From contig JAUIER010000001.1 of assembly GCA_030429765.1 (NCBI GenBank), positions 129,302 to 193,301 on the forward strand: DNA of 64,000 nt, in the 5' to 3' direction. Below are positions 1 through 64,000 of the stretch, piece by piece. The position numbers and the translations under genes were made by a program. Source of the stretch: a bacterium (GTDB lineage Bacteria; Omnitrophota; Gorgyraeia; Zapsychrales; Zapsychraceae). Within the stretch, counting starts at the first letter, position 1. Each line of letters opens with the position of its first letter. The notes below the pieces were generated by a model. It saw only the letters and a program-made list of their open reading frames with translations. It had not been told where the DNA came from and searched no databases.

Positions 1-73
1 ACGGGAATCGGAGGATGCTGAGCGAGAACCTGATCGGCAATGGATCACGCGGGCCCGGGTTGAAGGGGTAGAT

Positions 74-301
74 GTGAGAACCGGTCGGCGATTCAACGAG
101 ACGGTTAAGGTAGTGCGAACTTGTTATTCAGTTTGGTGTGGCACCCTGGACAATTTGAGTGATGTTATGATTATTCTGACGAAATCGGAAGGCGAACTAG
201 TTCTGTCTTTGAATCCCTGCGGTGGCCGCATTTTTGGATCTTACTACGAGGATGACTATAAAAGTGTCGAGCAGTGCCTCAGAGAAGGGCAGTGTGAGTA
301 A
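74..301 (+). CDS. hypothetical small protein (75 aa)
   Basis: ORF only; Cys-containing, no recognisable motif; at window edge. Confidence 0.2.
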   Translation: MRTGRRFNETVKVVRTCYSVWCGTLDNLSDVMIILTKSEGELVLSLNPCGGRIFGSYYEDDYKSVEQCLREGQCE

Positions 302-505
302 AATTATCAAACGGAAGTGTGTTGGAAGAGCCCTCCGGTAAGATTTAGCCTAGTGGTTGGTCCAAATCTTGTTCTTGAGTACCAAGAATATTCATATTTA
401 TGTTGTGAAAGTAGGACTTTACTGGATAGAATGGTGTTGTGGGACATTCGTCAATTTGATGGTAATCCGCACTTTTTTCAAAACGGATCATTCTAGGAGA
501 CTTTT

Positions 506-1702
506 ATGCACAAGATCATGAAATTTCAATTCGCTCTGTGGTTCGCTTTAGCAGTTCTACCGGTGGCGAATGCCGCGGCACAAATTTCATTCACCATTCA
601 GGATTTGGGTATATTGGGAGGTGATAAAAGTTTGAGTAAAGGAATCAATGACGACGGGTTCGTGGTAGCTATTTCGGAGATGGACGGACAAGGTAATTTA
701 CTTTTTCCTGTCTATTGGGAGAATTCGACGGATGGATTTCAAGCGATAGGTAGCACACCCGGAGATCCGAAAGATATTAATAATAGCAGGATCACCGTGG
801 GAGATCGGACCGTACAGGATGGCAGCAGTACGTATGGCGCACCGTTTCGTTATGATATCAACACCGATACACAGACTATTTTGCGATTGGGAGATGGTAC
901 CGCTCAGGAAGGCGGAGCACTCGGGATCAATGAAAGCGGCACGATCGTCGGGTTTGCGCGGAATGTTGGTCTGGGGGGATCCAGTAATCAGGGATTCTAT
1001 TGGCAAAATCCCACCGAAGGTATCGTGAGGATTGGCACCCAGGCTGGTTCCGGCTTTAGCAGTCTGGAGGATATTAATGAAAGCGGCTTAGCGGTGGGGC
1101 AGTCGACGGTGTCCGTCAACGGCGGAACCGCACCGCATGCGATCATTCATGATCGTGCCGCAGCCGATCCATTTACGGATTTGGGAACGCTTAACGCTGA
1201 CAACTCGGGATTTAGCCTCGCCCGCGCGATTAATGATTCAAATCGGATTGTCGGCCTTTCTGATTTTGGATTCACCCAAACAGCTTTTGTTTATGCCGGA
1301 GGAATGATGAACCCGTTAGCCGGTATTGCCGGAGGCTTAACTGACGCATTGGACATCAATAACAATAATTGGATCGTCGGTAACGCAGTTGATGGTAACG
1401 ATGAATCATTCGCGGCCTTGTGGGTGGAAGAAGGCGGCGTGTATGAATTCAAGAATCTGAACTCACTCTTTAGCATGGATCAGCAATCTCTGTATGAGCT
1501 TGATTTGGCCGTCGCCATCAATAGTCAGAATCAAATCGTGGCCAACGGATACCTGCTGGAAAACGGTAACCGAACCGGTGCTCGCCGGGTATTTCTGTTG
1601 ACCCCGGAGATGACCAATTCAACGGTGCCGGAGCCGGTATCGGTGCTCTTACTCGGCTCAGGTCTGGCCGGGATGATGCTTCGACGACGGAAAAAGTCGT
1701 AG
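506..1702 (+). CDS. HAF-family extracellular repeat protein with C-terminal PEP-CTERM sorting signal
   Basis: N-terminal signal peptide; repeated ~40-aa units ending in N-x-x-G-x-I/V-V-G (INESGTIVGF, INESGLAVGQ, INDSNRIVGL, INNNNWIVGN); C-terminus PEPVSVLLLGSGLAGMMLRRRKKS = PEP motif + TM helix + Arg/Lys cluster. Confidence 0.7.
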   Translation: MHKIMKFQFALWFALAVLPVANAAAQISFTIQDLGILGGDKSLSKGINDDGFVVAISEMDGQGNLLFPVYWENSTDGFQAIGSTPGDPKDINNSRITVGDRTVQDGSSTYGAPFRYDINTDTQTILRLGDGTAQEGGALGINESGTIVGFARNVGLGGSSNQGFYWQNPTEGIVRIGTQAGSGFSSLEDINESGLAVGQSTVSVNGGTAPHAIIHDRAAADPFTDLGTLNADNSGFSLARAINDSNRIVGLSDFGFTQTAFVYAGGMMNPLAGIAGGLTDALDINNNNWIVGNAVDGNDESFAALWVEEGGVYEFKNLNSLFSMDQQSLYELDLAVAINSQNQIVANGYLLENGNRTGARRVFLLTPEMTNSTVPEPVSVLLLGSGLAGMMLRRRKKS

Positions 1703-1721
1703 CGTGAGTCAAAATCTTAAA

Positions 1722-1756
1722 AAGGCGCTTCACGATGGTGAGGCGCCTTTTTTTAT
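1722..1756 (+). terminator. Rho-independent terminator hairpin downstream of the HAF/PEP-CTERM gene
   Basis: GGCGCTTCAC-GATG-GTGAGGCGCC followed by TTTTTTT. Confidence 0.5.
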
Positions 1757-1789
1757 GACCATTTCGATCTCAGCATGTATAATCGATGA

Positions 1790-3304
1790 ATGAGGTTCAT
1801 CAACATCGCCATCGTCATTTGCATTTTCCTTCTGCTTCGGCCCTACCAGTTACAGAATACCGGATTGAGTTACCGCGGCGATGATTTGTCGTATTTCGCC
1901 CATGCCACCGCGATCGCCTATGGCGAATTTCCCGCGTACGATAAGGAGTATTTCGAACATGGCACCGATCAACCGATGCACAGTATCGGGCCGGGACTGA
2001 TGGCGGCGCCGTTTGTCTTAGTTTTTTCTTTTATTGACCGCCTGACAGACGCCGATATCGTGGAGCGACGGACGGAGTCCAATATTGTTCATAGCTGGTC
2101 GATGTTCGGATTTGTCGTCGCCAGCAGTGTCTACTTTTGGGCAGGCTGTTGGATGCTCTATGTGGTGACCCGTCGCTATTTTAGTGAACGTCATACCGTC
2201 TGGGCGATACTGCTGATGGTCCTGGTCCAGGGGATCCCGATCTATGTATTTCGACGCCCGATCTTTTCTCACGCCTACGAGTTTTTTCTGCAGGCGGCCA
2301 TGATTTATCTTTATTTCAAACCCATCGTCGATCAAAAATTTGGTCTTGGTTATTGGATCCGGGTCGGAACGGTTCTGGGACTGATGCCGTTGGTTCGCTA
2401 CAATAATCTGGTGGCCGCCGTATTCTGGTGGATGATCATGTACATGCGGCATTGCCGGGGGCTACGGCCGGTCTCTCGACGGAATGTATGGGGCGCGTTG
2501 GCCGTTTGCCTGACGCTGATCGGCGGTTTTTATGTCTGGCCGCATCTGCATCAATTGTCGGGGGGCTATCAGGGAAAGCTTGCCTATTTTTTTAAACCGT
2601 GGTGGTTGCTGGAGTACCCGTATCGATTTGTGTATGTTTTGGTCAATCAAGGCTGGGGATTGATTTTCACCGCGCCATTTATTTTGGTAGGACTGTGGCG
2701 CTGGTGTTTTAGTCCGCAGTTGGAAAAGTCGACATTATGGTGGGCGATGATCCCGATGGCGGTTAATTTTCATCTGATCGTGACGTCGGACGGGCAGGGA
2801 GGTTATTATGGTTATCGTTATTTTATTTGTTCGATGATTCCGTTGCTGGTGCTGCCGCTGGCCGGATGGCTGCGGGACATGGAACAACGCTTCGGACGAA
2901 AATTCTATGCCGGTATTATCACGCTCGCGATATGGCCGCTGTTGAGCATGATCAGTTTTCAGGGGAATAATTCGTCGCTGACGCTGGATGTCGTTCAGCT
3001 GCATAAAGGATGGGGATTTTCCAATCCGACGTATCAGTGGGAGATCTGGAAACTCCTGTTAACTAAACCGGTAGATTGGTTGGTTGCCGTGTTGAAAGGC
3101 GGGCTTTTATATCTGGTGTATTTGACGGCGCATCTAACCCAGTTGCAGCAGCTGTTGCCGGATATCGTTACTCGGAAATACCCGGTATTTCGATGGGATG
3201 TTTTGATCAAAGTCGTGGTACTGTGGATGATACCAGTTTGTCTTAATTTGATGTTCACCCCAGAACAGGAAGGTAAAAGTTCAAGGCAAAAACACAAGCC
3301 ATAA
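1790..3304 (+). CDS. polytopic membrane protein, possible GT39/ArnT-like glycosyltransferase
   Basis: 504 aa, roughly 12 predicted hydrophobic helices, Trp/Tyr-rich loops; family assignment by overall architecture only. Confidence 0.4.
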   Translation: MRFINIAIVICIFLLLRPYQLQNTGLSYRGDDLSYFAHATAIAYGEFPAYDKEYFEHGTDQPMHSIGPGLMAAPFVLVFSFIDRLTDADIVERRTESNIVHSWSMFGFVVASSVYFWAGCWMLYVVTRRYFSERHTVWAILLMVLVQGIPIYVFRRPIFSHAYEFFLQAAMIYLYFKPIVDQKFGLGYWIRVGTVLGLMPLVRYNNLVAAVFWWMIMYMRHCRGLRPVSRRNVWGALAVCLTLIGGFYVWPHLHQLSGGYQGKLAYFFKPWWLLEYPYRFVYVLVNQGWGLIFTAPFILVGLWRWCFSPQLEKSTLWWAMIPMAVNFHLIVTSDGQGGYYGYRYFICSMIPLLVLPLAGWLRDMEQRFGRKFYAGIITLAIWPLLSMISFQGNNSSLTLDVVQLHKGWGFSNPTYQWEIWKLLLTKPVDWLVAVLKGGLLYLVYLTAHLTQLQQLLPDIVTRKYPVFRWDVLIKVVVLWMIPVCLNLMFTPEQEGKSSRQKHKP

Positions 3305-3351
3305 ATAATTCTAATGCTTTAGCCAACATATCTGGAAATTTAGTGGCCGAT

Positions 3352-3738
3352 CTATTTTGGGAGGTGATTAATTGAGAGGACAGCAAAGGTTTCGTAATCT
3401 GTTTCACTGATCGTGGTTTGGTAGCCGAACACCTGAACCAATCCCATTCCTTTCTGCGTTTTATCCCCCAGCCGATGTTCGAGTAAAATACCTACCCCCG
3501 ACCAAACACACATAACTCCCTCTGGGCAGGGTTCATTGAAAAAATCCAGGATGCGTATGGAATAGCGGGTGTTTTCAAGCTTCACGCATTCTTCTTTCCC
3601 CAAAGAGACGGGTTCATTCAGGTGGACTTCAATACATGCGACGTCCGATCGGATTTCTGTGGCCAGTCCCGTAGTTGTGAATAGCCATCCAAAGATTAGC
3701 GTTGTGGATACGACTTTTTTGATAGTAGCGAATGTCAT
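3352..3738 (-). CDS. secreted hypothetical protein (128 aa, several Cys)
   Basis: N-terminal signal-like hydrophobic segment (TLIFGWLFTTTGLA); ORF fills the gap between flanking genes. Confidence 0.4.
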   Translation of the reverse strand: MTFATIKKVVSTTLIFGWLFTTTGLATEIRSDVACIEVHLNEPVSLGKEECVKLENTRYSIRILDFFNEPCPEGVMCVWSGVGILLEHRLGDKTQKGMGLVQVFGYQTTISETDYETFAVLSINHLPK

Positions 3739-3827
3739 TTCTTCTTCCTATTAATGGTTCTGCACCTTTATCATACCACACATGATGTGAGGACTTCAAA
3801 AAAGGATATGATCTGTCAAATAGTGAC

Positions 3828-4769
3828 TTAGAATTCGGATAGAATTTCAAGAAATTTCTGTCTGTGTAGTAGTTTCATACCATCAAGAAACATCAACTTT
3901 CTTGATCCGTCATTCACATAGTGATGCATGGCGGTTTGGGGACGGACTTTGCGGTTGGAGATCTGATAGTCGGGGCTTAAGCGCGCGCCGTGAAGCCGGG
4001 ACACGATCATCATATTTAATGTCTGCTCATGGCGATTGGGATCGCCATTGTGATTAAGCCGCTGACACTCCCGAAAATATTCCTCGATAAACCGCATATG
4101 TTCGAAGTGGTCTTTCACCCTCATGTAAAATAAACCAGCGTTGGCATGCTCGTTCATCGTCGGACAAAATTTATCACGCAGAAATTTCAGGTCGTAGCTG
4201 TAGGCGTTTTGATAGTCAGACATAAAAAAAGGCTTGCCGGATTCCATGTATCGTATCATTTCTTCCGGATGCTGAAAAAACAGCATGTCGGTATCCAGGT
4301 GAAGGATATATTCACTTTCACAAAAATGAAAACTGTCGAACAATTTGAGGCTGCAGTAAAACCGTGGATTGCGGCGCATCAATTGGCATTCCGGAAAATG
4401 TTTGAGCTGCCCGATGATGTCGGGATCGGCCTGGGCGCGTTCAACGATTTCACATCCAGTAAAATGACGCCGATAGATATCCTTACTCTCCGCGCTCAGG
4501 CTGCCGTCATCATGAACGACCAGTTTCGGAGTTGTCCGGCTGTAATGATAGAACGTCTTTAGGGCCCACAGCGACATATCGAAATCTTCTTCACACGAGA
4601 TGATATGCAGGCCGAAGAGGCCGGGACCGCCGGCCTGGACCGGAGCGGATTGCAGGATCGCCTGATGCGACTCGGTCTTGATCCGGGCAACCTTGCGATC
4701 CTCGATATCCTGATAGGCCCGACGAAGGGGACGGTAAACGCGTTTGAGTGTATTGATCACGGGTTTCAT
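3828..4769 (-). CDS. putative nucleotide-sugar glycosyltransferase (DxD-type)
   Basis: 313 aa, cytoplasmic; HLDTDMLFF resembles the DxD motif of GT-A fold transferases; no precise family recognised. Confidence 0.35.
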   Translation of the reverse strand: MKPVINTLKRVYRPLRRAYQDIEDRKVARIKTESHQAILQSAPVQAGGPGLFGLHIISCEEDFDMSLWALKTFYHYSRTTPKLVVHDDGSLSAESKDIYRRHFTGCEIVERAQADPDIIGQLKHFPECQLMRRNPRFYCSLKLFDSFHFCESEYILHLDTDMLFFQHPEEMIRYMESGKPFFMSDYQNAYSYDLKFLRDKFCPTMNEHANAGLFYMRVKDHFEHMRFIEEYFRECQRLNHNGDPNRHEQTLNMMIVSRLHGARLSPDYQISNRKVRPQTAMHHYVNDGSRKLMFLDGMKLLHRQKFLEILSEF

Positions 4770-4982
4770 GTGCTAATTCCAGATATTGTTCGTATCATGT
4801 CAGATGCGCGGTTGACTGTCAATGTCCAAGCGTGAATTAGGAGTTCAGAATAGTCAGACAGTGAGGGACTTACTGGGACAGGCCCGGACATAGAATTATT
4901 ACGGATGTTCCCGAGAAGCTATTGACGGATTTCGGGGCAGCCCTTATACTTACTATTATAAATCTTACGATTTATAAATCAC

Positions 4983-5020
4983 ATTCCCCAATCACATCAT
5001 TTCAATTCATAACTTTAGTT
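4983..5020 (+). promoter_or_regulatory. conserved upstream element ATTCCCCAATC-N19-CTTTAGTT, 58 nt before the paralog A start
   Basis: same bipartite motif with near-identical spacing and distance to the start codon as upstream of paralog B at 17813-17849. Confidence 0.4.
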
Positions 5021-5077
5021 CAGTTGAAATCTATCTCAACAGGCTGTAAAGTAGTCTGTTTTAATTTGGCTGAAGTT

Positions 5078-8000
5078 ATGACAATAACTCCTTATAACAA
5101 AACTATTCAATTGATTCGCCAAACAATCGCGGGATTAACGGCGTTGTGTTTGATCAGTGTATCATTGTATCCGGGCGTGGCGTATGCCGGGGATCCTGAC
5201 CGTTTCACATTACCCGGTCCCGGTCAAATGGTCCGCACAACATCTGCGTTCGCGCCGGCGATGATCCGCGGGGTGAGTATTCATGCCGATAATCCGTTAA
5301 GATTTGATTTTATTATCGACCGCGGTGACAAACCTCTATCGGGTCAGCTTCAACAATCTGAATATCAAAAACTTGTAAAATATTTCCTGACATCGCTGAC
5401 AGTTCCGGAAAAAGACCTGTGGGTCAATCTTTCCCCGAATGAAAAAGACCGAATCATTCCGGAGAAATTTGGTTTAACCGAAATGGGACGCGATCTTCTG
5501 GGCCAGGACTATCTGCTTAAACAACTCACGGCGTCACTCATGTATCCCGAAGAAGAATTGGGTGAACAATTCTGGCAGCGTGTCCGTCAGCAAACGTTTG
5601 AGAGGTATGGTCATACGGATATTCCGTTAAACGCGTTTCGCAAGGTTTGGATTGTTCCGGAACGCGCGGTGGTGTTTGAGGACAACAACACAGCCTACGT
5701 GGCGGATTCGTTTTTAAAGGTGATGCTCGAGGAAGATTATGCTGAACTGCCTCATTCATCAATCACCGACGATTCAGATGAACAATTTTCAATGTCAGAT
5801 GTTGTCCGTGAGATTATTGTTCCTGAGTTGGAACATGAGGTGAATTTTGGAGAACATTTCGCTCAATTGAGGCAAATTTACAGCGCTTTGATCCTGGCGA
5901 CCTGGTACAAACAAACACTTCGTGAGAGTTTGTTGGGACAGGTTTATGTGAACAAGAATAGAGTACGAGGGGTAGATGTTCAGGACAGTTCAGCGAAGGA
6001 AAAGATTTACGCGCAGTATCTCAAGGCGTTTGAGATCGGTGTTTATAACTACATCAAGGAAGAGTACGATCCGGAGTCTCAATCCGTGATTCCACGTCAG
6101 TATGTTTCGGGCGGAGCGGGTTTGCAGTTGTCCGGAGTGCTGAGTCGGTATCAGCGACTGACAAGTTTACCACGGCGGGCTTACAGCAATATGCGCGCGT
6201 TAGCGCGAAAAGCATTAGGTTCGACTGGGCTGGACCGGATCGTGGTGGATTTGAGGGAGGTTCCCGCGTCGGAACAATTGATCGTTGACGCGGCCATGTT
6301 GACTGACCCTGCGGCGTTTGTTTTTGCGGATGAGTCGGAACAGATCCTGGATTTGACGCGTCAGTTGCGTCATCTGCCATCGCTGAATGATTTGGCCGGC
6401 ATCGTTGAGACCAATCAGAAATATTACGAACAGACCATTGCATGGCTGGTCCATCAGTTTATGCTGGGCGCATTTGACCGTCCGCTCATGGCCGATCTGG
6501 CCGAAAGCATTCGCTCATTACGTGTATCCAAGGCCCGGGTGTTTGATCGGATCCTGAAAGGTCGAGTTCAGCTGGATGGGATCGACATGGTGAAATATTT
6601 TCTTAAGGGAGATCTCGAGACCATGGTTGATGATGTTCAGCGGTCGCTGGCAGCTCGGCGGACCATTTTGGCAACGGAGATCGAATCAGCCCAACAATTA
6701 GCCGCTTCCGTTCAATCAATTACCATAAATGAAACCAGTCCGCTGGTGCTATGGCATACCGTGCGGGCGATGGGAGAGATCGCGAACAATCCTGCAGCTC
6801 GACCGGAACTGCGACGGTACGTGCTCGGACAGATCATCGGTTTTTATCTGACATTTAACCGGATAGGTTTTGCGGCGCCGATTCGAACACAAGCCGTTCA
6901 AATTTTGCGGCAAACTGGGATTGTTCAAATCAGCCGATTTCTATTGCCTCGTTTGGATCCGTTTTCGCGGACATCCACGACCGATACGTCCAATTTCGAG
7001 AAAAATTCCACAATCCGCGCGCGGATTGTCGACACATTGTTCGAGATGATCGACGCACCGAATCTCGATGATGAAATTCGGCAGTCGATTTTGCTCAGGA
7101 TGTTGGCCGTCAGTCATTACGATCCGGACCGCAACATTCGTCGACAGGCCAAACGCGAATTACGCCGTCGTAACATTTCGGAAGCGTCACTTCAGACCGT
7201 CGTCTCAAAAGAGGCGGATTCAGCTGTTCTGTCTGAACAACCGGATTTACTATCGGCCGAATGGCGCTATGGCCGGATCGCAGAGGATTTGTTAATCTTG
7301 TTAGAGGCAAACGGATGGGACGGTTACGGGATTGATTTTGAAACGGCATACAACGAAGGCGCATCGGTTTGGTCGTCGGTATCATGGGGGAAAGAAGGAT
7401 TGTGGATCCATGTGCATTTACATCATCCGGATAAACTACGTGCCAATCAGCCATTTTTGAATAACGGTTTGATGTTCCGGATAGAGAGCTACAACGATGA
7501 CCGTATCAAATTGACGGATCCATGGATTGAAGCAAATCCCGACGGAGTTCAGGCCTTTCAGCATGGCTTTGTCTCATTGCAAAGTATCGTCGATCGTGAG
7601 TCAAGTTTGGGTCAGGATGTGATTGAGCGAATGATCACATTGGCCGAAGAATCGGCAAACCGGGAAAGAGATGATATCCTGGCGGGAATTCGTCGAGGAA
7701 AGAAAATCCAGATGCTGATCGCGGATGCGGTTGAGCCGGACCAGGCCGTAGGTGTGCGGGATATGCTGGCCTATGTTGAATTCGGCCGTGCGATTCGCAG
7801 CGAGGCGCAGCAGGCCTATGGATTTAAATTTGCCCCAATGAATTTCAGTTCAGACGGTTTAACGGTCCTGGAAGATGGATCCATCCAAACCGATGCCGCC
7901 GTTTTGTCGTCGCCCGGCGGGATTACGATTATTCAGGATGCGATTACCCGTCTGGATGGAACAACTCTACGAGAGCGTCTGTATGCTTTATTGGAAGAGC

Positions 8001-8686
8001 GGGCGATTGATCTTGAAGAGTTCCCACCGCAGATCGGCAAGACCGAATCAAACTTTAAACAGATGATGGCCGGCGGCGGATTCCGCATTACACCGGAAGT
8101 TCTAGTCAGGAGCGCCCAGATTCTCGACGTGAATGTCGTTGAATTGTATACCGGTCTGCCGTTGGAATCTGCGCTTCAGCAGATTGATACGCCCGGCGGT
8201 CGATTGATGCTGCTTCGTATGACGCGAGGATTGACGCGAGTCGATGTTAAAAATAAAGTCGAGGCCCGCACGGCCCGCAAATTTAACGCCAATCAACTGA
8301 CCAAGTGGGAGACCTCCGAGACGATTGAGGACGATACTGATCTTGATGTCGTGGCGGATGTCATCGGCACGGATGTCAGCACAATTATGGATGGCGTAGC
8401 GTCAGTGTCGACGGATGATCAAGCTATGTCATCAATGGAAAAAACCGATGCCGTCGGGGGGATCGATTTGAACCCCGTTAACATGAACCTTCAAATCAAG
8501 CGCGATTCCCAAGGGGTTCCGCTGCCACTAAATGTTCAGCCGATTGATTCCATGCAGATTGATGGCTTTAGTCCCGTGATCATTCAAATCCTTCCCATTC
8601 ATCAATTGCCGCTGTTATCTGATTTGCTCGACGATACCGAGCAACCTGTCATCGGTTCTCTTCAAATTGATCCCAACAAAGGGTAA
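5078..8686 (+). CDS. large secreted protein of unrecognised family, paralog A (about 1200 aa)
   Basis: Start chosen at the internal ATG giving signal peptide MTITPYNKTIQLIRQTIAGLTALCLISVSLYPGVAYA. N-terminal ~400 aa collinear with the 17904 protein (NPL+F.F..D.G, WVNLSP, GQDYLLKQLT, VWIVPE, ILATWYK..L..SLLGQ.Y...NRV). Conserved C-terminal GGID-N block. Confidence 0.65.
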   Translation: MTITPYNKTIQLIRQTIAGLTALCLISVSLYPGVAYAGDPDRFTLPGPGQMVRTTSAFAPAMIRGVSIHADNPLRFDFIIDRGDKPLSGQLQQSEYQKLVKYFLTSLTVPEKDLWVNLSPNEKDRIIPEKFGLTEMGRDLLGQDYLLKQLTASLMYPEEELGEQFWQRVRQQTFERYGHTDIPLNAFRKVWIVPERAVVFEDNNTAYVADSFLKVMLEEDYAELPHSSITDDSDEQFSMSDVVREIIVPELEHEVNFGEHFAQLRQIYSALILATWYKQTLRESLLGQVYVNKNRVRGVDVQDSSAKEKIYAQYLKAFEIGVYNYIKEEYDPESQSVIPRQYVSGGAGLQLSGVLSRYQRLTSLPRRAYSNMRALARKALGSTGLDRIVVDLREVPASEQLIVDAAMLTDPAAFVFADESEQILDLTRQLRHLPSLNDLAGIVETNQKYYEQTIAWLVHQFMLGAFDRPLMADLAESIRSLRVSKARVFDRILKGRVQLDGIDMVKYFLKGDLETMVDDVQRSLAARRTILATEIESAQQLAASVQSITINETSPLVLWHTVRAMGEIANNPAARPELRRYVLGQIIGFYLTFNRIGFAAPIRTQAVQILRQTGIVQISRFLLPRLDPFSRTSTTDTSNFEKNSTIRARIVDTLFEMIDAPNLDDEIRQSILLRMLAVSHYDPDRNIRRQAKRELRRRNISEASLQTVVSKEADSAVLSEQPDLLSAEWRYGRIAEDLLILLEANGWDGYGIDFETAYNEGASVWSSVSWGKEGLWIHVHLHHPDKLRANQPFLNNGLMFRIESYNDDRIKLTDPWIEANPDGVQAFQHGFVSLQSIVDRESSLGQDVIERMITLAEESANRERDDILAGIRRGKKIQMLIADAVEPDQAVGVRDMLAYVEFGRAIRSEAQQAYGFKFAPMNFSSDGLTVLEDGSIQTDAAVLSSPGGITIIQDAITRLDGTTLRERLYALLEERAIDLEEFPPQIGKTESNFKQMMAGGGFRITPEVLVRSAQILDVNVVELYTGLPLESALQQIDTPGGRLMLLRMTRGLTRVDVKNKVEARTARKFNANQLTKWETSETIEDDTDLDVVADVIGTDVSTIMDGVASVSTDDQAMSSMEKTDAVGGIDLNPVNMNLQIKRDSQGVPLPLNVQPIDSMQIDGFSPVIIQILPIHQLPLLSDLLDDTEQPVIGSLQIDPNKG

Positions 8687-8799
8687 GATGTCTTGATTTG
8701 AGACATTTTAGGTCCGAATATTTATCATGTATTCCTTTATCCGGGTTCACGATGTTGTTAGACTACACTAGTGTTTAACTCGTCTAACCGGAGGTCGGA

Positions 8800-9414
8800 A
8801 TGAAAAAATTGATGCTGACACTGTTGTTTGCCGTTTGGATTGCCGGTATACCGGCGAACGCCCAGGCGCTATTGCTGTACAAGGATACATTCCTCAACGC
8901 GACACGCGAGCAAATCGATCCGGTCGTCGGGGTGCAGGGATTTTATGTGAATGATTTTGCGACGGAATTCTTTAACGGCTATACGATTGATTTATCTGAT
9001 CCGCTAACTGTGGGATCGATCTTCACGTCTTCCGCCGGTGATGTGGGCTTCGGGACATTTGCCGCTTATCTGACTGATGGTATCGAGCAAAGCTGGCAGG
9101 CGCGGTTTGTATTGAGCAACGGCATTCAGGCGTTGCAGCGGTCCGAGCCGTTGAGTTTCGGAACGAGTCTCTTTAGTGCCAACAATATCGATCTGGCCGG
9201 CTACCGTATAGATCAACTACAATTTTCGGTCGATTCGGTGGAGGCCCTGGCTGCGGCTTCCGGCTTTAGATGGACAACCAGTATCTCGGTCTTCGGCGAT
9301 TTGGATTCAACGCCCAATGCCATTCCTGAACCGTCAACACTCCTGCTCCTGGGCATGGGGATGACTGGAATGATTATACGTCGACGTCGTGACAGCGATC
9401 GTGCTGCGGTGTAA
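8800..9414 (+). CDS. PEP-CTERM sorting domain protein (204 aa)
   Basis: signal peptide; C-terminus IPEPSTLLLLGMGMTGMIIRRRRD = PEP + TM + Arg cluster. Confidence 0.65.
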   Translation: MKKLMLTLLFAVWIAGIPANAQALLLYKDTFLNATREQIDPVVGVQGFYVNDFATEFFNGYTIDLSDPLTVGSIFTSSAGDVGFGTFAAYLTDGIEQSWQARFVLSNGIQALQRSEPLSFGTSLFSANNIDLAGYRIDQLQFSVDSVEALAAASGFRWTTSISVFGDLDSTPNAIPEPSTLLLLGMGMTGMIIRRRRDSDRAAV

Positions 9415-9450
9415 GATTGACCCCGCGGGAGTTCTCCCTATAATAGAAGA

Positions 9451-10878
9451 ATGTTATCCAACCGGTATCAATATACCATCCGGCGTCTGATTTATTCATG
9501 CGCCATCGTGTTTCTATCCCTATTTTCAAATGTGATCTATGCGCCGGCGATGGATCGGTCACCCCAGTCCGAGTCACATGACCGTGAGTGGGTCGTGATT
9601 TGGCATGACGAATTTGACGGTGATCGTGTCAATCCTGCCAAATGGCGCATTGAAGACGCCGCGCTGATCAAAAACAACGAACAGCAATACTACACGCCGG
9701 AAGATGTGTATCTGGAAGACGGACATCTGGTACTCCGCAGTCAGCAGCGTCCGATGGGCGGACGTGATTACACATCCGGATTGGTCGAGACCAAGGGGTT
9801 GTTTACATTCACCTACGGGCGGGTGGAGGTGCGCGCGCGATTACCCAAGGGTAAAGGCATTTGGCCGGCGCACTGGATGATGAACGCCGTCGGAACCTGG
9901 CCGCCCGAGATCGACATCATGGAGATGTTGGGGCATCGGCCAACCAAGATTCATATGACCAATCACTTTGGTGTTCATCCACGCAACTCCCGGCACGGCG
10001 GGTATTATGAAGGGCCGGACTATTCAGCAGACTTTCACACCTATGCGATTGAGTGGACACCGGACGAAATAAAATGGTTTATCGACGGTGTTGAACGGTT
10101 TAGCACGCGAAAGTATGTTCATGATGTCCCGTTTTACATTATTCTCAACACGGCGGTCGGCGGCAATTGGCCGGGCTACCCGGATGAGACTACGGAGTTT
10201 CCGCAGTATCACCACATTGACTACGTTCGCGTTTACAAAAAGAATGTGCCGGGGACGGGATTTGTGTATCTGACAGCTGAACATGGACAGGTGAGCCAGC
10301 AGCCGAACGAACACCGTTATGCCTTGGGTACGACGATTCAGTTGGCGGCCAAGCCCGATATCGGATATAAATTTTCGCATTGGACAGGTGATTTGGAAGG
10401 GACCCAGAATCCGTTGGATCTGACCATCGCCGGCAATGTTCGGGCGGCAGCAGTTTTTGCTGAAGATCCGGACGCCCCCGGATTAATTTCGTCCCGGGCG
10501 GCGGTGCTGTCATCCTCGCAGGAAAGCGATCAATTGGGGCCGGCCAACGTGGTGGATGGAAATCTGGGAACGCGTTGGTCCTCAGAGTTTTCAGATCCGC
10601 AATGGATCCAGATTGATTTGGGGGAAGCTCGTTTGATTGAGGCGATGCGGCTGAATTGGGAGAATGCGTTTGCCCGGAGTTATGCGATCGCGGTATCCGA
10701 TGATGCCCTCACATGGAGTACGGTCTATGCCAAGGCCGATTCTAACGGAGGGGTTCATAACATACGGCTGGTCCAATCCGTCTCGGCCCGCTACATCCGG
10801 CTTACGGGAACGGAGCGGGGCACTCAATGGGGCTATTCACTCTGGGAATTTGAGGTATTCGGTCAATCGCAGGAGTAG
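9451..10878 (+). CDS. glycoside hydrolase family 16 (beta-glucanase/laminarinase-like) with C-terminal F5/8 type C (discoidin) domain
   Basis: GH16 catalytic motif EIDIMEM; WHDEFDG; C-terminal RWSSEFSDPQWIQIDLG typical of discoidin domains; N-terminal signal/TM. Confidence 0.75.
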   Translation: MLSNRYQYTIRRLIYSCAIVFLSLFSNVIYAPAMDRSPQSESHDREWVVIWHDEFDGDRVNPAKWRIEDAALIKNNEQQYYTPEDVYLEDGHLVLRSQQRPMGGRDYTSGLVETKGLFTFTYGRVEVRARLPKGKGIWPAHWMMNAVGTWPPEIDIMEMLGHRPTKIHMTNHFGVHPRNSRHGGYYEGPDYSADFHTYAIEWTPDEIKWFIDGVERFSTRKYVHDVPFYIILNTAVGGNWPGYPDETTEFPQYHHIDYVRVYKKNVPGTGFVYLTAEHGQVSQQPNEHRYALGTTIQLAAKPDIGYKFSHWTGDLEGTQNPLDLTIAGNVRAAAVFAEDPDAPGLISSRAAVLSSSQESDQLGPANVVDGNLGTRWSSEFSDPQWIQIDLGEARLIEAMRLNWENAFARSYAIAVSDDALTWSTVYAKADSNGGVHNIRLVQSVSARYIRLTGTERGTQWGYSLWEFEVFGQSQE

Positions 10879-10933
10879 CAAAGACAGTCGATATTTGCTT
10901 TGTCAGGGCCTTGGATTAACGGTACAATTAATT

Positions 10934-11338
10934 ATGCAAAAAGGTTTCACGCTTCTTGAACTGATCATTGTGATCATCATCGTCGGTGTGTTGGCGTCGC
11001 TGGCCTTGCCACGGTTCTTCAGTATGGTGGAATTCGCCCGATCAGCCGAGGCCATGTCATCATTGATGACCGTACGGCAGTCGATACTTCGCTGCGGTCA
11101 ATATAACAATAACTATATGGGCTGCGATACCTTCGCCGATATCGATATTGATGATCCGGGCTCTGAGCCGGGCGCGCATTTTTCCTATGCCTGGACGGTT
11201 ACCAGCGCCGACGCCTTCACCGTAACCGCTACTCGTAATACCATCAACGGCGGCTCCGCGGGAGACACCGTTGTCGTGTCTGTCGCCCCGGCCGGCATCA
11301 GCCGCTCGGGCACTTCCGCCTTTGCCGGAATCAAGTAA
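10934..11338 (+). CDS. type IV pilin-like / pseudopilin protein with prepilin N-terminal methylation motif
   Basis: MQKGFTLLELIIVIIIVGVLASLALP = class III signal (G|FTLLE) ; ORF-track start at 10664 overlaps upstream gene, internal ATG used. Confidence 0.7.
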   Translation: MQKGFTLLELIIVIIIVGVLASLALPRFFSMVEFARSAEAMSSLMTVRQSILRCGQYNNNYMGCDTFADIDIDDPGSEPGAHFSYAWTVTSADAFTVTATRNTINGGSAGDTVVVSVAPAGISRSGTSAFAGIK

Positions 11339-11433
11339 AATTCCCTCACGAACCTACCCAGCCGTCCTCGCATTTATCTTTATCGACCGGGATGATATAA
11401 TACTTTATATTTAATCTACGGAGAATTGAACAT

Positions 11434-11766
11434 ATGGACGACAAACGACTGAAACTATTGTCTCAGGTGCGGATGAAGATCGCGCTGTGCAGCGCGCTGT
11501 TTTTGTTTATTTCGATCTCCATTTGTACCCGAAAGCTGCTGGGATGGTCGGTATTCGGGGAGGCCTTTGAATTTATTTTTTTCTGTCTGGGATTTGTGAC
11601 ATGTATGGCGGCCTATCAAAAATGTGAAGATGTGATGGACAGCGAATACAAGCAGATACGGACCGGGATTATGCAATGGTATTTTATCGTATCGATGACC
11701 ATGTTTGCGGCCTTCGCGGCGCTGGAGTTATTGTTATTATTGAAATCTCTAAAAGAGCCGTTTTAG
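11434..11766 (+). CDS. small membrane protein (110 aa)
   Basis: three hydrophobic helices; no motif. Confidence 0.3.
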   Translation: MDDKRLKLLSQVRMKIALCSALFLFISISICTRKLLGWSVFGEAFEFIFFCLGFVTCMAAYQKCEDVMDSEYKQIRTGIMQWYFIVSMTMFAAFAALELLLLLKSLKEPF

Positions 11767-11772
11767 TCAAAA

Positions 11773-12102
11773 ATGAAGATGCATAAATGTCCCAGTTGTG
11801 GAGAGGATGGAATTACAGCGGATGGATTTCTGAATTCTTCTCGAGAACATGAAGCCCAGTGTACTAGCTGCGGAATTTATTACTTCTCAGAAGTTCAAGT
11901 GACTTGGGCCGAAGGCACTTTTCTGATTTTTGATTTCATATTCATAGGCGGCGGGCTCATTACCTTGATTTTGGCTTTTGTATATCCTATATTCGGGATT
12001 CTACTTGTTACATTAATTATAGTTCGACTAGTTTATGCGTATTTGATAGAGCGTAGGGGGAAGATTCGTAGAATCCTTATTCGAGGAAAGGATTATATGT
12101 GA
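11773..12102 (+). CDS. zinc-ribbon membrane protein (109 aa)
   Basis: CPSCG...CTSCG double CxxC followed by two TM helices. Confidence 0.4.
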   Translation: MKMHKCPSCGEDGITADGFLNSSREHEAQCTSCGIYYFSEVQVTWAEGTFLIFDFIFIGGGLITLILAFVYPIFGILLVTLIIVRLVYAYLIERRGKIRRILIRGKDYM

Positions 12103-12127
12103 TGGATACGTTAGAGAGTAAGACGGA

Positions 12128-12328
12128 CTATCGATACTTACTCTTATAATAATAATACCCCGACATCACGAGGCAGTGGGCGGCATATAGGTAGAGCATG
12201 ATCTTCCAATGGCGTCCTCTGGAGATCAGGGCCACGAGAATGGCCACACAAATAAATCCAATAAGCACATTGCGTTCACGCTGAAGGATTTTGTTGAATT
12301 TGAGTTTCATACATAAACATTCTAGCAC
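12128..12328 (-). CDS. small membrane protein (66 aa)
   Basis: single hydrophobic helix; only clear minus-strand ORF in this block. Confidence 0.25.
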   Translation of the reverse strand: MLECLCMKLKFNKILQRERNVLIGFICVAILVALISRGRHWKIMLYLYAAHCLVMSGYYYYKSKYR

Positions 12329-12337
12329 ACAGAGAAT

Positions 12338-12721
12338 ATGAATCGAATCGTTAAAAGATGGGCCGGAATTTATTTTCTGTTTCAGGGGATATCCGGTCTA
12401 GTTTGGTGGAGTGTACTGTTGATCGTGCCGGAAAGTCGGTCTGTATTTTTTCCGGTTATCCCCGAGATTGCATTATTGGGGTTTTGGCTGGCCGACTTTG
12501 TGTTTTTTATTTTGGGATCATTGTTGTTGGGTTTTACTCTGATAGCAGGATTTTCGATGAATCGGCTTTTGTTTGGTGCTGTCGCAGGCGGGATTGTTTA
12601 TGCCGGACTTTATTGTTTGGGGTTGAGTATTCTGTCAATGTCCGGGTGGATGTGGACTATACTAATGATCGGTGCATCTGCTATAACGATTTATTTGGTT
12701 TGGGTGTGCGTAAATGAATAG
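12338..12721 (+). CDS. membrane protein (127 aa, 4 TM)
   Basis: hydrophobic profile; its stop overlaps the next gene start (translational coupling). Confidence 0.4.
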   Translation: MNRIVKRWAGIYFLFQGISGLVWWSVLLIVPESRSVFFPVIPEIALLGFWLADFVFFILGSLLLGFTLIAGFSMNRLLFGAVAGGIVYAGLYCLGLSILSMSGWMWTILMIGASAITIYLVWVCVNE

Positions 12722-13262
12722 ATTTTTGAATCAATTCAAAGTTTCACGCTCTGATCGCACCAGTTGGAATGTCATGAAGACCATGCTGCAAACTTCAGTG
12801 TTTTGGAGCATTTTTTTGTGGATTCTACCCGTCGGGATTCAACATATAGAATCTGGGATGGGGCTTAATCCGTTTGAGTTTGCAGGGCAGAAGCACGTGG
12901 CTGTTGTGATTTTTGTTTGCGCCAGCGTTTTAGGTCTCGCGAGTGGGCTGACCATGTCGGCCAGAGGCGTCGGGACACCTTTGCCGTTAGATTGTCCTCA
13001 AAAATTAGTCGTGACTGGACCCTACCGATATGTACGCAATCCAATGGCCATTGCCGGCCTGTCTCAGGGATTTGCTGTTGGTCTGGGCTTGGGATCAATA
13101 GGTGTGATCCTTTATGTCGTGATTGGCATGTTTGTTTGGAATCAGTGGGTCCGACCGATTGAGGAATTGGACCTGTTAAACAGGTTTCAGCAGGCTTACA
13201 CCGAATATTGCGGACAGGTCCGATGCTGGATTCCAAATTTCGATGGATATCAGCCAAAATAG
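12714..13262 (+). CDS. isoprenylcysteine carboxyl methyltransferase (ICMT)/phospholipid methyltransferase family membrane protein
   Basis: LVVTGPYRYVRNPMAIAGL matches the ICMT/PEMT family signature (G.Y...RNP.Y.G); multiple TM. Confidence 0.6.
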   Translation: MNRFLNQFKVSRSDRTSWNVMKTMLQTSVFWSIFLWILPVGIQHIESGMGLNPFEFAGQKHVAVVIFVCASVLGLASGLTMSARGVGTPLPLDCPQKLVVTGPYRYVRNPMAIAGLSQGFAVGLGLGSIGVILYVVIGMFVWNQWVRPIEELDLLNRFQQAYTEYCGQVRCWIPNFDGYQPK

Positions 13263-13357
13263 TCACGGCTCAGGTTGTCGGTTTCCATCTTGAGGTCTGT
13301 CGGCTCAAGGGGTAAAATGAAGCCAATAGTTGAGATTGATCCGTAAATAAACGAAAG

Positions 13358-16096
13358 GTGGGGATGGAATTTTATCCGTTAATTTGGATGGCCAGTTTGA
13401 TCGGGTCAGCCGTGATCTGCAGTCAAAAGGGTGTCAGTCGATGGTATATCTTCTGGACGCTGTTTTTGGGGCCACTGGGATTGTTGATCACCTGGCTGGC
13501 CACGCCAAGTACCGGGCCCCGGGAGTCGCAGCAGATCATTGATCTCAAGGAAGAGATTACACATCTCAAGCTGAATGTGGCCGATCTACAACGTCGGATG
13601 CGTGAGGTGGAGTCCTCTAAAGCTCCGGTGCAGCCGGCCCCACCAATAGAGGCGGATGTCCCCTCCGAACCGGTCACCGAAGCGAAGGGATCAGAACCCG
13701 AGGCGCGGCCGGTTGAGATTGATGAAACTCCCTCGGAACCTGAAGTGGTTCTTCCGCCATCAGATTTTGACAGTCTAGTTGAATCCTCACCACTGCGTTC
13801 CAAACCTCAATGTTCGCCAAGCGCCATGCAGGCCGCTACTCAAAAGGTTACGCAATCACGCGAGCCGTCCAAGGCGGAAATCAATTTCGGTCAGTTTTGG
13901 CTGAACAAGATCGGGATTGTCATCTTCACGCTGGGGATCGGATTTTTTATCAGCTATTCATTTAAATATTTTCCGCCGATCGTTAAAAACGCGTTTGGTT
14001 ACGCGATTGCCGGCGGCTTGTTTTATCTCGGTCGTCGTTTTGAAAAAGACCGGCAGATGCGCCATTACGGGTTGGCCTTGATGGGCGCCGGCTGGGCGCT
14101 GACCTATTTTGTCACGTACGCCCTGCATCACTTTGACGCGTCGCGTGTGATTGACAATCAAATCGTCGACATGTGTCTGCTGTTCGTGGTGGCGGCGGGG
14201 ATGATGTGGCATTCGATGAAGGTCAAGTCCGAGACGATGATGATGGTCAGTCTGGGTACGGCCTATGTCACATCGCTGGTCGGGACGGTGACGGCTTTTA
14301 CCTTTGTCAGCTCGATGATTTTGGGATGTGTCGCGGTGTTTTTACTCTATCGGTTTCAGTGGGTCAAGACGTTGTTCCTGGGCATCGGTATGACATACGG
14401 GATCCATCAGTTTTTTATTGCGCCGTCGTGGGGGATTTTTGATGCTTTGATAGATCACGGTTCACGGCCGGAACCCCGATTAAACCTGATGTTTCTGTCG
14501 GCCTATTGGGCGCTGTTTTTTATAGGAACGCATGTGGTGCGCGGGACGGATGATTGGCAAAAAAATTGTGTATCGGCCGCAAACTTTATGAACTTCACAT
14601 TATTCTTTGTGATGAGCGGTGGGCTGTTTCAGACGTATTATCCGGACTATCGTGTGATCACGTTGGTCCTGATGGCCGTCGTCTATGCCGCGGCCGGAGT
14701 ATACGGACGGGTTCGCGGGCAGCGGATTTTGTACGCCGGTGACTGCGTCGTGGCCGTGTTCGCGTTGACCCTGGCGACGTCCATTCAATACTTGCCGCAG
14801 ACCAGTCTGATGATCGCTTTGATTCAAACGCCGTTCCTGTATTTTATGGGAACGCGGTTTAAGGACCGTGTCCTCAAATATCTCAGTTTCGGATTGAGCG
14901 GATACGCGTTGATCCGATTTGTGATCGCGCTCACGGATGTCCTGCGGCCGTACCATGCCTATGGAGCGGAGCCAGTTTATGAGTGGACGGCGTTGGTGGG
15001 CACACTGGCGATGGGGGCCTGTTTTTGGTTGGCTCGACCCGCATCGACCGAGCGGACCGACACACTCCTGGACATCAAAGATGCCTTTGTTGTCCTGACA
15101 TCATTTTATCTCAACGCGTTTCTTTGGCTGAAATTTGACGGACCATGGCTGCCTTTGGTTGTTTTCCTAGAGGTCCCGTTGATGATATGGGCGGCCCGCC
15201 GAATCCGTGAGGATATGTTACACATCGTCGCGCAGGTCTTGACCTGGTTGGCCGTGTGTTTGCTGTTCATTGATTTTCCGACGAGTAACAAGACGGTTGG
15301 AGTTGGATTTTTGGGGCTATCCTGGACGAACGTGGAGTGGACATTCCTTTTAGGGAGCGTTTGTTTGTGGATCAGTTGGGCGTTGAGTCGGTATACGCGT
15401 GTGTCGGATCAAGAGGACGTGATCGGCGGATTGACGGAGCAGGCGTACTCCGCGTTGGCCGCCTTTTTAATGACGTGTTGGGTTTTGTCAGTATTCGAGC
15501 GACACTGGATGACCGTTGCTTTGACGGTGGAAGCCCTGGCCCTGTTTGGATTATCCCGCGGGTTCAATCTCAAACGGTTACGGATTTACGCGTATATTGT
15601 TTTGGGAATTGTGCTTGCTCGGTTTATTGGTGTGGATCGGTACGCATCGCTGGGCGGCGGACAATGGCTGATGATCGCTTTCGAATTAGTGAGTGTTTTT
15701 GGGCTGTACGTTGTCTCCACTCTCGAACGGGAAGACAGCGCGAATGATGAGACCATTGAAGTTGAATCCGGCGGAATATTTTTCGGGTTTATCCTCATGA
15801 CGCTGTGGAGTATTTTCAAATATGCCGCATGGGGGTGGCGGTCGCTGTGTCTCGGGGTGGGAGGGGTATTGCTGATCCTCTTTGGACTGGTCCGGCAGGA
15901 CAAGGTGTCGCGAATCGGCGGTTTTGGACTGTTGGCGTTGTCATTAGTCAGGATCATTCTCGTCGATCTGGCCCGCCTGCCGACGATTTTTAAGATCATC
16001 AGTTTTATTATCATCGGAGGTCTTTTGCTGGGCTTGTCTTTCATGTATAATAAAAGCTTTTCCGGAGACAAATCTGATTCTCCATCCGATTCCTGA
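13358..16096 (+). CDS. large polytopic membrane protein (912 aa), DUF2339-like architecture
   Basis: N-terminal TM pair, coiled-coil (IIDLKEEITHLKLNVADLQRRMREVE), Pro/Glu-rich linker, then more than 20 hydrophobic helices. Confidence 0.5.
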   Translation: MGMEFYPLIWMASLIGSAVICSQKGVSRWYIFWTLFLGPLGLLITWLATPSTGPRESQQIIDLKEEITHLKLNVADLQRRMREVESSKAPVQPAPPIEADVPSEPVTEAKGSEPEARPVEIDETPSEPEVVLPPSDFDSLVESSPLRSKPQCSPSAMQAATQKVTQSREPSKAEINFGQFWLNKIGIVIFTLGIGFFISYSFKYFPPIVKNAFGYAIAGGLFYLGRRFEKDRQMRHYGLALMGAGWALTYFVTYALHHFDASRVIDNQIVDMCLLFVVAAGMMWHSMKVKSETMMMVSLGTAYVTSLVGTVTAFTFVSSMILGCVAVFLLYRFQWVKTLFLGIGMTYGIHQFFIAPSWGIFDALIDHGSRPEPRLNLMFLSAYWALFFIGTHVVRGTDDWQKNCVSAANFMNFTLFFVMSGGLFQTYYPDYRVITLVLMAVVYAAAGVYGRVRGQRILYAGDCVVAVFALTLATSIQYLPQTSLMIALIQTPFLYFMGTRFKDRVLKYLSFGLSGYALIRFVIALTDVLRPYHAYGAEPVYEWTALVGTLAMGACFWLARPASTERTDTLLDIKDAFVVLTSFYLNAFLWLKFDGPWLPLVVFLEVPLMIWAARRIREDMLHIVAQVLTWLAVCLLFIDFPTSNKTVGVGFLGLSWTNVEWTFLLGSVCLWISWALSRYTRVSDQEDVIGGLTEQAYSALAAFLMTCWVLSVFERHWMTVALTVEALALFGLSRGFNLKRLRIYAYIVLGIVLARFIGVDRYASLGGGQWLMIAFELVSVFGLYVVSTLEREDSANDETIEVESGGIFFGFILMTLWSIFKYAAWGWRSLCLGVGGVLLILFGLVRQDKVSRIGGFGLLALSLVRIILVDLARLPTIFKIISFIIIGGLLLGLSFMYNKSFSGDKSDSPSDS

Positions 16097-16843
16097 TTGT
16101 TTATGCCGATTTATATCATTACAATTTGCCTTCAAGTGGCCTGCGCCGTGCACTGTATCAAGACACAGCGGAATTTCATGTGGTTGTGGCTGATCCTGCT
16201 GTTTCCCATCGTCGGCGTGCTGGTGTATTTGATTGTCGAGGTTGTCCCCGAGGTGCAGGGAGAGGCGGCCCGTATTCCCAAGAAAAAAATCCCGCGAAAT
16301 CCCGAGAAGCACATTCAAATGCTCAAGGATCAGATTGAGTTCAGTGATAGTATCGAGAACCGAGTTAATCTGGCCGAGGCGTACATGTCGCTCAAACGCT
16401 ATCCCGAAGCGATCGGTGTGTATCAGGAATGTCTAAAAGGTATGTACAGCGATGATTTCTATCTGCTGTTGGGATTGGCCTACGCCTATTTTAAAAACAA
16501 GGACTATGAACAGACGATTATGACGCTGGAAACCATTGAGGCGCAGGATACGTCCGAGAAGCTCAGGGAACGAAAGCTCCTCGAAGCGCAGAGCTATGAA
16601 CAATTGCAGAAGTATGATCAGGCCTTGAGCCTGTATCAGAGCATTATCAATTCTATTGGTGAGGAAGCGCGCTGTCGCTGCGCGTTGCTGCTATGGAAAA
16701 TGGAGCGCAAAGAAGAGGCGGCCAAACTGTTTAAGGAAATTCAGGTCAATGCCAAACACTCGGACGCTAAATACCGACGGGAACAGAAGGCCTGGATCGA
16801 TGCCGCCCGAAAAATGCTCGATCAAATGAATAAAACATCGTGA
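16097..16843 (+). CDS. membrane-anchored TPR-repeat protein
   Basis: two N-terminal TM helices followed by TPR-like Ala/Tyr/Leu helical repeats (AEAYMSLKRYPEAIGVYQECL, LGLAYAYFKNKDYEQT). Confidence 0.55.
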   Translation: MFMPIYIITICLQVACAVHCIKTQRNFMWLWLILLFPIVGVLVYLIVEVVPEVQGEAARIPKKKIPRNPEKHIQMLKDQIEFSDSIENRVNLAEAYMSLKRYPEAIGVYQECLKGMYSDDFYLLLGLAYAYFKNKDYEQTIMTLETIEAQDTSEKLRERKLLEAQSYEQLQKYDQALSLYQSIINSIGEEARCRCALLLWKMERKEEAAKLFKEIQVNAKHSDAKYRREQKAWIDAARKMLDQMNKTS

Positions 16844-16876
16844 TCGATTTTAAAGAACTACAAAGGAGTCAGGATT

Positions 16877-17716
16877 ATGGATTTAGAAGCAACCCTTAAG
16901 TCATTGGATATTAACACGATTATCGCCGTGGGCGGACCGATCTTGTTCAATCTGGTTTATGCGATCGTTATATTCGTCGTCGGAAAATGGTTGGCCAAGA
17001 GTCTGGCTAATGTCACGCATAAATTGATGAACCGCGCCAAGGTGGATGTGGCGTTGATTGGTTTTGTGACGGCGATTGTCCGCACGGGGATTACGGTTTT
17101 CGCGATTGTCGCGGCGATTGAAAAATTGGGAATTAAAACAACGGGATTTTTGGCGATCCTGGGGGCGGCCGGTTTGGCGATCGGAATGGCGTTACAGGGA
17201 ACCCTCTCTAATTTTGCGGCCGGTGTGATGTTGATTCTCTTTAAACCGTTTAGTGTCGGTGATTTTATTGAAGGTGGCGGCGTAACCGGGACTGTCAAGG
17301 AGATCCAGATCTTCAATACCGTGTTGAACACGGGAGATAACCGCAAGATCATCGTTCCCAATTCAAAAATTGGAGGTGATACCATTACCAATTATTCGGC
17401 GATCAGCCGACGCCGAGTGGATCTGGTTATCGGGGTCAGCTACGATGACGATCTCAAGCAGGCCAAATCCATCCTGATGAATATCCTGACCTCGGATGAA
17501 CGTGTTCTCAAAGATCCGGCCCCGGTGGTGGCCATCTCTGAGCTGGGTGACAGCAGTGTCAACATCATCGTCCGTCCTTGGGTGAAGCCTTCGGATTACT
17601 GGGCGGTCTACTGGGATACCTTGGAGAAGTCCAAATTTGAGCTCGAGGCGGCCGGATTATCGATTCCATATCCGCAACGGGATATCCATATGATTCCAGC
17701 GGAATCAAATGCCTAA
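16877..17716 (+). CDS. small-conductance mechanosensitive channel, MscS family
   Basis: 3 TM + conserved pore helix/beta-domain LAILGAAGLAIGMALQGTLSNFAAGVMLILFKPFSVGDFIE...TGTVKEIQIFNTVLNTGDNRKIIVPNSKI. Confidence 0.8.
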   Translation: MDLEATLKSLDINTIIAVGGPILFNLVYAIVIFVVGKWLAKSLANVTHKLMNRAKVDVALIGFVTAIVRTGITVFAIVAAIEKLGIKTTGFLAILGAAGLAIGMALQGTLSNFAAGVMLILFKPFSVGDFIEGGGVTGTVKEIQIFNTVLNTGDNRKIIVPNSKIGGDTITNYSAISRRRVDLVIGVSYDDDLKQAKSILMNILTSDERVLKDPAPVVAISELGDSSVNIIVRPWVKPSDYWAVYWDTLEKSKFELEAAGLSIPYPQRDIHMIPAESNA

Positions 17717-17812
17717 AAACGCGGATTCCGGGGGTGAAAGAATTTGTGCTTGGCGGGTGCGAATCTGTATGGTATCCTTATATATACGTTAAAAACGTGT
17801 TTTTCACACCAT

Positions 17813-17849
17813 ATTCCCCAATCCCGCAGTGAAACGTCTGTCTTTAGTT
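17813..17849 (+). promoter_or_regulatory. conserved upstream element ATTCCCCAATC-N18-CTTTAGTT, 55 nt before the paralog B start
   Basis: matches the element at 4983-5020. Confidence 0.4.
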
Positions 17850-17903
17850 TCTCAAACATAGAATTGTATCTTAAGTATAAAGCTTACAGGTGAGGGATTA
17901 TCT

Positions 17904-20900
17904 ATGGACAGGAAACAAGGATTTATTTCGGGGCTGGAACGGCTGATCGGCATCACATTGTCGGTGATATTTTTGATGACATCTGTCGCTGTTCCGGTAA
18001 CGTCTGGTCATGATCATGAACTTCCCAAACTGGGAACACTTGTCAATCCAACGCCCGCGCATCGTCCGATGCTGTTTCAGGGAATTGAGATCCATCCCAA
18101 CAATCCACTCAAAATAAGTTTTCTATTCGATCCCGGTGAAGAACGGGATTCATCTAATTTTAAAGATCAGGCTGACCGGTTGATCCGGTACTTCCTTGCG
18201 GCGTTGACCGTTCCCAAGTCTGAAATGTGGGTCAATCTTTCGCCATTTGAACAGAACCGGATCATGAGCGAGAATCTCGGTGCCACGGCCATGGGACAGG
18301 ACCTGCTGGCGCAGGATTACCTGCTCAAACAACTCACGTCATCATTACTCCATCCGGATTCTGAATATGGACGTAAGTTTTGGTCCAAAGTTCACGCATT
18401 GGTCTATGAAAAATATGGATCCGTGGACATGCCCGTCGACACCTACAACAAGGTATGGATTGTCCCGGAATCGGCCGACGTGGTCGAACACGAGACCGGG
18501 GCCCGTATCCGCGACGGACAACTGAACGTGATGTTGGAGCGGGATTACATTGCGATGACACGCGGACAAACGACTGTTTCAAATGTGACCGAGGAGCAGC
18601 TGGAGTCGGGACATAACATTCAGCAGGAAGCCCTGCGTGAGATCATCATTCCGGCTATTAAACGCGAGGTCAATGAAGGGCAGACCTTCGCGCCGCTGCG
18701 GCAAATGTTTCATGCGATGATCCTGGCGACGTGGTACAAACGATCATTGTCCCGGAGTTTGTTGGGACAGCAATACGCGGACCAAAACAGAGTGGCTGAT
18801 TTGTCCAGCGGTACGTCCAATCAAACCCGGCAGATCTACGAGCAATATGTCGCGTCCTACCGTCGCGGGGTGTACAACTTTGTGCGTGAGGACTATCACA
18901 CGTCAACCGATTCGACCGTCACACGTCAGTACTTTTCCGGCGGCATTTCCACGGATAAACTTGAGCTAAAGGTCGCCGCGGATCGGCAGCGTTATGTCGA
19001 GACCGATCTGGCGATGGTGAGTGTATATCTGAACGATGGATCACCGTTCAGTCAGGCCATGCTGTCCCGTGAAGATCGACTGGCTGAGTCATTACGGCTC
19101 CGGCACGAATCGATGGGTGAGCTCAAAGAGGCCTTTGGTCGTTTTTTCCCGCATATTGACTTTGGTTCAATGGGAATTTTTCAGGGATTTGTGGAATCAT
19201 TTTTTATCCCTTGGTCGGAAGGATATCGTCAGGCTGAACGTCAGATTCGGGACAGCCTGGTCGCGCCCTATCTCTCCCAGATCGAGGCAATGGGAGAGGT
19301 CAGTTCGGCCATGGCCTTTATGAACCCGATGTGGGGGATGCAGCAACAGATCTGGCGGCCGATCACCGAGCAGGCCCGCAAGATGCGTAAGACGATTGAC
19401 TACGTCAAGTCCATCGAAAACGAGACGCCGGAGTCATTCTCGCCGGGGACAACGATCTTGAGGGTGCCGGGACTTTTCTATCTAACAAAGATCGAATCCC
19501 TGGAAGGGCAGACGGTTAATCCCGATTTACCGCCCGCGCTGATCATCACACCGCATTCCGGTCATGACGGTCGGTCATTGGCCGATTACACCAATAAGGA
19601 CCGGACCGGTTCCAACAGTCTGGCCCAGACATTCAAAAATAGAGGGTATGAAACGTATATTCTGGTGTGGGAAAGTTCACGTGAGCTGCTCGACATTGGA
19701 GACTTACAGGAAGCTGTGCATCTGAGCGTCCGGACGATCGGTCAGAAGGTTGTGATTGGCGGATTATGCCACGGAGGGGCCGTCGGCGCCCATTATATGG
19801 GTGTGATGCCGGACAATGTGGCGGGATTGATCCTCGCCGGGGCGCCGGTCAATACGCATGTCGGGGACAACGATGTCACACAGGCCGCGCAGATGGATAT
19901 GTCGATATACAACTGGTTGCAGTTTGGTCATGGCGTGCCGGATGTGTATCCCGGCCTGGCGCAATTGCATGCCTTTAAGCATCTGGGCTTCAACGGCGGA
20001 TATGATAAACGCGTGACGGCGTGGAAGCGCTTGGTGGAAAATATCGATGACATTGATTATGTGGAGCGTGACCGGATTTTCCGCATCTGGTTTGAAAATG
20101 TCAACAATATCGGTTATTTCGTTGACTGGATTGACCAGGTCTTTAAACGCAATCGATTTGTCTTTGGAGATTTAACATTCCGTTTGGGGCAGAAAAAGTT
20201 TCGTTCGAGTCCGGCTAATTTCCGGCCGGATGTCCCGATCGCCACGATCGAAGGGGCCGCGGATGATATCACGCCGCCGCCGACGATCACCATTGACGAA
20301 ATGGCTGAAGTGTCCGATGATCCGCAAGGTCTTTGGGCGTTTCTGACGCATGGTATTGTCAGCCGCGAACGTCTGGGGGATCAGGAACTCGATGGACAAC
20401 CGCTATTTGATTATCTGTCCGACAATGGATATATCGATATCCGCCAGACCGGTGATGTTAATTACGGCTATGTGAACCAGTCCCGGCTGGTGCCGGCGCT
20501 CAATGAGTACGCGAAAAAGCTCAATGCCTTTCGGTTTGCCGTCGGTGATTTTCAAGACCGGGATGATACGGCCGAGTCAGTTCTGCCGAAGATTCAGCTT
20601 TTAATTGACGCGGTCGCGGCACAATCCGGCCTTCCGGAATTCAGCGCCACACACTATGCCGAGGCACTGCGTTGGCTCAACGCGGATATTTCCTTGTATG
20701 GAGTGCTGGATCGAGATGAGCTGCGGAATTTGGACGGGCAACTGGTTGAGGCTATCGAGTCTGAATTATCCGCGCCGTTGGACCAATTGGATAACGAGCA
20801 GTTGACGGCGTTGAATCAGACTTTCGAGGGTATCAAACTCAAACGGCTGATCGCGATGCAGGTGTTTCCCGAGGCGGCTCCGGATACCGTTCGCCGCGCG

Positions 20901-21626
20901 GATGCGGAGTATGTCCTGGATATTGGCTACAAGAATTTGAAAATGTTAGAGCGGGCCTGGCATCATCGCCTGTTCTCGGATTCGGATGAAAAGAGCGTCA
21001 ACAGCACACCGGGACAGCTGGCGGTGATGCGGCAACCGTTTGCCGACATGGCCTTTGAGCGTGATTTTGAGCGTTTCCGGTCGATCGACGCTCCGTTTAT
21101 TCGTTATGCAGATCCGGACAAATTGCGTGACTCGTTTGAAAAATTATCGGCGTTGCGCGGACAGAGCTCGGATGTGTTTTCGATTGTTCCCACGGATAAG
21201 GATCTGCAGCAATTGAAATTGGTTCATGGCGGCCACATCGGGATCTACAACGGAAGCCGTTCCCAGCGGGCCTGGCGGGATATCCTCGCGATCTTTGAGC
21301 GGCAATGGAAGGATCAGGGGCGCAGCGGATTTAAGCTGCCGGAAGACGACGATCTGATTTTGGCCGTCGAGGACAAGGTGGTCTATTTTGACGAGGCCAT
21401 GCTAACAGAGCGGGATAGGCCGGCGGAGGTTTCCTCGGAAAAGGTAGGGGGGATCGACTTCAATTCAGATTTTATGCAGATGAATATCAGTCGCGAAGAC
21501 TCCGGTGTCATCATCCCGCGCTTCAACGGTCCCACACCGGCCATCGACTTCGATCATTTGTCACCTGTCATCCTCAATTTGACCGCTGCCGAAATGCCGC
21601 TCTCAAATCCGACAAATCGTCCATAG
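17904..21626 (+). CDS. large secreted protein of unrecognised family, paralog B (1240 aa), with internal alpha/beta-hydrolase-like segment
   Basis: Signal/TM at N-terminus; N-terminal 400 aa collinear with paralog A; central segment YILVWESS...VIGGLCHGGAVGAHYMG...AGAPVNTH resembles an alpha/beta-hydrolase nucleophile elbow (G-x-C-x-G); C-terminal GGIDFN block shared with paralog A. Confidence 0.65.
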   Translation: MDRKQGFISGLERLIGITLSVIFLMTSVAVPVTSGHDHELPKLGTLVNPTPAHRPMLFQGIEIHPNNPLKISFLFDPGEERDSSNFKDQADRLIRYFLAALTVPKSEMWVNLSPFEQNRIMSENLGATAMGQDLLAQDYLLKQLTSSLLHPDSEYGRKFWSKVHALVYEKYGSVDMPVDTYNKVWIVPESADVVEHETGARIRDGQLNVMLERDYIAMTRGQTTVSNVTEEQLESGHNIQQEALREIIIPAIKREVNEGQTFAPLRQMFHAMILATWYKRSLSRSLLGQQYADQNRVADLSSGTSNQTRQIYEQYVASYRRGVYNFVREDYHTSTDSTVTRQYFSGGISTDKLELKVAADRQRYVETDLAMVSVYLNDGSPFSQAMLSREDRLAESLRLRHESMGELKEAFGRFFPHIDFGSMGIFQGFVESFFIPWSEGYRQAERQIRDSLVAPYLSQIEAMGEVSSAMAFMNPMWGMQQQIWRPITEQARKMRKTIDYVKSIENETPESFSPGTTILRVPGLFYLTKIESLEGQTVNPDLPPALIITPHSGHDGRSLADYTNKDRTGSNSLAQTFKNRGYETYILVWESSRELLDIGDLQEAVHLSVRTIGQKVVIGGLCHGGAVGAHYMGVMPDNVAGLILAGAPVNTHVGDNDVTQAAQMDMSIYNWLQFGHGVPDVYPGLAQLHAFKHLGFNGGYDKRVTAWKRLVENIDDIDYVERDRIFRIWFENVNNIGYFVDWIDQVFKRNRFVFGDLTFRLGQKKFRSSPANFRPDVPIATIEGAADDITPPPTITIDEMAEVSDDPQGLWAFLTHGIVSRERLGDQELDGQPLFDYLSDNGYIDIRQTGDVNYGYVNQSRLVPALNEYAKKLNAFRFAVGDFQDRDDTAESVLPKIQLLIDAVAAQSGLPEFSATHYAEALRWLNADISLYGVLDRDELRNLDGQLVEAIESELSAPLDQLDNEQLTALNQTFEGIKLKRLIAMQVFPEAAPDTVRRADAEYVLDIGYKNLKMLERAWHHRLFSDSDEKSVNSTPGQLAVMRQPFADMAFERDFERFRSIDAPFIRYADPDKLRDSFEKLSALRGQSSDVFSIVPTDKDLQQLKLVHGGHIGIYNGSRSQRAWRDILAIFERQWKDQGRSGFKLPEDDDLILAVEDKVVYFDEAMLTERDRPAEVSSEKVGGIDFNSDFMQMNISREDSGVIIPRFNGPTPAIDFDHLSPVILNLTAAEMPLSNPTNRP

Positions 21627-21692
21627 CGTCGGGCTCAATTCGACAATCCTCATTTTATAGTTTATACTAGAAGTACGTTTAAAAATTCTAAA

Positions 21693-22295
21693 ATGAGGTT
21701 GCGTATGGAGCTGAGATCACAAATAGCGTTTGTCGTCATGATCGTTTGTGGTAGCTCTTTATCTCCGGCCGAAGCCAACCCGATTTCCAGACATTTTAAA
21801 TTTCCCTCCACCGCGGTAGTTCACAAACAATTCAATTTTCATGTCGTTGCGCCGGGCGTGTGGCGTTCGGGGGCCACGAACAAACGGACCATCAAACGCA
21901 TGCAGCAGCATGGTCTGAAGACGATTGTCAATTTTAAGCGCAATGAGTTTTATCACCGCAAAGAGCGCCGCACGGCGCAGAAATTGGGGATTCAGTACTA
22001 CCATTATCCGATGGATCCCAAAGCTGAGCCGAATGAACAAGTGCTTAACGAAATCCTAGATGTGATCAGCAATCCCGCCAACCAACCGGTGCTCATCCAC
22101 TGTCAATCCGGGAAAGACCGGACAGGATTGATCGCGGCGCTGTACAAACTCAAATATACCGATGTGGCATTTGAGGCCGCTTATCAGGAAATGCTGATGT
22201 ACGGCTACAATGAAAAGCGGTATCCGCAAATCGTTCGGACATTACGCTCCTGGGCTGAAAGTCGTATTGTTGAAACAGCCATGATTTTTGAGTAG
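21693..22295 (+). CDS. secreted protein-tyrosine/dual-specificity phosphatase-like protein
   Basis: signal peptide; P-loop HCQSGKDRTG (CX5R) with upstream general-acid region. Confidence 0.7.
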   Translation: MRLRMELRSQIAFVVMIVCGSSLSPAEANPISRHFKFPSTAVVHKQFNFHVVAPGVWRSGATNKRTIKRMQQHGLKTIVNFKRNEFYHRKERRTAQKLGIQYYHYPMDPKAEPNEQVLNEILDVISNPANQPVLIHCQSGKDRTGLIAALYKLKYTDVAFEAAYQEMLMYGYNEKRYPQIVRTLRSWAESRIVETAMIFE

Positions 22296-22466
22296 ATTGC
22301 CCTCCAAATTCCGTATTTAAGGTCCAAAATTATCTCTCAACAGCGACGATCTCCCTATTCTATCCCAGTCCTGGACAGTCCAATTGTGTCATGTTGACGA
22401 AAAATGTATCTGATCCATAATGGATGTACTGACATCAATGCATAATACATCTACAGGAGAAGAACA

Positions 22467-22769
22467 TTGCGTACACAAGACAAACTATTCCGGATAAGGC
22501 TCAGAAACTTTGTATTTACGATGATTTTGTTCAGCAGTATTTTTTTATTTCCCGTGTATATGACCTACGCGCGTATGGTGTGCACGACATACAACGGCAC
22601 CCGAACATGCGAATCACAGGACAACCGAACATTGAAGTTTAAAATGCTCAAGTGTATGGACGAGGGCTATTCCCGTTCTGAATGTATTGAACGGGCCAAG
22701 TCGGAGGCCTTTGAGTTGTCCAAAAAACTTGAAGAGGTTGTCACGATTACCTTCGTTGAAGAAGAATAA
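22467..22769 (+). CDS. small hypothetical secreted/membrane protein (TTG start)
   Basis: GGAGAAG Shine-Dalgarno 6 nt upstream of TTG; hydrophobic N-terminus, 6 Cys. Confidence 0.3.
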   Translation: MRTQDKLFRIRLRNFVFTMILFSSIFLFPVYMTYARMVCTTYNGTRTCESQDNRTLKFKMLKCMDEGYSRSECIERAKSEAFELSKKLEEVVTITFVEEE

Positions 22770-22796
22770 TCACGGGATTAGATCATACACAAAATT

Positions 22797-22831
22797 CAAA
22801 AGGCGTTTCACTTTGGTGAAGCGCCTTTTTT
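22797..22831 (+). terminator. Rho-independent terminator, near-identical to the one at 1722-1756
   Basis: AAAAGGCGTTTCAC-TTTG-GTGAAGCGCC + TTTTTTT. Confidence 0.5.
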
Positions 22832-22846
22832 TGATTTAATTGTCCA

Positions 22847-23674
22847 ATGCGGACCGATGGGGATATAATAGGGATCATGAGAAGATTAGGATTTTTTTTA
22901 TTTTGTTTGTGTGTCGCGATGCCGGTCACGGCCGAGACTACCACCGAGCGCGAAGCATTTCTCAAGCATGATCACGTGCTATGGTTTGATGGGTTGGACG
23001 ACGTCGTCACCGTTGGTAAATTTAAACCTATTTATGAGAACTCGGTTGAGTTATGGGTCCGGCCGGAGATCGAAAAATCCGGATCTTTATTTGCAAATGG
23101 CGGGGGGCCAAGAGCGGTTTGTGGGTCCGGGGTTCATTTTGCCGTCGGAGGGAAAAAAAGTTGTTATGATGTAAATCCGGATAAGTGCGGTACGGATAAC
23201 AAGGTCTGCTATTTTGGTAATTTAGCGGGCGAATGGGTGCATATTGCGGGAACCTACAACGGGTACACGTCCAGTATTTATGTGAACGGCGAATTCGTAA
23301 ATGCTGTCGAGGGAGTTAAGTTTGACACCCGCGATTGGTTAACGATAGGAAATTTGCGCTTCTACAACGGACACAATCATCCCTTTGGCGGTCAAATACT
23401 GGAAATTCGTGTATGGGATTTCGCATTACCGGCGGAACGTCTGAAAAAAGATATGTACAAACGACCCGATCCGAAAAGTGATGGGCTGGTGGCCTATTGG
23501 CGATTTGATCAAGGGGAAGGTCAGACGATTCTGAATCAAGTGAATAACAAGTACGCCGCTGTTTTGGGTATGACCGCCGATCAGGAATTTATCGATCCGA
23601 CCTGGATCAAGGTCACAGATCCTGCTGTCGAGCAATCCCAATTTAATGCCGATAGCCAATACCTGGAGTATTGA
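22847..23674 (+). CDS. secreted LamG / concanavalin A-like lectin domain protein
   Basis: signal peptide; LamG-3-like pattern (WVHIAGTYNG...SIYVNGEFV...LTIGN, W-rich beta-sandwich). Confidence 0.55.
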   Translation: MRTDGDIIGIMRRLGFFLFCLCVAMPVTAETTTEREAFLKHDHVLWFDGLDDVVTVGKFKPIYENSVELWVRPEIEKSGSLFANGGGPRAVCGSGVHFAVGGKKSCYDVNPDKCGTDNKVCYFGNLAGEWVHIAGTYNGYTSSIYVNGEFVNAVEGVKFDTRDWLTIGNLRFYNGHNHPFGGQILEIRVWDFALPAERLKKDMYKRPDPKSDGLVAYWRFDQGEGQTILNQVNNKYAAVLGMTADQEFIDPTWIKVTDPAVEQSQFNADSQYLEY

Positions 23675-23724
23675 GAACAGACTCCCAAAATAAAACACGT
23701 ATTACTTGGAATTAAAATTGATTT

Positions 23725-24666
23725 ATGGCAAAACGGGTTATTCAGGTCAAAAAACAAATACAGCGTGAGTCGTCGAACCAGACGCTCAGAATCCTGCGGC
23801 TGGCCTTTCGGGTGATTCCCCGCTGGATAATCTACCCGATCATGCATGTCCTATTTTTTATTGCCTCACACACCACTGAGAAGTTGCAGAGAATTTGCCG
23901 CAATAATCTGCGATTTGTGTATGGTTCGGCCAAGTCTGACGGGGAGTACAAACAGATGGGGAGGACCTGTCTGAAGAATATCGGCTACAGTATGCTCGAC
24001 CTGCTGTATTACGTTGAGCGTCCCCGGAAACTGGAAAAAAAAGTGGTGATGCATGGAGAAACTCATCTGCAGGATGTACTGGAGAACGGACGCGGGGCGC
24101 TCTGTATATCCGGACATCTCGGTAATTTTCCACTTTTATTCGTGGCGCTGATCTTACGGGGGTACAAGGTTAATGTGATTATCCGGCCGATGCGTAATCG
24201 AGGGTTCAGCCGCTTTATGTTCTCGCTTTGCGACGTGTGGGGGATCAATATGATTCAGACACAACCACGTAAAAATTTTCTGCGTGAAACCCTTCGCAGT
24301 CTTAAGCGCAATGAGTTGCTGTTCATTCTCTTTGACGAGATTCCAAATGATGAGGGTGTTGATGTCGAGTTTTTCGGCCAGACTGTTCAACGGGCGCGGG
24401 GACCGGTGATGTTTCACGAAAGGACCGGAGCGGCTATGGTGAATGTCTTTACGCACAAAGATACCCAGGGTATGTTTCACATCAATATCGAGCCGGCCAT
24501 CAAATCCGCTCTGGCTCCCGGCACAGCTGAATTTGAATCTGACATTATTCGTCAATTGACCCGATCGATTGAAGATCAGATCCGCCGTCATCCCGAACAA
24601 TGGGGCGGATGGTTCAACAAACGCTGGCAGACCCGCCAGGCAGATCCCGCCCAAGCTTCCCGATAA
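23725..24666 (+). CDS. lipid A biosynthesis (Kdo)-lipid IVA acyltransferase family (LpxL/HtrB-like lysophospholipid acyltransferase)
   Basis: 313 aa; acyltransferase H(X)4-type motif ISGHLGNFPL; overall size and order match LPLAT/LpxL family. Confidence 0.6.
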   Translation: MAKRVIQVKKQIQRESSNQTLRILRLAFRVIPRWIIYPIMHVLFFIASHTTEKLQRICRNNLRFVYGSAKSDGEYKQMGRTCLKNIGYSMLDLLYYVERPRKLEKKVVMHGETHLQDVLENGRGALCISGHLGNFPLLFVALILRGYKVNVIIRPMRNRGFSRFMFSLCDVWGINMIQTQPRKNFLRETLRSLKRNELLFILFDEIPNDEGVDVEFFGQTVQRARGPVMFHERTGAAMVNVFTHKDTQGMFHINIEPAIKSALAPGTAEFESDIIRQLTRSIEDQIRRHPEQWGGWFNKRWQTRQADPAQASR

Positions 24667-24841
24667 GAGTCCATTCAAAAATCTTGAGTCTTTATTGTAT
24701 TGCCCTGTAATCAATGCTAAGCTGTCATCAACTGCATTAAATTTCAGGCGCGTTTATCAATACTTGTGCACATCCGTGTTCCGACTGACTTGCGATAAGT
24801 CCTAGATCCAATCGAATTCTCTACCGAAATGGGAGGAAGTT

Positions 24842-27280
24842 ATGAAGAAATTATTGATGGCCATGTTGATTGTCGCCGTGAGTTCGACGACTGTCCTGGC
24901 TTCCAGTCACCGGGAGGCTCCGGAAATAACCAAGAGACCTCAGATTGACGGAACAGATTTTTATATGTTTCGCAGCTATGAGCCCGGTCGCGACAACTAC
25001 ATCACATTAATCGCGAACTATAATCCGCTGCAGGATCCCTACGGCGGTCCAAACTATTTTCCGCTGGATGAAGAGGCCGTATATGACATTCACATCAGCA
25101 ATGATGGCGATGCCAAGGAGGACATCACCTTCAGGTTTCGCTTTGATCAGGAATTCAAGAACATCGGATTGGATGTCGGTGACGGATCCGGCGCAATCAA
25201 CGTTCCAATTCCGCTGATGAACGCGGGAATCATCGGTCCGGATAATGAAAGCGCGCTGAATGTGGTTCGACAATACCAAGTCCAATATATCGAAGGCGAT
25301 TCGACGCGCGGCATTCACTACGAAGTCCGCCGAAGCAGTCAATTGCTGAAGAACGCGTTTGATCACGATACCGTGTTCAAGATGCCGTTCGATAATATCG
25401 GGAATAAATCAATTCCAGATTATGAAACTTACGCCAATTCTTTCATTCATGACGTGGAGATTCCGGAGTGCGGTATGCCCGGGCGCGTATTTGTTGGGCA
25501 ACGCAAGGAATCCTTCGCTGTCAATCTAGGCGAAATCTTTGATTTGGTTAATGTGTCCAATCCGTTAGGCGCAACGGATGCTGAAGAATCAGATACGGCG
25601 GACAAGAACATTACAACCATCGCGCTGGAAGTTCCCATCGCCTGTTTAACGCAGGACAGCGGTGAAGTCATCGCGGGATGGACCACGGCGAGCAAGCAGA
25701 AGATCCGGACGTTCCGGACATTGCCCCGCGATCTCGGGCTAGACCATGAATTGGGACCGTTGGTTCAGGTGTCCCGTTTGGGAAATCCGCTGGTCAATGA
25801 AGTCGTGATCGGGTTGCCGGATAAAGACAAGTTTAACGCCAGTCATCCGACGGAGGATGATCAGTTTGCCTACTATGTCACGCACCCGACGTTGCCGGAA
25901 CTGCTGGAAATTTTATTCGGGGATGCCGGTGTGCAGGCGCCTAATTTTTTCCCACGGGCTGATTTGGTTCAGATCTTTCTAACCGGAGTCTCCGGATTAA
26001 ATCAGGACGGCTCTTACGCCGAGATTATGCGATTGAATACAACCATTCCGCCGGTAGCGAAATCACAGCAGAATAGCCTGGGCGTGCTTGGCGGTGATAA
26101 TGCGGGATATCCCAATGGTCGACGACCTGGAGATGATGTTGTAGATATTTCGCTCCGGGCTGTGATGGGGGTGCTGTTGGATCCGATGGTGGCCCCGTCA
26201 AGCCAATTACCGTTTACGGACGGGACGGCTCAGTCGGCGGAGATGTTTGACGATACATTTCCGTACCTGCTGGCACCGATACCGGGATCGCCCAATGACA
26301 CGCCGCAGGCTGGAGGGCAGCAGGCGCAAAGTCCGGTTCAAGAGGAGGGCAATCAATCCGACGCCCCGTCGGCTCCAATCGTTGATGACGTCGAGGACGA
26401 TCTGATTGAGGATGAACAATCCGACGATGAATTAGTCGAAGAAGATTCCGCGATCGAGGAAGAAGATGCGGAAGACAATTCGGCTGACGATACATCGGAA
26501 GCCACCGAGGAAGAGTCTGAAGGTTCTGAGCAAAATTCAGAGGAAGACGAGGAATCAGAGGGTACATCCGATGAAGATGTCCTGCTGAGCGATGATGCAG
26601 AGGAATCGGTGGACGAGGAAGACGTGACGGAGGAGTCATCGGAAGATCAAGCGGAGGAAACGGATTCTGAAGACGTCACGGACGAATCGGATGGGATGAC
26701 TGCCCCGACGCAAGAGGATGAGCCTGTTGAGGGTGGCGACGATCAACCCGATTCTATCCTGGTTTCAGATGATTCGGAAGAATTAGAGGAATCTGAAGAG
26801 GAAATTAACCCGGTTCAAGGAGAGGAAGATGCTTCAAATGATGATGACGGTTCATTCGATTCTGGAGCGGCGGATCAGCCTGATTTGGAGTTGGATGACG
26901 AAGAAGTCACCGAAGAATCAAATGAAGAAGGTCTAATCGATGAACAGTCCGATGAAGAGCAGGCCGAATCCGGTGAAGAATCCTCAGATGACGAAAATCA
27001 AGCAGGATCGGATGATGAATCCATCGAGTTAGAGTCGGAAAGCGAAGAAGATCTGTCTGAAGGCGAGGAACTCGAGCCGACAGATGAAGTCCTGGATAGC
27101 GGAAACACCGAGCCGGTGCAGCCATCGTCGGGTTCCGTATTGGTCTCCGACGATAACAGTGAATCTGAGGAAGAGCAAATGGAATCAGATGAGCCGCTGG
27201 ATACGGGTTCTCCTGAAGGCGAGGACGATGTCTCGGTGCCTGGATCGATTCTTGTTCCAGATGCTCCATTCGATGAATAA
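24842..27280 (+). CDS. DUF4331-family secreted protein fused to a roughly 330-aa poly-acidic C-terminal tail
   Basis: signal peptide then SSHREAPEITKRPQIDGTDFYMF, the characteristic DUF4331 N-terminus; C-terminal third is almost only D/E/S/G/T. Confidence 0.6.
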   Translation: MKKLLMAMLIVAVSSTTVLASSHREAPEITKRPQIDGTDFYMFRSYEPGRDNYITLIANYNPLQDPYGGPNYFPLDEEAVYDIHISNDGDAKEDITFRFRFDQEFKNIGLDVGDGSGAINVPIPLMNAGIIGPDNESALNVVRQYQVQYIEGDSTRGIHYEVRRSSQLLKNAFDHDTVFKMPFDNIGNKSIPDYETYANSFIHDVEIPECGMPGRVFVGQRKESFAVNLGEIFDLVNVSNPLGATDAEESDTADKNITTIALEVPIACLTQDSGEVIAGWTTASKQKIRTFRTLPRDLGLDHELGPLVQVSRLGNPLVNEVVIGLPDKDKFNASHPTEDDQFAYYVTHPTLPELLEILFGDAGVQAPNFFPRADLVQIFLTGVSGLNQDGSYAEIMRLNTTIPPVAKSQQNSLGVLGGDNAGYPNGRRPGDDVVDISLRAVMGVLLDPMVAPSSQLPFTDGTAQSAEMFDDTFPYLLAPIPGSPNDTPQAGGQQAQSPVQEEGNQSDAPSAPIVDDVEDDLIEDEQSDDELVEEDSAIEEEDAEDNSADDTSEATEEESEGSEQNSEEDEESEGTSDEDVLLSDDAEESVDEEDVTEESSEDQAEETDSEDVTDESDGMTAPTQEDEPVEGGDDQPDSILVSDDSEELEESEEEINPVQGEEDASNDDDGSFDSGAADQPDLELDDEEVTEESNEEGLIDEQSDEEQAESGEESSDDENQAGSDDESIELESESEEDLSEGEELEPTDEVLDSGNTEPVQPSSGSVLVSDDNSESEEEQMESDEPLDTGSPEGEDDVSVPGSILVPDAPFDE
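26294..27277 (+). repeat. low-complexity coding region: degenerate GAA/GAT/GAC/GAG-rich tract encoding the D/E/S-rich tail
   Basis: continuous runs such as EESEGSEQNSEEDEESEGTSDEDVLLSDDAEESVDEEDVTEESSEDQAEETDSEDVTDESDG. Confidence 0.7.
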
Positions 27281-27306
27281 TCAGTCTTAAGCTGTACAAT
27301 TTGAAC

Positions 27307-27341
27307 GGCAGACGGATACGCGTATCTGTCTGCCGTTTTTT
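27307..27341 (+). terminator. Rho-independent terminator after the DUF4331 gene
   Basis: GGCAGACGGATACG/CGTATCTGTCTGCC stem followed by GTTTTTT. Confidence 0.5.
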
Positions 27342-27346
27342 CGTTG

Positions 27347-28150
27347 ATGGCCATGTATAAGTTTTTATCTCAATTTCCGATTTTATGTCTGGTCTTGACC
27401 TGGACGACCGCGGCGCAGGCACATGATTTTTGGGTTCAACCCGAGTCTTATCATCCGGCCCAGACGTCACGTCTCAAGGTTACAGCGTATGTGGGAGAAT
27501 CTTTTCGGGGAGAAGCCCTGGCCCGGGATCCATCCCATATTGATGCATTCCGTCTGCATTGTGCTGATCATACGTCCGATATCGTCGGCTTGGACGGACA
27601 GGTTCCCACCGGATACGTCGCATTATCGCAGCCAGGGCTGTGCGCTCTTCAATATGTAAGCCGTCCGGTCTATCATGAGATGTCCTACTCACAGTTCGTG
27701 CGCTATCTCGACGAAGTTAATCAATTGGATCTGCTCGATACAGACAGTTTTGTCGTCGAGGATCAAACCGTCAGTGAAATTTTTATTCGTTGCGCCAAGT
27801 CTATCATCCATGTGGGTGAGGTAAGCGGCCCACAGGACCGGCCTGTTGAGGTCGGGATGCCTCTGGAATTGACGTGGGTGGCTCCGCCGGAAACGACGCA
27901 ATCCATGTCCGGTTATCGGGTTCAATTAAAGTATCAAAACACGCCCCTGGCGGGGATAATGGTCAAAGCGAGGGGGCGGTCGAACCCTGAGGAAGTCTTG
28001 CAGAGTCAAACGGACAAGGATGGTTTGGCTGTGTTTGAATTGGGCTCTTCGGATGAATGGATTTTTACAGCGGTGTACATCACACCGTCGAGCGATTATC
28101 AAATCAGCGATTGGATTAGCTATTGGGCGTCGCTCACGCTAAAAAATTGA
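27347..28150 (+). CDS. periplasmic DUF4198-like protein
   Basis: signal peptide ending AAQA followed by HDFWVQP, which I recall as the typical DUF4198 N-terminus; first ORF-track codon is TTG, ATG at 27347 used. Confidence 0.45.
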   Translation: MAMYKFLSQFPILCLVLTWTTAAQAHDFWVQPESYHPAQTSRLKVTAYVGESFRGEALARDPSHIDAFRLHCADHTSDIVGLDGQVPTGYVALSQPGLCALQYVSRPVYHEMSYSQFVRYLDEVNQLDLLDTDSFVVEDQTVSEIFIRCAKSIIHVGEVSGPQDRPVEVGMPLELTWVAPPETTQSMSGYRVQLKYQNTPLAGIMVKARGRSNPEEVLQSQTDKDGLAVFELGSSDEWIFTAVYITPSSDYQISDWISYWASLTLKN

Positions 28151-28329
28151 CCGGTGCATATAGAAGTAGGCTTACGTGTAAATGACAATTTGTTCGGCGA
28201 ACGGTTCAAAATATTTCTTGTTTTTCGCCGGCAATGTTGTACACTTTACCTAGATGTTTCGGGAGTAAAGGTAAACCATTCGTAAGGGTGGGGCCCCTGA
28301 TATTCAGGGATTTGCGGTTTTCTCACACA

Positions 28330-28347
28330 GTTCACATCCATGTGAAC
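28330..28347. promoter_or_regulatory. perfect 18-bp palindrome GTTCACAT-CC-ATGTGAAC in the 500-nt leader of the 28652 gene
   Basis: exact inverted repeat seen directly; operator-like. Confidence 0.4.
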
Positions 28348-28651
28348 GCTGAACCGTAGATACAAAACTAAAGGGTCCAGCAGCGAGCTGGATAGCCAGT
28401 TGCCTCTTGAGCAGCATCAGCAGATGCCTGTTCCACTTATTGATGGGGCAGGTTTTTTTGTGCCTGCCGATTCAATTCAATATCTTTTCTGGAGTGATTC
28501 AACTCAAAATTCAAGGGGAAAACAGCACGTGACGTGTTGTTGCAGGGTGTTCAGGGAGTTTTTTCAATTTTGCGATCAAGGGGAACCCGTCGTTGTGCAG
28601 GACTGTCGGGGAGTGAAAATTTAGCGTACTACGACCAAATAGGAGAGTCAG

Positions 28652-31600
28652 ATGAAAAAGCTTATTCTTGGATTATGCCTCATGTTCTGTGCAATCCCTA
28701 TCAATGTCAGCGCCGCTGAAGTTCGGGTGAACTTTGGTCCGGCCAATTCAACAAGTCCCCAGGATTATATCCTCGATGACGGAACCGCCTACACGGTCGA
28801 ACGCGGATATGGATGGGATGGAGAGGTGTTTGTCGAAGAATGGGTCGTCAATGCGGATCCCCGTCTCAACACGATGGCGTGGGAATGGTCATGGGAAAGT
28901 TCGACGTGGATGTATGATCTTCCCAATGGAAACTACAAGGTTTCGCTTGAAGCGGGTAATTCAAATTTTACACACGGTCCCCACACCATCGAAGTCGAGG
29001 GGGTAAAAGTCATCGATGGGCAGGGCGGTCCGCCGAATCAGTTTTTCAAAGTGACGGAACATCCGGTCACAATTACCGACGGACAGCTCAACATAAAGAT
29101 TGGACCGTCAGGAGGGCACTCGGCGATCAACTACGTGATCATCGAAGATGCGGTGGGTGGAGATCCGGTAAATCAGGCGCCTTCGGTTGAAGCGGGCGCG
29201 GATCAAACTATCACCTTACCGGGGATGGTCGTCTTGACGGCAGAGGTTAGTGATGATGGATTGCCTTCGAATCAACTGATATCTGAATGGAAGCAGATCA
29301 GCGGTCCGGCGGGAGCTACCATCAATAACGCCCAGCAAACTCGGACCAGCGTCGATTTTGTCCAGGCGGGAACATATGTTTTTGAGATTGTGGTCAGTGA
29401 TGGTGAATTGAGCGCAGCGGACAGAGTATCGGTTGTGGTGAATGAGCTGGGGTCGTTTTCGGATGTATACATAAATTTTCAACCGGCCAATGATGACGTT
29501 CCATCCGGCTATGTCAAAGATGATGGTTCCGCCTATTCAGTATCGAGAGGATATGGATGGATGGGAGAGGTGCATGTGGAAACCTGGCCGAACAATGCTG
29601 ATTCGCGTTTGAATTCTATGGCATGGGAATGGTCCTGGGAGTCGTCTACCTGGAATTATGATCTTCCCAATGGTAATTATTTAATCGCCTTACAGTCGGG
29701 AAATTCAAACTTTACCCATGGTCCACACAAAATTGCTGTGGAGGGTGAGCTGGTGATTAATGGGCAAGGTGGCGCGCCGAATACGTTCGTTCTGGTTGAA
29801 AATCATCCCGTCACCGTCGCCGATGGACAATTGAATATCAAGCTAGGTCCTTCGGGCGGTAACAGCACGATTAACTACGTCATTATCAAAGCGGCTAATG
29901 GTTCCGGACAGGTGAATCAAATGCCGGTTGTTGACGCCGGGGCGGATCAGCAGATCATGATGGATACCGCTGCACAGCTGGATGGGGCGGTGAGTGATGA
30001 CGGATTACCGTTGGTTCCGGGTAATGTCGAAATTTCATGGAATCAAATGAGCGGTCCGGGAACGGCCATGTTCGAGGACGTGCGCGTGGAAGATCCCCGT
30101 GTGACTTTTACCAAGGCCGGTGAATATCATTTACAGCTGGTGGCCAGTGATGGTGAACTATCGGCCAGCGATGAGGTTATGGTGAAGGTGACAGATGGTG
30201 TGCCGGATCCTGTCGATGATATACGTGTCAATTTTCAACCGGCTACAAGTCACGTTCCCGTGGGTTATCTGGTCGATGATGGAAGTGCATATGATAACGC
30301 CCGTGGTTATGGCTGGCTGGGAGATGTCCGGGCCGAAGAGTGGCCCAATAACACAGATCAGCGTCTGAATACCATGGTGTGGGAGTGGTCATGGGAAACG
30401 TCAACGTGGGTCATGGATCTGCCCAACGGGGAGTACATGATTAGTCTCGAGGCGGGTAATACGAACTTTTCACACGGTCCGCACGTGATCGAAGTTGAAG
30501 GTCAGAAGGTGGTGGACGGATTTGCCTCATCGGCCAACAATTTTGCAAAGGTGGTTAATCATCCGGTAACGGTCACCGATGGAAAGTTGCATGTCAAGTT
30601 GGGGCCGTCCGGTGGAAATAGTACGATCAACTACATTATCATCAGCCAATCAGGTATCACGCCGACAAATGAGCCGCCAGTCGTATCGGCCGGTACAGAT
30701 CAGAATATTGTGTTGCCCGATTCGGCGACATTAACAGCGCAGGTGTCGGATGATGGATTGCCGTCCCCGAGTCAATTGAGTACGATGTGGTCATTCCAAA
30801 GTGGACCTGCCCCGGTGACCATTGAAAGCGAGCAAAGTCTTCAAACGCAGGTGAATTTCACAGCAGGCGGGACATACATATTCAGGATGACGGCTAGCGA
30901 CGGCGTCTTGTCGATGACCGACGATGTCACCGTGATGGTTGGTGATGATCCGGTGAACAATTCAGTGGGATTAGTTGCACATTGGCCGATGGATGAATCC
31001 GGCGGGAATATAATCGTTGACCGAATGGGAAGCGGATCCGACGGGATGTTGATCAATATGGAAGACGGTGATTTCATGCCCGGACAATTACGTAATGGTC
31101 TTGAGTTTGACGGCGTCGATGAATATGCCAATATCGGTGCCACGCCCGGGATTGTCATCAGCAATGAAATCACAGTATCGGCCTGGGTTCGAAGTTACTC
31201 GGATGGCTATGGCGTGATTATCAGTCGTCACATGTCGGGTGATCACGGATGGATGCTGTCGCGAACACCGAACAATGACAGCTTTGAGTGGAGAATATCA
31301 ACGGATGGTAATAATTGGTTCGGCGGAACCACTTCAGACAATAGTTTCGAAACCAATCAATGGTATCACGTGTCAGCCTCTTACGATGGCGATGTGATGC
31401 GGGTTTTTATCGACGGTGTTGAAGACACCGGTGGGATGTTTCCATTCAATGTTTCCGGTGTGATGCACAAATCAGACGCGCCCCTGCAGATTGCGCGTGA
31501 TGAATTCAATGGAGATAACTTCAGCTTCCACGGGATGCTGGATGATATTCGGATGTACGATATCGCCTTGTCGGCAACGGAAGCGCAGAATCTCTATAAT

Positions 31601-33397
31601 AGTGTTCGTCCCGTCGTCGATGATGGCAGCGATCAGGAAGTGACGTTTGATCTCAACGGTATCCCCAACATATGGGATCAGAATCTCTTGCATGATGATG
31701 CGTTCGCGGCGGTGCGGATGGAACCATCGCAGGTCGGCAACACCTGTTTTGTCGACGGGACGTTGGGTATTAATCCCGACGACCGTCTGGCCAGTGGAAA
31801 TATTCGGCAAATCGAGGAGATGAAGTACACACTCAATGAAGTGCCGCGTCTGGCCAATGGCGAATATGATATTGCGCAGATTAAGTTCTACAAGACCTTA
31901 AAAGCGGCTACAAACCGCTACAGCGGTTGTAACGCGATGGGGGACCGCGTGCTGGTCCGCAAGGGTGTTTATCATGAGCATTTGTTTCTCGTTGAGTTTC
32001 AAAACTACGGCGGGGGTGATGTGGCGGATGGATACGGCATCGGTCCTATGGATGAACCGTTTGTGATTGACGCCAGTGATACCACTAAGATGGAAGGTCC
32101 ATGGGAGGCGTATGATCAGGAGATATATCGTGCCAAATGGGGGCTGAATGTCTTTCCTAGTTGGGTCGTAATGGATGGCAATTTCCGATCATCGCGTCCG
32201 GAGTATACGCTCAATGCCATTGTTGGTAAAGACGGTAGGTTCTTTTATGATACATCGACGGACTATCTGTACGTGAATACCAGCGGTGTGCATCCGGATG
32301 ACAGGAGTCTAATCGTATCCCGTCATGATGACTCCAATGGATTAATGGCGATCATTAGTCCGGTCGAAAATATCGAGTTGACGGGATTTATCCTGCGGGG
32401 GGCTCCAAGTACCGGGTTGTGGCAAACCGGAGATGGAGCGCATGTGCATCATGTCAAGTTTGAATTCTGTGGACGATCATGCGCCAATTTGACGGATGCC
32501 CAAAATTCCTTGATTGAAAAAAACATCATTACCGCGCCAGTAATGCAGTGGTGGCCGCGCGGTCGAACCAGTGTGCGCGGATTATGGCCATCGGGAACAC
32601 AGGTTGGTAATGGCAGCACGTTCCGATATAATCTCGTTTCCAATAGTGGAGGTGAGGGTGTTGGAACGAATGGGCATGATATTTTGGTATTCCAGAACGT
32701 CATTCGTGATTCTTGGTCGGTAAACCTGTATCCGTCAGGTAGTCGAAATGTTACAATCGAAGAGAATCTAATCTACAACACCAAAGTTGACTATGCCGAT
32801 GGGACGGATGCTGATCGTGTGCCGGAGGGGGCTGATGAGCCTTACATGCGTCGACGGATGCGTCCTATTGGTATTCTTATGGGATCAGAGGAAGATACCG
32901 ATCCACTCTCCATTAACTACGTCCTGCGAAAAAACGTGTTAGTCAATAACAGGTACGCCATAAGTTTATACGCCCTGGCCCAAGGCAGCGGCTGGAAGCA
33001 GATTACGATGGAGAACAATGTGATCATCCTGCCGGCGTATGATCCGGCTGAAATATTCGACACGTTCTATGGCCTGCACGCGCATGGCACGGTCTACGAC
33101 TTCGAAAATTACTTTACTGACAATATTGTGATCAATCCTGCGGAGACCGGACGGATTATCGGTCGAATTTGGGATTCGGTCATCACTAATGAAGCCTTCA
33201 CGATCTCGGGCAATATGTGGTACACGTCGGCCGGGACGCGGCAGTTCGAATACCGTCAAACCCTGTATGATTATCAGCAATGGTTATCCGTTACGCCATA
33301 CGGAGCGGGAAGTTCTCACGGAACCATTCCGGCGGAAACTCCGTGGGAGATCAACGGGCAGAAGATTCCGGTGCCTGATTATATCCCGGTAAAATAA
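28652..33397 (+). CDS. giant secreted multidomain carbohydrate-active protein: 3x candidate carbohydrate-binding module (malectin-like), Ig-like (PKD/Big-type) spacers, LamG domain, C-terminal right-handed beta-helix
   Basis: signal peptide; three ~145-aa repeats (VNFQPA..P.GY..DDG.AY...RGYGW.GEV..E.W.NAD.RLN.M.WEWSWE.STW.YDLPNG.Y...LE.GN.NF.HGPH.I.VEG...DG); SDDGLP Ig-like spacers; LamG pattern WYHVSASYDG...VFIDG; C-terminal repetitive N/G/V-rich beta-helix region. Confidence 0.7.
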   Translation: MKKLILGLCLMFCAIPINVSAAEVRVNFGPANSTSPQDYILDDGTAYTVERGYGWDGEVFVEEWVVNADPRLNTMAWEWSWESSTWMYDLPNGNYKVSLEAGNSNFTHGPHTIEVEGVKVIDGQGGPPNQFFKVTEHPVTITDGQLNIKIGPSGGHSAINYVIIEDAVGGDPVNQAPSVEAGADQTITLPGMVVLTAEVSDDGLPSNQLISEWKQISGPAGATINNAQQTRTSVDFVQAGTYVFEIVVSDGELSAADRVSVVVNELGSFSDVYINFQPANDDVPSGYVKDDGSAYSVSRGYGWMGEVHVETWPNNADSRLNSMAWEWSWESSTWNYDLPNGNYLIALQSGNSNFTHGPHKIAVEGELVINGQGGAPNTFVLVENHPVTVADGQLNIKLGPSGGNSTINYVIIKAANGSGQVNQMPVVDAGADQQIMMDTAAQLDGAVSDDGLPLVPGNVEISWNQMSGPGTAMFEDVRVEDPRVTFTKAGEYHLQLVASDGELSASDEVMVKVTDGVPDPVDDIRVNFQPATSHVPVGYLVDDGSAYDNARGYGWLGDVRAEEWPNNTDQRLNTMVWEWSWETSTWVMDLPNGEYMISLEAGNTNFSHGPHVIEVEGQKVVDGFASSANNFAKVVNHPVTVTDGKLHVKLGPSGGNSTINYIIISQSGITPTNEPPVVSAGTDQNIVLPDSATLTAQVSDDGLPSPSQLSTMWSFQSGPAPVTIESEQSLQTQVNFTAGGTYIFRMTASDGVLSMTDDVTVMVGDDPVNNSVGLVAHWPMDESGGNIIVDRMGSGSDGMLINMEDGDFMPGQLRNGLEFDGVDEYANIGATPGIVISNEITVSAWVRSYSDGYGVIISRHMSGDHGWMLSRTPNNDSFEWRISTDGNNWFGGTTSDNSFETNQWYHVSASYDGDVMRVFIDGVEDTGGMFPFNVSGVMHKSDAPLQIARDEFNGDNFSFHGMLDDIRMYDIALSATEAQNLYNSVRPVVDDGSDQEVTFDLNGIPNIWDQNLLHDDAFAAVRMEPSQVGNTCFVDGTLGINPDDRLASGNIRQIEEMKYTLNEVPRLANGEYDIAQIKFYKTLKAATNRYSGCNAMGDRVLVRKGVYHEHLFLVEFQNYGGGDVADGYGIGPMDEPFVIDASDTTKMEGPWEAYDQEIYRAKWGLNVFPSWVVMDGNFRSSRPEYTLNAIVGKDGRFFYDTSTDYLYVNTSGVHPDDRSLIVSRHDDSNGLMAIISPVENIELTGFILRGAPSTGLWQTGDGAHVHHVKFEFCGRSCANLTDAQNSLIEKNIITAPVMQWWPRGRTSVRGLWPSGTQVGNGSTFRYNLVSNSGGEGVGTNGHDILVFQNVIRDSWSVNLYPSGSRNVTIEENLIYNTKVDYADGTDADRVPEGADEPYMRRRMRPIGILMGSEEDTDPLSINYVLRKNVLVNNRYAISLYALAQGSGWKQITMENNVIILPAYDPAEIFDTFYGLHAHGTVYDFENYFTDNIVINPAETGRIIGRIWDSVITNEAFTISGNMWYTSAGTRQFEYRQTLYDYQQWLSVTPYGAGSSHGTIPAETPWEINGQKIPVPDYIPVK
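28718..30650 (+). repeat. three tandem diverged copies (about 60% aa identity) of the ~430-nt malectin-like domain module (approx. 28718-29153, 29467-29890, 30222-30650)
   Basis: protein-level repeat read directly from the translation. Confidence 0.7.
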
Positions 33398-33466
33398 GCC
33401 GGACAGTCAACGGCGGCTATGTTAAAATATTGGATCATATTGATTTTATGACCCACGGAAGCCCTA

Positions 33467-34420
33467 ATGTTGACTGCGCACAAACGGCCCCGCCGTTCGA
33501 TATATTTTATTTGTTTCATGTTGACCCTGAGCCTGGGCTGCAGCACGGTCCAAAGTCGAGAGGACCTTCTGCAACAGGCTCAGGCCATTCGACAATCCAG
33601 AATGCCGGCCGAAGCGCCGGTGCTCATCGATTCATCTACCCCCATCAAAACTCCGTTGTCCTCCGAAACAATTATCACGACATCTGTTGAAGTTCAGGGT
33701 TCACCAAAACCCGTACTAAATCTGCCGTTCGCCGGTGAAAGGCTGGTCTATCAAGTCAAGTTTCTGGGGATGATGATCGGTCAAATGGAAAATTCATTCA
33801 TCGGGCATCAACGGTATCGCGGAAAGGATGTGTTGGTCTTTGAGTCCACCGCGCGAACGGCCTCTTTTTTTGCCAAGGTGTTTCCGATTGAGAATCGGCT
33901 GGTTTCCTACATGGAATTAGATCCGCCGCGGGTGGTGTATTTTGAAGAGTCCCGCAAAGAAGGAAAATATCGCAAAGAAGCGGTGGTCGAATTTGATTAC
34001 GATAAGGGCGAGGCCTATTTTTATAATGACGTGGATAAAAGCCGAAAGACCATTGTGATTCCGCACCAAGTTCATGATATTCTGACAGCCAATTATTATG
34101 CGCGGATGATACCCTGGCGTGTGGGGGATACGCACGAGTTTAAGATCTACAATTCAGAAAAGATCTATGATTATATCGGACTCATTGAAAAGCAAAAGAC
34201 GATCAATGCCCGAAAATATGGACAAAGATCGAGTTTTGTACTGCAGCCGTATGCATTTGTCGACGGAGAAAAGGTCAAGAAAGGCAAGATCACGGCCTAT
34301 TTTGACTCCGGTATGACAAGGATTCCGCTTCAAGGTTTAGTGAAGACGCCGATATTTGGGAAGGCGGCGTTTTTCTTGGATGAGGTCAATAATGAAAAGT
34401 TTGACGGTCAACTCAACTAG
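33467..34420 (+). CDS. hypothetical lipoprotein (317 aa)
   Basis: signal + lipobox-like LSLGCST; beta-rich; no firm family. Confidence 0.45.
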   Translation: MLTAHKRPRRSIYFICFMLTLSLGCSTVQSREDLLQQAQAIRQSRMPAEAPVLIDSSTPIKTPLSSETIITTSVEVQGSPKPVLNLPFAGERLVYQVKFLGMMIGQMENSFIGHQRYRGKDVLVFESTARTASFFAKVFPIENRLVSYMELDPPRVVYFEESRKEGKYRKEAVVEFDYDKGEAYFYNDVDKSRKTIVIPHQVHDILTANYYARMIPWRVGDTHEFKIYNSEKIYDYIGLIEKQKTINARKYGQRSSFVLQPYAFVDGEKVKKGKITAYFDSGMTRIPLQGLVKTPIFGKAAFFLDEVNNEKFDGQLN

Positions 34421-34920
34421 TCGGAAGCGGAAGGGTCCAGATCGCGTCGTAATTCAAACATGCGCGGATGTAATCGGTCGGGATGGGCGTGGTCGAGAAA
34501 CGCATTGACCACCCGTTTAATGTGACCGGTGGTTTTCTGAATATTCCAGGGTTTGTTTTCAGCGGCCACGTCGAGCCGGCTGTAGGTTAAATGCACAACT
34601 TCCCTGGAGCGGCGGCGGTTGAATTTTCGAAAATAGCGGTCGTAGGAGGGGATGTTCTTTTTCCATAGGCCGATGTCTTTCACGAAGTGAATGGCCTTGG
34701 CGTCATCGGCTTTCATCTGAGGGATGTAAAAAAAGTCCAAAATAATTTGAGTGTGGATCACAAATGATTCGATAAGGGCGTCGATGATGATATCGGTTTC
34801 GAACTTGGGTTTGGTTTTTAGCAAATCAACCACGCCGTAGAGCATGTAGATTTCGTAGTACAGATGTTCGCCCGAAAATTGCCTGAGTTGTTCATCCGTG
34901 ATGTTTTTGTATTGTCCCAT
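34417..34920 (-). CDS. hypothetical cytoplasmic protein (167 aa)
   Basis: clean minus-strand ORF convergent with the upstream gene; no motif. Confidence 0.4.
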   Translation of the reverse strand: MGQYKNITDEQLRQFSGEHLYYEIYMLYGVVDLLKTKPKFETDIIIDALIESFVIHTQIILDFFYIPQMKADDAKAIHFVKDIGLWKKNIPSYDRYFRKFNRRRSREVVHLTYSRLDVAAENKPWNIQKTTGHIKRVVNAFLDHAHPDRLHPRMFELRRDLDPSASD

Positions 34921-34991
34921 AGAGATATTCTACGAATGAAACACAGGTTCGCCAACGATTATTTTGAGTCTATGAACGGGAGTGACAGGAA

Positions 34992-35726
34992 ATGCGAATG
35001 AAAGCATTAATAGGGACCCTGTGTCTGAGCGGTTTCATGATCGCGGCAGCTCAAGCAGAGCAGACGGTATCCGTGGAATATCTTCCAAGCACGGAAAAAC
35101 GCTACCCAGCGAAGAAAAAATTCTTTCGGCTGCTGGAAGATCATGATCTTCAGGAGCATCAGCGGCCTTACGAGATAATCGGTCGCATCAAGGCGGAAGG
35201 GACCCAGAGCGCGGAGCTGGATTGGCGGAAGCTCGAGGATGTGGCTGGGGCGGAAATCAAGTCGTGGGGGGCTGATGCGGTGATCAACCTCAAGATGACC
35301 CAGATAAATCCTGAGACCGGGGAGCCCTGGGCTGAGGAGCCGGACGCCGAGGCGGACACCCTTTTGCGTCTGGAATGCGATCTTATTGTCTATCAGGACA
35401 AGGATACATACGGTCATATGGGTTTTTGGTACAACAACCGGCTGCAGGGGATAGGCGGGATCCGTATTGAGCAGATTATCCGTGGATCTCCGGCTCATAA
35501 GGCCGGTATTCAGCAAGGGGATATCCTGATGGGTATGGCCGGGGAGAATATCGGGCGGGTTAATATTGAGGAAAAACTGGATTACCGCCGGGTTCAATAC
35601 AAATTGCGGCCCGGTGAAGAGTATCAGCTGTTGATCGATCGGAAATCCCGGCCCAAGGTCATCACGGTCATACCGCGGACGGAAGAAGAGGTGTTTGACT
35701 GGTCCAAGAATCTCGGGGGGATTTAG
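34992..35726 (+). CDS. PDZ-domain lipoprotein
   Basis: signal peptide; PDZ core GIGGIRIEQIIRGSPAHKAGIQQGDILMGMAGENIG. Confidence 0.6.
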   Translation: MRMKALIGTLCLSGFMIAAAQAEQTVSVEYLPSTEKRYPAKKKFFRLLEDHDLQEHQRPYEIIGRIKAEGTQSAELDWRKLEDVAGAEIKSWGADAVINLKMTQINPETGEPWAEEPDAEADTLLRLECDLIVYQDKDTYGHMGFWYNNRLQGIGGIRIEQIIRGSPAHKAGIQQGDILMGMAGENIGRVNIEEKLDYRRVQYKLRPGEEYQLLIDRKSRPKVITVIPRTEEEVFDWSKNLGGI

Positions 35727-35811
35727 GCGGCCAGGTTTGAGGAGATTCAGAAGAAATCGGTTGGGTTTTGGGCGAAACCTTGTTATAGTGATCAATAAAT
35801 AAAGGAGAAAA

Positions 35812-36045
35812 ATGTCAGAAAATTCATCAAATTCTTCTATACGTACGATCGTCCTCTTTGTGGTCTTTGTGCCGGTAATTGTGTACCTGTTGTATTTTGC
35901 CTACAAGAAGAAAACAGAGTCCGAAGATCGTGCCAATCAATGTGCGGCCGAATGTACCGCTCAGGGATATCAGGGGCATGAATTTCAGTGGGCCATTTTC
36001 ACAGGGCCGCAATGTTCATGCATCGGTGATATTGTTCTAGAGTAG
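35812..36045 (+). CDS. small membrane protein (77 aa) with CAAEC...C...CSC cysteine pattern
   Basis: SD-like AAGGAGAAAAA before ATG; one TM. Confidence 0.3.
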   Translation: MSENSSNSSIRTIVLFVVFVPVIVYLLYFAYKKKTESEDRANQCAAECTAQGYQGHEFQWAIFTGPQCSCIGDIVLE

Positions 36046-36181
36046 CACGTCGAACTCGCGAGGCTTACAGTCTTGCCATACGGTTGTAAGAAGTGAATCC
36101 GTATGAAGCTCGGTAATAGTTTTTGCATTCATAAGTATCGGTCTGATCAGTCAAAGACTAATTTGCGATAGATAGGGTGTA

Positions 36182-38095
36182 ATGGGGAAAAAATTCATTG
36201 TCAGAGTGCAAAATCAGTTTATAGTTTGTCTATGCCTTTCGCTGTTTTTTGTCAGCCGTCCCGCAGATGTTCTCGCCGAAAGTAATCCCGCCTCGGCCAA
36301 TTCAATAAAAAAAATACAACTGGATCCAATCATCGTCACAGCCCGACGTGTTTTCTCGGAAAGCGACAGCATTGCCGAAGATGTGGTGATCTATACAGCG
36401 GACGATCTTCACAAGATCGGGGCCCGCGATCTCGGCCAGGCGCTGCAGCATATTCCCGGCGTGGATGTCAGCGTGCGAACACAATTCGGTCAGGCCACCT
36501 CCGTATCGATCCAGGGTTCCGCCTCGCGTCAGGTGTTGGTCATGGTCGACGGAGTTCCTTTCAATACGCAGCTATCCGGTCAGGCCAATCCGACTCGCAT
36601 TCCCGTCGAGCACATCAAACAAATCGAGGTAATCAAAGGCGCGTCCTCCAGTGTCTGGGGATCCAGCCTCGGCGGAGTGATTAATGTCATCACCAAAAAT
36701 ACCGGTGAGACGGAAATTCCTCAGGGGACATTCACTACAAGTTTTGCCGAGTATCGAACGTTCAAGAACAGTTTAAGTCTGAGCGGAAAGATCGGTCAGC
36801 TCGGATATTTTGTATCCGGCAGCTATCTGGATACCGACGGGCCGATGTCTCATACAGATGTCGAAGAGCTCAAGACATACGCCAAGGTTTCCTATCCGCT
36901 GGGGGATTTAGCGGAGGTGATTGCGTCTTTTGGGTACAGCGGGGCGGATGTCCGTTTCGGTGTCAATCCCAACAACCGGATCATCGGACAGCCATACATT
37001 TCGCGTTACGGACAGATGACATTTCAAAGTGAAGATGAGTATGTGCGTTTTAGGATGTCGTTTAAATACAACGATCAGGACGTCATTACAGACATTTACA
37101 ACGCGTCGACCGGCGCGAATGTATCTTCAACCGTTAGCCGAAATCTGTATAAGGGGTTGAGTTTGAGTTCTGAGTTTGATCTGTTCGATGACGACTTACT
37201 TGTCGTCGGCGCGGATTTTGAATGGCAGCGACTCAAGTCCAATAATTTTCTATCTGAGTCCAAGAGTGTTCATGCTCAGGCGCCGTATATCAATTACCGG
37301 TTGCGTTGGGGGCGCTGGGATTTTATTCCGGGCGTACGGTATGATCACAATCAGCAGTTCGGCGAGCAGACAAGTCCGAGTATCGGGATTGTTCACCGGT
37401 TTAATGACCGTCGGAATACCCGGATCCGGCTGAAGGCGTCGCGCGGGTTTAACGCGCCGCCGCTTTTATGGATCTACAATAATGATCCGGGATTATTTGT
37501 CGGTCCCAATCCGGATTTGAAGCCTGAGCGTTCCGACTCTTATCAGATCGGCGTGACATCCGAGCTGACCGAAAATTTGGATTTGGAATTTAATGTCTTT
37601 CGTGCCGATATCCGGGACGCGATTGATCTGATATTTGATTCAACTAATTTTGTATTTGTTCAGCAAAATTTTGAAAAATTTCGTCGTCAAGGCGCGGAAC
37701 TGCTGGTGGATTATTCTATCAGTCCTGAACTATCCGTATATGCCAGCGGGGCATTTACAGACGTGGAAAACCGCGTGACAGGCAAGACGGTTCGCAGTTC
37801 ATCCGCGGCCCGTCAGCGGTACACGTTCGGTATCCGCTACCTGAACCGACGTCATCTGGGAGTCTATTTGTCCGGTTACTACAAACGATGGAGCTCCTCA
37901 GCAAGTTCACAGCCGAATGATCGTAAACCAATATTTGATCTAAAGCTCACCAAGGAATTCAAAGAGATCAAGGATAAAGTCGATCTAGAAGCGTTTCTCA
38001 TCATTCACAATCTCACCAACAGCAAGTATTGGTCTGTCGTGGATTTTCCATTGCCCAGACGCTATTTTGAGGGGGGAATCTCTCTTAGTTTCTAG
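36182..38095 (+). CDS. TonB-dependent outer-membrane receptor
   Basis: plug-domain signatures (IVTARR, TAxDLxKIGARDLGQAL, IEVIKGASSSVWGSSLGGVINVITK), beta-barrel, C-terminal F. Confidence 0.75.
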   Translation: MGKKFIVRVQNQFIVCLCLSLFFVSRPADVLAESNPASANSIKKIQLDPIIVTARRVFSESDSIAEDVVIYTADDLHKIGARDLGQALQHIPGVDVSVRTQFGQATSVSIQGSASRQVLVMVDGVPFNTQLSGQANPTRIPVEHIKQIEVIKGASSSVWGSSLGGVINVITKNTGETEIPQGTFTTSFAEYRTFKNSLSLSGKIGQLGYFVSGSYLDTDGPMSHTDVEELKTYAKVSYPLGDLAEVIASFGYSGADVRFGVNPNNRIIGQPYISRYGQMTFQSEDEYVRFRMSFKYNDQDVITDIYNASTGANVSSTVSRNLYKGLSLSSEFDLFDDDLLVVGADFEWQRLKSNNFLSESKSVHAQAPYINYRLRWGRWDFIPGVRYDHNQQFGEQTSPSIGIVHRFNDRRNTRIRLKASRGFNAPPLLWIYNNDPGLFVGPNPDLKPERSDSYQIGVTSELTENLDLEFNVFRADIRDAIDLIFDSTNFVFVQQNFEKFRRQGAELLVDYSISPELSVYASGAFTDVENRVTGKTVRSSSAARQRYTFGIRYLNRRHLGVYLSGYYKRWSSSASSQPNDRKPIFDLKLTKEFKEIKDKVDLEAFLIIHNLTNSKYWSVVDFPLPRRYFEGGISLSF

Positions 38096-38267
38096 ATACT
38101 CAGATTTTTAATTTGAGTATTTTGAATGACTTTGAACGCTTTTACATTAGTAGGTAGAAAAAAGTCAGTTATTGACCCATTGAAACCATTACAAAAAGAA
38201 ACAAACAAGGCTAGAGTATGATTAAGCTAGTCAGATCAGCCGGTTAACACACCGAAAATATAAATCG

Positions 38268-39920
38268 ATGTCAAAAGCAGGAATCAGAGTAATGATTATT
38301 TGCAGCCTCCTAGTCATGACAGGTTTGGATCCGGAACACGTCGAGGCCACGGATCGAAGACACTTGGCGACGGCAGAATCCTACCATAAGTCAGGGATGG
38401 GCCAGCCTGTGCCCGGTGGGACTTTAGCATGGGGGACGGTGAATGCCCCATCGATTATCAATCCTGTATTGACTGTCACCAGCGTGTCTTCCTCCTTGCT
38501 GGAGTTGCTTTTTGATTCACTGATAAGACTGGATTATCAGGGAAAGTTGGTTCCGGGCTTGGCCAAGTCGTGGACGGTCTCACCGGACAAGTTGGAGTAT
38601 ACCTTTTATTTGCACGAAAATATCTTTTTTCATGACGGACATCCTCTGACCGCGGAGGATGTCAAATTCACCTTTGAGTTAGTGGAAGATCCGGCGGTGA
38701 GATCTCCGAAGAAGTCCAAGCAGGATGATATCGTTTCCTGGACGATTATAGATCCCTACACATTCAAAATCCGGCTGAGTAAGCCGGCGGAAACAGTTCT
38801 CTATAAATTTACCATCGAAATTTTGCCGAAACATATTTTTGAAACGGAGGATATTCGGCTGTCTCGCTACAACTACGCGCCAATAGGTTCGGGGCCTTAC
38901 AAGTTTAACTCCTGGGATCACGACACCAATCAGATCGAACTGGATGCAAATGAACAATATTTTGAAGGACGGCCTAATATCGACAAAATCATTGTCAAAA
39001 CCTATCAGGACAACACTCAGCTATGGACGGCCTTGATGCGAAATGATGTCGATTTGGTGCTATATCTTAATCCGAATGATTTTGAAATTCTGCGTAAGGA
39101 TGGGGCCTTTAAAACCTATGAAATTGCGTGGGAAATGTATCTCGGAATTGCTTATAACCTGAATGATCCCATCTTAAGTGATCAAAGGATCCGCCGGGCT
39201 ATTGCCAAGAGTGTGGATCGGCGTGCGATTTTAGACCAGGTGGGGATGCCGGGACGAATTGCCAATGGTCCGTTCCATCCGTTGTCCATTGGTTTTAATC
39301 GGGATGTCAAGCCGATAGAATATGATCCAGTTGAGGCGATAAGAAGTCTGGAAGAATTGGGCTGGTCGTCCATGGATTATGACGGGATCAGAATGCGGGG
39401 CGATGAAAAGTTTGTCTTACGTTTGCTTGTTGACGCCAGTGATCGAAATTATATGCGGGTAGCTCAAGTCCTTCGTCAACAGTTGTCAGCGGTGGGCATT
39501 CGTCTGGAGGTTGTCCTCTATGAAGATGAGTCTGAGCTGACGGAAGATTTTCTCTCGATGCATCGACCGCAGGCCTGGCTGCGATTCTTTGACGGAACGG
39601 GCCACGACTACAGCGGTAATGGTCCATTGATGAACTGGTTCGTCGATGAGGGGTCCCTGAATCGTTTGTGGGCCTATTCAGATGACCGAGTGCAGGAAAT
39701 TTATGACCAGGGACGGAACACGACGGACATGATCGTCCGTGACAGATTATACAAGCAAGTACATCAGATTATCTATGACGGTCAGCCGGTGCTCTTTATG
39801 TATTTCCCGACGAGTTATCACGCGGTGTCGAGCCGCATCCACAATACGGACTATTTATTCAATATAAATATGCCTGTAAATGTTATAAAAGATTGGCATA
39901 TTCCGGTAAATTCAAATTAA
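38268..39920 (+). CDS. extracellular solute-binding protein, family 5 (Opp/Dpp/Nik-type peptide/nickel binding)
   Basis: 550 aa, signal peptide, family-5 SBP pattern (GTLAWGTVNAPSIINPVL...LIRLDYQGKLVPGLAKSW); no cognate permease/ATPase genes adjacent. Confidence 0.7.
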   Translation: MSKAGIRVMIICSLLVMTGLDPEHVEATDRRHLATAESYHKSGMGQPVPGGTLAWGTVNAPSIINPVLTVTSVSSSLLELLFDSLIRLDYQGKLVPGLAKSWTVSPDKLEYTFYLHENIFFHDGHPLTAEDVKFTFELVEDPAVRSPKKSKQDDIVSWTIIDPYTFKIRLSKPAETVLYKFTIEILPKHIFETEDIRLSRYNYAPIGSGPYKFNSWDHDTNQIELDANEQYFEGRPNIDKIIVKTYQDNTQLWTALMRNDVDLVLYLNPNDFEILRKDGAFKTYEIAWEMYLGIAYNLNDPILSDQRIRRAIAKSVDRRAILDQVGMPGRIANGPFHPLSIGFNRDVKPIEYDPVEAIRSLEELGWSSMDYDGIRMRGDEKFVLRLLVDASDRNYMRVAQVLRQQLSAVGIRLEVVLYEDESELTEDFLSMHRPQAWLRFFDGTGHDYSGNGPLMNWFVDEGSLNRLWAYSDDRVQEIYDQGRNTTDMIVRDRLYKQVHQIIYDGQPVLFMYFPTSYHAVSSRIHNTDYLFNINMPVNVIKDWHIPVNSN

Positions 39921-39944
39921 TTGGCGAAGGGGGTGAATAAATCA

Positions 39945-40067
39945 ATGGGAGAAATCAAAATTATCAATAAAGGCACCGATGATGTTAATCAAATGGCCGC
40001 CTTAGGCTGCTGTTGGCCGCCGGGCACCGAAACGATGGTGCGACCGAACGAAGAGGAAGCCAAGTAG
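39945..40067 (+). CDS. candidate RiPP precursor peptide (40 aa) MGEIKIINKGTDDVNQMAALGCCWPPGTETMVRPNEEEAK
   Basis: Not in the ORF track (below length cutoff). Strong RBS AAGGGGGTG 9 nt upstream of ATG. Sits 34 nt upstream of the radical-SAM/SPASM gene. Charged leader-like N-half and a Cys-Cys-Trp-Pro-Pro core. Confidence 0.45.
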   Translation: MGEIKIINKGTDDVNQMAALGCCWPPGTETMVRPNEEEAK

Positions 40068-40101
40068 TATTCCATAGATATGCTGGGGCACGATTCTTTT
40101 A

Positions 40102-41550
40102 GTGATCCCGCATAGGCCGACCTCAAAAGAATTTTGCTCCAGCATGTTTACAAATTCTTTATCAAGGAAAGATATGCAATTTTCCAGTCATACTATTATT
40201 GTTGAACAGTATCCTCAGCCCGACGAGCACCTGCTGTACAACACACGGACCCAGGCCCTGGTCAAGATACCGGCCGCTGTTAAGACGGCGATTGAGACAT
40301 ATGACTCGTCGGAAGTCAGCGCGGTATCGCGCTATCAAGAAGATCTGGATGTTCTTTACCGGATGGGTCTGATCGTAAACAACTTGGAGGAAGATCTACA
40401 GAGAATCAAAGATCACATGCGGCAACTGAAATCTTCCGTGGATCGCAAATCATTTCCGGTGACACTGCTGACAACATACGCCTGCAACTTAAAGTGCAGT
40501 TATTGCTTTGAAGAGTCATCGAGGACCAACGAAAAAATGCCGCCGGATACTCAGCAGCAGGCCATGACATGGCTCAAGAGCAAGCTCATCGAACAGCGTT
40601 ATCAGAAACTATATTTGACGTTTTATGGTGGTGAACCATTGGCTAACAAGCCGGCGATTAAAACAATAGCCACTCATATGCAGCAATGGTGCCGCGACAG
40701 GGGAATCGAGTTTAATTTCATGCTGCAGACCAACGGATATCTGATGACGCCTGATTTGATCCGTCAATATCTCAAGCTGGGACTTAATCAAGTCCGAATT
40801 TCCGTTGATGGAGTGGGGCAGGAGCATGATAAGTACCGACCGCTTCGAAAAGGTGGTGGATCATTTGATGTCATCATGAAGAATATCCTTGATTGCTGCG
40901 ACCTGGTCCTCATTGGGATTTCCGTCAGCTATGAAAAAGGCCAGGTTGAAAAGATAGATCGCCTGTTCGATTATCTTGATGATCTAGGTATATTACACAA
41001 GCTCGGGCGGTTTTTATTTTCGCCGATCCACGCGACACTTGGTCCGGAAGGCCATCCGGAGTACATTCAGAATTCCAGCTGTATGTGCAATTATGACGAT
41101 CAGATGCTGGTCGAATCGCAGCGGAAAATAAATCGTTATATGCAGCAACGCGGTTTGCCGATGCGAAGCGGTATGTCCACATCTGTTTGCCCGGTAACGC
41201 GTGATGAAGCAGGAATAACCATCGACCAGAAGGGATATCTTTATAAGTGTAATTCCATGCTTGGTCACAAAGAATTTTCGACAGGACACGTATCGGAAGC
41301 CGAGTACAACGAGCGTCATCAGGAATTCTTGGGGCTGGATGTCTGGAAGCAGTGTCCGGTCGATTGCACGTACATGCCGATGTGCAGCGGCGGCTGCCGG
41401 CTGTCTTCATTTTTGAATAATCAGCATTTTAATCGGCCCACATGCCATAAGCCTTATTTAAATCGTATGGCGAGGGAATTTATCATTAAAGACTATGAAA
41501 GGATTATGACTCAACAAAAGGAGATTCAGCAGGAGCAGATAGTCAGATAA
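40102..41550 (+). CDS. radical SAM / SPASM-domain peptide-modifying enzyme with N-terminal RRE-like extension
   Basis: CNLKCSYCFEE (CX3CX2C); C-terminal auxiliary-cluster cysteines CPVDCTYMPMCSGGCR (SPASM); about 115-aa N-terminal region before the rSAM core. Confidence 0.8.
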   Translation: MIPHRPTSKEFCSSMFTNSLSRKDMQFSSHTIIVEQYPQPDEHLLYNTRTQALVKIPAAVKTAIETYDSSEVSAVSRYQEDLDVLYRMGLIVNNLEEDLQRIKDHMRQLKSSVDRKSFPVTLLTTYACNLKCSYCFEESSRTNEKMPPDTQQQAMTWLKSKLIEQRYQKLYLTFYGGEPLANKPAIKTIATHMQQWCRDRGIEFNFMLQTNGYLMTPDLIRQYLKLGLNQVRISVDGVGQEHDKYRPLRKGGGSFDVIMKNILDCCDLVLIGISVSYEKGQVEKIDRLFDYLDDLGILHKLGRFLFSPIHATLGPEGHPEYIQNSSCMCNYDDQMLVESQRKINRYMQQRGLPMRSGMSTSVCPVTRDEAGITIDQKGYLYKCNSMLGHKEFSTGHVSEAEYNERHQEFLGLDVWKQCPVDCTYMPMCSGGCRLSSFLNNQHFNRPTCHKPYLNRMAREFIIKDYERIMTQQKEIQQEQIVR

Positions 41551-41565
41551 TCGTCAGGTTGACGT

Positions 41566-43296
41566 ATGTCCTTTACCCGGATCCTGAGGCCCTTTAGCGC
41601 CCGGATACAATGCATTATATTGTGCATTTTTTTCTCAAACGCGATGGTCATGGTGATGCCCTGGGGTATCAAAATGATCGTCGACGGTCTGCAGGCGCGC
41701 GGAGGGATTGAGGTTATCAATTGGGTCGTTGGGGTCATACTCGCGGCTACTATTATCAGGGGTATTCTGAACTATCTGAAAAATGTTTTCAGCCATAGCG
41801 TAGGGGAGCAATTGATATGTCGTATGCGTGAAGAGATTTATGATCACGTCCATCAATTGCCGCTGGCGGAGCTGCAACGGATCACACCGTCGAGGATCCT
41901 GACCCGTCTGACGGGGGACCTGGACAATCTGCGACGATTTTTGTTCTGTGATATTGTCGAGTTTATTTACGGGGCGTTGAGTATCCTCTTGATATTTTCA
42001 ATCCTGATGATTATCAACGCACGTCTGACGTTGGCGGCCTTGCTGTTCTATCCGGTTTTTCTGGTCATGTATTTCCGAAGGATGCCGCTATTAAAACAGC
42101 ATTATCGTGGAATCAGAGAGCATTGGGGAGAAATTTCGTCCCGGATTAACGAAGTCATTCAGGGGATGCCGACCGTCAGAAGTTGCGGGGCCTATCGGCA
42201 CGAAATGGCACGCTTATCGGAACGGCACGGTAATCTCATCGAAGATTCGATGCAGGCGCATCGTCTGAACATTCGGCTGGGCGGACTGGCCGAATTTGCG
42301 TCCACCTTGGGAATTCTGACGGTGCTTTGGCTAGGCTCACGGGATGTACTGGCCCAACGGATGACGGTGGGAGAATTGATTGCGTTCTATTCGTATATCG
42401 GGATGCTGTTCGCGCCGTTGATTCGCATGGTGATGATTAACACGTCATATCAGGAAGCATCGGCGGCGTTGGATCGAATCAATCACATTTTGGAATGTGA
42501 TCGACTGGCTGACGCGGCCAAGCCTCTGGAAGATGATTACCGGTCGGGGGGACGTGTTGTCTTTGACAGTGTCTCATTCGGGTATGATCCGCCGGTGAAT
42601 GTGGTTGAGAATCTGAATTTTTGTATTCAGCCGGGGGAAAATGTGGGTATCGTCGGCGTCAGCGGTGCGGGAAAGAGTACGCTGATCAATTTGCTGCTCG
42701 GGTTTTACCGGCCGCAATCAGGAAAAATCCTGCTGGATGGTCGTACCATCGAAGACATGGGAGCGGCGACGTATCGTCAGCAAATGGCTGTGGTTTTGCA
42801 GGACTCGTATATGTTCAGCGGAACCATCCGTGAGAATATCGCGTACGGACGTCCTGAGGCTGATTTTTTGGAAATCCAGATGGTGGCCGAGATCGCGCAA
42901 ATCGATGACTACATTCGGTCGTTACCTCAGGGGTACGAAACGAAAGTCGGTGAACGCGGCCTGAATCTGTCAGGAGGACAGCGGCAGCGGATGGCTATCG
43001 CGCGGGCATTGCTGCGTAACCCAACGGTGTTGATTCTCGATGAGGCCACGTCCGCGTTGGATGCCATGACCGAAAATCGGGTGCAGCAGGCTCTCAGCCG
43101 CTATATGCGCGGCAAGACCATGATCACGGTGGCGCACCGTTATTCGACGATCATAGAGACGGATCGGATTATGGTGATTGATCGGGGACAAATCGTAGAG
43201 AATGGTACACACGATCAGTTGTTCGGTCTCAAGGGAATATATTACAAGATATACTCGGAACAGTTTAAGGATAACGATATACCAGTACCTTCATAA
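41566..43296 (+). CDS. ABC transporter, fused permease/ATP-binding exporter (no peptidase domain)
   Basis: 6 TM + Walker A GVSGAGKST, signature LSGGQRQR, Walker B LILDEATS. Confidence 0.85.
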   Translation: MSFTRILRPFSARIQCIILCIFFSNAMVMVMPWGIKMIVDGLQARGGIEVINWVVGVILAATIIRGILNYLKNVFSHSVGEQLICRMREEIYDHVHQLPLAELQRITPSRILTRLTGDLDNLRRFLFCDIVEFIYGALSILLIFSILMIINARLTLAALLFYPVFLVMYFRRMPLLKQHYRGIREHWGEISSRINEVIQGMPTVRSCGAYRHEMARLSERHGNLIEDSMQAHRLNIRLGGLAEFASTLGILTVLWLGSRDVLAQRMTVGELIAFYSYIGMLFAPLIRMVMINTSYQEASAALDRINHILECDRLADAAKPLEDDYRSGGRVVFDSVSFGYDPPVNVVENLNFCIQPGENVGIVGVSGAGKSTLINLLLGFYRPQSGKILLDGRTIEDMGAATYRQQMAVVLQDSYMFSGTIRENIAYGRPEADFLEIQMVAEIAQIDDYIRSLPQGYETKVGERGLNLSGGQRQRMAIARALLRNPTVLILDEATSALDAMTENRVQQALSRYMRGKTMITVAHRYSTIIETDRIMVIDRGQIVENGTHDQLFGLKGIYYKIYSEQFKDNDIPVPS

Positions 43297-43298
43297 AA

Positions 43299-45041
43299 AT
43301 GAAAAAGATACAGAACGTAATCAATAAATTATTTCCACGTGAAATTTCACTGCAGATTTTCGTGGTGCTGGCCCTACTGGTTGTTGTTCCATTGGTGCTC
43401 CTGGGTTTACTGTTGATTAACACGAGTCAGAACGCAATTCAGACAACCGTGTTGCGGGATCACCAGGAAGTGGCCACGCACGCGACAGGCGCGGTCAAGG
43501 AGCATGTGCGTGCCGCCCAGGGCACGATGAAATTGACGGCCTCCATACTTGGTGCATTGCATGCGGATCCTTGGCGGCAGGAGACCGTCCTCGTCGAACT
43601 CGCCATGCGAAATTCGTCATTTGAGCGGGTGTCCACCATCGATTTAAACGGGAGAGAGCTGGCGACGTCTTTCCTGGGCTCGCCATTAAGGGATATCTCG
43701 GACAGAGAGGGATTCAAAGCGGCGGCACGGGGTGAAGCGTATATCGCTAAGGTGCGTATTTCGCCTGAACATGAGCCGTTCGTCGAACTTTACGAACCCA
43801 TTCTTCAGTTTGGACGCGTTTCAGGGGTTCTCTCAGCAAGGTTTAATCTGCGAAGTGTCTGGAATATTGTCGACGGGATACATTTTGGTGAAACCGGACA
43901 TGCCTACTTGATCGACGGGGAACGCCGGATTATCGCCCATCCGGACAAGAAGCGGGTACTTCAAACCGTCGGAATGGACTTTTCGGAGCCCACCAGGGGA
44001 GAGTCGCAGCATGAAAACCTGTTTAATCCCAATGACTGGCTGTTGTCCCGGGCATCGATTCCCGAACTAAACTGGACCCTGGTGATCCTTCAGCCTAAAC
44101 GGGAAGCATACACATTTATATCAACGATGCGCGATCAATCATTGATTCTGATCTTATTGGCGATTGTCGCGACGATTGTTATCAGCCGGTTACTCTCCAA
44201 ATTCATGAGCCGTCCACTTCGGACATTAATCGAAGCGACCGAACATGTTGCTAACGAAGATTTTGATTATCGATTGCGAATTCCCCGTCGGGATGAGTTT
44301 GGTAAATTATTTTACGCCTTTAACAAGATGATCGCTCGTATTGATGAAGGGCGGCGGATGCAAAAGCTGTCTACCATCGGTAGTGCCGCGACCGCCATTG
44401 CCTATGAGCTGAAAAATTCATTAGTCGCCGTGGATACGTACATCCAGTTACTGCCCGAAAGGCATAAAGATAGACAGTTTATCGAAGATTTTTCGCGGAC
44501 AGTCCCGCAGGAATTAAATTCCTGGAAGAATATGCTTGTGAATATTACCGACTACGCGAAGTTTTTGCAGTTTAGCAAACACGATGTGGATATCAATGCG
44601 TTGGTCCGGGATGTGGCCACTTTGGCGAAACAGCGGGCCAAACAAAAAGGGGTTGATTTTGAGATGCATATGGATCAGTCATTGCCGTGCATCAACGGAA
44701 ATGAGGCCAAGCTTAAGCAGGTGTTTTTGAACCTGATCAATAACGCCTTGGCCGCCACGCCGGAGGGAGGCAAAATTTGCTTTTCCACAGACCTGGTGGG
44801 AGCGTCGGATGATCCCAATTGTTCGCACGTCCGCGTGACGGTTAAGGATACGGGTGAGGGGCTGTCATCGGATGAGTTAAAGAAAGTTTTTGAACCATTT
44901 TATACCACTAAACATGATGGATTAGGATTAGGACTCTCCATTAGCAATGAGATCGTGATGGCCCATGGAGGCCGCATGGATGTGGAGAGCCAAAAACAAA
45001 AAGGGGCGGCATTTACCGTACAAATACCAACAGCAGTTTAA
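43299..45041 (+). CDS. membrane sensor kinase of NtrB-like type with periplasmic sensor domain and HAMP; phospho-acceptor His replaced by Tyr
   Basis: 2 TM flanking a ~230-aa periplasmic domain; HAMP; DHp box reads AIAYELKNSL instead of AHEIRNPL; intact N box (NLINNALAAT), G1 (DTGEGL), F (FEPFYTTK), G2 (GLGLGLSIS). Confidence 0.7.
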   Translation: MKKIQNVINKLFPREISLQIFVVLALLVVVPLVLLGLLLINTSQNAIQTTVLRDHQEVATHATGAVKEHVRAAQGTMKLTASILGALHADPWRQETVLVELAMRNSSFERVSTIDLNGRELATSFLGSPLRDISDREGFKAAARGEAYIAKVRISPEHEPFVELYEPILQFGRVSGVLSARFNLRSVWNIVDGIHFGETGHAYLIDGERRIIAHPDKKRVLQTVGMDFSEPTRGESQHENLFNPNDWLLSRASIPELNWTLVILQPKREAYTFISTMRDQSLILILLAIVATIVISRLLSKFMSRPLRTLIEATEHVANEDFDYRLRIPRRDEFGKLFYAFNKMIARIDEGRRMQKLSTIGSAATAIAYELKNSLVAVDTYIQLLPERHKDRQFIEDFSRTVPQELNSWKNMLVNITDYAKFLQFSKHDVDINALVRDVATLAKQRAKQKGVDFEMHMDQSLPCINGNEAKLKQVFLNLINNALAATPEGGKICFSTDLVGASDDPNCSHVRVTVKDTGEGLSSDELKKVFEPFYTTKHDGLGLGLSISNEIVMAHGGRMDVESQKQKGAAFTVQIPTAV

Positions 45042-45059
45042 TCCAGACGGGGAAATAAT

Positions 45060-45785
45060 ATGTTATGTGACAAGATCATGGTGGTCGACGACGACCCGCG
45101 AATTATCGCCGGTATCAAACTGGTCCTTAACGAGTACGAGATTGTCGGGTTTCGGGATGGCCGAAGCGCGCTTGAATATTTATCCAAGCCCAACGAAATC
45201 CGCTTTGTATGCCTGGACGTGTATCTCAACAATGAAAATGGTTTGGACATCCTCAAAGAGATGAAGCGCATCAATCCGAATCTGATTGTCCTGGTGATGA
45301 CGGCCTTCGGATCGATGGATGTGGCGGTTCAGGCCTTGCGGTATCACGCCGATGACTTTATAGAAAAACCGTTCGATGTCGAGGATCTCAGACAGAAAGT
45401 TAAAAATCACATCAAGAACACATCGTTTCTGGACACCATGGCCAATGACCAGGATCATCGTATTGAGCGGATCCGGACGTTTGTGGAACGAAACTACACG
45501 AATGTGTCGTTAGAAACAATTGCCAACGAAATGTGTTTGAGTGAAAAATATGTCAGCCGGATGTTCAAAAAGAAAAATAAGACCAGTTTCCGTACATACA
45601 AACTGGACTTGAAGATTGAACGGGCCAAAAAGTTGCTGGAAGAGACATCCTATAACGTGACCCAAATATCCGAACAATTGGGATATCAGAATCCGGAATC
45701 ATTTATGCGCATCTTCCGCAAACTAGCAGGGATGACACCGACGCAGTACCGTAAGTCCGTCAAGAATCAAAAGGCGGGGTCCTGA
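45060..45785 (+). CDS. response regulator with CheY-like receiver and C-terminal AraC-family HTH
   Basis: VVDDD, FVCLDVYL (phospho-Asp), VMTAFG, FIEKPF; AraC HTH region (LSEKYVSRMFKK...GYQNPESFMRIFRKLAGMTPTQYRK). Confidence 0.8.
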   Translation: MLCDKIMVVDDDPRIIAGIKLVLNEYEIVGFRDGRSALEYLSKPNEIRFVCLDVYLNNENGLDILKEMKRINPNLIVLVMTAFGSMDVAVQALRYHADDFIEKPFDVEDLRQKVKNHIKNTSFLDTMANDQDHRIERIRTFVERNYTNVSLETIANEMCLSEKYVSRMFKKKNKTSFRTYKLDLKIERAKKLLEETSYNVTQISEQLGYQNPESFMRIFRKLAGMTPTQYRKSVKNQKAGS

Positions 45786-45786
45786 T

Positions 45787-46170
45787 ATGGAAGACAAGAT
45801 TTTGGTGATCGACGCTCATCCGGTATACATCCAAAAGTTGGACGCCTTCGTGCGCGGTTTGACATTTCAACATATCCGTTTGGCGGCTTCGGCCCATGAA
45901 GGGTTGAGCCTGGCCGAATCCTTTCAGCCCGATATTGTCCTGATGAGCGGGATTTATCCGGACCGGGACAGCCGCGAGACGCTGCGTGAACTCAAGCGGA
46001 TCTGTCCGCAGGCGCGGGTCATCGTGCAGGTAGGGTTGCTCACCGAGCACGACGCCATCGAAGCGTTCAAAGACGCAGGCGCCATGGCCGTCTTAATCCG
46101 CCTGGAAAAAAATCTAGCACCTCTCCAGGATGCCCTGGAGCAGGCCCGCCTGCAGAATTCTCCTAAATAA
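45787..46170 (+). CDS. receiver-like single-domain protein with degenerate phosphorylation site
   Basis: CheY-like fold by spacing (KILVIDAHP, DIVLMSGIYP) but the Asp57-equivalent aligns with Ser and the second acidic-pocket Asp is Ala. Confidence 0.5.
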   Translation: MEDKILVIDAHPVYIQKLDAFVRGLTFQHIRLAASAHEGLSLAESFQPDIVLMSGIYPDRDSRETLRELKRICPQARVIVQVGLLTEHDAIEAFKDAGAMAVLIRLEKNLAPLQDALEQARLQNSPK

Positions 46171-46410
46171 CGATATCCGAAACACTTGCCAAAAACTGGC
46201 TGCATGGGCTGTTGGCAGCCGGAATGACCGTATTGGTCCCTCTGTGTCCCGGACAACTCACCTGTGTCGTCTTGACGATCGCGAAATATATTGCATACTT
46301 TATCTAACGATGCGGTGCAAGGCAGCAGCGAGAACCGCACAACGAATATAGACTTATTCAGGCATACCGTATTCTCAGCTTATGTCGACTCAGCTTGCCT
46401 GAATATTTGA

Positions 46411-46458
46411 GGGATCGTTCCTGATTTTGCACAAAAAAAGGAACGGTCCCTTTTTTTA
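46411..46458 (+). terminator. strong Rho-independent terminator in intergenic region, not adjacent to any annotated CDS end
   Basis: GGGATCGTTCC-N18-GGAACGGTCCC followed by TTTTTTTATTT. Confidence 0.5.
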
Positions 46459-46555
46459 TTTGCTATACTATACCCCGTCAGGAAGCGTTTTATTTGAGAG
46501 AAGGGATACAGGATAGTATCCGCTATATTTAATCGACTAGTCAGAAAGATGTAAT

Positions 46556-47062
46556 ATGCCAAAGAAAGATAAGACTATTTGGGTTACGGTTGAAATTCCT
46601 AAAGGAAGCCGTAACAAGTATGAATTTGATAAGCTCCGCAAGGTCATTAAGTTTGACCGCATGTTGTTTTCAGCGGTTCATTACCCGAGTGATTACGGAT
46701 TTATCCCCGACACGCTCGCGTTGGACGGAGATCCGCTGGACGTTCTCGTTTTGGTCACGGAACCCACGTTTCCCGGGTGTATTATCGAAGCCCGGCCGAT
46801 CGGGTTATTTAAAATGACGGATGAAAAAGGGCCAGATGAAAAAATATTGTGTGTCCCCGTGAGCGATCCGCTCTGGAATCACATTCGCGAGCTGGACAAA
46901 GTTCCGCCGCATTTACTACGCGAGATTGAACATTTCTTCAATGTTTATAAGGATCTGGAAGACAAGAAAGTCAGCGTCGAAGGTTGGGCTGACCGAAGTG
47001 CCGCGTACACCATTATAGATGAGGCGCTTGAGCGTTATCAGGATTCGTTGAGCTCCCATTAG
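46556..47062 (+). CDS. ppa: inorganic pyrophosphatase (family I)
   Basis: 168 aa; family I PPase signature region DGDPLDVLVL and overall collinearity with soluble PPases. Confidence 0.9.
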   Translation: MPKKDKTIWVTVEIPKGSRNKYEFDKLRKVIKFDRMLFSAVHYPSDYGFIPDTLALDGDPLDVLVLVTEPTFPGCIIEARPIGLFKMTDEKGPDEKILCVPVSDPLWNHIRELDKVPPHLLREIEHFFNVYKDLEDKKVSVEGWADRSAAYTIIDEALERYQDSLSSH

Positions 47063-47073
47063 TTTTAAATTTT

Positions 47074-49155
47074 ATGCCGCAAAAATTTCTCATTCCAAGC
47101 TTGATAGCCGTTCTGTTGCTGAGCGGCTGTTCAACCTTACCGACATTCTCTCCCCGAGTTCAAAAGCGAACAGCCGCTTTTTGGCTGCAGCAATCCGTGA
47201 ACACTGAAATTGTCGACGCCCGCGTGGCAGACGAGAAAGTCTGGTTGACTTATCACGTTTTTACGGCTGATAGTGATACGGCACAGTTGTTTTATGCACG
47301 CAGTGATCGGATTCAGGCGAATGATGATCCCAATCACGGGCTTGTCATTAGGGATCGTCCTATGAAGTTTCTCTCACCGCAGGATTGGACTGCGGGTAGC
47401 GAAGACGGCGTGCCGGTGGCGATATGGTCGTCGTCGCGCTGGGCTGAATTTATCGGTGAATTTGCCGATGCGATGGCTCCAAGCGATATCAATCATGGCG
47501 TCGTCGTCCGTGACGGGTTACATGAACTGATTTTCTTTCGCGATGTGGACGGACAGACTTCAATTACGGATATCAAAAACAAGCCTGGCCATGTCGCAAT
47601 TGATCAGGTGCTCAGTCAGTCGCAGTATGCTGAAAAGATATCGGCTTCCCTACAGCAGTTTGTGAGTGCCAGATCCATTGCCGATCGTCGATTTATCGTC
47701 GTGGCCGATGACCGGCGTTCGGACGGCCGGATGTTTACCTATATTGATATGGATCGCGGTGCGGGACTGGGGTTGACCGTCCCGGCAGCCAAACAATCCA
47801 AGGGTATCGGCGGCTCGGTCGCCGGAGGGGTCAAGACCGCGGATCAGCTGATTCTCGACGGACAGATGGTTGGAATTGCGACCCGGCCGGTCTCATCAAT
47901 GTTCCGTCTGTATTCGTGGGCGAAGGACACCACGCTGCATACCATTAAACCGCGTCGGATGGTCCAGCAAATCGTGCCGAGCGGACCCCCGCCGCCGATC
48001 GCTCAGCGTGAGGGAATGGATCTCGATGAATTTGACCGCGAACTGGATCGTCTGATCGGGCGTCCGGCAACGAAGGGAACGGTGAAATTTTATATCGGTG
48101 GCGATCAGTATTTTCCCCGCCAGATCGAGGCATTTCAAAATGCCCGCGAATCCATCGATGTACGGATCTTTATTTTCGACAATGATGATTACGCGGTGAA
48201 GATCGCGGACGTCCTCAAACAACGCTCGCGCGATGGCGTTCGGGTCCGGGTGTTGATCGACGGCATCGGGCGGATTATGGGCGAGGGTTCAGTTCCCGAG
48301 GGAATGCCGGCCGGATTTAAACCGCCGGCGTCGATGGTCAAATACCTGAAGAAAGGATCCAATATCGAGGTCCGTGTCCGTCCCAACGCGTGGTTCAAGG
48401 CCGATCATACCAAGGCCATTACGATTGACGGCAAGCTCGCTTATACCGGCGGGATGAATATCGGCCGGGAATACCGTTATGACTGGCATGATCTGATGAT
48501 GCGGGTGGAGGGCTCGATTGTCGACGAGATTCAGCATGAATTTAATATCGCCTGGGCACATGCCGGGCATCTAGGGGATATCGCGTATCTGGCACAGAAA
48601 GTTAACGGCGTCAAGCGGCATGACAGCGTGAATGAAGGGATCAGGATCCGTCCGTTGTACACGCGGGCGGATAATCCGCAAATCTTTAACGCGCAAATGG
48701 CCGCGATTCGCAAGGCCAGGAACTATATCTACGCGGCCAATGCCTATTTCTCCGATCCGAATATCATCAGCGAGCTCATCAAGGCGCGCCGGCGCGGTGT
48801 CGATGTCAGGGTTATCCTGCCGGTCAACGGGAATCATGAGATCATGAACAAGAATAATATCGTGATTGCGAACCGGCTTTTTGCGAACGGCGTGAAGGTT
48901 TATTTTTATCCCGGCATGAGCCATGTTAAGGCGGCGGTTTACGACGGATGGTTATGCACCGGTTCAGCCAATTTTGACAAGCTCAGTTTTATTGACAATC
49001 TGGAATTCAATCTCGCCATATCCGATCCCGCCACTGTTGATCAAATCGTCGAGGATTTATTCGAAGCCGACTTTAAAAAATCCGCGTTGATGACGGCGCC
49101 TTTAAAGAGCAATATCCGAAATCTGCTGGCCACGGTGCTGGCCGGTCAGCTCTAG
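47074..49155 (+). CDS. phospholipase D / cardiolipin synthase-family lipoprotein with ~330-aa N-terminal extension
   Basis: lipobox LLSGCS; two HKD motifs HTKAITIDGKLAYTGGMNIG and HVKAAVYDGWLCTGSANFD. Confidence 0.75.
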   Translation: MPQKFLIPSLIAVLLLSGCSTLPTFSPRVQKRTAAFWLQQSVNTEIVDARVADEKVWLTYHVFTADSDTAQLFYARSDRIQANDDPNHGLVIRDRPMKFLSPQDWTAGSEDGVPVAIWSSSRWAEFIGEFADAMAPSDINHGVVVRDGLHELIFFRDVDGQTSITDIKNKPGHVAIDQVLSQSQYAEKISASLQQFVSARSIADRRFIVVADDRRSDGRMFTYIDMDRGAGLGLTVPAAKQSKGIGGSVAGGVKTADQLILDGQMVGIATRPVSSMFRLYSWAKDTTLHTIKPRRMVQQIVPSGPPPPIAQREGMDLDEFDRELDRLIGRPATKGTVKFYIGGDQYFPRQIEAFQNARESIDVRIFIFDNDDYAVKIADVLKQRSRDGVRVRVLIDGIGRIMGEGSVPEGMPAGFKPPASMVKYLKKGSNIEVRVRPNAWFKADHTKAITIDGKLAYTGGMNIGREYRYDWHDLMMRVEGSIVDEIQHEFNIAWAHAGHLGDIAYLAQKVNGVKRHDSVNEGIRIRPLYTRADNPQIFNAQMAAIRKARNYIYAANAYFSDPNIISELIKARRRGVDVRVILPVNGNHEIMNKNNIVIANRLFANGVKVYFYPGMSHVKAAVYDGWLCTGSANFDKLSFIDNLEFNLAISDPATVDQIVEDLFEADFKKSALMTAPLKSNIRNLLATVLAGQL

Positions 49156-49222
49156 CCCGAAATCCGCCAATCCACGCCTGATTGCCGTTGAAATCACTCA
49201 TCACTTTTGATAATATTGAGGT

Positions 49223-50518
49223 ATGAAATTCTGCGCAGATGTTCATGTCCATTCCTATTATTCCCGCGCGACCAGCAAAAATCTCAATCTTGAATATCTG
49301 AATTTATGGGGACAGATCAAAGGGGTCGATGTCATCGGAACCGGAGATTTTACCCATCCGGCATGGTTTGCCGAGATCCGGGACAAACTCGAACCCGCCG
49401 AGGAAGGGCTGTTCCGTCTGAAGCCGGAATTTGCCGCGGTGACCCGTGATCAAGTTCCCCGTGCCTGCCAGCGTGATATACGGTTTATGCTCACCGTTGA
49501 GATTTCCAACATTTACAAACGTCTGGATCGTGTTCGAAAAGTTCACAACTGTGTATTCGCCCCAAGTTTTGACGCCGCCGGTCGTATTCGTCAGTCCCTG
49601 GATAAGATCGGTAATCTTAAATCCGATGGTCGTCCGATTTTGGGATTGGATTCGAGAGATCTATTGGAGATTGTTTTGGAATCTGATCCATTGAGCTATT
49701 TGATCCCGGCGCATATCTGGACGCCATGGTTTTCTGCGATGGGATCCAAGAGTGGTTTTGATCGGATGACGGACTGTTTTGGCGATCTATCCGATCATAT
49801 TTTTGCGGTGGAAACTGGTCTGTCTTCGGACCCGCCGATGAATTGGCGGCTCTCGCAACTCGATCCATATGTGCTTGTCTCGAATGGCGACGCGCATTCT
49901 CCCGGTAAACTGGGACGTGAAGCGACGCTGTATGATACCGAACTGTCTTACCCGGCAATCTATGACGCTCTGAAAAATCATAACACCAATCCCGGTCTGA
50001 TCGGCACGATCGAGTTTTTCCCCGAGGAAGGCAAATATCATTATGACGGACATCGGGCGTGCCAAACGCGCATGCATCCGCGCGATACAAACAAGCACGA
50101 CGGCAAGTGTCCGGTCTGTCAGAAGCCGGTCACCGTCGGTGTGATGGCGCGGGTCGAAGAGTTGGCGGATCAGCCGGAGGGACGTAAGTCGCCGAACTGG
50201 CGGCCGTTTTTCAGTTTGATCCCTTTACCGGAGATCATCTCCGAGGTCGTCGGGGTCGGTCCGAACAGCAAGCGTGTTCAAAAGATCTATTTTGAAATGC
50301 TCAACGCCTTGGGCAGTGAGATGTTTATCCTGATGGACTGTCCGATTGATCAGATTCGGCGTCATTCCGAAGGGCTGATTGCGGAGGCGATTCAGCGCAT
50401 GCGAACCGGTGATGTTAATATCGCCTCAGGATACGATGGAGAGTTTGGAACGATTCATATATTTTCAGACCAAGATCGGGAGGCGCATGCCGCGGCCGAA
50501 CAGCTTACCTTGTTTTAA
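49223..50518 (+). CDS. PHP-domain protein, endonuclease Q-like
   Basis: N-terminal ADVHVHSYYSRATS (PHP metal-binding His motif), later H/D ligands, and a CPVCQKP zinc-finger-like element, as in EndoQ/TIGR00375-type proteins (from memory). Confidence 0.5.
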   Translation: MKFCADVHVHSYYSRATSKNLNLEYLNLWGQIKGVDVIGTGDFTHPAWFAEIRDKLEPAEEGLFRLKPEFAAVTRDQVPRACQRDIRFMLTVEISNIYKRLDRVRKVHNCVFAPSFDAAGRIRQSLDKIGNLKSDGRPILGLDSRDLLEIVLESDPLSYLIPAHIWTPWFSAMGSKSGFDRMTDCFGDLSDHIFAVETGLSSDPPMNWRLSQLDPYVLVSNGDAHSPGKLGREATLYDTELSYPAIYDALKNHNTNPGLIGTIEFFPEEGKYHYDGHRACQTRMHPRDTNKHDGKCPVCQKPVTVGVMARVEELADQPEGRKSPNWRPFFSLIPLPEIISEVVGVGPNSKRVQKIYFEMLNALGSEMFILMDCPIDQIRRHSEGLIAEAIQRMRTGDVNIASGYDGEFGTIHIFSDQDREAHAAAEQLTLF

Positions 50519-51029
50519 TAAACTTTTCGGATGCGGACTTGTTTTGATGCTGATAAGTTTGACGGGATGTGGGCGGACGGTCTTGAAGTCACATGAATGG
50601 CACACGTCGCCGGAGCACTGGCCTCAATCCAGGATTTATCACACACCTTTTCAATCGGAATTTGCATCACGCATTAAATTGGATCAGGCTCCGTGGCCCG
50701 GTAATCAGGCCGGCATTCGTTCGCCTAATCAGGCCTACCGGTTTTGGACAGGGCCGGTCCATCAATCAGTGAATGGATGGTGGTCGACGACGATCTATGT
50801 TGATCATGAGCGCGATCACGCATTGACAATACAAATCATCGACCACAATCAATGGAATGTTCAGGCCGCATGGATCAATGAAAAATTATTGTATGTGTCG
50901 GTCTGGTGGGGAAGGATTGTCGGCAGTTATTTTATCGTCGATGTTGAACGTGAAAAGATCATATTCAAGGAAATGATGCATGACGGACACATTGCCTATC
51001 AACAATTCCGTAACGCCGCAGCTCAATGA
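50487..51029 (+). CDS. hypothetical lipoprotein (start uncertain)
   Basis: ORF overlaps ends of both neighbours; lipobox-like LISLTGCG; Trp/His-rich. Confidence 0.35.
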   Translation: MPRPNSLPCFNKLFGCGLVLMLISLTGCGRTVLKSHEWHTSPEHWPQSRIYHTPFQSEFASRIKLDQAPWPGNQAGIRSPNQAYRFWTGPVHQSVNGWWSTTIYVDHERDHALTIQIIDHNQWNVQAAWINEKLLYVSVWWGRIVGSYFIVDVEREKIIFKEMMHDGHIAYQQFRNAAAQ

Positions 51030-52515
51030 GGCACAGCGGACTGCCGTTGATTATGACGGTGGTCATTTGCTGATCGTCGCGGGGCCCGGCACGGGGAAAA
51101 CGCATACGCTGACACACCGCATCCGTCGCTGTCTCGATGATATGGATCCGGGGCAGCATATCCTTGCCATTACCTTTACCAAAAAAGCGGCGCAGGAAAT
51201 GCGCGACCGCCTGCAGGAGGCCGATGCCGGAGAACGATTGAACGTCGGGACATTCCATCAGTTTGGCTTGGAGGTGCTCAAACAGTATTCTGTTGAACTG
51301 GCGGATATCGACGTGGCGGATCCTGAACAGATTGATCTGCGGCTCGCTCAAGAATGTCCGGACCTATCGGCGCGTGATCGTAAACATTGGATCCAGCGCG
51401 TCACTCGGTTTAAGTCGGATTTTGAAATTTCAGACATCCCGACGGAAATTTTGCAGTATAATAAGATCCTGCGGGAAGCGGGATGGATGGACTTTGACGA
51501 TGTCCTGATCGAAACGGTCAGGCTTCTGCGGGAAGATCAATCCGTACGGCAGGCCCTACAGGCTCGCTACCGGGCGGTTTTTGTCGATGAATATCAGGAT
51601 GTCAATGCCGTTCAGCGGGAATTGCTGCGGTTATTGATCGGGCCTGATAACCGTTTGACCGCGATCGGCGATCCCAATCAGGCCATTTATGGATTTCGTG
51701 GATCGAGTGTGACATATTTCTATGCGTTCAGCAAAGATTTTCCCGGTGCGGTGACGATGAACTTATCGGAGAACTACCGCAGCGCCGCCAATATCCTTTC
51801 AGCGTCGACGCAGGTCATCGCGTCGCGCTCGGATCCGGCTATTCAGGGATTAACGGCCCACATCCTCAAGCACGGCCGGCTTTTTATCGAACAATCGGCC
51901 ACGCCGAAGGCTGAGGCTGAATATGTGGTCCATCAGATTGAAAAACTCATCGGCGGGACGTCGATGTATTCATCCGACACCGGACGCGTCGGATATGACG
52001 ACGACGCCCTGATCAGTTTTGGAGATATTGCCGTTTTGTTCCGGCTGAACTATCAGCGTCACGCGCTGATCCAGGCTTTTGATCGAATGGGGATTCCGTA
52101 CCATGTTCCGATGAAGATCGGCGCAGCGGACGACGATCTCCCGGGGCCGCTGGGCGATGTTGAAAAAGAGTATCAACACGAACGGGTGACCTTGATGTCG
52201 CTGCACGCGTCCAAGGGGTTGGAATTCCCGGCGGTATTCATCGTGGGATGCGAGCAGAGGTTGATCCCGCTGGATATCGAGGGCTTGTCGAGTGATCCGG
52301 ACGATGAACGGCGGTTGTTTTATGTCGGGATGACGCGGGCCAAGCAATGGCTGTACTTGTCACACTGCGCGCGGCGCAGTTTGTTCGGCCGTTCGTATGA
52401 TCCTCTGCCGTCACCGTATTTATCCGATATCGAGGACCGGCTTAAGGAGTATCACGAACGTCGGCAGGCTCACAGCCGGCGAAAGAAGAACGAAAAACAA
52501 ATCGAACTGTTTTAA
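50980..52515 (+). CDS. UvrD/PcrA-family superfamily-1 DNA helicase, short form (511 aa)
   Basis: Walker A AGPGTGKTHTL, motif II FVDEYQD, motif V/VI region (TLMSLHASKGLEFPAVFIVG, YVGMTRAK). Confidence 0.8.
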   Translation: MTDTLPINNSVTPQLNEAQRTAVDYDGGHLLIVAGPGTGKTHTLTHRIRRCLDDMDPGQHILAITFTKKAAQEMRDRLQEADAGERLNVGTFHQFGLEVLKQYSVELADIDVADPEQIDLRLAQECPDLSARDRKHWIQRVTRFKSDFEISDIPTEILQYNKILREAGWMDFDDVLIETVRLLREDQSVRQALQARYRAVFVDEYQDVNAVQRELLRLLIGPDNRLTAIGDPNQAIYGFRGSSVTYFYAFSKDFPGAVTMNLSENYRSAANILSASTQVIASRSDPAIQGLTAHILKHGRLFIEQSATPKAEAEYVVHQIEKLIGGTSMYSSDTGRVGYDDDALISFGDIAVLFRLNYQRHALIQAFDRMGIPYHVPMKIGAADDDLPGPLGDVEKEYQHERVTLMSLHASKGLEFPAVFIVGCEQRLIPLDIEGLSSDPDDERRLFYVGMTRAKQWLYLSHCARRSLFGRSYDPLPSPYLSDIEDRLKEYHERRQAHSRRKKNEKQIELF

Positions 52516-52529
52516 ATAAGGAGTTTATT

Positions 52530-53027
52530 ATGCGGACATTTTCATTCACCACGGTTATCATCACCGCTGTCGTTTTATGTGGCGTGAGTTTGGACCAGGC
52601 GTATGCACAGAGTAATTACCGGGGCCGGGCTTCACGAAGTTCATCAAGCCTGCTCAAAGAAAAGTTTTCCAGCAAGCAGCGGATGCTGATCAAGAACAAG
52701 GAGAAGTTGGGACTGTCGGATGATCAAGTGGCGCGACTGGAGCAGCTCAAGGCCAACCTGGAAAAGGGTAATGTCATGAAAGAGGCCCAGATTCAGGTGA
52801 TCGATATTGATCTGCGGTCGATGCTGGCAGCGGACGTCGTGGATCTGAACAAGGTCAATCAACTGATCGACGCCAAGTTTGAATTTGAAAAAGCGCGTGT
52901 CAAGGAAGAGGCTCAGGCCTATGCCGAACTCAAGTCTATTCTGGACCCGCAGCAGCGTCGGGCAATGAAGAATCATCGCGAGATCTACCGCGGGCCGTAC
53001 AATCGCGGTGCTGAGGACGACGAGTAG
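52530..53027 (+). CDS. periplasmic Spy/CpxP-like (LTxxQ-motif) stress protein
   Basis: signal peptide; helical, repeated L..(D/E)Q motifs (LSDDQVARLEQL, LDPQQRRAMK). Confidence 0.5.
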   Translation: MRTFSFTTVIITAVVLCGVSLDQAYAQSNYRGRASRSSSSLLKEKFSSKQRMLIKNKEKLGLSDDQVARLEQLKANLEKGNVMKEAQIQVIDIDLRSMLAADVVDLNKVNQLIDAKFEFEKARVKEEAQAYAELKSILDPQQRRAMKNHREIYRGPYNRGAEDDE

Positions 53028-53037
53028 GGCCGGCTAA

Positions 53038-53601
53038 ATGCGGATCGTCCGGCAGGTATTTATGGAACCCGCGCGCCGCTGGGCGCGGGGACGGATCCCC
53101 TGGATTCGGTTACCATTATTGCTGTGGTTCGCGTGGGTGTTGTTTCAGCATTTGATCAATCCTGACTACCAGAGTATTCTGGACCCATTGAATCTGGGGA
53201 TACATGAATTCGGTCATCTGGTGTTTTCCATCGGCGGCGAATTTTTGGGGTTTCTCGGCGGGACGCTGATGCAGTTGATCGCGCCGGCGTACGGGATCTA
53301 CAACTTTTTCCGTCAGGAAGATTATTTCTCGATCACGCTGTGCTTCGGGTGGCTGTCCACCAACCTGTTTGACATCGCGGTTTATGTCGCGGACGCCCGC
53401 GCGCAGGCCCTGCAGTTGGTCACGCCGTTTGGCGGTCATCCTATTCACGATTGGCATTATATTCTCGGCCGGTTGAACTGGCTCGAATACGATCAGACGT
53501 TGGCGATGATGTTGCGGGGGCTGGCCGTTGTGTCGATGATCATCGGTTTATGGTCCGGCGGATGGGTGTTGTGGCAGATGGTTCGGCAAAAATCGGCCTG
53601 A
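53038..53601 (+). CDS. membrane protein (187 aa)
   Basis: 4-5 hydrophobic helices; HEFGH motif (possible metal site) but no family call. Confidence 0.4.
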   Translation: MRIVRQVFMEPARRWARGRIPWIRLPLLLWFAWVLFQHLINPDYQSILDPLNLGIHEFGHLVFSIGGEFLGFLGGTLMQLIAPAYGIYNFFRQEDYFSITLCFGWLSTNLFDIAVYVADARAQALQLVTPFGGHPIHDWHYILGRLNWLEYDQTLAMMLRGLAVVSMIIGLWSGGWVLWQMVRQKSA

Positions 53602-53628
53602 GTGTTATAAAGCTAAAACGGAGGATAT

Positions 53629-53991
53629 ATGGCGACACACATTAAACAACCGACACAGGTTGAAGCAGCCGGCAATAAGCCTAAAATCATTAAGGAATTT
53701 ATAGGACGGGTCAATTCAGACACCGAGCGGGCCAGTGTGGCGCATATGAATAGTCCAGCCGGGTGGGTGGAACCGGGACAGACGCCGGATTTTGATGAAT
53801 ACACGGTGGTTCTCAATGGTCGACTGCATGTCAAAACGGCCAAAGAAGAATTTGATGTCGCGGCAGGCGAAGCCGTTATCGCGCATAAAGGTGAATGGAT
53901 TCAATACAGCACACCCACCGAGGGGGCGGAATATATCGCGGTGTGTGTGCCGGCGTTTTCGATGGATACCGTCCATCGGGATGAAGAATAA
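53629..53991 (+). CDS. cupin-domain protein (120 aa)
   Basis: small beta-barrel pattern with AGEAVIAHKGEWIQYS; GGAG-type RBS. Confidence 0.5.
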   Translation: MATHIKQPTQVEAAGNKPKIIKEFIGRVNSDTERASVAHMNSPAGWVEPGQTPDFDEYTVVLNGRLHVKTAKEEFDVAAGEAVIAHKGEWIQYSTPTEGAEYIAVCVPAFSMDTVHRDEE

Positions 53992-53993
53992 AT

Positions 53994-54314
53994 ATGAAGG
54001 CCCTGACAAAAAAACAAATTGTATTTTTACTAGGGTATCCGTTTGTGCATTGCGTGCTGGGGGTGGTGGCCGTGCTGATGGCGCTGCAGGCCGGATTTGA
54101 TCAGATCGAACAGCCGGCGACGCAATGGGAGACATTGATCGCGGCGTTTGGGACGGGATTATTTCATATCCTGATCGCGCCGATTTTGCTGCTCAAATGG
54201 ATGGGGTTGACGTTGCCCTCGGAAGGATATATCGACTATTTTTGGCTGTATCTGACCGGGGTCCTGTATTCGTTTGCGATCGTCTATTATCATAAATGGA
54301 GGACCGGGCGCTAG
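53994..54314 (+). CDS. small membrane protein (106 aa)
   Basis: 3 TM helices. Confidence 0.4.
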   Translation: MKALTKKQIVFLLGYPFVHCVLGVVAVLMALQAGFDQIEQPATQWETLIAAFGTGLFHILIAPILLLKWMGLTLPSEGYIDYFWLYLTGVLYSFAIVYYHKWRTGR

Positions 54315-54371
54315 ATTTGAAGGGGGATCTCGACGGTGAGGCGGGCCTGCAGCACGGGATAAATATTTCTG

Positions 54372-54400
54372 TTGACAAAGCGGAGGAGTTCGGGCATACT
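54372..54400 (+). promoter_or_regulatory. sigma70-type promoter (TTGACA-N17-CATACT) with a long 5' UTR upstream of the cold-shock gene
   Basis: consensus -35 and near-consensus -10 at 17-nt spacing, ~130 nt before ATG. Confidence 0.4.
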
Positions 54401-54530
54401 TGTGCATGAGTAAATCAGTAGAGAAGAACACCGTTATCCGTGAGTTCGAAGTTCCTGATCTCGCGGATTTTTTTGTAGTTCCATCTGTCATTGTTTACTC
54501 GAAGTTTTTGTTGAAAGGAGGTAGTAAATT

Positions 54531-54731
54531 ATGGCAACAGGAACAGTAAAATGGTTTAACGACCAAAAAGGTTTTGGTTTTATCACATCGGAATCAGGTG
54601 GTGACGTTTTCGTTCATCATTCAGAAATCCAAGGTGAAGGTTACAAAACTCTGAAGGAAGGTCAAGCGGTTGAATTTGATATCGTTGACGGACCTAAAGG
54701 GGACCAAGCCAAGAACGTTGTGAAATCATAA
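54531..54731 (+). CDS. cspA: cold-shock protein, CspA family
   Basis: 66 aa; [18 protein letters not shown] (RNP1) and VFVHHS (RNP2). Confidence 0.9.
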
Positions 54732-54750
54732 CGTAATTTGAATCAAAATC

Positions 54751-54786
54751 GGCCCGGTTTACATATGTAAGCCGGGCCTTTTTTGT
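54751..54786 (+). terminator. Rho-independent terminator of the csp gene
   Basis: GGCCCGG-loop-CCGGGCC followed by TTTTTTGTG. Confidence 0.6.
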
Positions 54787-54850
54787 GTCTGCTATCCTCA
54801 TGTTGAAGTCTGGCGCCACTTGCACTATAATAGGTAGAAAAGGGGGGAGC

Positions 54851-55279
54851 ATGCGAAACTTTATTATGTTGTGTTTGATGTCCGGGTTGTGCCTGAGCGC
54901 CGGACCCGCCAATGCCGCGCTCATACGGACTACCGAACTCGAAGCATCCGCACCGGAGGCCCGTGATATTATCCGGATCGCCAAATTCAAGAAAGACAAG
55001 AAACGGACATCATCGTTTTCCAAATCCAAAAACCGCAAAAAACTCAAGAAACGAAATCAAGCAAGCCACAAGAAAAAAGCCAAGACCCGGGCGAGGGACA
55101 AGAGAAATACAGCCACAGGTCTGCTTGACGATTCGTCCCATCGCGATCGAAGATTAAAGCGGAAGCCCAGATCGTTCAGCCGAAAGGACAAGCTTGATTT
55201 GATTGACGGACGCCGATATTACCAGTTGGACGGTTATCATCGAAAGAAAAGGTCCCAAGAATCTTTTAAAAAGAACTAA
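54851..55279 (+). CDS. secreted poly-basic (Lys/Arg-rich) protein 1
   Basis: SD AAAGGGGGGAG; signal peptide MRNFIMLCLMSGLCLSAGPANA; remainder about 40% K/R. Confidence 0.45.
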   Translation: MRNFIMLCLMSGLCLSAGPANAALIRTTELEASAPEARDIIRIAKFKKDKKRTSSFSKSKNRKKLKKRNQASHKKKAKTRARDKRNTATGLLDDSSHRDRRLKRKPRSFSRKDKLDLIDGRRYYQLDGYHRKKRSQESFKKN

Positions 55280-55344
55280 TTCGGGGCTATTTTCCCGAGA
55301 GATGTTTAGCTGCCATGAAGAACCAGTGTAGGGAGGGAATACGA

Positions 55345-55812
55345 ATGTCCATGAATCGGATCGGGCATATTCCGATAACAATCGGGGTATGTCTATTACT
55401 AACGCTGCTGGCTGACACTGTCGGTGCGGCGATGATTAAGTTTACCTCTGGAAAGACAGAGAATTGTAAGATAGTCAAACGGGGTCAAGACCGCTTGTTA
55501 CTGCTCACACCGCAGGGACATAAAATCATACCTTATGATGATATACGCAGTATTCAAAAAGGCTTGGACGAGCAAAGTAGCGTCATTGGTCCGATAATAG
55601 CCGATTTCAAAAGATACAAGCGGGCGCAAAGAAAGGCAGGTACATCGCCCGAAGCCATACGTCGACAAAAGAAAAAACAATTGGCCGAAAACAAGCGACG
55701 GCGACGAGGTCGGTTTACCGGAAGATACGGAGAGGATGCCAGAAAACATATGAGGTATCAAAGACAGAATCGAAAATATGAGGATGCCAAGAAGAATGGA
55801 AAGTTGTACTAG
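55345..55812 (+). CDS. secreted poly-basic protein 2 (paralog)
   Basis: SD GGAGGGAA; signal peptide; globular ~45-aa segment (KFTSGKTENCKIVKRGQDRLLLLTPQGHKIIPYDDIRSIQKGL) then K/R-rich tail. Confidence 0.45.
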   Translation: MSMNRIGHIPITIGVCLLLTLLADTVGAAMIKFTSGKTENCKIVKRGQDRLLLLTPQGHKIIPYDDIRSIQKGLDEQSSVIGPIIADFKRYKRAQRKAGTSPEAIRRQKKKQLAENKRRRRGRFTGRYGEDARKHMRYQRQNRKYEDAKKNGKLY

Positions 55813-56281
55813 TAAACAGGTGTCTGCAATTTCGGTGCTCAAGTTGACGGTTGCTTTTATGGTTGTCGTGTGTATGGTTGTATCGAGAGCCGAAGCCGTA
55901 ACGGTAAGATTAACGTCCGGCAAGGTCGTTCGAGGACCGGTTGTGGGTATCGACACCGGTTTGGGAAATTTCACACTTCGGACCGATCAAGGACTTTTCC
56001 ACATTAAGTATGAACATGTCGGTTCGATTAGCAAAGGCCTTGGCGAAAATGATAAGATCACCAACAGACTTATCAAAAGCGTTGAAGAACGGCAGAGGTC
56101 CATAAAGAACTTCAGACGGAATCCGCGGAAGGAGTCCCGACGCCGGGCCCGGAAGATCGATAATGCAATTCGAGAGTCCCAACGAAGATCTGGTGTCGGT
56201 CTAAGAAATTCAAGGAATCAAAACTCACCTATCTCCAAGCAGCTGCAGAAACGGCTTAAGGAGAGGGATCGGCTTCGATAG
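55796..56281 (+). CDS. secreted poly-basic protein 3 (paralog)
   Basis: signal peptide; segment VRLTSGKVVRGPVVGIDTGLGNFTLRTDQGLFHIKYEHVGSISKGL homologous to protein 2; R-rich tail. Confidence 0.45.
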   Translation: MESCTSKQVSAISVLKLTVAFMVVVCMVVSRAEAVTVRLTSGKVVRGPVVGIDTGLGNFTLRTDQGLFHIKYEHVGSISKGLGENDKITNRLIKSVEERQRSIKNFRRNPRKESRRRARKIDNAIRESQRRSGVGLRNSRNQNSPISKQLQKRLKERDRLR

Positions 56282-56476
56282 GCCGATGTTGCTACGTATC
56301 TGACAATTTCACGAGTTGGCAACAAGACGCCAAGGCTTTTTTCTGCTCTCATCAATATCCCAAAACCGCAAGCGCTACAACATGAGCGGCTATCACCAAA
56401 AGAAACGGTCGGGGGATTCGTATATTAAAGATTAAGATACAGTGGATTAGTTACAGTCAATAGGAGTTGTAATCAC

Positions 56477-56872
56477 GTGAATCAGGCGCTGAAGTGTATA
56501 TTAGCACTTATTCCACTTATTATTCTTTCATTTATGTTGCCCATGGTAACAAATATCCCTGGCGACGATACGGTTATTCATAATCACAATTATTTCTTGA
56601 GCGCTATAAATTTGATATTTTATTCGGGTGTATTTAGCTATCCGGCATACCTATACGTTCTATTGCTCGATACGGACAAACCATTGAAAAAATCACTTAT
56701 TAGAGATTTCTGGGTACGGTTAAGTTTTTTGATGGCAGGGTTGGATTGCATTCTTGGAATCTATTTTAGTGCATATATGATGGTTATATTTGCAATGTTC
56801 GGACTAATAGCCTTAATCGTAATTATTCGTTTACTATTCAAGTACGAAAAATTGTCGACTCAAGGAGTTTAA
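56477..56872 (+). CDS. AT-rich membrane protein (131 aa, GTG start)
   Basis: 4 TM; local GC clearly lower than flanks. Confidence 0.35.
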   Translation: MNQALKCILALIPLIILSFMLPMVTNIPGDDTVIHNHNYFLSAINLIFYSGVFSYPAYLYVLLLDTDKPLKKSLIRDFWVRLSFLMAGLDCILGIYFSAYMMVIFAMFGLIALIVIIRLLFKYEKLSTQGV

Positions 56873-56935
56873 TCTTTACGATGTGTAGTGCAGAGGAGAT
56901 TACTTTTTGATAGATTTTAAGAGGGTATAACCCGT

Positions 56936-57313
56936 ATGTCGAACATGAGCAGGTCTGAATTAAAAAACAAAATAAACAGACAACAAAAAATTTTAAAAGT
57001 CGTTATTTTGGTTTTCATCATGATAACTTTTTTGGCGGGAGTATTTATTTACAATAGTCTCAACGAGGTGCAGAGATATTTTGAAACGAGTCAGGTGAGT
57101 TTTATTCAGAATATAGAGGCAAAGACAGACACTGAGATTTTGTTAAAAAATCGAGGTTTAATAATGGCCAACCATATCGTCCAAACATCGAAATCTCTTG
57201 GGATAATTTTGTCTGGATTGGTTGTTTTTGTGGGAATGCACAGCGCATTGATGTTATATCTGCTGCGAAAGAATAACAGTAAATTATTGGAGTTACTTGA
57301 ATCAAAGGAATAA
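56936..57313 (+). CDS. AT-rich membrane protein (125 aa)
   Basis: 2 TM; low GC. Confidence 0.35.
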   Translation: MSNMSRSELKNKINRQQKILKVVILVFIMITFLAGVFIYNSLNEVQRYFETSQVSFIQNIEAKTDTEILLKNRGLIMANHIVQTSKSLGIILSGLVVFVGMHSALMLYLLRKNNSKLLELLESKE

Positions 57314-57569
57314 TTCACTATAAAATCCAACAGATCGCCAAAGACAGATGTCCTCAGTAATGAAGTATCACTCCGTTTATTTTACACAATCGTCACATAA
57401 TCTTCACTTAAAAGCGACATGGAATGGATAGTCTACTCACAGACAGTCAGGTCAGATGGGGGGCACGGTCCATTCATTTTTCTCCTCCAATGAAAAATGG
57501 CCCCCCATTTATTACAATCGGCATGCCTTTACACCCCGGGATTCCAGTAATAGAATAGTTGAGATCATT

Positions 57570-58265
57570 ATGTCAGGCGAAAGTATACTATTAGTTGAAG
57601 ACGACAAGCATATCTCCAAACTCGTCAAATACAATCTCGAGAAGGCGGGTTACCGTTGTTTGGCCGTGGTAACCGGGGAGGATGGATTTGAGTATTTGGG
57701 CCGCGAACGGGTGGATCTGATCATCCTGGATGTGATGCTGCCCAAGATGGACGGGTTTGAGGTCTGCCGGGCGATCAAGCAGGACGGCCGGTTTGCGTCG
57801 ATTCCGATCATTATGCTGACGGCAAGGGCCGAGGAGGTGGATCGTATTGTCGGGCTGGAACTTGGGGCAGACGATTATATGGCCAAACCATTCAGTCCCC
57901 GGGAATTGATCCTTCGCGTCAAGGCCATCCTCAAACGAAGCGCTCCCCAAGCCGAGAAAAAGGTCGAGGAGATCCTGAGCTTTGACAAGCTCAAGGTCGA
58001 CATGCCGCGTCATCGGGTCACGGTCAGCGGCAAGGAGGTCAAGCTGACGGCGATGGAATTTGATCTACTAGCCACATTGCTTAAACGCAAAGGTCGCGTC
58101 CAGAGCCGCGACCGATTGCTGACCGACGTGTGGAGCATCGAAGCGGATGTCACCACCCGCACCGTGGACACCCATGTCAAACGTCTGCGGCAGAAGCTCG
58201 GGCCTTACGGCAAGTATATCGAGACCGTCCGCGGGTACGGCTACCGGTTTTTTGAACAGGAGTAA
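57570..58265 (+). CDS. phoB: OmpR/PhoB-family response regulator
   Basis: receiver (LLVEDD, ILDVMLP, IIMLTA, MAKPF) + winged-helix (TVDTHVKRLRQKL, GYGYRF); context with phoR and pst genes. Confidence 0.8.
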   Translation: MSGESILLVEDDKHISKLVKYNLEKAGYRCLAVVTGEDGFEYLGRERVDLIILDVMLPKMDGFEVCRAIKQDGRFASIPIIMLTARAEEVDRIVGLELGADDYMAKPFSPRELILRVKAILKRSAPQAEKKVEEILSFDKLKVDMPRHRVTVSGKEVKLTAMEFDLLATLLKRKGRVQSRDRLLTDVWSIEADVTTRTVDTHVKRLRQKLGPYGKYIETVRGYGYRFFEQE

Positions 58266-58270
58266 TACGT

Positions 58271-60064
58271 TTGCGTATCAGCATTCAATACAAAATCACC
58301 TTCATCTTCGCTGTCGTCGTCGCCGCCATTCTCGCCAGCGTTTTTATTTATCTGCATAACAATATAAAGGATCAGGCCTTTCAGAGCATCAAGCGTGAGC
58401 TCAACAAAGAGACGCGGCTGTCGATGCGTTATCTTCAGACGAACATGCCGGCACGTTCGGACATCCGTTCGATTGACGCGATTGCCGATACAATCGGCGA
58501 GTCGTTGGGGGTGCGGGTGACGGTCATCGCCCTGGACGGCAAGGTGTTGGGCGATTCAGAGTTGTCGGTCCAACAGGTCCGCACCATCGACAATCATCTC
58601 TACCGTCCGGAGATTCAGCGCGCGCTGCAGTCCGGAATGGGTGAGGTCCGGCGTTTTAGCCGGACCGTTAATCAGGAACTGCTCTATCACGCCCGGATAT
58701 TTACCGGGTCGGACAATCAGCCCCAGGGATTTATCCGTCTGGCGGTTCCGCTGTCCGATATTCGGAGCTTTACCGACGGTCTCAAGCGGCTGATCCTGTT
58801 TTCATTGGGATTCGCGTTTGTGTTGGCGCTGGTGTTCGGATGGCTGGCGACCAATCTGATTTCGCGGCCGATTAAATCGGTGTCGTCGGTGGCCAAGGGG
58901 ATTTCCAGAGGCGATTTTTCGGAACGCGCGGGTGTTTATTCCAATGATGAGCTGGGTGACCTGTCCACGTCGATCAATCACATGTCCAAGCAGATCAAGG
59001 AGCGTATTGATGAGGTGACCACCAGCCGGCTTCGGCTTGAGGCGGTGCTGCTGAGTATGTTTGACGGGGTGATCGTTGTGGGCGCGGACGGGAAGATTGT
59101 ATTGATGAACCAAACCCTGCGGGAATTGCTTCAGGTGACCGAGGAGGTGGTCGGGAAAAAGCCGATCGAGGTGATCCGGAATGTTGAGGTGCAGGAGATC
59201 ATCAGTCAGGTGATGAAAAAACAAAAGTCGGTGTCCTCGCGGGAAATCTCGGTGCTGTTTCCCAAGAAACGTGAGCTGATCATTCACGCCGCGCCGGTGG
59301 TCATGAAGGACACGATCGACGGGGTAGTGATGGTGTTTCACGATATCTCCGATCTCAAACGCCTGGAGGCCGTCCGTAAGGACTTTGTCGCCAATGTCTC
59401 ACACGAATTGCGCACGCCGATTACCAATATCAAAGGTTATGCCGAGACCCTGCTTGAGGGCGCTTTGACCGACAAGGCCAACGCGGAAGACTTCACGCGG
59501 ATTATTTATAACGAGTCCGAACGCCTGGCCAAATTGGTGGAGGACGTCCTGGATCTGTCCAAGATTGAATCCGGGAAGATCAAATATGATTTTCAACCGC
59601 AGGACATCGGCTTGCTGGTTGACCGCGTGGAAAAAGGTCTACGTAAGCAGATGCAAAAAAAACGCATCACCTTCCGCCGGGACATTCCCGCTGATTTTCC
59701 GCCTGTCCAATGTGACGGGCCAAGCATCGCCCAGGTGCTCCTGAACCTGATGGAGAATGCCCTCAAATACAATAACGAAGGCGGATACATTGCCGTGTCC
59801 GCCCGGGTGGACGCCGACAAGGCCGTGATCGCCGTGTCCGATAACGGCCTCGGTATTCCCGAGGAAGATATCCCCCGGATTTTTGAGCGGTTTTTCCGGG
59901 TGGATAAGGCCCATTCCCGCGAGATCGGGGGAACCGGTCTGGGGCTGTCCATCGTCAAACACCTGATCCAGTCCCATCAGGGTGAAGTTCAGGTGACGAG
60001 CCAGCTAGGGTTGGGCTCTACCTTCAGTTTCAGCCTGCCGATTGCCTCCAAAAATGTCACATAA
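58271..60064 (+). CDS. phoR: phosphate-regulon sensor histidine kinase (PhoR-like)
   Basis: 2 TM + periplasmic domain, HAMP, PAS, H box SHELRTPITNIKGYAETL, N/G boxes; adjacent to phoB and pstSCA. Confidence 0.75.
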   Translation: MRISIQYKITFIFAVVVAAILASVFIYLHNNIKDQAFQSIKRELNKETRLSMRYLQTNMPARSDIRSIDAIADTIGESLGVRVTVIALDGKVLGDSELSVQQVRTIDNHLYRPEIQRALQSGMGEVRRFSRTVNQELLYHARIFTGSDNQPQGFIRLAVPLSDIRSFTDGLKRLILFSLGFAFVLALVFGWLATNLISRPIKSVSSVAKGISRGDFSERAGVYSNDELGDLSTSINHMSKQIKERIDEVTTSRLRLEAVLLSMFDGVIVVGADGKIVLMNQTLRELLQVTEEVVGKKPIEVIRNVEVQEIISQVMKKQKSVSSREISVLFPKKRELIIHAAPVVMKDTIDGVVMVFHDISDLKRLEAVRKDFVANVSHELRTPITNIKGYAETLLEGALTDKANAEDFTRIIYNESERLAKLVEDVLDLSKIESGKIKYDFQPQDIGLLVDRVEKGLRKQMQKKRITFRRDIPADFPPVQCDGPSIAQVLLNLMENALKYNNEGGYIAVSARVDADKAVIAVSDNGLGIPEEDIPRIFERFFRVDKAHSREIGGTGLGLSIVKHLIQSHQGEVQVTSQLGLGSTFSFSLPIASKNVT

Positions 60065-60153
60065 AGTTCACATTCATGCCAAATAGAGTTCACCCGCGAT
60101 TTATACAATAAAGAAAAAAATGCGATAAATATTGTTAATGAGGAGATGAACAA

Positions 60154-60348
60154 GTGAACCGATTTGAACAGGCGAACAGTCCACATATCGACCAGGTCGC
60201 GAGTAACCTTAGAACACAGATCATCAGTCTGCACAATGTGCTGGAAACCATCGAACGCACTCACCGATACGAGGATAGTTTTATCACGGAATCTCTCAGG
60301 GATTCGGAGCTTGAGCTGCGACGTTTAAGAAAATTTATAAACAGCTAG
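60154..60348 (+). CDS. small hypothetical protein (64 aa, GTG start)
   Basis: AGGAG 8 nt upstream of GTG; helical, charged. Confidence 0.3.
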   Translation: MNRFEQANSPHIDQVASNLRTQIISLHNVLETIERTHRYEDSFITESLRDSELELRRLRKFINS

Positions 60349-60403
60349 GCCGCAACCGGGTTTGGCGTCATTTAATCAGCAAGTTAATCAGGAGGAATCA
60401 TCA

Positions 60404-61672
60404 ATGAAGCGAGCTTTACTAGTCTTCGGCATCTTACTCTGCTCGGTATTGGTTGCAAAAGTACCAGCCGTTCACGCCGGCGAATTGGACATCTTATTAG
60501 AGAAGTTGGTCGACAAGGGAGTGCTGACTCCGATCGAAGCCACCATCATCAAGGATGAAACCAAGCAAGCCGTGGCCGGAGAAGTTTCACAGGGAAAATC
60601 TTACGCCGTCCCCAGCTGGGCGCAGAAACTGAAAATCAAACAAGACCTGCGTCTGAGATACCAGAATGAAGTCAGGGACAGCGATGTCAAACACCGCAAC
60701 CGGATGCGCGTGCGCTACCGTTTAGGTGTCATATCAAACCCATTCAAGGATATTGAGATCGGAGCGGGGTTAGCGACGGGATCCAGTGATCCACGGTCAA
60801 CCAATCAGACCCTCGGCGACAATTTCTCTTCCAAGGGAATAAATCTCGACTATGCCTACGCCCAATGGAAGGCGACAAAAAACCTTAAAGTGATCGCCGG
60901 TAAGTTTAAGCGTAAGGCGTATCTTTGGCAACCCACGGACCTTTTGTGGGACGGAGATATCAACCCGGAAGGGGTCTCGGTTAATTACGAAAAAAGTCTG
61001 ACCAAGAACTCAAAGGTGTATGTCAACACCGGTTGGTGGAACATTGACGAACGTGACCAGCGGCAAGGGGATCTGGGTAACGCGTTTATGTACTATGGTC
61101 AGGTCGGAAATAAATGGAAGAAGGGTGATGTTGACGCCCAGGTGGCCGCCATGGTCTACAAGTTTTCCGGCGTAAAAGGCAACGAGCTGGGGGACAATAA
61201 AGTGGTTGGAGATGACGGCGGGTCCGATACAAATACGGAAATCGGAAACCTGTTGGCCTTCGACTATGACTCAAAGGGATTGGCCGGGGAGATCGGGATC
61301 AAGAATCCGTTCGGATTTGAAAGTATCGAACGATTTGCGGTTTTTGGTCAGTATGTCCGCAACTTCACCATCAGCAAGGACAATCAAGGCTGGTCAAGCG
61401 GGTTTAAATTCGGGCACAAGAAAGTCGCCAAGCCGGGAAACTGGCAGTTTAAATACATCTATGCCGAACTTCAACGTGACGCGTGGCTGGATATATTCCC
61501 GGATTCAGACCGTTATGGCGGTAAGACCGATATCAAGGCTCACGAGCTTGTGTTCCAATACGCGCTTCGAAAGGACCTCGTTTTGGGCATCGATCTGTAC
61601 AAGGCCCAGCGGTTGGACCAGGGAAAGAACAAGGAAATTCTGGGCCAATTTGACCTGGTTTTCAAGTTCTAG
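60404..61672 (+). CDS. outer-membrane porin, likely phosphate-selective (OprO/OprP-like)
   Basis: GGAGGAA SD; signal peptide; beta-strand-rich, ends in F (LVFKF); sits between phoR and pstS. Confidence 0.5.
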   Translation: MKRALLVFGILLCSVLVAKVPAVHAGELDILLEKLVDKGVLTPIEATIIKDETKQAVAGEVSQGKSYAVPSWAQKLKIKQDLRLRYQNEVRDSDVKHRNRMRVRYRLGVISNPFKDIEIGAGLATGSSDPRSTNQTLGDNFSSKGINLDYAYAQWKATKNLKVIAGKFKRKAYLWQPTDLLWDGDINPEGVSVNYEKSLTKNSKVYVNTGWWNIDERDQRQGDLGNAFMYYGQVGNKWKKGDVDAQVAAMVYKFSGVKGNELGDNKVVGDDGGSDTNTEIGNLLAFDYDSKGLAGEIGIKNPFGFESIERFAVFGQYVRNFTISKDNQGWSSGFKFGHKKVAKPGNWQFKYIYAELQRDAWLDIFPDSDRYGGKTDIKAHELVFQYALRKDLVLGIDLYKAQRLDQGKNKEILGQFDLVFKF

Positions 61673-61740
61673 GTTGAACGACACAATTCGTTGACACTAC
61701 ATAAATTAGCATTATAATTAGGACATCCATACAAGCAAAA

Positions 61741-62628
61741 ATGGAGGAACACATGAAAAAAATTCTAGCCTTCGCAGCCATCGGAATCTGTTTCGCGCTG
61801 CAGACCGCCACGGCGGATGCGGCTAAGATGCTGCAGATCAAAGGTTCAGATACGCTGATCAATCTCGTCCAGCGGCTGGCCGAAGTATACATGGAAGAAA
61901 ATCCGGGCAAATACATCGCCGTCACCGGTGGTGGATCCGGTACCGGTGTCGCAGCCATGATCAACAACAAATGCGACATCGCCAACTCATCACGATTAAT
62001 GAAACCCAAAGAGCTGAAATTGGCCGCTGACAACGGAGTCACCGCCCACCGCGTGGTTATTGCCATGGACGGATTAAGTGTGATCACCAATCCTTCTCTG
62101 GGAGTTGATAAGTTGACCGTTGATCAAATCGGCGCTTTGTTCCGTGGCGAGATCACTAATTGGAAAGACATCGGCGGACCGGATCGTAAAGTGACACTTT
62201 ACGGGCGTCAATCCAATTCCGGAACATACGTATACTTTCAGGATTACATCCTGAAGGGAGATTATTCTCAGAAAATGAACCGGATGAATGGAAACGCCCA
62301 GATTGTTGAAGGGGTGAAGGCGGATCCAGGCGGTATCGGATATGTCGGTGTGGGTTATGTGAAAGAGGCCAACGGTTTGACCGTTGTTTCTGTCGCGGCC
62401 AAGGCCGGGGCGGAATATGCCAGTCCATTAAACTCAGCGGACGTAAAGAGCGGAAAATATCCCATCGCGCGACCGTTAAATCAATACATCAACGGAAATC
62501 CGACGGGTGCCGTTCGAGAATTTCTGGAATACGAATTGAGCCCGGCCGGACAGCGGGTTGTTGAGGAAGAAGGATTTTTTCCAATCCCTCAGGAATATAA
62601 AGAGTACAATAAGAAGGCTGGACTTTAA
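61741..62628 (+). CDS. pstS: phosphate ABC transporter substrate-binding protein
   Basis: signal peptide; GSDTLINL...TGGGSGTG PstS-family pattern. Confidence 0.85.
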   Translation: MEEHMKKILAFAAIGICFALQTATADAAKMLQIKGSDTLINLVQRLAEVYMEENPGKYIAVTGGGSGTGVAAMINNKCDIANSSRLMKPKELKLAADNGVTAHRVVIAMDGLSVITNPSLGVDKLTVDQIGALFRGEITNWKDIGGPDRKVTLYGRQSNSGTYVYFQDYILKGDYSQKMNRMNGNAQIVEGVKADPGGIGYVGVGYVKEANGLTVVSVAAKAGAEYASPLNSADVKSGKYPIARPLNQYINGNPTGAVREFLEYELSPAGQRVVEEEGFFPIPQEYKEYNKKAGL

Positions 62629-62692
62629 TCCAGGCATGACGCTAAGGGCGGCAGTCACGAGCTGTCGTCCTTAGCCTACTTTCGGGGAAGAT

Positions 62693-63625
62693 ATGAGCCA
62701 AACGGCAACAATAAACAGAGAATTTACTCGACCCAAAAAGATTTTATCCACAGCCATGACCGATAAGTTGGTGCATGGCTTTTTCTTTGTCAACGGCATG
62801 ATTTCCGTGGTGGTGCTCCTTGGAATTTTCGCGCTGTTGGTCTACACGTCATTTCCCGCCTTTCAGGAAGTGAACATTTGGGAATTCTTGACCGGCAAGA
62901 CCTGGAACCCGACGTCATATTACAAGGCGGTCTACGGGATTGTTCCGATGTTGGTCAGTACATTTATGGTGACCATCGGGGCCTTGGTGATTGCCATTCC
63001 CTTGGGGATAGGCACGGCGGCCTACTTATCAGATGTCGCGTCACCGCGTAAACGTGAGATCATCAAGCCCATCGTCGAGATTCTCGCCGGGATTCCATCG
63101 GTTGTTGTTGGATTTTTGGGTATTGTGGTCGTGGGGCCGGTCATTGCCAAGGTGTTCGGATTGCCCAATGGACTGAATGCCTTAAATGGTTCGGTGCTTT
63201 TAGCGGTGATGGCCCTGCCGACGATTATCAGCATTTCTGAAGATGCCTTAAACAATGTCCCGAAATCTTATGATCACGCGTCACTAGCATTGGGTGCATC
63301 CAAATGGCAGACGGTGGTCAAGGTCAAACTGCCGGCGGCGATGTCGGGGATTATCGCGGCCTGTATGTTGGGAATGGGACGGGCGATTGGTGAAACCATG
63401 ACGGTTTTGATGGCCACAGGTTGCGCGCCGGCCATGCCGGACAGCATTATGGGGTCGGTCCGCACGTTGACCTCCTCGATCGCGATTGAGCTGGGAGAGG
63501 TCGCTTACAATACGACGCATTACTACGCGTTGTTCGCGCTGGGTCTGGTGTTGTTTATTTTGACGTTTGTTATCAATCTGATTTCTGATTTAGTGCTCCA
63601 TAAGTATGAAAAGGTGAATCGCTGA
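62693..63625 (+). CDS. pstC: phosphate ABC transporter permease
   Basis: 6 TM; EAA-like loop region (ASLALGASKWQTVVKVKLPAA); follows pstS. Confidence 0.85.
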   Translation: MSQTATINREFTRPKKILSTAMTDKLVHGFFFVNGMISVVVLLGIFALLVYTSFPAFQEVNIWEFLTGKTWNPTSYYKAVYGIVPMLVSTFMVTIGALVIAIPLGIGTAAYLSDVASPRKREIIKPIVEILAGIPSVVVGFLGIVVVGPVIAKVFGLPNGLNALNGSVLLAVMALPTIISISEDALNNVPKSYDHASLALGASKWQTVVKVKLPAAMSGIIAACMLGMGRAIGETMTVLMATGCAPAMPDSIMGSVRTLTSSIAIELGEVAYNTTHYYALFALGLVLFILTFVINLISDLVLHKYEKVNR

Positions 63626-63626
63626 T

Positions 63627-64000
63627 ATGAACATCAAAAAAGTTCACGAGTTTATCGGTTTTGGAATCCTTCGGATGTGTCTGTTTTTTGTGCTGCTGGC
63701 CTTATCGGTGATCCTGTGGGACATCATTTCCAAAGGTCATTCAGTGATCAGCTGGGAGTTTTTGACGTCGATGCCCCGTAAAGGGATGACCGAAGGTGGG
63801 ATCTGGCCGGCCATTGTCGGGACGTTTTTTGTGACGATCATCACTGCGATATTTTCGATTCCGCTGGGTATGGGCTGCGCGATTTACCTAAATGAATATG
63901 CCAAGGGCGGAAAAATCACCCGATTGATCCGGATGTCGATCCGGAATTTGTCGGGAGTACCGTCGATCGTATACGGACTGTTTGGAGTGGTTCTCTTTGT
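63627..64000 (+). CDS. pstA: phosphate ABC transporter permease (5' partial, runs off window)
   Basis: starts 2 nt after the pstC stop; TM-rich N-terminus. Confidence 0.75.
   Translation, partial: MNIKKVHEFIGFGILRMCLFFVLLALSVILWDIISKGHSVISWEFLTSMPRKGMTEGGIWPAIVGTFFVTIITAIFSIPLGMGCAIYLNEYAKGGKITRLIRMSIRNLSGVPSIVYGLFGVVLF

Follow-up and report, generated by a model that had tools for sequence, protein, structure and literature searches.

The gene at 28652-33397 (+ strand) of the window, by which we mean the whole 64-kb stretch of DNA analysed, encodes a protein of 1581 amino acids and is preceded by an intergenic leader of 501 nt (28151-28651). A long untranslated leader had been announced for it in the preliminary description and is indeed there. 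The question raised by this locus is what the protein does and what in its leader could govern its production. The locus is probably one regulatory and coding unit, in which an expanded leader riboswitch of the c-di-GMP-I type precedes a secreted, glycan-binding and polysaccharide-acting beta-helix protein.

The open reading frame, whose ATG has AGGAG before it, together with a Sec-like signal peptide and the Pfam domains (Table 1), bears out the secreted protein of modular build that had been proposed. The Pfam matches include three K319L-like PKD domains (2.6e-36), Laminin_G_3 and, at aa 1258-1457, Beta_helix (1.6e-9), the last two corresponding to the predicted LamG domain and C-terminal beta-helix. 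Three repeat units of ~250 aa were found, each made of a galactose-binding/malectin-like beta-sandwich and a K319L-type PKD domain. They are pairwise 54-59% identical (E ~1e-96 to 1e-101), so that the three module copies alternating with Ig-like spacers had been correctly recognised, the spacers being K319L-like PKD domains by Pfam. An orthologue of the protein is 82% identical, with a nucleotide identity of 74.7% over the whole gene, and another locus (L006) is 100% identical to the window. Within the window the gene lies outside any EPS cluster. For the neighbouring DUF4198 gene no relative above 35% identity was found, and no close relatives of the upstream DUF4331 protein were found in reference genomes.

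A profile of ten modules matches the galactose-binding domain of YxiM (9e-7), which agrees with the earlier view that the repeat module is of carbohydrate-binding type. Against PF21254 (AGA-YXIM_GBD, Pfam cut-off 27) the whole protein scores 47.6 bits and the single modules 23.8, 25.8 and 15.5 bits, just under the cut-off. Pfam Malectin (PF11721) matched neither the whole protein nor the single modules. The AF2 model of the repeat module (pLDDT 91.6) has YxiM as its best structural match (TM 0.71), and also matches the beta-glucuronidase chains 5uj6 and 6d8g (TM 0.68-0.69) in what we take to be their CBM57/malectin-like domain, the presumably malectin-like ectodomain of FERONIA (0.66), human malectin (0.61), and CBM35 and CBM6. 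In this model the beta-sandwich fold can be superposed on known galactose-binding-domain-like CBM members. The name "malectin-like carbohydrate-binding module" thus suits these repeats at the level of fold and superfamily, given the YxiM profile match and the AF2 model, and does not extend to Pfam Malectin. The modelling supports the repeat module as a beta-sandwich of carbohydrate-binding type.

The C-terminal domain belongs to the pectin-lyase-like right-handed beta-helix superfamily (PF13229), as indicated both by its Pfam match and by its parallel beta-helix fold. Its own family is small, with 130 related clusters at ~30% identity in an exhaustive search of 1.84 billion representatives; no close relatives were found in reference genomes or JGI metagenomes, and searches of PHROGs and NCBIfam gave no matches. 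Family-invariant positions are W1301-P-R-G1304 (WPRG), W1312, G1334-E1335-G1336 (GEG), S1356, Y1360, E1413 and an Asn ladder, and the polar residues strictly invariant in 67 sequences are R1303, E1335, S1356, Y1360 and E1413. For no defined CAZy family (GH136, GH141, GH120, GH87, GH110, PL6 and others) did homology cover the catalytic coils and include conserved catalytic residues. Assignment to a CAZy family is therefore impossible, and hydrolase, lyase and epimerase are all possible; the suggestion that the protein is a polysaccharide lyase or hydrolase is plausible. Structures of the GH, PL, epimerase and adhesin kinds match the beta-helix to much the same degree. Almost all of the 50 matches listed by Foldseek for its AF2 model (pLDDT 83) are carbohydrate-active beta-helix enzymes. 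We consider it unlikely that the protein lacks catalytic activity and serves as an adhesin or matrix scaffold, with a binding surface on the beta-helix as in PfbA and modules that anchor cells to polysaccharide.

Three relatives of the beta-helix whose surroundings were checked (P0121, P0123 and P0125) sit inside exopolysaccharide biosynthesis clusters, next to genes for GT4/GT2, Wzy_C, a flippase, a pyruvyl transferase, UDP-glucose dehydrogenase and the exosortases EpsH/EpsI; a GGDEF-EAL gene lies near P0123. Because of this company, the most likely role predicted for the beta-helix is the cutting or modifying of matrix or capsule polysaccharide. The protein would be exported through its Sec signal peptide, the three PKD-spaced modules and the LamG domain would bind a polysaccharide multivalently, and the right-handed beta-helix would act on the bound polymer. 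An Rfam scan of the loci of beta-helix relatives found no riboswitch there, and the RNA described below is thus not a general companion of the beta-helix family.

Table 1. Features of the leader and of the 1581-aa gene (positions are those of the window).
Feature	Position	Strand	Amino acids	Basis or remarks
Candidate c-di-GMP-I (GEMM-I)-type aptamer, expanded variant	28258-28411	+		R1 model match, covariation, fold stability
Proposed P1	28258-28265 with 28404-28411	+
GGUAAA-CCAUUC-GUAA-GGGUGG-GGC segment	28270-28294	+		G20-equivalent 28270, 5' half of clamp G28271/U28272, P2, GGC with C44-equivalent
Inserted hairpin A (CCCUGA UAU UCAGGG)	28295-28309	+
Inserted hairpin B	28310-28361	+		Outer stem 28310-28319 with 28352-28361; apical stem 28330-28337 / 28340-28347
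ACAAAACUAAA junction, short P3 (GGGUCC...GGAUAGCC), AGUUGCC tail	28362-28404	+		Aligns to Rfam c-di-GMP-I-UAU model and R1
Anti-terminator-like hairpin (GAGCAG CAUC AGCA GAUG C CUGUUC)	28409-28433	+		In MFE structure of 28255-28470
Intrinsic-terminator-like stem-loop	28426-28460	+		10-bp stem 28426-28453, then T7; in MFE of 28256-28475
Proximal 5' UTR with Shine-Dalgarno	28535-28651	+		Apparently better conserved in 82%-identical orthologue than whole gene
Signal peptide	28652-28714	+	1-21	MKKLILGLCLMFCAIPINVSA/AE; Sec-type in look, judged by eye
Galactose-binding/malectin-like module 1	28715-29155	+	22-168	Profile search and structure model
K319L-like PKD domain 1	29192-29440	+	181-263	Pfam
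Galactose-binding/malectin-like module 2	29453-29896	+	268-415
K319L-like PKD domain 2	29915-30193	+	~422-514	Pfam
Galactose-binding/malectin-like module 3	30206-30655	+	519-668
K319L-like PKD domain 3	30698-30940	+	683-763	Pfam
Laminin_G_3 / concanavalin-like domain	31112-31582	+	821-977	Pfam 2.7e-25
Right-handed beta-helix domain, uncharacterised family	31889-33319	+	~1080-1556

In the leader, all three models of the c-di-GMP-I clan (CL00126: RF01051, RF03167 and RF03168) match the same place weakly. No Rfam match in the window reaches gathering level; the best one, RF03168 at 28332-28408, has 23.4 bits against a gathering threshold of 65.9 (E 0.006-0.013 for the leader alone, 1.4 window-wide), which over the whole window amounts to noise. 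The c-di-GMP-I core is present as GGUAAA / GGC / ACAAAAC / GGGUCC...GGAUAGCC / GCC, to be compared with GGCAAA / GAC / GCAAAGC / GGGUC...GACAGCC / xCC tail, the C-to-U and G-to-A changes being the two sides of one clamp pair. Moreover, CAAARC-N4-GGGTC-N5-30-GAYAGCC, for which 0 matches are expected, occurs a single time in the window, in the segment 28362-28404. The canonical direct joining of P2 and junction is absent, as 67 nt in two hairpins (28295-28361) separate GGC from ACAAAAC. The P3 is shortened, and the type-1 tetraloop receptor is thereby lost. By motif position in Vc2 numbering, G28270, A28364, C28403 and C28294-G28395 are presumably the counterparts of G20, A47, C92 and the interhelical C-G pair, A28364 and C28403 lying in the junction segment along with the 3' half of the clamp. 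The Vc2 ligand-contact nucleotides and interhelical pair are conserved in c-di-GMP-I riboswitches (PMC4744006). The leader fold is more stable than all 200 shuffles (z = -3.9). The element lies on the strand of the open reading frame and upstream of it, followed by a terminator-like site and a competing hairpin.

Three independent metagenomic loci (L011, L016 and L019/L021), picked up by a pattern that had been taken from the window, show their four hairpins in the same order and give no Rfam match at gathering level. A model made from L011, L016 and L019 alone, with the window left out (R1), matches 28265-28409 end to end as its sole match in the window, with no non-standard pair and with 50.9 bits, a score that is partly circular since the retrieval forces ~26 positions to match. 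RF01051 itself spans L011 end to end (30.2 bits, threshold 35), with 81 nt standing against 19 of the model and the P3 receptor columns deleted. When folded without constraints, all four sequences have the same four hairpins in their MFE structures. In an alignment of these four distinct sequences that was fitted to the structure (A6), 92 of 92 pair cells are standard (100%) and 12 of the 23 pairs show double (compensatory) changes, a level reached by 0 of 500 shuffles, and slid controls pair at 34-54%.

The P2 hairpin (CCAUUC-GUAA-GGGUGG, 28276-28291), which has a GNRA loop, is standard at 6 of 6 pairs in the four sequences and covaries at 4 of them, and at the clamp U28272-A28362 stands in place of the C-G of the three other loci, both partners having changed. 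Hairpin A occurs at the same position without a linker in L011, L016 and L019, four of its six pairs having compensatory changes, and the outer pairs of hairpin B covary at all three counted positions. The window element is the most divergent of the four (GGUAAA and ACAAAAC against GGCAAA and GCAAAGC), with a plain and short hairpin A. The genes downstream of the other loci encode type IV pilin-like proteins and a response regulator, which are typical cargo of c-di-GMP riboswitches. The pattern had 0 matches in viral contigs, and no description of an expanded-P2 GEMM-I was found in the literature.

Downstream of the element, the hairpin at 28409-28433 competes with the terminator for the latter's 5' arm and shares its own first three bases with the proposed P1; we infer that it acts in an anti-terminator-like manner. 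The GGCAGG/CCTGCC inverted repeat that had been pointed out at 28447-28468 exists, and its GGCAGG arm doubles as the 3' arm of the terminator stem. The leader RNA, which would begin upstream of ~28258, is predicted to fold into an expanded c-di-GMP-I (GEMM-I)-type aptamer that retains the usual P2 with its GNRA loop and a GCAAAGC-type junction, with two hairpins inserted between them and a 2-bp GC clamp enclosing all. Binding of the ligand would stabilise P1 (28258-65 with 28404-11), and as P1 takes the first bases of the competing hairpin the terminator would form and transcription would stop, so that the 1581-aa gene would be made at low levels of the biofilm signal c-di-GMP. A sigma-70 promoter scan found no site in the leader; TTGTTT-N16-TACACT at 28218-28245 is a weak promoter candidate chosen by eye (7/12 matches).

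The terminator lies 190 nt from the ATG, and with this spacing a second promoter could bypass the switch. This distance also favours a reading in which a tandem c-di-GMP-I pair has decayed to leave the element as its remnant, or the element is an independent small RNA ending at 28460; it would then have ceased to control the gene, which would use its own promoter in 28535-28651. Tandem canonical aptamers are common, making up 12 of the 16 metagenome pattern matches, and score against R1 as well as the window does, and the CG(U/C)AAA in hairpin A of L011, L016 and L019 resembles the junction motif. The proximal UTR also appears better conserved than the coding sequence, with a mean column identity of 82% against 74.7% for the whole gene, over a stretch that takes in the first 49 nt of the open reading frame and is limited to the proximal part of the leader by the end of the orthologue sequence (P0002/L001) 122 nt upstream of the ATG. 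However, none of the 23 pairs is broken in the window, the putative equivalents of the ligand contacts and of the interhelical pair are kept, and the stretch from the element to the ATG contains no open reading frame or other gene. Moreover, no linker separates the two inserted hairpins in any of the four divergent sequences, which speaks for a fold under selection. We therefore regard a remnant or separate small RNA as rather improbable.

It is very improbable that the aptamer senses another ligand, such as 3'3'-cGAMP or another dinucleotide, owing to its altered architecture. The best Rfam model is that of the UAU variant class and not the canonical one, the junction reads ACAAAAC and P3 has no receptor, but P2 is wrongly placed in the Rfam UAU alignment. 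Once P2 is taken as determined here, a G (28270) occupies the G20-equivalent position, as in c-di-GMP binders, whereas cGAMP binders have an A at this position. The three sister loci, in addition, have the canonical GGCAAA and GCAAAGC motifs.

The preliminary description had also seen in the leader an "18-bp perfect palindrome" (28330-28347), which is in fact GTTCACAT-CC-ATGTGAAC, two 8-nt arms around a 2-nt non-palindromic centre, and constitutes the apical stem of hairpin B inside the c-di-GMP-I-like aptamer. That it serves a dimeric transcription factor as its DNA operator, the riboswitch resemblance being coincidental or secondary, is hardly credible: although the arms of this 8+2+8 inverted repeat are perfectly complementary and hairpin B has an apical part that occurs at none of the other loci, whose tips differ, no second exact copy was found in the 64 kb, the matches with up to 3 mismatches are not above chance (2 in the window against 0.35 expected, equalled by 6 of 100 shuffles), no regulator gene adjoins, the repeat falls exactly at the expected stem tip of an RNA fold common to three other loci, and with the promoter-like site lying upstream it would be transcribed. 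The dedicated regulation that had been postulated thus stands in spirit, the regulator being most likely the RNA itself and not an operator-binding protein.

Returning to the riboswitch, it might well be, and we suggest this only tentatively, that the leader represents an unrecognised c-di-GMP-I subclass (with a three-hairpin P2 domain and a receptor-less P3) that lies below Rfam thresholds, occurs in several unrelated lineages and switches exopolysaccharide-acting beta-helix enzymes. Matrix remodelling would then be tied directly to the level of the second messenger. The expanded aptamer may contain a new tertiary contact replacing the tetraloop-receptor dock, and may have altered affinity or ligand specificity. 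If it binds c-di-GMP, the GEMM-I fold tolerates the loss of this dock when helices are added, and censuses relying on Rfam cut-offs undercount the riboswitch class. It is also a natural test case for the tuning of a second-messenger sensor by peripheral helices. The beta-helix family is rare, conserved, embedded in exopolysaccharide/exosortase loci and has no characterised member; the window protein, which joins this domain to five binding-type domains, is a tractable entry to its substrate and chemistry and to a connection, through RNA, between c-di-GMP and matrix processing.

Among known proteins, the modules share their beta-sandwich fold with the N-terminal galactose-binding domain of YxiM (PF21254; 2o14) and with malectin/CBM57 (TM 0.61-0.71), whereas their identity to these is 12-24% and they have a signature of their own, NF(Q/G)P...GY..DDG..Y...RGYGW...DLPNG.Y. 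The best profile matches to the beta-helix are the GH136 lacto-N-biosidase LnbX, the GH141 BT_1002 and the GH120 XylC (4e-15, 1e-8), which are also the best Foldseek matches (1e-9 to 1e-5, TM-scores 0.3-0.5). The profile alignment is restricted to a generic N-terminal cap (YV...G.D.N.G....P..T) and a C-terminal SPA..aG...DF.G..R...D.GA.E motif, the catalytic coils of these enzymes falling outside it. The Vibrio polysaccharide lyase RbmB (9ozd), the mannuronan C5-epimerases AlgG/AlgE4 and the PL6 alginate lyases are beta-helix enzymes that process the cell's own exopolysaccharide. The window domain is 11-17% identical to them, shares none of their catalytic motifs and, unlike them, is fused to five binding-type domains outside an EPS locus.

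The tandem c-di-GMP-I riboswitches (Bc3-5 of Bacillus thuringiensis, PMC4759541; review PMC9481103) have more than two serial hairpins with GEMM-I motifs and were retrieved by the same pattern as the variant loci, and the inserted hairpins may have evolved from them. In the window element, by contrast, the junction and P3 motifs make up a single full set and three hairpins lie within a single clamp, and Rfam finds no complete aptamer in the variant loci. From the canonical c-di-GMP-I riboswitches (Vibrio cholerae Vc2 and Vc1; RF01051) the element differs by two extra hairpins (~67 nt) between P2 and the junction, and the four variants have a P3 cut to loops of 7-17 nt, without the tetraloop-receptor segment; the expanded elements score 23-30 bits, below the Rfam gathering thresholds. 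It has in common with the canonical riboswitches GG(C/U)AAA, a GNRA-looped P2, G(A/G)C, (G/A)CAAA(G/A)C, GGGUC...GAUAGCC and the GCC tail, and like them it occupies the 5' end of a long leader, with a terminator downstream. Vc1 is located at the start of the 225-244-nt UTR of gbpA (PMC4744006), whose product is a secreted glycan-binding protein, as is predicted for the gene studied here.

The preliminary description of this gene, an ORF laid out as modular repeats, a LamG domain and a beta-helix, is borne out by the Pfam domains listed in the table and by the pairwise identity of 54-59% among three repeat units of about 250 aa each, and the domain architecture of the protein is certain. The ATG is preceded at 7 nt by AGGAG, and the N-terminus (MKKLILGLCLMFCAIPINVSA/AE), judged by eye, resembles a Sec signal peptide. 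The L006 assembly (Logan ERR3428548), identical to the window, ends at window position 30661 with a break in the second repeat unit, and that of L001, the locus of an orthologue (P0002), has its break 122 nt before the ATG. These breaks of two independent short-read assemblies in or just before the gene were probably caused by its internal repeats, and they limit its comparative analysis.

The repeated module of about 147 aa gave a summed 47.6 bits to PF21254, the beta-agarase/YxiM galactose-binding domain of Pfam, and bears the signature NF(Q/G)P..GY..DDG..Y...RGYGW...DLPNG.Y...EG...N...PVTV.DG.L. A profile of ten modules matched B. subtilis YxiM, in its N-terminal domain, at 9e-7. The AlphaFold model of the module (pLDDT 91.6) is a beta-sandwich whose best PDB match was YxiM (TM-score 0.71), followed by the Bacteroides beta-glucuronidase chains 5uj6/6d8g (0.68-0.69), in a region which we take to be a CBM57/malectin-like domain, the presumably malectin-like FERONIA ectodomain (0.66) and human malectin (0.61), with CBM35, CBM6 and CBM61 lower than the latter. 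Given the profile and fold matches, the proposed label of malectin-like carbohydrate-binding module is valid at the level of fold or superfamily, but the Pfam Malectin family itself gave no match to the module. Since five near-identical tandem copies occur in a 939-aa protein (P0008), and three copies accompany a fused subtilisin (S8) domain in a protein of 1374 aa (P0109), this is a mobile binding module not confined to glycan-active enzymes.

For the last 595 aa no sequence relatives were found in the PDB and no family in PHROG or NCBIfam. When 1.84 billion cluster representatives were searched exhaustively with HMMER, only 130 proteins came up at E<=1e-3, of which 26 reach E<=1e-30; all are about 30% identical, and they are mostly stand-alone proteins of 570-700 aa. 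The sole close homologue besides the window protein itself was P0002, 82% identical and alike in architecture. One family member, P0122 (1341 aa), carries the beta-helix domain twice in tandem. Among 67 aligned members WPRG 1301-1304, W1312, GEG 1334-1336, S1356, Y1360, E1413 and an Asn ladder are invariant or nearly so. The family profile matched the GH136 lacto-N-biosidases at 4e-15 and GH141 BT_1002 at 1e-8, but the alignment is confined to a generic N-terminal cap and a C-terminal SPA..aG...DF.G..R...D.GA.E motif. Within the beta-helix carbohydrate-active superfamily the window protein is a new member, and its family contains no characterised protein.

The gene of one relative (P0121) lies downstream of GT4/GT2 glycosyltransferases, a Wzy_C polymerase and a polysaccharide deacetylase. 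A second (P0123) is flanked on one side by a sigma-54 activator and a GGDEF-EAL protein and on the other by a GT4/Wzy_C/flippase cluster, and a third (P0125) stands between exosortase EpsH/EpsI and a group made up of Wzy_C, pyruvyl transferase and UDP-glucose dehydrogenase. By these contexts the family is an accessory of exopolysaccharide loci. The window gene itself has DUF4331 and DUF4198 genes upstream and a DUF3108 gene downstream, the last also kept in L001, and a PEP-CTERM protein gene lies 20 kb away. A carbohydrate-directed function for the 1581-aa protein is quite probable.

Features of the window and of the encoded protein (aa, residue numbers)
Feature	Position	Remark
Probable surface/secreted protein	4922-8686	1254 aa, no Pfam domain
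PEP-CTERM protein	8800-9414	probable surface/secreted
GH16 + F5/8-type-C glucanase	9451-10878	probable surface/secreted
Probable surface/secreted protein	17904-21626	1240 aa, weak PHB-depolymerase-like esterase region
LamG-only protein	22847-23674	275 aa, probable surface/secreted
Possible P1	28258-65 with 28404-11	8 bp
P2-like hairpin	28270-28294	GGUAAA CCAUUC GUAA GGGUGG GGC
Palindrome arms	28330-37 / 28340-47	apical stem of inserted hairpin B
Rfam c-di-GMP-I clan match	28332-28408	
Alternative hairpin	28409-28433	
Terminator-like stem	28426-28453	10 bp, then seven T; coding strand
Gene under study	28652-33397 (+)	1581 aa
K319L-like PKD domains		three, Pfam
Laminin_G_3	aa 821-977	Pfam
Beta_helix	aa 1258-1457	Pfam
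cspA thermoregulator RNA (RF01766) match	54394-54781 (+)	47.8 bits, significant at E 4e-9 window-wide; sub-threshold (gathering score 78); ORF starts directly downstream at 54785

In the intergenic leader of 501 nt, the GGCAGG/CCTGCC repeat noted before is present. Its GGCAGG arm doubles as the 3' arm of the terminator-like stem, and in the MFE fold pairs with CCUGCC when the alternative hairpin captures the 5' arm of the terminator. The region 28255-28470 folds more stably than 200/200 shuffles (z = -3.9). Further downstream, the stretch of 28535-28651 aligned with L001 1-122 is 82% identical (the first 49 nt of the ORF included) and the whole gene is 74.7% identical to its L001 orthologue; the 117 nt upstream of the ATG, which contain a near-invariant block GGTGTTCAGGGAGTTTTTTCA..TTGCGATCAAGGGGAACCCG, are seemingly better conserved than the gene overall and may be a second promoter or other regulatory site downstream of the terminator.

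The element taken for an 18-bp perfect, operator-like palindrome, GTTCACAT-CC-ATGTGAAC, is an inverted repeat with two 8-nt arms, but its 2-nt centre CC breaks it. An operator is not supported: the window holds no second exact copy and no enrichment at 3 mismatches, and the arms instead form the tip of a hairpin inserted in an aptamer-like structure.

The sole plausible Rfam match in an E-value scan of the leader was the c-di-GMP-I (GEMM-I) clan, with the UAU variant as best model (23.4 bits, E 0.006-0.013, noise window-wide at E 1.4) and two sister models at the same place. Some 70 nt upstream of the part with the junction and P3 there is a sequence that, by eye, resembles the GEMM-I P2 hairpin, and a metagenome collection was therefore scanned with the window-derived pattern P2-like-N55-85-junction-P3. 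This gave 16 loci, 12 of them with tandem canonical c-di-GMP-I aptamers. Three others, L011, L016 and L019 (= L021), had no Rfam gathering match and share with the window the order GG(C/U)AAA, P2 with a GNRA loop, G(A/G)C, hairpin A and hairpin B, without linker between the hairpins, followed by (G/A)CAAA(G/A)CUA..GGGUCC, a short loop and GGAUAGCC..CC. The canonical Rfam model spans L011 end to end at 30.2 bits against a cut-off of 35, with 81 nt in place of the expected 19 and the P3 tetraloop-receptor columns deleted.

Folded by MFE without constraints, each of the four sequences gives the same four hairpins. Standard pairs fill 91/92 cells of a hand-made structural alignment and 92/92 of a model-guided one, with both-side changes in 12 of 23 pairs, the set being four sequences of which three were retrieved with the window-derived pattern; 0/500 shuffles reached this result and slid controls pair at 34-54%. 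The deviation of the window (GGUAAA...ACAAAAC vs GGCAAA...GCAAAGC) is compensatory, U28272-A28362 replacing C-G. A covariance model from the three metagenomic sequences alone matched 28265-28409 end to end (50.9 bits), with no non-standard pair flagged and as its sole match in the 64-kb window; tandem canonical aptamers score similarly, but with the hairpin-A pairs broken. In the other loci the element is followed by genes for type IV pilin-like proteins, in L011, and for a receiver-domain protein, in L021. A functional c-di-GMP-type riboswitch in the leader of the window gene is predicted, and we consider it likely.

Arrays of 2-4 tandem canonical aptamers at about 160 nt spacing were seen in the metagenome contigs L007, L009, L010, L013-L015, L017 and L022, the last with three RF01051 matches and one c-di-GMP-I-GGC match. 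In the window, hairpin A consists of a plain 6-bp stem; in L011 (4140-4170), L016 (~200-235) and L019 (~3490-3528) it bears a conserved internal CG(U/C)AAA motif resembling the GEMM-I ACGCAAAGC junction, which makes origin from a tandem pair plausible. There are hints of such an origin, or of a new tertiary contact given by hairpin A.

Because the possible P1 overlaps the first three bases of the alternative hairpin, the simplest logic is an OFF switch, in which ligand-stabilised P1 would favour the terminator. Constrained folds show no more than the compatibility of the P1 and terminator states, which differ little in energy, and the OFF logic is tentative, even somewhat doubtful.

The leader RNA would work in the manner of a c-di-GMP-I riboswitch, of which it keeps the core motifs. 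By motif mapping from the Vc2 sequence and numbering, counterparts of G20, A47 and C92, and of the interhelical C-G pair, are presumably kept. These are the positions named for the class (PMC4744006). The RNA nevertheless deviates from the class in three respects, by a score below the Rfam threshold, by having more than the usual two hairpins and by having no receptor in P3. No description of such an expanded variant was found in the searchable literature, which is not proof of absence. A close functional precedent for a leader of this kind before a secreted protein is the Vc1 aptamer, which opens the 225-244-nt UTR of gbpA, the gene of a secreted glycan-binding protein (PMC4744006).

Follow-up and report, generated by a model that had tools for sequence, protein, structure and literature searches.

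A proposed self-contained RiPP production and perception cassette in Omnitrophota, of the same superfamily as the geopeptide systems

A cassette pairing a Cys-Cys peptide and a radical-SAM (rSAM) enzyme with an uptake receptor, a binding protein (SBP) and a two-component sensor is encoded in a 64,000-nucleotide stretch of an Omnitrophota contig (the window), and comparison with homologous loci indicates that it is genuine and widely conserved. It is proposed to be a self-contained, nine-element RiPP production and perception cassette, extending from a TonB-dependent receptor to a pseudo-receiver and belonging to the same superfamily as the 'geopeptide' systems; a literature search found no experiment on any family member. 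The nine elements are:

36182..38095, + strand: TonB-dependent outer-membrane receptor, 637 aa (Pfam PF07715, PF00593; synteny)
38268..39920, + strand: orphan family-5 SBP, periplasmic, OppA/AppA/NikZ-like (PF00496, 258 bits)
39945..40067, + strand: precursor peptide, 40 aa (RBS, homologues, purifying selection)
40075..40150, + strand: long stem-loop directly 3' of the precursor stop codon (MFE and shuffle test)
40174..41550, + strand: radical-SAM/SPASM peptide maturase, 458 aa (PF04055, TIGR04085, TIGR04280 below cut-off)
41566..43296, + strand: ABC half-transporter exporter, TMD-NBD, MsbA/McjD-like (PF00664 and PF00005 only)
43299..45041, + strand: membrane sensor histidine kinase (Pfam dCache_1, HAMP and HATPase_c)
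45060..45785, + strand: response regulator REC-AraC (PF00072 and PF12833/PF00165)
45787..46170, + strand: stand-alone pseudo-receiver (PF00072, 35.6 bits)

Positions 38268-46170 hold seven co-directional genes, all on the + strand, in the order family-5 SBP, 40-aa precursor, rSAM/SPASM maturase, ABC exporter without C39, dCache-HAMP kinase, REC-AraC regulator and pseudo-receiver; the intergenic gaps, from the SBP gene to the last REC gene, are 24, 106, 15, 2, 18 and 1 nt. The first-pass annotation had counted eight genes there; its co-directional, tight spacing holds, and Pfam and NCBIfam profiles agree with the coordinates, + strand and domains that it gave, but the eighth member is the upstream TonB-dependent receptor at 36182-38095, which it had overlooked and which no model for a diderm can do without. 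This receptor, a Plug plus 22-strand barrel of the CirA/BtuB type with CirA and BtuB as best PDB matches, recurs upstream of the SBP or the precursor in all 11 close loci with sufficient upstream sequence, is found downstream instead in L089 and also occurs in 5/5 genuine geopeptide loci; by synteny, it belongs to the cassette. The same gene order is found in contigs of Omnitrophota, Planctomycetota and Auribacterota at protein identities of 30-85%, and the arrangement, judged from these comparisons, exceeds chance by far. In the distant loci L090 and L108 the gene order is changed and the family-5 SBP still adjoins the kinase.

In the precursor, MGEIKIINKGTDDVNQMAALGCCWPPGTETMVRPNEEEAK, a conserved leader (EIIxxGTDD...MAAL) precedes the invariant Cys-Cys, after which come a WPPGTE stretch, likewise conserved, and an acidic tail that varies; the retention of leader and CCWPPGTE, together with the variation of the C-terminal tail, fits a biosynthetic handle followed by a specificity region. 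It has no Pfam or NCBIfam match. A strong RBS (GGGGGTG) stands ~9 nt upstream of the ORF, the consensus MEIIxxGTDDxxxMAALSCCWPPGTE is common to ~90 distinct homologues, and G10, C22 and C23 are invariant in 44 + 39 homologous peptides, the two adjacent cysteines, mostly preceded by Gly or Ser, being the only invariant core residues. Compared with L087, an 85%-identical relative (rSAM 85%, SBP 67%), codon changes in the precursor number 10 synonymous and 2 non-synonymous, which indicates purifying selection. A precursor homologue is located immediately upstream of the maturase in 14/14 close loci (rSAM identity at least 36%), and on these signs the 40-aa ORF is a true gene. Thus, the first-pass reading of the region as an rSAM/SPASM RiPP cassette whose precursor is real and conserved is borne out by the homologous loci and by precursor conservation, and the CC(W) ORF that it expected beside rSAM homologues does flank them; its description of the ORF as unannotated does not apply everywhere, since the exact 40-aa protein is present in an NCBI-derived protein set (P0121). 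Nine identical precursor genes in tandem in L169 indicate high-dosage secretion. The stem-loop after the stop codon has an MFE of -35.8 kcal/mol (z = -4.35; 0/200 shuffles fold equally well), and a stable hairpin (z <= -2) follows the precursor in 14 of 15 folded loci including the window, with the exception of L003; its position is kept across loci, its sequence is not conserved, and the hairpins of L009 and L010 carry U-tracts. Probably, this element acts as a leaky terminator or stabilises the transcript, and thereby increases the level of precursor mRNA over that of the enzyme genes.

The start of the maturase is most likely ATG 40174 (MQFSSH..., 458 aa), the point at which every homologue and the TIGR04280 profile start; GTG 40102 is probably not the start codon. 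The protein carries the rSAM cluster cysteines C104/C108/C111, in invariant Cys columns of the alignment, and a SPASM domain (TIGR04085, 44.3 bits, cut-off 27) with seven cysteines (C339, C359, C394, C398, C404, C408 and C424). The curated profile that it matches best is TIGR04280, 'geopeptide radical SAM maturase', at 283.9 bits, under the cut-off of 400 and aligned over profile positions 1-424 of 428. In the AF2 model (mean pLDDT 89.9), residues 7-87 form beta-beta-beta-alpha-alpha-alpha, a fold that supports the RRE-like N-terminus proposed in the first-pass annotation, although no PqqD profile matches the protein. Clustering with anSME, which that annotation had considered, is not what was found: among solved structures, CteB is closest in sequence (E 2.5e-29), Foldseek places CteB 5wgg/5why on top over the full length, followed by SuiB, TigE and anSME, and the anSME profile TIGR03942 reaches 75.7 bits against a cut-off of 349. 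Sequence and model comparisons both indicate that the enzyme is closer to thioether-forming peptide maturases such as CteB than to anSME. It shares the RRE, rSAM and SPASM architecture and a Cys-containing substrate with the ranthipeptide/SCIFF maturases CteB (PDB 5wgg), PapB and QhpD, and the C23-x4-T28 spacing (i/i+5) of its precursor equals that of the CteA Cys-Thr link; nevertheless, it scores far under the cut-offs of these families (PapB 138.6 vs 340, SCIFF 99.8 vs 425, QhpD 108.7 vs 453), the precursor cysteines are only two and adjacent, and we know of no ranthipeptide clusters with a TonB-dependent receptor or SBP. Outside the Cys-Cys, no acceptor residue is kept across the superfamily precursors.

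The periplasmic side of the cassette bears on what the peptide is for. The SBP has no permease or ATPase partner within the cassette, and its best PDB matches are CcNikZ-II 8efz, AppA 1xoc and CjNikZ 4oet, two of the three being Ni-binding NikZ proteins. A RiPP metallophore, chalkophore or nickelophore-like, is to be weighed, in which the rSAM enzyme would turn the Cys-Cys into a metal-binding unit, and the secreted peptide would, in sulfidic habitats, scavenge a thiophilic metal and return as holo-peptide through the TonB-dependent receptor to the SBP, in parallel with MbnT and MbnE, while the two-component system would sense periplasmic holo-peptide and raise operon expression, as PfeS/PfeR do for enterobactin. 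The methanobactin operon encodes the MbnA precursor, the TonB-dependent transporter MbnT, the family-5 SBP MbnE and the exporter MbnM, and a receptor, a family-5 SBP, an exporter and a short Cys-bearing precursor follow the same operon logic, also as regards a lack of an inner-membrane importer; siderophore systems, moreover, are commonly under AraC-type regulators. The presence of NikA/Opp5A, CntA and NikZ among the best NCBIfam and PDB neighbours of the SBP, the restriction of the invariant core to the Cys pair and the largely anaerobic hosts point the same way, as does SbtM, an rSAM/SPASM enzyme of Geobacter/Desulfobacteria that converts a Gly-Cys motif to a thio(seleno)oxazole (PMC9204691). 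SbtM comes from the same habitats and phyla and acts on Gly-preceded Cys/Sec in a short Haft-predicted precursor (PMC9204691), and thiooxazole formation could be an alternative chemistry for the (S/G)-C-C motif here, or one thiol could be left free; however, the SbtM family is outside the best 25 NCBIfam matches of the maturase, and the window precursor has no selenocysteine. The nearest characterised maturases use up the thiol in thioethers, and the enzyme is rSAM/SPASM rather than MbnB/MbnC, the exporter ABC rather than MATE, and the regulation two-component rather than sigma/anti-sigma. None of 6 SBP orthologues has the Ni-binding HH-prong by which NikZ-type SBPs are defined, the nonapeptide binder AppA aligns with the entire SBP as well as NikZ does, and MbnE is not among the best 60 PDB matches of the SBP. 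Since, in addition, a permease or ATPase for import into the cytoplasm is found in none of the cassettes (~25 loci), MbnB/MbnC-type enzymes are lacking, a chelator would have no obvious use for the long, variable, acidic tail and no regulator of the Fur, Zur or NikR type adjoins the cassette, a metallophore is considered unlikely, if a serious candidate.

The first-pass annotation had called the two-component proteins atypical, which is correct for the pseudo-receiver, where the phospho-acceptor Asp is replaced by Ser and the second acidic-pocket residue by Ala or Gly (kept in 5/5 orthologues). In the regulator, the receiver is canonical (DDD, D53, T, K) and the output domain joined to it is an AraC-type HTH; the protein is kept in L002, L005 and L082-L085; L082 also carries a TBDR-DUF4154-CHASE8 kinase triad directly upstream. 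The kinase, laid out as TM, periplasmic dCache_1, TM, HAMP, DHp and HATPase_c with AtoS as closest NCBIfam match, is canonical in all 10 homologues; in the window only, in an alignment of 11, the H-box (AYELKNS) has Tyr for His at position 369, with codon TAT (44403-44405) differing by one base from CAT/CAC. This H369Y replacement may disable the perception arm in this genome, and the cassette could be decaying or signal-blind here through loss of autophosphorylation, a reading orthogonal to the models of function and in keeping with the frequency of sensor-loss variants in quorum-sensing populations. Nevertheless, all remaining genes are intact, the precursor shows the purifying selection described above, some kinases work as phosphatases or scaffolds without the His, and the Tyr could be a consensus or assembly error, Logan contig L081 being identical to the window but the only second assembly and possibly derived from the same reads; such decay is judged improbable.

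The exporter lacks a C39 peptidase domain, as the first-pass annotation had stated, Pfam finding ABC_membrane and ABC_tran only, and its best NCBIfam matches are MsbA-related, every one under cut-off. It occurs in 12/14 close loci, being absent in L004 and L083, and none of the 5 geopeptide loci has it nearby; an 'ABC' match near 14752 in L169, >6 kb downstream, represents the ATPase of an SBP_bac_1/BPD_transp_1 importer without relation to the cassette. The cassette encodes neither a membrane-fusion nor an outer-membrane partner for the exporter, and it offers no leader peptidase and no means of crossing the outer membrane. Proteobacterial astexin-type lasso clusters carry a TonB-dependent receptor and an isopeptidase, and microcin J25 uses McjD/FhuA; there, too, a C39-less, McjD-like half-transporter exports the RiPP, a TonB-dependent receptor takes it up and the producer encodes its own receptor and regulator, with a function still debated, but these belong to another RiPP class, have no SBP and are regulated through FecI/FecR-type proteins instead of a two-component system. 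Among rSAM RiPPs are many bacteriocins, often with a two-component system controlling their production. The peptide could accordingly be an effector (an antimicrobial or a predation/competition factor), switched on by an unrelated external cue, nutrient or foreign peptide, that receptor, SBP and two-component system sense while blind to the cassette's own product; the exporter could double as immunity, and triads of TonB-dependent receptor, periplasmic protein and kinase do exist alone, as that in L082. An unrelated cue is, however, hard to reconcile with the way in which receptor, SBP and kinase track the peptide/rSAM pair across phyla, through reordering and non-orthologous replacement; the cassette has no immunity gene, a producer with its own uptake receptor for the toxin would be sensitised to it, and the geopeptide branch has no exporter, making an effector quite unlikely.

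Tentatively favoured, at a little below even confidence, is a TonB-gated autoinducing (quorum-type) peptide loop of a diderm bacterium. The precursor would be cotranscribed with the receptor and SBP genes, the hairpin would keep its mRNA in excess, and the RRE domain would bind the EIIxxG leader while the enzyme modifies the invariant Cys-Cys; by analogy, the likeliest product would be a peptide with one or two thioether bridges of the ranthipeptide or sactipeptide kind, since the nearest characterised relatives are CteB, PapB and QhpD. The C39-less half-transporter would carry the peptide over the inner membrane, and extracellular peptide would be actively re-imported to the periplasm via the dedicated TonB-dependent receptor, bound by the orphan SBP and handed to the dCache kinase, which would phosphorylate the REC-AraC regulator and so activate the operon, possibly with other genes; the pseudo-receiver may modulate this last phosphorylation step. 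TonB-gated periplasmic sensing of enterobactin is performed by PfeA with the two-component system PfeS/PfeR, and SBP-assisted kinases include LuxP-LuxQ, TorT-TorS and ChvE-VirA, systems in which receptor crossing or orphan-SBP binding likewise precedes periplasmic detection by a kinase; to our knowledge, no system joins both steps with a self-made ribosomal peptide, nor is there a precedent for peptide quorum sensing via a TonB-dependent receptor. Also against the loop, the half-transporter alone would bring the peptide only to the periplasm, some loci have no exporter, TonB-dependent receptors and family-5 SBPs are classic nutrient and metallophore uptake parts, and H369Y may prevent it from working in this genome. 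The autoinducing circuit suggested in the first-pass annotation is plausible, and strengthened by cross-family conservation of receptor, SBP and kinase, while it is still a circuit that we infer.

That conservation extends to the geopeptides, a curated, hypothetical-equivalog and uncharacterised family defined in NCBIfam/TIGRFAMs by a peptide (TIGR04229) and an rSAM maturase (TIGR04280), for which a literature search found no publication. Genuine geopeptide loci were found in Desulfobacterota and Nitrospirota, with bona fide maturases in L009 and L010 (514 and 566 bits to TIGR04280), and couple receptor, CC-peptide, rSAM enzyme and orphan SBP tightly to a kinase. Both branches have maturases homologous over their full length, short homologous precursors with an 'I-I-x-x-x-G' leader, ~11 residues, an invariant CC, an aromatic/small residue and Pro/Gly, a hairpin after the precursor gene, a TonB-dependent receptor immediately upstream and an adjacent orphan SBP and histidine kinase. 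In contrast, the window peptide has no TIGR04229 match (a clade relative reaches only 15 bits, cut-off 30), its core is CCWPPGTE with an acidic tail instead of CCxGPhxxFR(G), its SBP is family 5 (PF00496) instead of PF04392, REC-AraC and a pseudo-receiver take the place of sigma-54 AAA+ or hybrid kinases, the cassette has an ABC exporter, and the hosts are Omnitrophota, Planctomycetota and Auribacterota. By these profile comparisons the window cassette is an uncharacterised, sub-threshold sister branch of the database-only geopeptide family, and its first-pass designation as an undescribed class was overstated. The swap of SBP family and regulator output with retention of role suggests that receptor, SBP and kinase act on the peptide, and the logic shared with the geopeptide loci, despite their different SBP and regulator, argues for import-gated periplasmic peptide sensing as the conserved function.

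Seven genes are found in the interval 38268–46170, where the first-pass annotation had placed eight genes of a RiPP-like signalling cassette; the eighth member is a TonB-dependent receptor (TBDR) gene located just upstream, and every gene across 36182–46170 lies on the + strand. Since the flanking genes (PDZ protein, DUF3108, pyrophosphatase, PLD-like) have no relation to the cassette and vary from locus to locus, the unit extends from the TBDR through the receiver-only protein, and the original observation of the cassette is both confirmed and extended.

Genes of the cassette (window coordinates, strand, product; basis of assignment)
36182–38095, +, TBDR; Pfam/NCBIfam
38268–39920, +, family-5 substrate-binding protein (SBP); Pfam/NCBIfam
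39945–40067, +, 40-aa precursor ORF; RBS and homologues
40174–41550 (listed ORF from GTG 40102), +, radical-SAM/SPASM maturase; Pfam/NCBIfam
41566–43296, +, ABC half-transporter; Pfam/NCBIfam
43299–45041, +, dCache_1-HAMP-HATPase_c kinase; Pfam/NCBIfam
45060–45785, +, receiver-AraC regulator; Pfam/NCBIfam
45787–46170, +, receiver-only protein of 127 aa; Pfam/NCBIfam

Two genes just upstream of the TBDR, encoding a secreted PDZ-domain protein (34992–35726) and a 77-aa membrane-anchored Cys-rich protein (35812–36045; …CAAECTAQGY…CSCIGD), were excluded from the cassette because, although L086, a close relative, has small genes like them, the other loci do not. Downstream, a 693-aa lipoprotein-like protein with two PLD-like domains (47074–49155), which gives weak PADLOC matches to DrmC of DISARM (45 bits), probably belongs to the cardiolipin-synthase or nuclease family and has no connection with the cassette. 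About 3 kb beyond the cassette (49223–52515), a 431-aa MJ0043_C-like protein, for which no GajA match was found, is followed by a GajB-like UvrD helicase (PADLOC GajB, 269 bits); the same pair stands directly after the maturase of a geopeptide locus, L169 (8581–11725), and may be a Gabija-like defence pair. Over 35700–46700, neither sigma-70 promoters (18 against 15.9 expected from shuffles) nor terminators (14 against 10.4) rise above expectation, and the search for AraC-site candidates, as direct or inverted repeats 5' of the genes for the receptor and the SBP, returned weak two-copy matches only.

Several observations show that the 40-aa ORF is a genuine gene for a precursor. Its RBS is GGGGGTG, and a small ORF of the same design, mostly with the RBS AAAGGAGGT, is located directly 5' of the maturase gene in each of the 14 loci where maturase identity reaches 36% or more (the window, L001–L005 and L082–L089). 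In the closest relative, L087 (maturase 85% identical), the peptide is the same except for two leader substitutions, and the 12 codons that differ between the two genes comprise 10 synonymous and 2 non-synonymous changes. Profile searches recovered 44 peptides from a collection of 5.8 billion sequences and 48 representatives from a library of 1.84 billion, giving about 90 distinct homologues, all of 30–50 aa and annotated at most as 'hypothetical protein'. Their shared pattern, ME-I-I-x-x-G-T/S-D/E-D-x-x-x-M/L-A-A-L-S/G-C-C-W/F/Y-P-P/A-G-T/S-E, runs into a variable tail, often with P-E-x-E at its end; when the distant precursors are counted, invariance is limited to one Gly and the Cys-Cys pair. 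Searches of Pfam and NCBIfam with the peptide, in 40-aa and 48-aa forms, and with divergent relatives gave no match except one sub-threshold hit to TIGR04229, the geopeptide precursor model, in a single relative. One library protein of 144 aa (P0309) contains three tandem repeats of a precursor-like unit (LLLIRQGTCDISEVLATCCCWYGKEH...); it is a multi-core precursor or else a tandem array of genes called in the wrong frame.

Behind the precursor stop codon, a hairpin at 40075–40150 (-35.8 kcal/mol, z -4.35) has a counterpart of unrelated sequence in the equivalent place of nearly all the loci folded (z <= -2 in 14 of 15, the exception being L003); as no Rfam match was found in the whole window, it represents no known RNA family. 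Precursor mRNA is usually brought into excess by a hairpin placed behind the precursor gene, and the structure seen here would have this effect.

The maturase most likely starts at ATG 40174, preceded by AAGGAAAG, a start shared by the geopeptide maturase profile TIGR04280, by the 458-aa database protein P0001 and by all homologues. The CxxxCxxC radical-SAM motif (PF04055, 67.7 bits) is formed by C104, C108 and C111, invariant in 25 homologues, and the SPASM domain, which scores 44.3 bits with TIGR04085 (cut-off 27), contains seven Cys, six of them invariant (C339, C359, C394, C398, C404 and C408) and the other, C424, at least 90% conserved. No PqqD/RRE profile matches the enzyme; in its AF2 model (mean pLDDT 89.9), residues 7–87 are predicted, at high pLDDT, to form an N-terminal beta3-alpha3 domain of the RRE type. 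The top Foldseek match, spanning the whole enzyme, is the ranthipeptide/SCIFF maturase CteB, followed by SuiB, TigE and the anaerobic sulfatase-maturating enzyme (anSME), the last aligned over 386–396 columns only and without the N-terminal domain, and the sequence-profile search of the PDB likewise puts CteB (E 2.5e-29) ahead of anSME (E 5e-18). An anSME identity was rejected on this ranking, on the TIGR03942 score (75.7 bits against a cut-off of 349.45) and on the lack of a sulfatase gene in the cassette. With CteB ahead of anSME in both searches and the precursor conserved beside the maturase in 14 of 14 loci, neither refutation proposed in the first-pass annotation (no conserved small ORF, or clustering with anSME) is borne out, and its RiPP interpretation is well supported. 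A cofactor role of the PQQ or mycofactocin kind was also rejected, since further tailoring enzymes are absent and an exporter and a receptor are present.

With regard to the chemistry, TIGR04280 is by far the best curated family (283.9 bits, under its cut-off of 400), the next NCBIfam matches (TIGR04463, CefB, PapB, FlmE/OhkG) being all far under threshold, and the ranthipeptide and sactipeptide models fail (PapB 138.6 vs 340 bits, SCIFF 99.8 vs 425, RumMC 62.9 vs 720). The RRE-like domain would bind the leader and the radical chemistry would take place on the Cys-Cys pair, where CteB, PapB and QhpD make thioether links the most likely outcome by analogy; C23-x4-T28 of the window peptide is spaced as in CteA. 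Triceptide or cyclophane chemistry appears less likely, since YhhB and GrrM score 60–70 bits, under the thioether families, and the superfamily as a whole does not keep an aromatic residue behind CC. A live alternative product would be a thiooxazole, by analogy with SbtM, which forms it on Gly-Cys (PMC9204691).

Genuine geopeptide systems were found in two loci of the genome scan, from a Nitrospiraceae (L009) and a Desulfobacteraceae (L010), whose maturases score 514 and 566 bits with TIGR04280, and in three further loci reached through a homologue search that returned at least 2,071 maturase clusters at E <= 1e-60, with members named 'geopeptide radical SAM maturase' by NCBI. By sequence, the geopeptide precursors, such as MKEERIIIIDEGIDEVNPDGWQACCWGPLFAFRG, are clearly homologous to the window peptide. 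The 22-position model TIGR04229 (cut-off 30 bits) reaches at best 15 bits (E 0.017) among the peptides with the CCWPPG core, in one clade member, and gives no match to the window peptide at E <= 10. Since TIGR04280 is the best but a sub-threshold match, the precursors are homologous and TIGR04229 matches weakly, the sequence comparisons place the window system in a divergent sister branch of geopeptide, hosted mainly by Omnitrophota and also by Planctomycetota and Auribacterota; relatives are Omnitrophota MAGs. The geopeptide family exists as a database definition only, curated yet unstudied, and in the full-text literature no paper with 'geopeptide', TIGR04280 or the core motif was found, nor a description of the window-type system. 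The term 'undescribed', applied initially to the cassette, is too strong, and the cassette is better called an uncharacterised sister of this family. In L169, of Desulfobacterota type, nine tandem identical precursor genes (MKEERIIIIDEGIDEVNPDGWQACCWGPLFAFRG) are located between TBDR and maturase (5309–6741) with a period of 166 nt, and are called as overlapping 71-aa ORFs by gene callers.

Both branches share a wider architecture. The comparative set comprised about 25 relevant loci among the matches listed in the metagenome and genome scans. In the CCWPPG clade, the order TBDR, SBP, precursor, radical-SAM enzyme, ABC transporter, kinase, receiver-AraC and pseudo-receiver recurs with few changes, the exceptions being L083 and L004, without the ABC gene, and L089, with the TBDR downstream. 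L090 and L108, which are more distant, have the family-5 SBP directly 5' of the kinase, and no recognisable precursor adjoins their maturase (31% identity). The window and all five geopeptide loci have a TBDR upstream and an orphan SBP and a histidine kinase adjacent, although the SBP belongs to PF00496 in the window and to PF04392 in the geopeptide loci, where it is translationally coupled to the kinase, a sigma-54 activator or hybrid kinase is found and the ABC exporter is absent. Among other observations in these loci, L090 has a small antitoxin-like ORF (MATNLALDDKLIIQAQKVGHHKTKKEAV...) and a PIN-like fragment between TBDR and maturase (9350–9700), and the SBP, radical-SAM and ABC genes of L005, an Omnitrophota MAG, are split across frames in tblastn (8400–12000), probably through indel errors of long-read assembly and not as pseudogenes. 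In L082, a second triad of TBDR, DUF4154 and CHASE8 histidine kinase, with a receiver, immediately precedes the CCWPPG cassette (61–4137), a sign that periplasmic sensing modules coupled to a TBDR may recur in Omnitrophota.

The wiring of peptide and maturase to importer, binder and kinase has been kept, despite replacement of parts, in at least five phyla-level lineages, and no permease or ATPase for the SBP was found in any locus examined. As TBDR, SBP and kinase persist through shuffling and non-orthologous replacement, they would act on the peptide itself, with periplasmic sensing and not cytoplasmic import as the end-point; this persistence is the strongest evidence for both points. The alternative of an effector whose production is controlled by an unrelated cue is weakened by the same co-inheritance of the sensor parts across families.

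A serious rival is that the product is a metallophore. Methanobactin, whose system includes a TBDR (MbnT) and a family-5 SBP (MbnE), has a parts list resembling that of the cassette with its receptor, binding protein and exporter, and the invariant residues of the peptide include its thiols; nevertheless, the importer is never present, the variable acidic tail is a better fit to a specificity determinant than to a chelator, and no MbnB (DUF692) or MbnC was found in the cassette genes (36182–46170) or the eight flanking ORFs scanned. The near neighbours of the SBP include NikA, CntA and NikZ, but the peptide binder AppA aligns equally well. A double-His HH-prong is the signature of NikZ-type Ni(II)-binding family-5 SBPs (bioRxiv 10.1101/2022.10.03.510666), and no HH dipeptide occurs anywhere in the SBP of the window or its five orthologues; a NikZ-type nickel SBP was rejected accordingly (6/6). 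Between the window and L087 (1524–3224), the SBP (38268–39920) is the fastest-diverging cassette protein, with 67% identity, compared with 91% (partial) for the TBDR, 85% for the radical-SAM enzyme, 81% (partial) for the ABC protein and 95% for the peptide, with its core unchanged.

In the proposed mechanism, the peptide would leave across the inner membrane through the McjD-like ABC half-transporter, which, as first proposed, lacks C39 and consists of ABC_membrane and ABC_tran only; the residues before CC are L-(S/G/N/Q) and not GG, and thus neither the exporter C39 domain nor the GG/GA leader site of PCAT-type quorum peptides is found. The TBDR would then re-import the peptide and the SBP capture it, leading to activation of the dCache kinase, phosphorylation of the receiver-AraC regulator, in which the phospho-accepting Asp is present, and positive feedback, the response being modulated by the conserved pseudo-receiver, in which Asp is replaced by Ser in 5/5 orthologues. 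The kinase H-box reads AYELKNS in the window, with Tyr at codon 369 (TAT, 44403–44405), and AHELKNS in 10/10 orthologues; L081, a second contig assembled by an independent pipeline, is base-identical over 13.5 kb, although it may derive from the same reads. The Tyr could reflect a signal-blind variant whose perception arm is disabled in this genome, or a consensus error. The autoinducing circuit suggested in the first-pass annotation is plausible, with comparative support from the conservation of receptor, SBP and kinase across branches, but unproven. That the cassette and its geopeptide sisters represent a new mode of cell-cell signalling of diderms, in which a ribosomal Cys-Cys autoinducer, cross-linked by the radical-SAM enzyme and too large for porins, is pumped back into the periplasm by a dedicated TBDR and passed by the orphan SBP to the kinase, is a tentative reading that we consider possible but rather doubtful; Desulfobacterota have at least 2,000 clusters of such maturases, and Omnitrophota have hundreds.

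Most known radical-SAM RiPPs are bacteriocins of Gram-positive bacteria or products under quorum control, and diderms, whose outer membrane is a barrier to peptides, rarely signal with them. Should the peptide prove to be the ligand, the cassette would show how peptides can in general be sensed in spite of an outer membrane and would give a function to the large geopeptide family, which is named but unstudied; should it prove to be a metallophore, anaerobes would have a counterpart of methanobactin made by radical-SAM chemistry. The system is small, with a precursor of 33–40 aa and one enzyme, and easy to reconstitute, and, since its Omnitrophota hosts are uncultured, it gives one of few ways to approach their social or metal physiology.

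Follow-up and report, generated by a model that had tools for sequence, protein, structure and literature searches.

The DivL protein of Caulobacter crescentus and other alpha-proteobacteria possesses a tyrosine (Tyr-550; PDB 4q20) at the phospho-accepting histidine position in DHp helix 1, and retains the neighborhood of the H-box as well as the N, G1, F, and G2 boxes (PMC4211667). The His-to-Tyr state of this protein abolishes kinase activity but leaves binding to the regulator undisturbed (PMC4211667). The histidine pseudokinase PsmA of Streptomyces also is devoid of the H-box histidine, which is replaced by tyrosine in the S. scabies ortholog, and belongs to an old, conserved pseudokinase family with hybrid kinase architecture in which the H-box position varies and the D/E-x-x-T/N motif is lost (PMC12963549). 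ChrS is an evolved pseudokinase that acts via cross-phosphorylation by HrrS (PMC9491836). Kinase activity similarly is lost in laboratory His-to-Ala mutants of NtrB-type HisKA kinases, including EnvZ, HK853, and CrdS of M. xanthus. The H371A mutation in CrdS, whose H-box reads LAHEIKNPL, eliminates all kinase activity and reduces phosphatase activity only modestly, whereas Asn-375 four residues downstream is essential for the latter, which matches the role of the Asn residue of the HisKA E/D-x-x-T/N motif in phosphatase activity (PMC3510030). Not every His mutant keeps its phosphatase activity, however, as PleC-H610A loses both activities (PMC3510030).

The sensor kinase gene considered here (43299..45041, + strand, as for all features described below) is located in a window of 64,000 nucleotides, which is the entire stretch of DNA that was analyzed, and specifies a protein of 580 amino acids in a fully intact open reading frame. 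Pfam matches, a Kyte-Doolittle profile, and an AlphaFold2 model (mean pLDDT 79.6) placed two transmembrane helices around a dCache domain, followed by HAMP, DHp, and CA (HATPase_c) domains. The first predicted transmembrane helix spans approximately residues 17–40 (43347..43418), where a Kyte-Doolittle segment at residues 11–44 coincides with a modeled helix at 16–86, and the second spans approximately residues 281–299 (44139..44195) in a hydrophobic segment at 277–303. The dCache_1 sensor domain (residues 45–263; 43431..44087; PF02743, 69 bits, E 5.6e-19) is flanked by the two helices and is therefore predicted to be extracytoplasmic. The HAMP domain (residues 298–349; 44190..44345; PF00672, 45 bits) precedes a HisKA-like two-helix DHp domain (approximately residues 350–425; 44346..44573) that was aligned to the DHp domains of ZraS, ThkA, and FixL, and whose helices were modeled at residues 333–388 and 392–420. 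The HATPase_c catalytic domain (residues 467–578; 44697..45032; PF02518, 88 bits) includes the N (N478, N482), G1 (D517–G521), F (F531), and G2 (G541–G545) boxes. Residues N478, N482, F531, and G543–L546 occupy invariant columns of the family and are unchanged, and the D517-G-x-G521 pattern of the G1 box was read directly from the protein sequence. The protein has no receiver domain of its own according to Pfam.

The DNA sequence GCC ATT GCC TAT GAG CTG AAA AAT TCA TTA specifies A-I-A-Y-E-L-K-N-S-L, in which the TAT codon (44403..44405) encodes Tyr-369. In phmmer alignments this segment was placed opposite gvaheirnpl of ZraS (PDB 9jfj, E 1.7e-29) and rvaheirnpi of ThkA (PDB 3a0r, E 3.8e-29), and FixL chimeras produced the same register, with the alignments to ZraS, ThkA, and FixL spanning residues 348–578 of the kinase. 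Thus, Tyr-369 is positioned on the phospho-accepting histidine, as the preliminary description had proposed, and its reading of the codon as a single transition from CAT and of the HAMP domain and N, G1, F, and G2 boxes as intact also was upheld by the DNA sequence, the Pfam matches, and the unchanged invariant columns. The adjacent E370-L-K-N373 sequence (44406..44417), which provides the acidic residue and Asn of the E/D-x-x-T/N motif, is intact in the family alignment: the E370 column is near-invariant, columns L371–S374 are invariant, and all of these residues are unchanged. The Pfam HisKA profile matched the kinase over profile positions 6–62 with a score of 14.5 bits (cutoff, 26.9), compared to 21.9 bits for an in silico Y369H revertant and 27.1 bits for a sister protein, P0002. 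Among the features that characterize the HisKA type, the alignable H-box on DHp helix 1, the HATPase_c domain with its four boxes, and the E-x-x-N motif are present, and tyrosine occupies the column of the phospho-accepting histidine. Judged from the sequence, the kinase is of HisKA type (NtrB/AtoS/ZraS-like) by descent, yet does not possess the catalytic residue that the type demands. His-389 in a PERH sequence was considered as a substitute phospho-acceptor and was rejected, as this column is histidine in only 44 of 82 relatives.

ZraS, AtoS, ThkA, and FixL are the closest solved or curated relatives, and match the kinase over the full extent of its DHp and CA domains. The NCBIfam AtoS model scored 205 bits over residues 352–578 against a cutoff of 646, and no equivalog-level NCBIfam match was obtained for the kinase or for the maturase and precursor peptide encoded nearby. 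The protein differs from ZraS/AtoS-type kinases in its dCache sensor domain, its AraC-type rather than sigma-54-type partner, and the missing histidine. DivL (4q20) was matched far more weakly (E 6.6e-14) than were ZraS and ThkA (~1e-29), and has a cytoplasmic multi-PAS arrangement in contrast to the TM-dCache-TM-HAMP organization here. In addition, the tyrosine is conserved throughout DivL orthologs, whereas Tyr-369 is a singleton, and DivL has no phosphatase activity, whereas the E-x-x-N motif of the kinase is canonical, for which reason phosphatase activity may persist in the latter. On these comparisons the kinase resembles DivL but falls outside the DivL-type pseudo-histidine kinases. Nor does its sequence conform to the PsmA type: it has no receiver domain, the motif that is lost in PsmA is intact, and the histidine was lost in one lineage.

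Conservation at the Tyr-369 column was assessed in the wider kinase family, which resides mostly in Omnitrophota metagenome-assembled genomes (MAGs) and shares a dCache-HAMP-HELKNSL-HATPase_c layout in which ELKNS is near-invariant to invariant. Full-length relatives numbered 86 (33–78% identity, E 1e-98 to 1e-297). The preliminary description had named histidine in all orthologs as one half of its own refuting condition, and this half was borne out: histidine was present in 119 of 119 retrieved homologs, and tyrosine was a singleton among the 120 sequences. The closest homolog, P0002 from locus L002, is 78% identical, is located in the same gene order, and has the His codon CAC. As every homolog that was examined has histidine, including that in the syntenic sister locus, a conserved Tyr-type or pseudokinase family is ruled out for the sequences retrieved. 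At 90% identity, the protein clusters with no other sequence. Searches of a genome contig collection with the exact DNA pattern around codon 369, in which the variable base was set to N, produced no matches, which places the genome outside the species representatives of that collection, and the matches listed in a family-profile search of genome contigs were generic kinases that fit the F-box pattern rather than family members. Scans of metagenome contigs with the protein alone or with its alignment to P0002 yielded a nearest relative of only 43% identity and therefore no independent sample of the species or clade. The family alignment of 84 members contains 24 strictly invariant columns, from which the kinase departs solely at residue 369. 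Seven singleton deviations were observed at these columns (0.35% per sequence per column), so that ~0.3 events are expected family-wide at any single one of them. A sporadic change in the histidine column is, at this frequency, uncommon but not extraordinary.

The sequence with Tyr-369 is known from one population sample only. The window sequence and the Logan assembly of SRR24442552 are 100% identical over 12,973 bp. The Logan contig and the NCBI MAG contig (295,771 bp) that agree here were, in all likelihood, built from one set of reads and, for this reason, a consensus error or non-fixed allele is still conceivable. In that case the T at 44403 would be a base-calling or consensus error or a low-frequency variant, and the population would encode histidine and a normal kinase. 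The difference of one base from a single sampled population fits this explanation, as do the singleton deviations at invariant columns in ~7% of the family members from MAGs and metagenomes, some of which could be errors. However, the two contigs are fully concordant across 13 kb, the GCC-TAT-GAG context contains no homopolymer and is not error-prone, and further derived changes (A351G, E355Q, S420A) occurred at conserved DHp positions in the same lineage. A single wrong base would not be sufficient to account for the data, because nearly the whole of the DHp divergence falls on the window branch. An artifact or minor allele is therefore considered doubtful, and pure sequencing error at 44403, which the preliminary description had listed as an option, is less likely in view of the identical second assembly and the additional DHp changes. 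A systematic artifact was rejected separately, as a second, PhoR-like kinase in the window (58271–60064) retains a normal H-box (SHELRTP).

The kinase accumulated amino acid changes in the window lineage at ~1.5–1.9 times the rate in the sister lineage. When polarized, 53 changes were derived in the window lineage compared to 28 in the sister (p = 0.007), and the asymmetry with 40 outgroups gave p = 0.053. Neighboring genes were symmetric, with window:sister counts of 25:24 for an ABC exporter, 4:3 for the AraC-type regulator, and 7:13 for a second receiver protein, and the kinase differed from these genes when pooled (Fisher p = 0.025). The DHp branch length was 0.139 for the window lineage versus ~0 for the sister, based on nine informative DHp sites, and there were nine window-specific deviations compared to three sister-specific deviations in columns with at least 80% conservation in the family. 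These rate statistics are modest and rest on one sister sequence. Synonymous sites relative to the sister locus are saturated (pS 0.73–0.83; overall dN/dS ~0.04–0.06) and the substitution therefore cannot be dated.

As observed, Tyr-369 is present in the assembled sequence, is unique among the relatives found, and is accompanied by intact catalytic and docking elements elsewhere in the protein. Rather than defining a new class of enzyme, the His-to-Tyr change most likely is a recent point mutation that destroyed kinase activity. Our preferred reading, which we hold with reasonable though far from complete confidence, is that a real, lineage-specific C-to-T change produced a kinase-dead, signal-blind sensor that probably retains phosphatase activity and does not belong to a DivL-like family. 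Of the three options in the preliminary description, the strain or lineage mutation is thus favored, and the pseudokinase option, taken as a conserved family, is excluded by the uniform histidine column of the retrieved homologs. The ancestor would have been a canonical membrane-bound NtrB/AtoS/ZraS-like HisKA kinase that signaled to an AraC-type regulator, until a single transition (CAY to TAT) in this lineage alone replaced the phospho-accepting His-369 with tyrosine. The altered protein would be expected to fold, dimerize, bind ATP, and dock its regulator, for which DivL provides a model of a His-to-Tyr protein that dimerizes and binds its regulator but has no kinase activity. The regulator presumably would remain unactivated because the phospho-His intermediate could not form. 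A reduced phosphatase activity probably is preserved, as E370-x-x-N373 is intact. Here CrdS is the apt comparison: its H-box is nearly the same (LAHEIKNPL versus IAYELKNSL), and its phosphatase depends on the Asn residue four positions downstream and is only modestly reduced without the histidine (PMC3510030). In that case, however, a laboratory alanine was introduced, whereas the natural, bulky tyrosine could hinder regulator docking more. The pathway as a whole would then be stuck in the off state, as a natural variant that is blind to its signal. The event appears young relative to the split from the sister lineage, but probably is not brand new, as the DHp helix of the window lineage already shows signs of relaxed constraint. 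Agr-defective isolates of S. aureus are spontaneous loss-of-function variants with a silenced peptide-sensing two-component circuit that often are recovered from natural populations (PMC5654930). In functional terms they are analogous to a signal-blind variant, although AgrC is an HPK10 protein and thus of an unrelated kinase family.

Alternatively, the H369Y change may have been fixed and then maintained by selection. The protein would then be an incipient, kinase-dead pseudokinase that is kept for a dedicated phosphatase function, for sensing or scaffolding of the phosphorylated regulator, or for its part in a heterodimer, with the phosphoryl group supplied by another donor, and would represent a convergent and very young analog of DivL. 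Preservation of the open reading frame, of all ATP-binding boxes, and of E-x-x-N accords with this possibility, as does the partner regulator, which still is 96.7% identical to that of the sister lineage. On a rough estimate, neutral decay that produced the 25–39 excess missense changes would have generated 2.6–5.9 disabling stops or frameshifts, and none was observed (P 0.003–0.075). DivL, ChrS (PMC9491836), and PsmA (PMC12963549) are precedents. Nevertheless, the tyrosine occurs in a single sequence that has no conservation support, the surplus of changes need not have any connection to residue 369, as many of them are in the sensor domain (31:20, window:sister), and the 64-kb window has no second cognate kinase except for the PhoR-like protein, which is tied to pst genes. 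Such a pseudokinase is therefore regarded as a minority possibility. The narrower proposal that Tyr-369 was fixed by selection as the first step of pseudokinase birth, in which one transition turned the periplasmic-sensing kinase of a peptide (RiPP) cassette into a protein with phosphatase activity only, or into a scaffold to which the phosphorylated regulator binds, and in which the DHp helix already is re-adapting, is slightly more tentative again. If the tyrosine is fixed and selected, the gene would offer a rare snapshot of how DivL-like pseudokinases begin; if it is a sporadic inactivating mutation, the event is ordinary.

The intact ATP site and the adjacent catalytic Glu-370 might also suggest that the CA domain phosphorylates Tyr-369, and that phosphotyrosine then signals or is relayed. 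DivL was described originally as a tyrosine kinase. However, on general chemical grounds, a phosphotyrosine ester is, with its low group-transfer potential, too poor a donor to yield the acyl-phosphate of a receiver Asp. DivL itself does not autophosphorylate, and kinase activity was obtained only with the Y550H revertant (PMC4211667). Moreover, no relative conserves the tyrosine and hence there is no trace of an evolved tyrosine chemistry. Nothing supports a Tyr phosphorelay, and the Tyr-autophosphorylating kinase that had been suggested for the gene is highly improbable. In annotation, the gene should be flagged as a histidine kinase homolog that has no phospho-acceptor and probably is kinase-dead, and deductions about the regulation of this organism should leave it out of the set of working sensors.

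The genes that surround the kinase appear to form a signaling circuit with it. The cognate response regulator (45060..45785) comprises a receiver and an AraC-type helix-turn-helix domain with an intact phosphorylation pocket, including the acidic VVDDD, the phospho-Asp in CLDVY, the Thr in MTAFGS, and the Lys in IEKPF, residues that are conserved in six loci. The single-domain receiver-like protein that follows (45787..46170) has Ser at the phospho-Asp position (DIVLMSG), which is conserved in seven loci and marks the protein as a pseudo-receiver. An ABC exporter with fused permease and ATPase domains (41566..43296) ends 2 nt before the kinase start. The exporter and kinase genes probably share a transcript, with translation of the two coupled, and in the sister locus their counterparts overlap by 4 nt. 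Operon boundaries are drawn from gene spacing only, as consensus scans for promoters (18 versus 15.9) and terminators (14 versus 10.4) performed no better than with shuffled sequences. Further upstream are a radical SAM/SPASM peptide maturase (40174..41550; alternative GTG start at 40102; Pfam Radical_SAM and Fer4_12), for which the best NCBIfam match was TIGR04280, the geopeptide radical SAM maturase (284 bits, under the cutoff of 400), and a putative precursor peptide of 40 amino acids, MGEIKIINKGTDDVNQMAALGCCWPPGTETMVRPNEEEAK (39945..40067), with a CC[WF]P[PV]G motif conserved in seven loci. An SBP_bac_5 periplasmic solute-binding protein (38268..39920) and a TonB-dependent receptor (36182..38095) occupy positions that are conserved across cassette loci. 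The cassette thus consists of the TonB receptor, SBP_bac_5 protein, CC[WF]PPG precursor, radical SAM/SPASM maturase, ABC exporter, kinase, AraC-type regulator, and pseudo-receiver. Literature searches for CCWPPG, geopeptide, or TIGR04280 matched only unrelated papers on gageopeptides, and the CC[WF]PPG/radical SAM cassette is widely conserved in Omnitrophota-type MAGs and apparently undescribed. This peptide cassette, which the kinase family marks, is a more useful by-product of the analysis, and of greater interest, than the Tyr-369 substitution itself. In the window and eight other loci, the radical SAM gene, with or without the ABC exporter, was situated upstream of the kinase, and the AraC-type regulator and small receiver genes were situated downstream. 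In locus L093, the radical SAM and ABC exporter genes are retained and the downstream region is different.

The sensor kinase is encoded by an open reading frame at 43299-45041 on the + strand and is 580 amino acids in length. Pfam profiles locate dCache_1 at residues 45-263, HAMP at 298-349 and HATPase_c at 467-578. Strongly hydrophobic segments at residues ~17-40 and ~281-299 lie one on either side of the Cache domain, an arrangement that predicts a sensor domain outside the cytoplasm. In an AlphaFold2 model generated from an input alignment of 32 sequences (mean pLDDT 79.6), the second HAMP helix continues as helix 1 of the phosphotransfer (DHp) domain to form a long helix at 333-388, after which come another helix (392-420) and a catalytic domain of alpha/beta fold. 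The H-box is specified by nucleotides 44394-44423 (GCC ATT GCC TAT GAG CTG AAA AAT TCA TTA), and the TAT codon at 44403-44405 places Tyr at position 369, as read in the preliminary description. The H-box alignment proposed there was borne out by phmmer searches of all PDB chains: residues 348-578 align over their full length with ZraS (9jfj, E 1.7e-29) and likewise with ThkA (3a0r, E 3.8e-29) and FixL chimeras, with aiayelknsl positioned on gvaheirnpl and Tyr369 in the phospho-His column. The best NCBIfam models were AtoS and ZraS, with scores far under the equivalog cutoffs. By descent the protein is an ordinary member of the HisKA-type kinase family that departs only in the catalytic His.

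A search space of ~5.8 billion protein clusters yielded 86 full-length family members with 33-78% identity, ranked ahead of generic kinases. When the best 120 sequences were aligned, all 119 others had His in the Tyr369 column, which answers in the negative the earlier question of whether Tyr is conserved in orthologues. P0002, the nearest relative at 78% identity, is encoded on a Logan contig of ERR14224706 with unchanged gene order; its H-box is AIAHELKNSL with CAC as the His codon. A family alignment of 84 sequences has 24 columns without any variation among the other members, and the window kinase departs at only one of these, H369Y. Residues N478, N482, F531, G543-L546 and G558 and the ELKNS string are unchanged, in agreement with the previous description of the N, F and G2 elements as intact. 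Singleton changes at invariant columns also occur in six other family members (7 events), and with ~0.3 events expected per invariant column over the whole kinase family, a chance substitution of the His column is unusual but not extraordinary.

A sequencing or assembly error was considered as the source of the Tyr codon. A 13.7-kb Logan contig (run SRR24442552) is 100% identical to window positions 38069-51041, and a 295,771-bp NCBI contig likewise carries the kinase protein. As the NCBI and Logan assemblies probably share reads, their agreement excludes a peculiarity of one assembler but leaves room for an error in the reads. No homopolymer surrounds the TAT codon, and the H-box is normal (SHELRTP) in a PhoR-like kinase at 58271-60064, which neighbors pst genes and an OmpR-type regulator. 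Further samples of the source species were not found in the genome, metagenome or protein-cluster collections searched. The Tyr codon is genuinely present in the sequence as assembled.

Differences between the window and the sister sequence P0002 were polarised with four outgroup loci. The kinase displayed 53 window-derived versus 28 sister-derived changes (p=0.007), an asymmetry that, like those that follow, is modest and based on one sister sequence. The flanking genes were symmetric (window:sister 25:24 for the ABC exporter, 4:3 for the AraC-type response regulator and 7:13 for the small receiver), and the kinase differed from these pooled neighbors in a Fisher test (p=0.025). With 40 outgroups instead, the kinase split was 53:34 (p=0.053) and that of the DHp portion was 8:1. 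Overall, three-point branch lengths were 0.156 for the window and 0.104 for the sister; for DHp they were 0.139 and ~0, respectively. Where at least 80% of the family agree on a residue, nine private deviations mark the window kinase (W17S, L103M, P106S, S150A, A351G, E355Q, H369Y, S420A and I560M) and three mark the sister. Pfam HisKA scores were 27.1 bits for the sister DHp domain, 21.9 for an in silico Y369H revertant and 14.5 for the actual sequence. These modest figures all point the same way, suggesting that the phosphotransfer domain of the window lineage has shifted or come under looser constraint; one erroneous base would not yield the DHp pattern of extra changes. A decaying pseudogene was rejected by an overall dN/dS of about 0.04 versus the sister, although dS is saturated, and by the lack of stops or frameshifts. 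Were the 25-39 excess missense changes purely neutral, a rough estimate that assumes an indel-to-substitution ratio of 0.05-0.1 gives 2.6-5.9 expected stops or frameshifts and a probability of ~0.003-0.075 that none is present, as observed. Because of this saturation, the substitution cannot be dated. H369Y is best read as a point substitution confined to one lineage of an otherwise conventional kinase; it does not define a novel type of enzyme.

As a donor, phosphotyrosine is ill suited to acyl-phosphate formation, and no relative possesses Tyr. DivL, the closest precedent for Tyr at the phospho-His site, shows no autophosphorylation (PMC4211667), and the Tyr-autophosphorylating variant considered previously is unsupported, as is phosphorelay through Tyr. 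Membership of a DivL-type group was rejected: the Tyr is conserved across DivL orthologues but is unique here, DivL has a multi-PAS architecture whereas the window kinase is TM-dCache-HAMP, and the latter is closer in sequence to ordinary kinases than to DivL. In PsmA-type pseudokinases the residue at the His site varies and the D/E-x-x-T/N motif is gone (PMC12963549); the window kinase retains this motif. In CrdS (H-box LAHEIKNPL), H371A abolishes autophosphorylation and slows regulator dephosphorylation modestly (half-life 2.6 min, compared with <1 min for the wild-type kinase and 53.5 min for the regulator by itself) and N375A abolishes phosphatase activity; in contrast, PleC H610A lacks both kinase and phosphatase activities (PMC3510030). 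The natural Tyr550 of DivL abrogates kinase activity with regulator binding undisturbed (PMC4211667). Taken with this biochemistry, the intact E370 and N373 residues suggest that Tyr369 would produce a kinase-dead protein that still binds ATP and docks its regulator. Reduced phosphatase activity probably would be kept, holding the AraC-type regulator unphosphorylated, and the net outcome would be a signal-blind variant. The likeness to agr-defective variants, which arise frequently in Staphylococcus aureus (PMC5654930), is one of outcome. On the evidence of one genome, the gene may be either a transient or segregating loss-of-function allele or a retained phosphatase or scaffold; the reading frame, intact despite accelerated change, lends the latter some weight.

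The kinase gene starts 2 nt past the ABC exporter stop codon and is followed after 18 nt by the AraC-type response regulator gene (45060-45785) and, after a further 1 nt, by the small receiver-like gene. In the AraC-type regulator, the acidic pocket, the phospho-Asp and the Thr and Lys residues are all preserved, and identity to the sister copy is 96.7%. The neighborhood is conserved in nine loci with 34-100% kinase identity, mostly from Omnitrophota MAGs (window 36182-46170, also L083-L086 and L091-L093). The conserved order is a TonB-dependent receptor (36182-38095), an SBP_bac_5 binding protein (38268-39920), a 31-40-amino-acid reading frame that is a putative precursor peptide (39945-40067), a radical-SAM/SPASM maturase (40174-41550), often an ABC exporter (41566-43296), the kinase, the AraC-type regulator and the small receiver. 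A leader, M-E-I-I-N-x-G-T-D-D-L, is common to the small reading frames, as is a core of the form CC[WF]P[PV]G; the precursor had no NCBIfam match and CCWPPG was not found in the literature searched. The maturase is nearest to TIGR04280 (geopeptide maturase), with a score under the cutoff. Its start is ambiguous: the longest reading frame begins at GTG 40102, but the public gene call and orthologue lengths (443-472 amino acids) fit ATG 40174. This conserved neighborhood suggests a role for the kinase in regulating, or in responding to, a modified-peptide system. In combining a TonB receptor with a periplasmic binding protein, an exporter and a Cys-rich peptide, the cassette may resemble methanobactin-type metallophore loci.

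In the small receiver (45787-46170, + strand), Ser takes the place of the phospho-accepting Asp (PD-[IL]-[VI]-[LIM]-[ML]-S-[GA]) in 7/7 loci, and the N-terminal pocket holds a single acidic residue (ID-x-HPVY), again in 7/7. The orthologues are at L002 (the P0002 locus) 4115-4498, L083 9535-9903, L084 9757-10137, L085 9614-10012, L086 9584-9985 and L091 9488-9859; in L092 its place is taken by a double receiver whose Asp residues are normal. The gene therefore specifies a conserved pseudo-receiver in the same operon as the kinase. The peptide cassette and pseudo-receiver are more promising leads than the Tyr substitution. Identity to the sister lineage is 96.7% for the AraC-type regulator and 95.5% for the downstream pyrophosphatase, but only 76-78% for the kinase, ABC exporter and pseudo-receiver. 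As synonymous sites are saturated throughout this comparison, constraint differs greatly among genes of one operon.

Elsewhere in the window, a Pho regulon block spans 57456-63625. A profile search covered the PhoR-like kinase alone. Inspection of the translations assigned 57456-58265 to an OmpR/PhoB-type regulator, 60362-61672 to a possible porin-like protein of the outer membrane, 61741-62628 to a PstS-like binding protein and 62693-63625 to a PstC-like permease. A 1581-amino-acid protein encoded at 28652-33397 (+ strand), with multiple PKD domains, a LamG-like domain, a galactose-binding-like domain and a right-handed beta-helix, is probably a large protein that is secreted or displayed at the surface. 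Three small reading frames in a row at 54785-56281 (164-167 amino acids) have C-terminal tails that are extremely rich in Lys and Arg; two of the three resemble each other in a signal-like segment at the N terminus and in a motif that reads approximately TSGK...G...I.Y..I.SI.KGL, and the set look like tandem paralogues.
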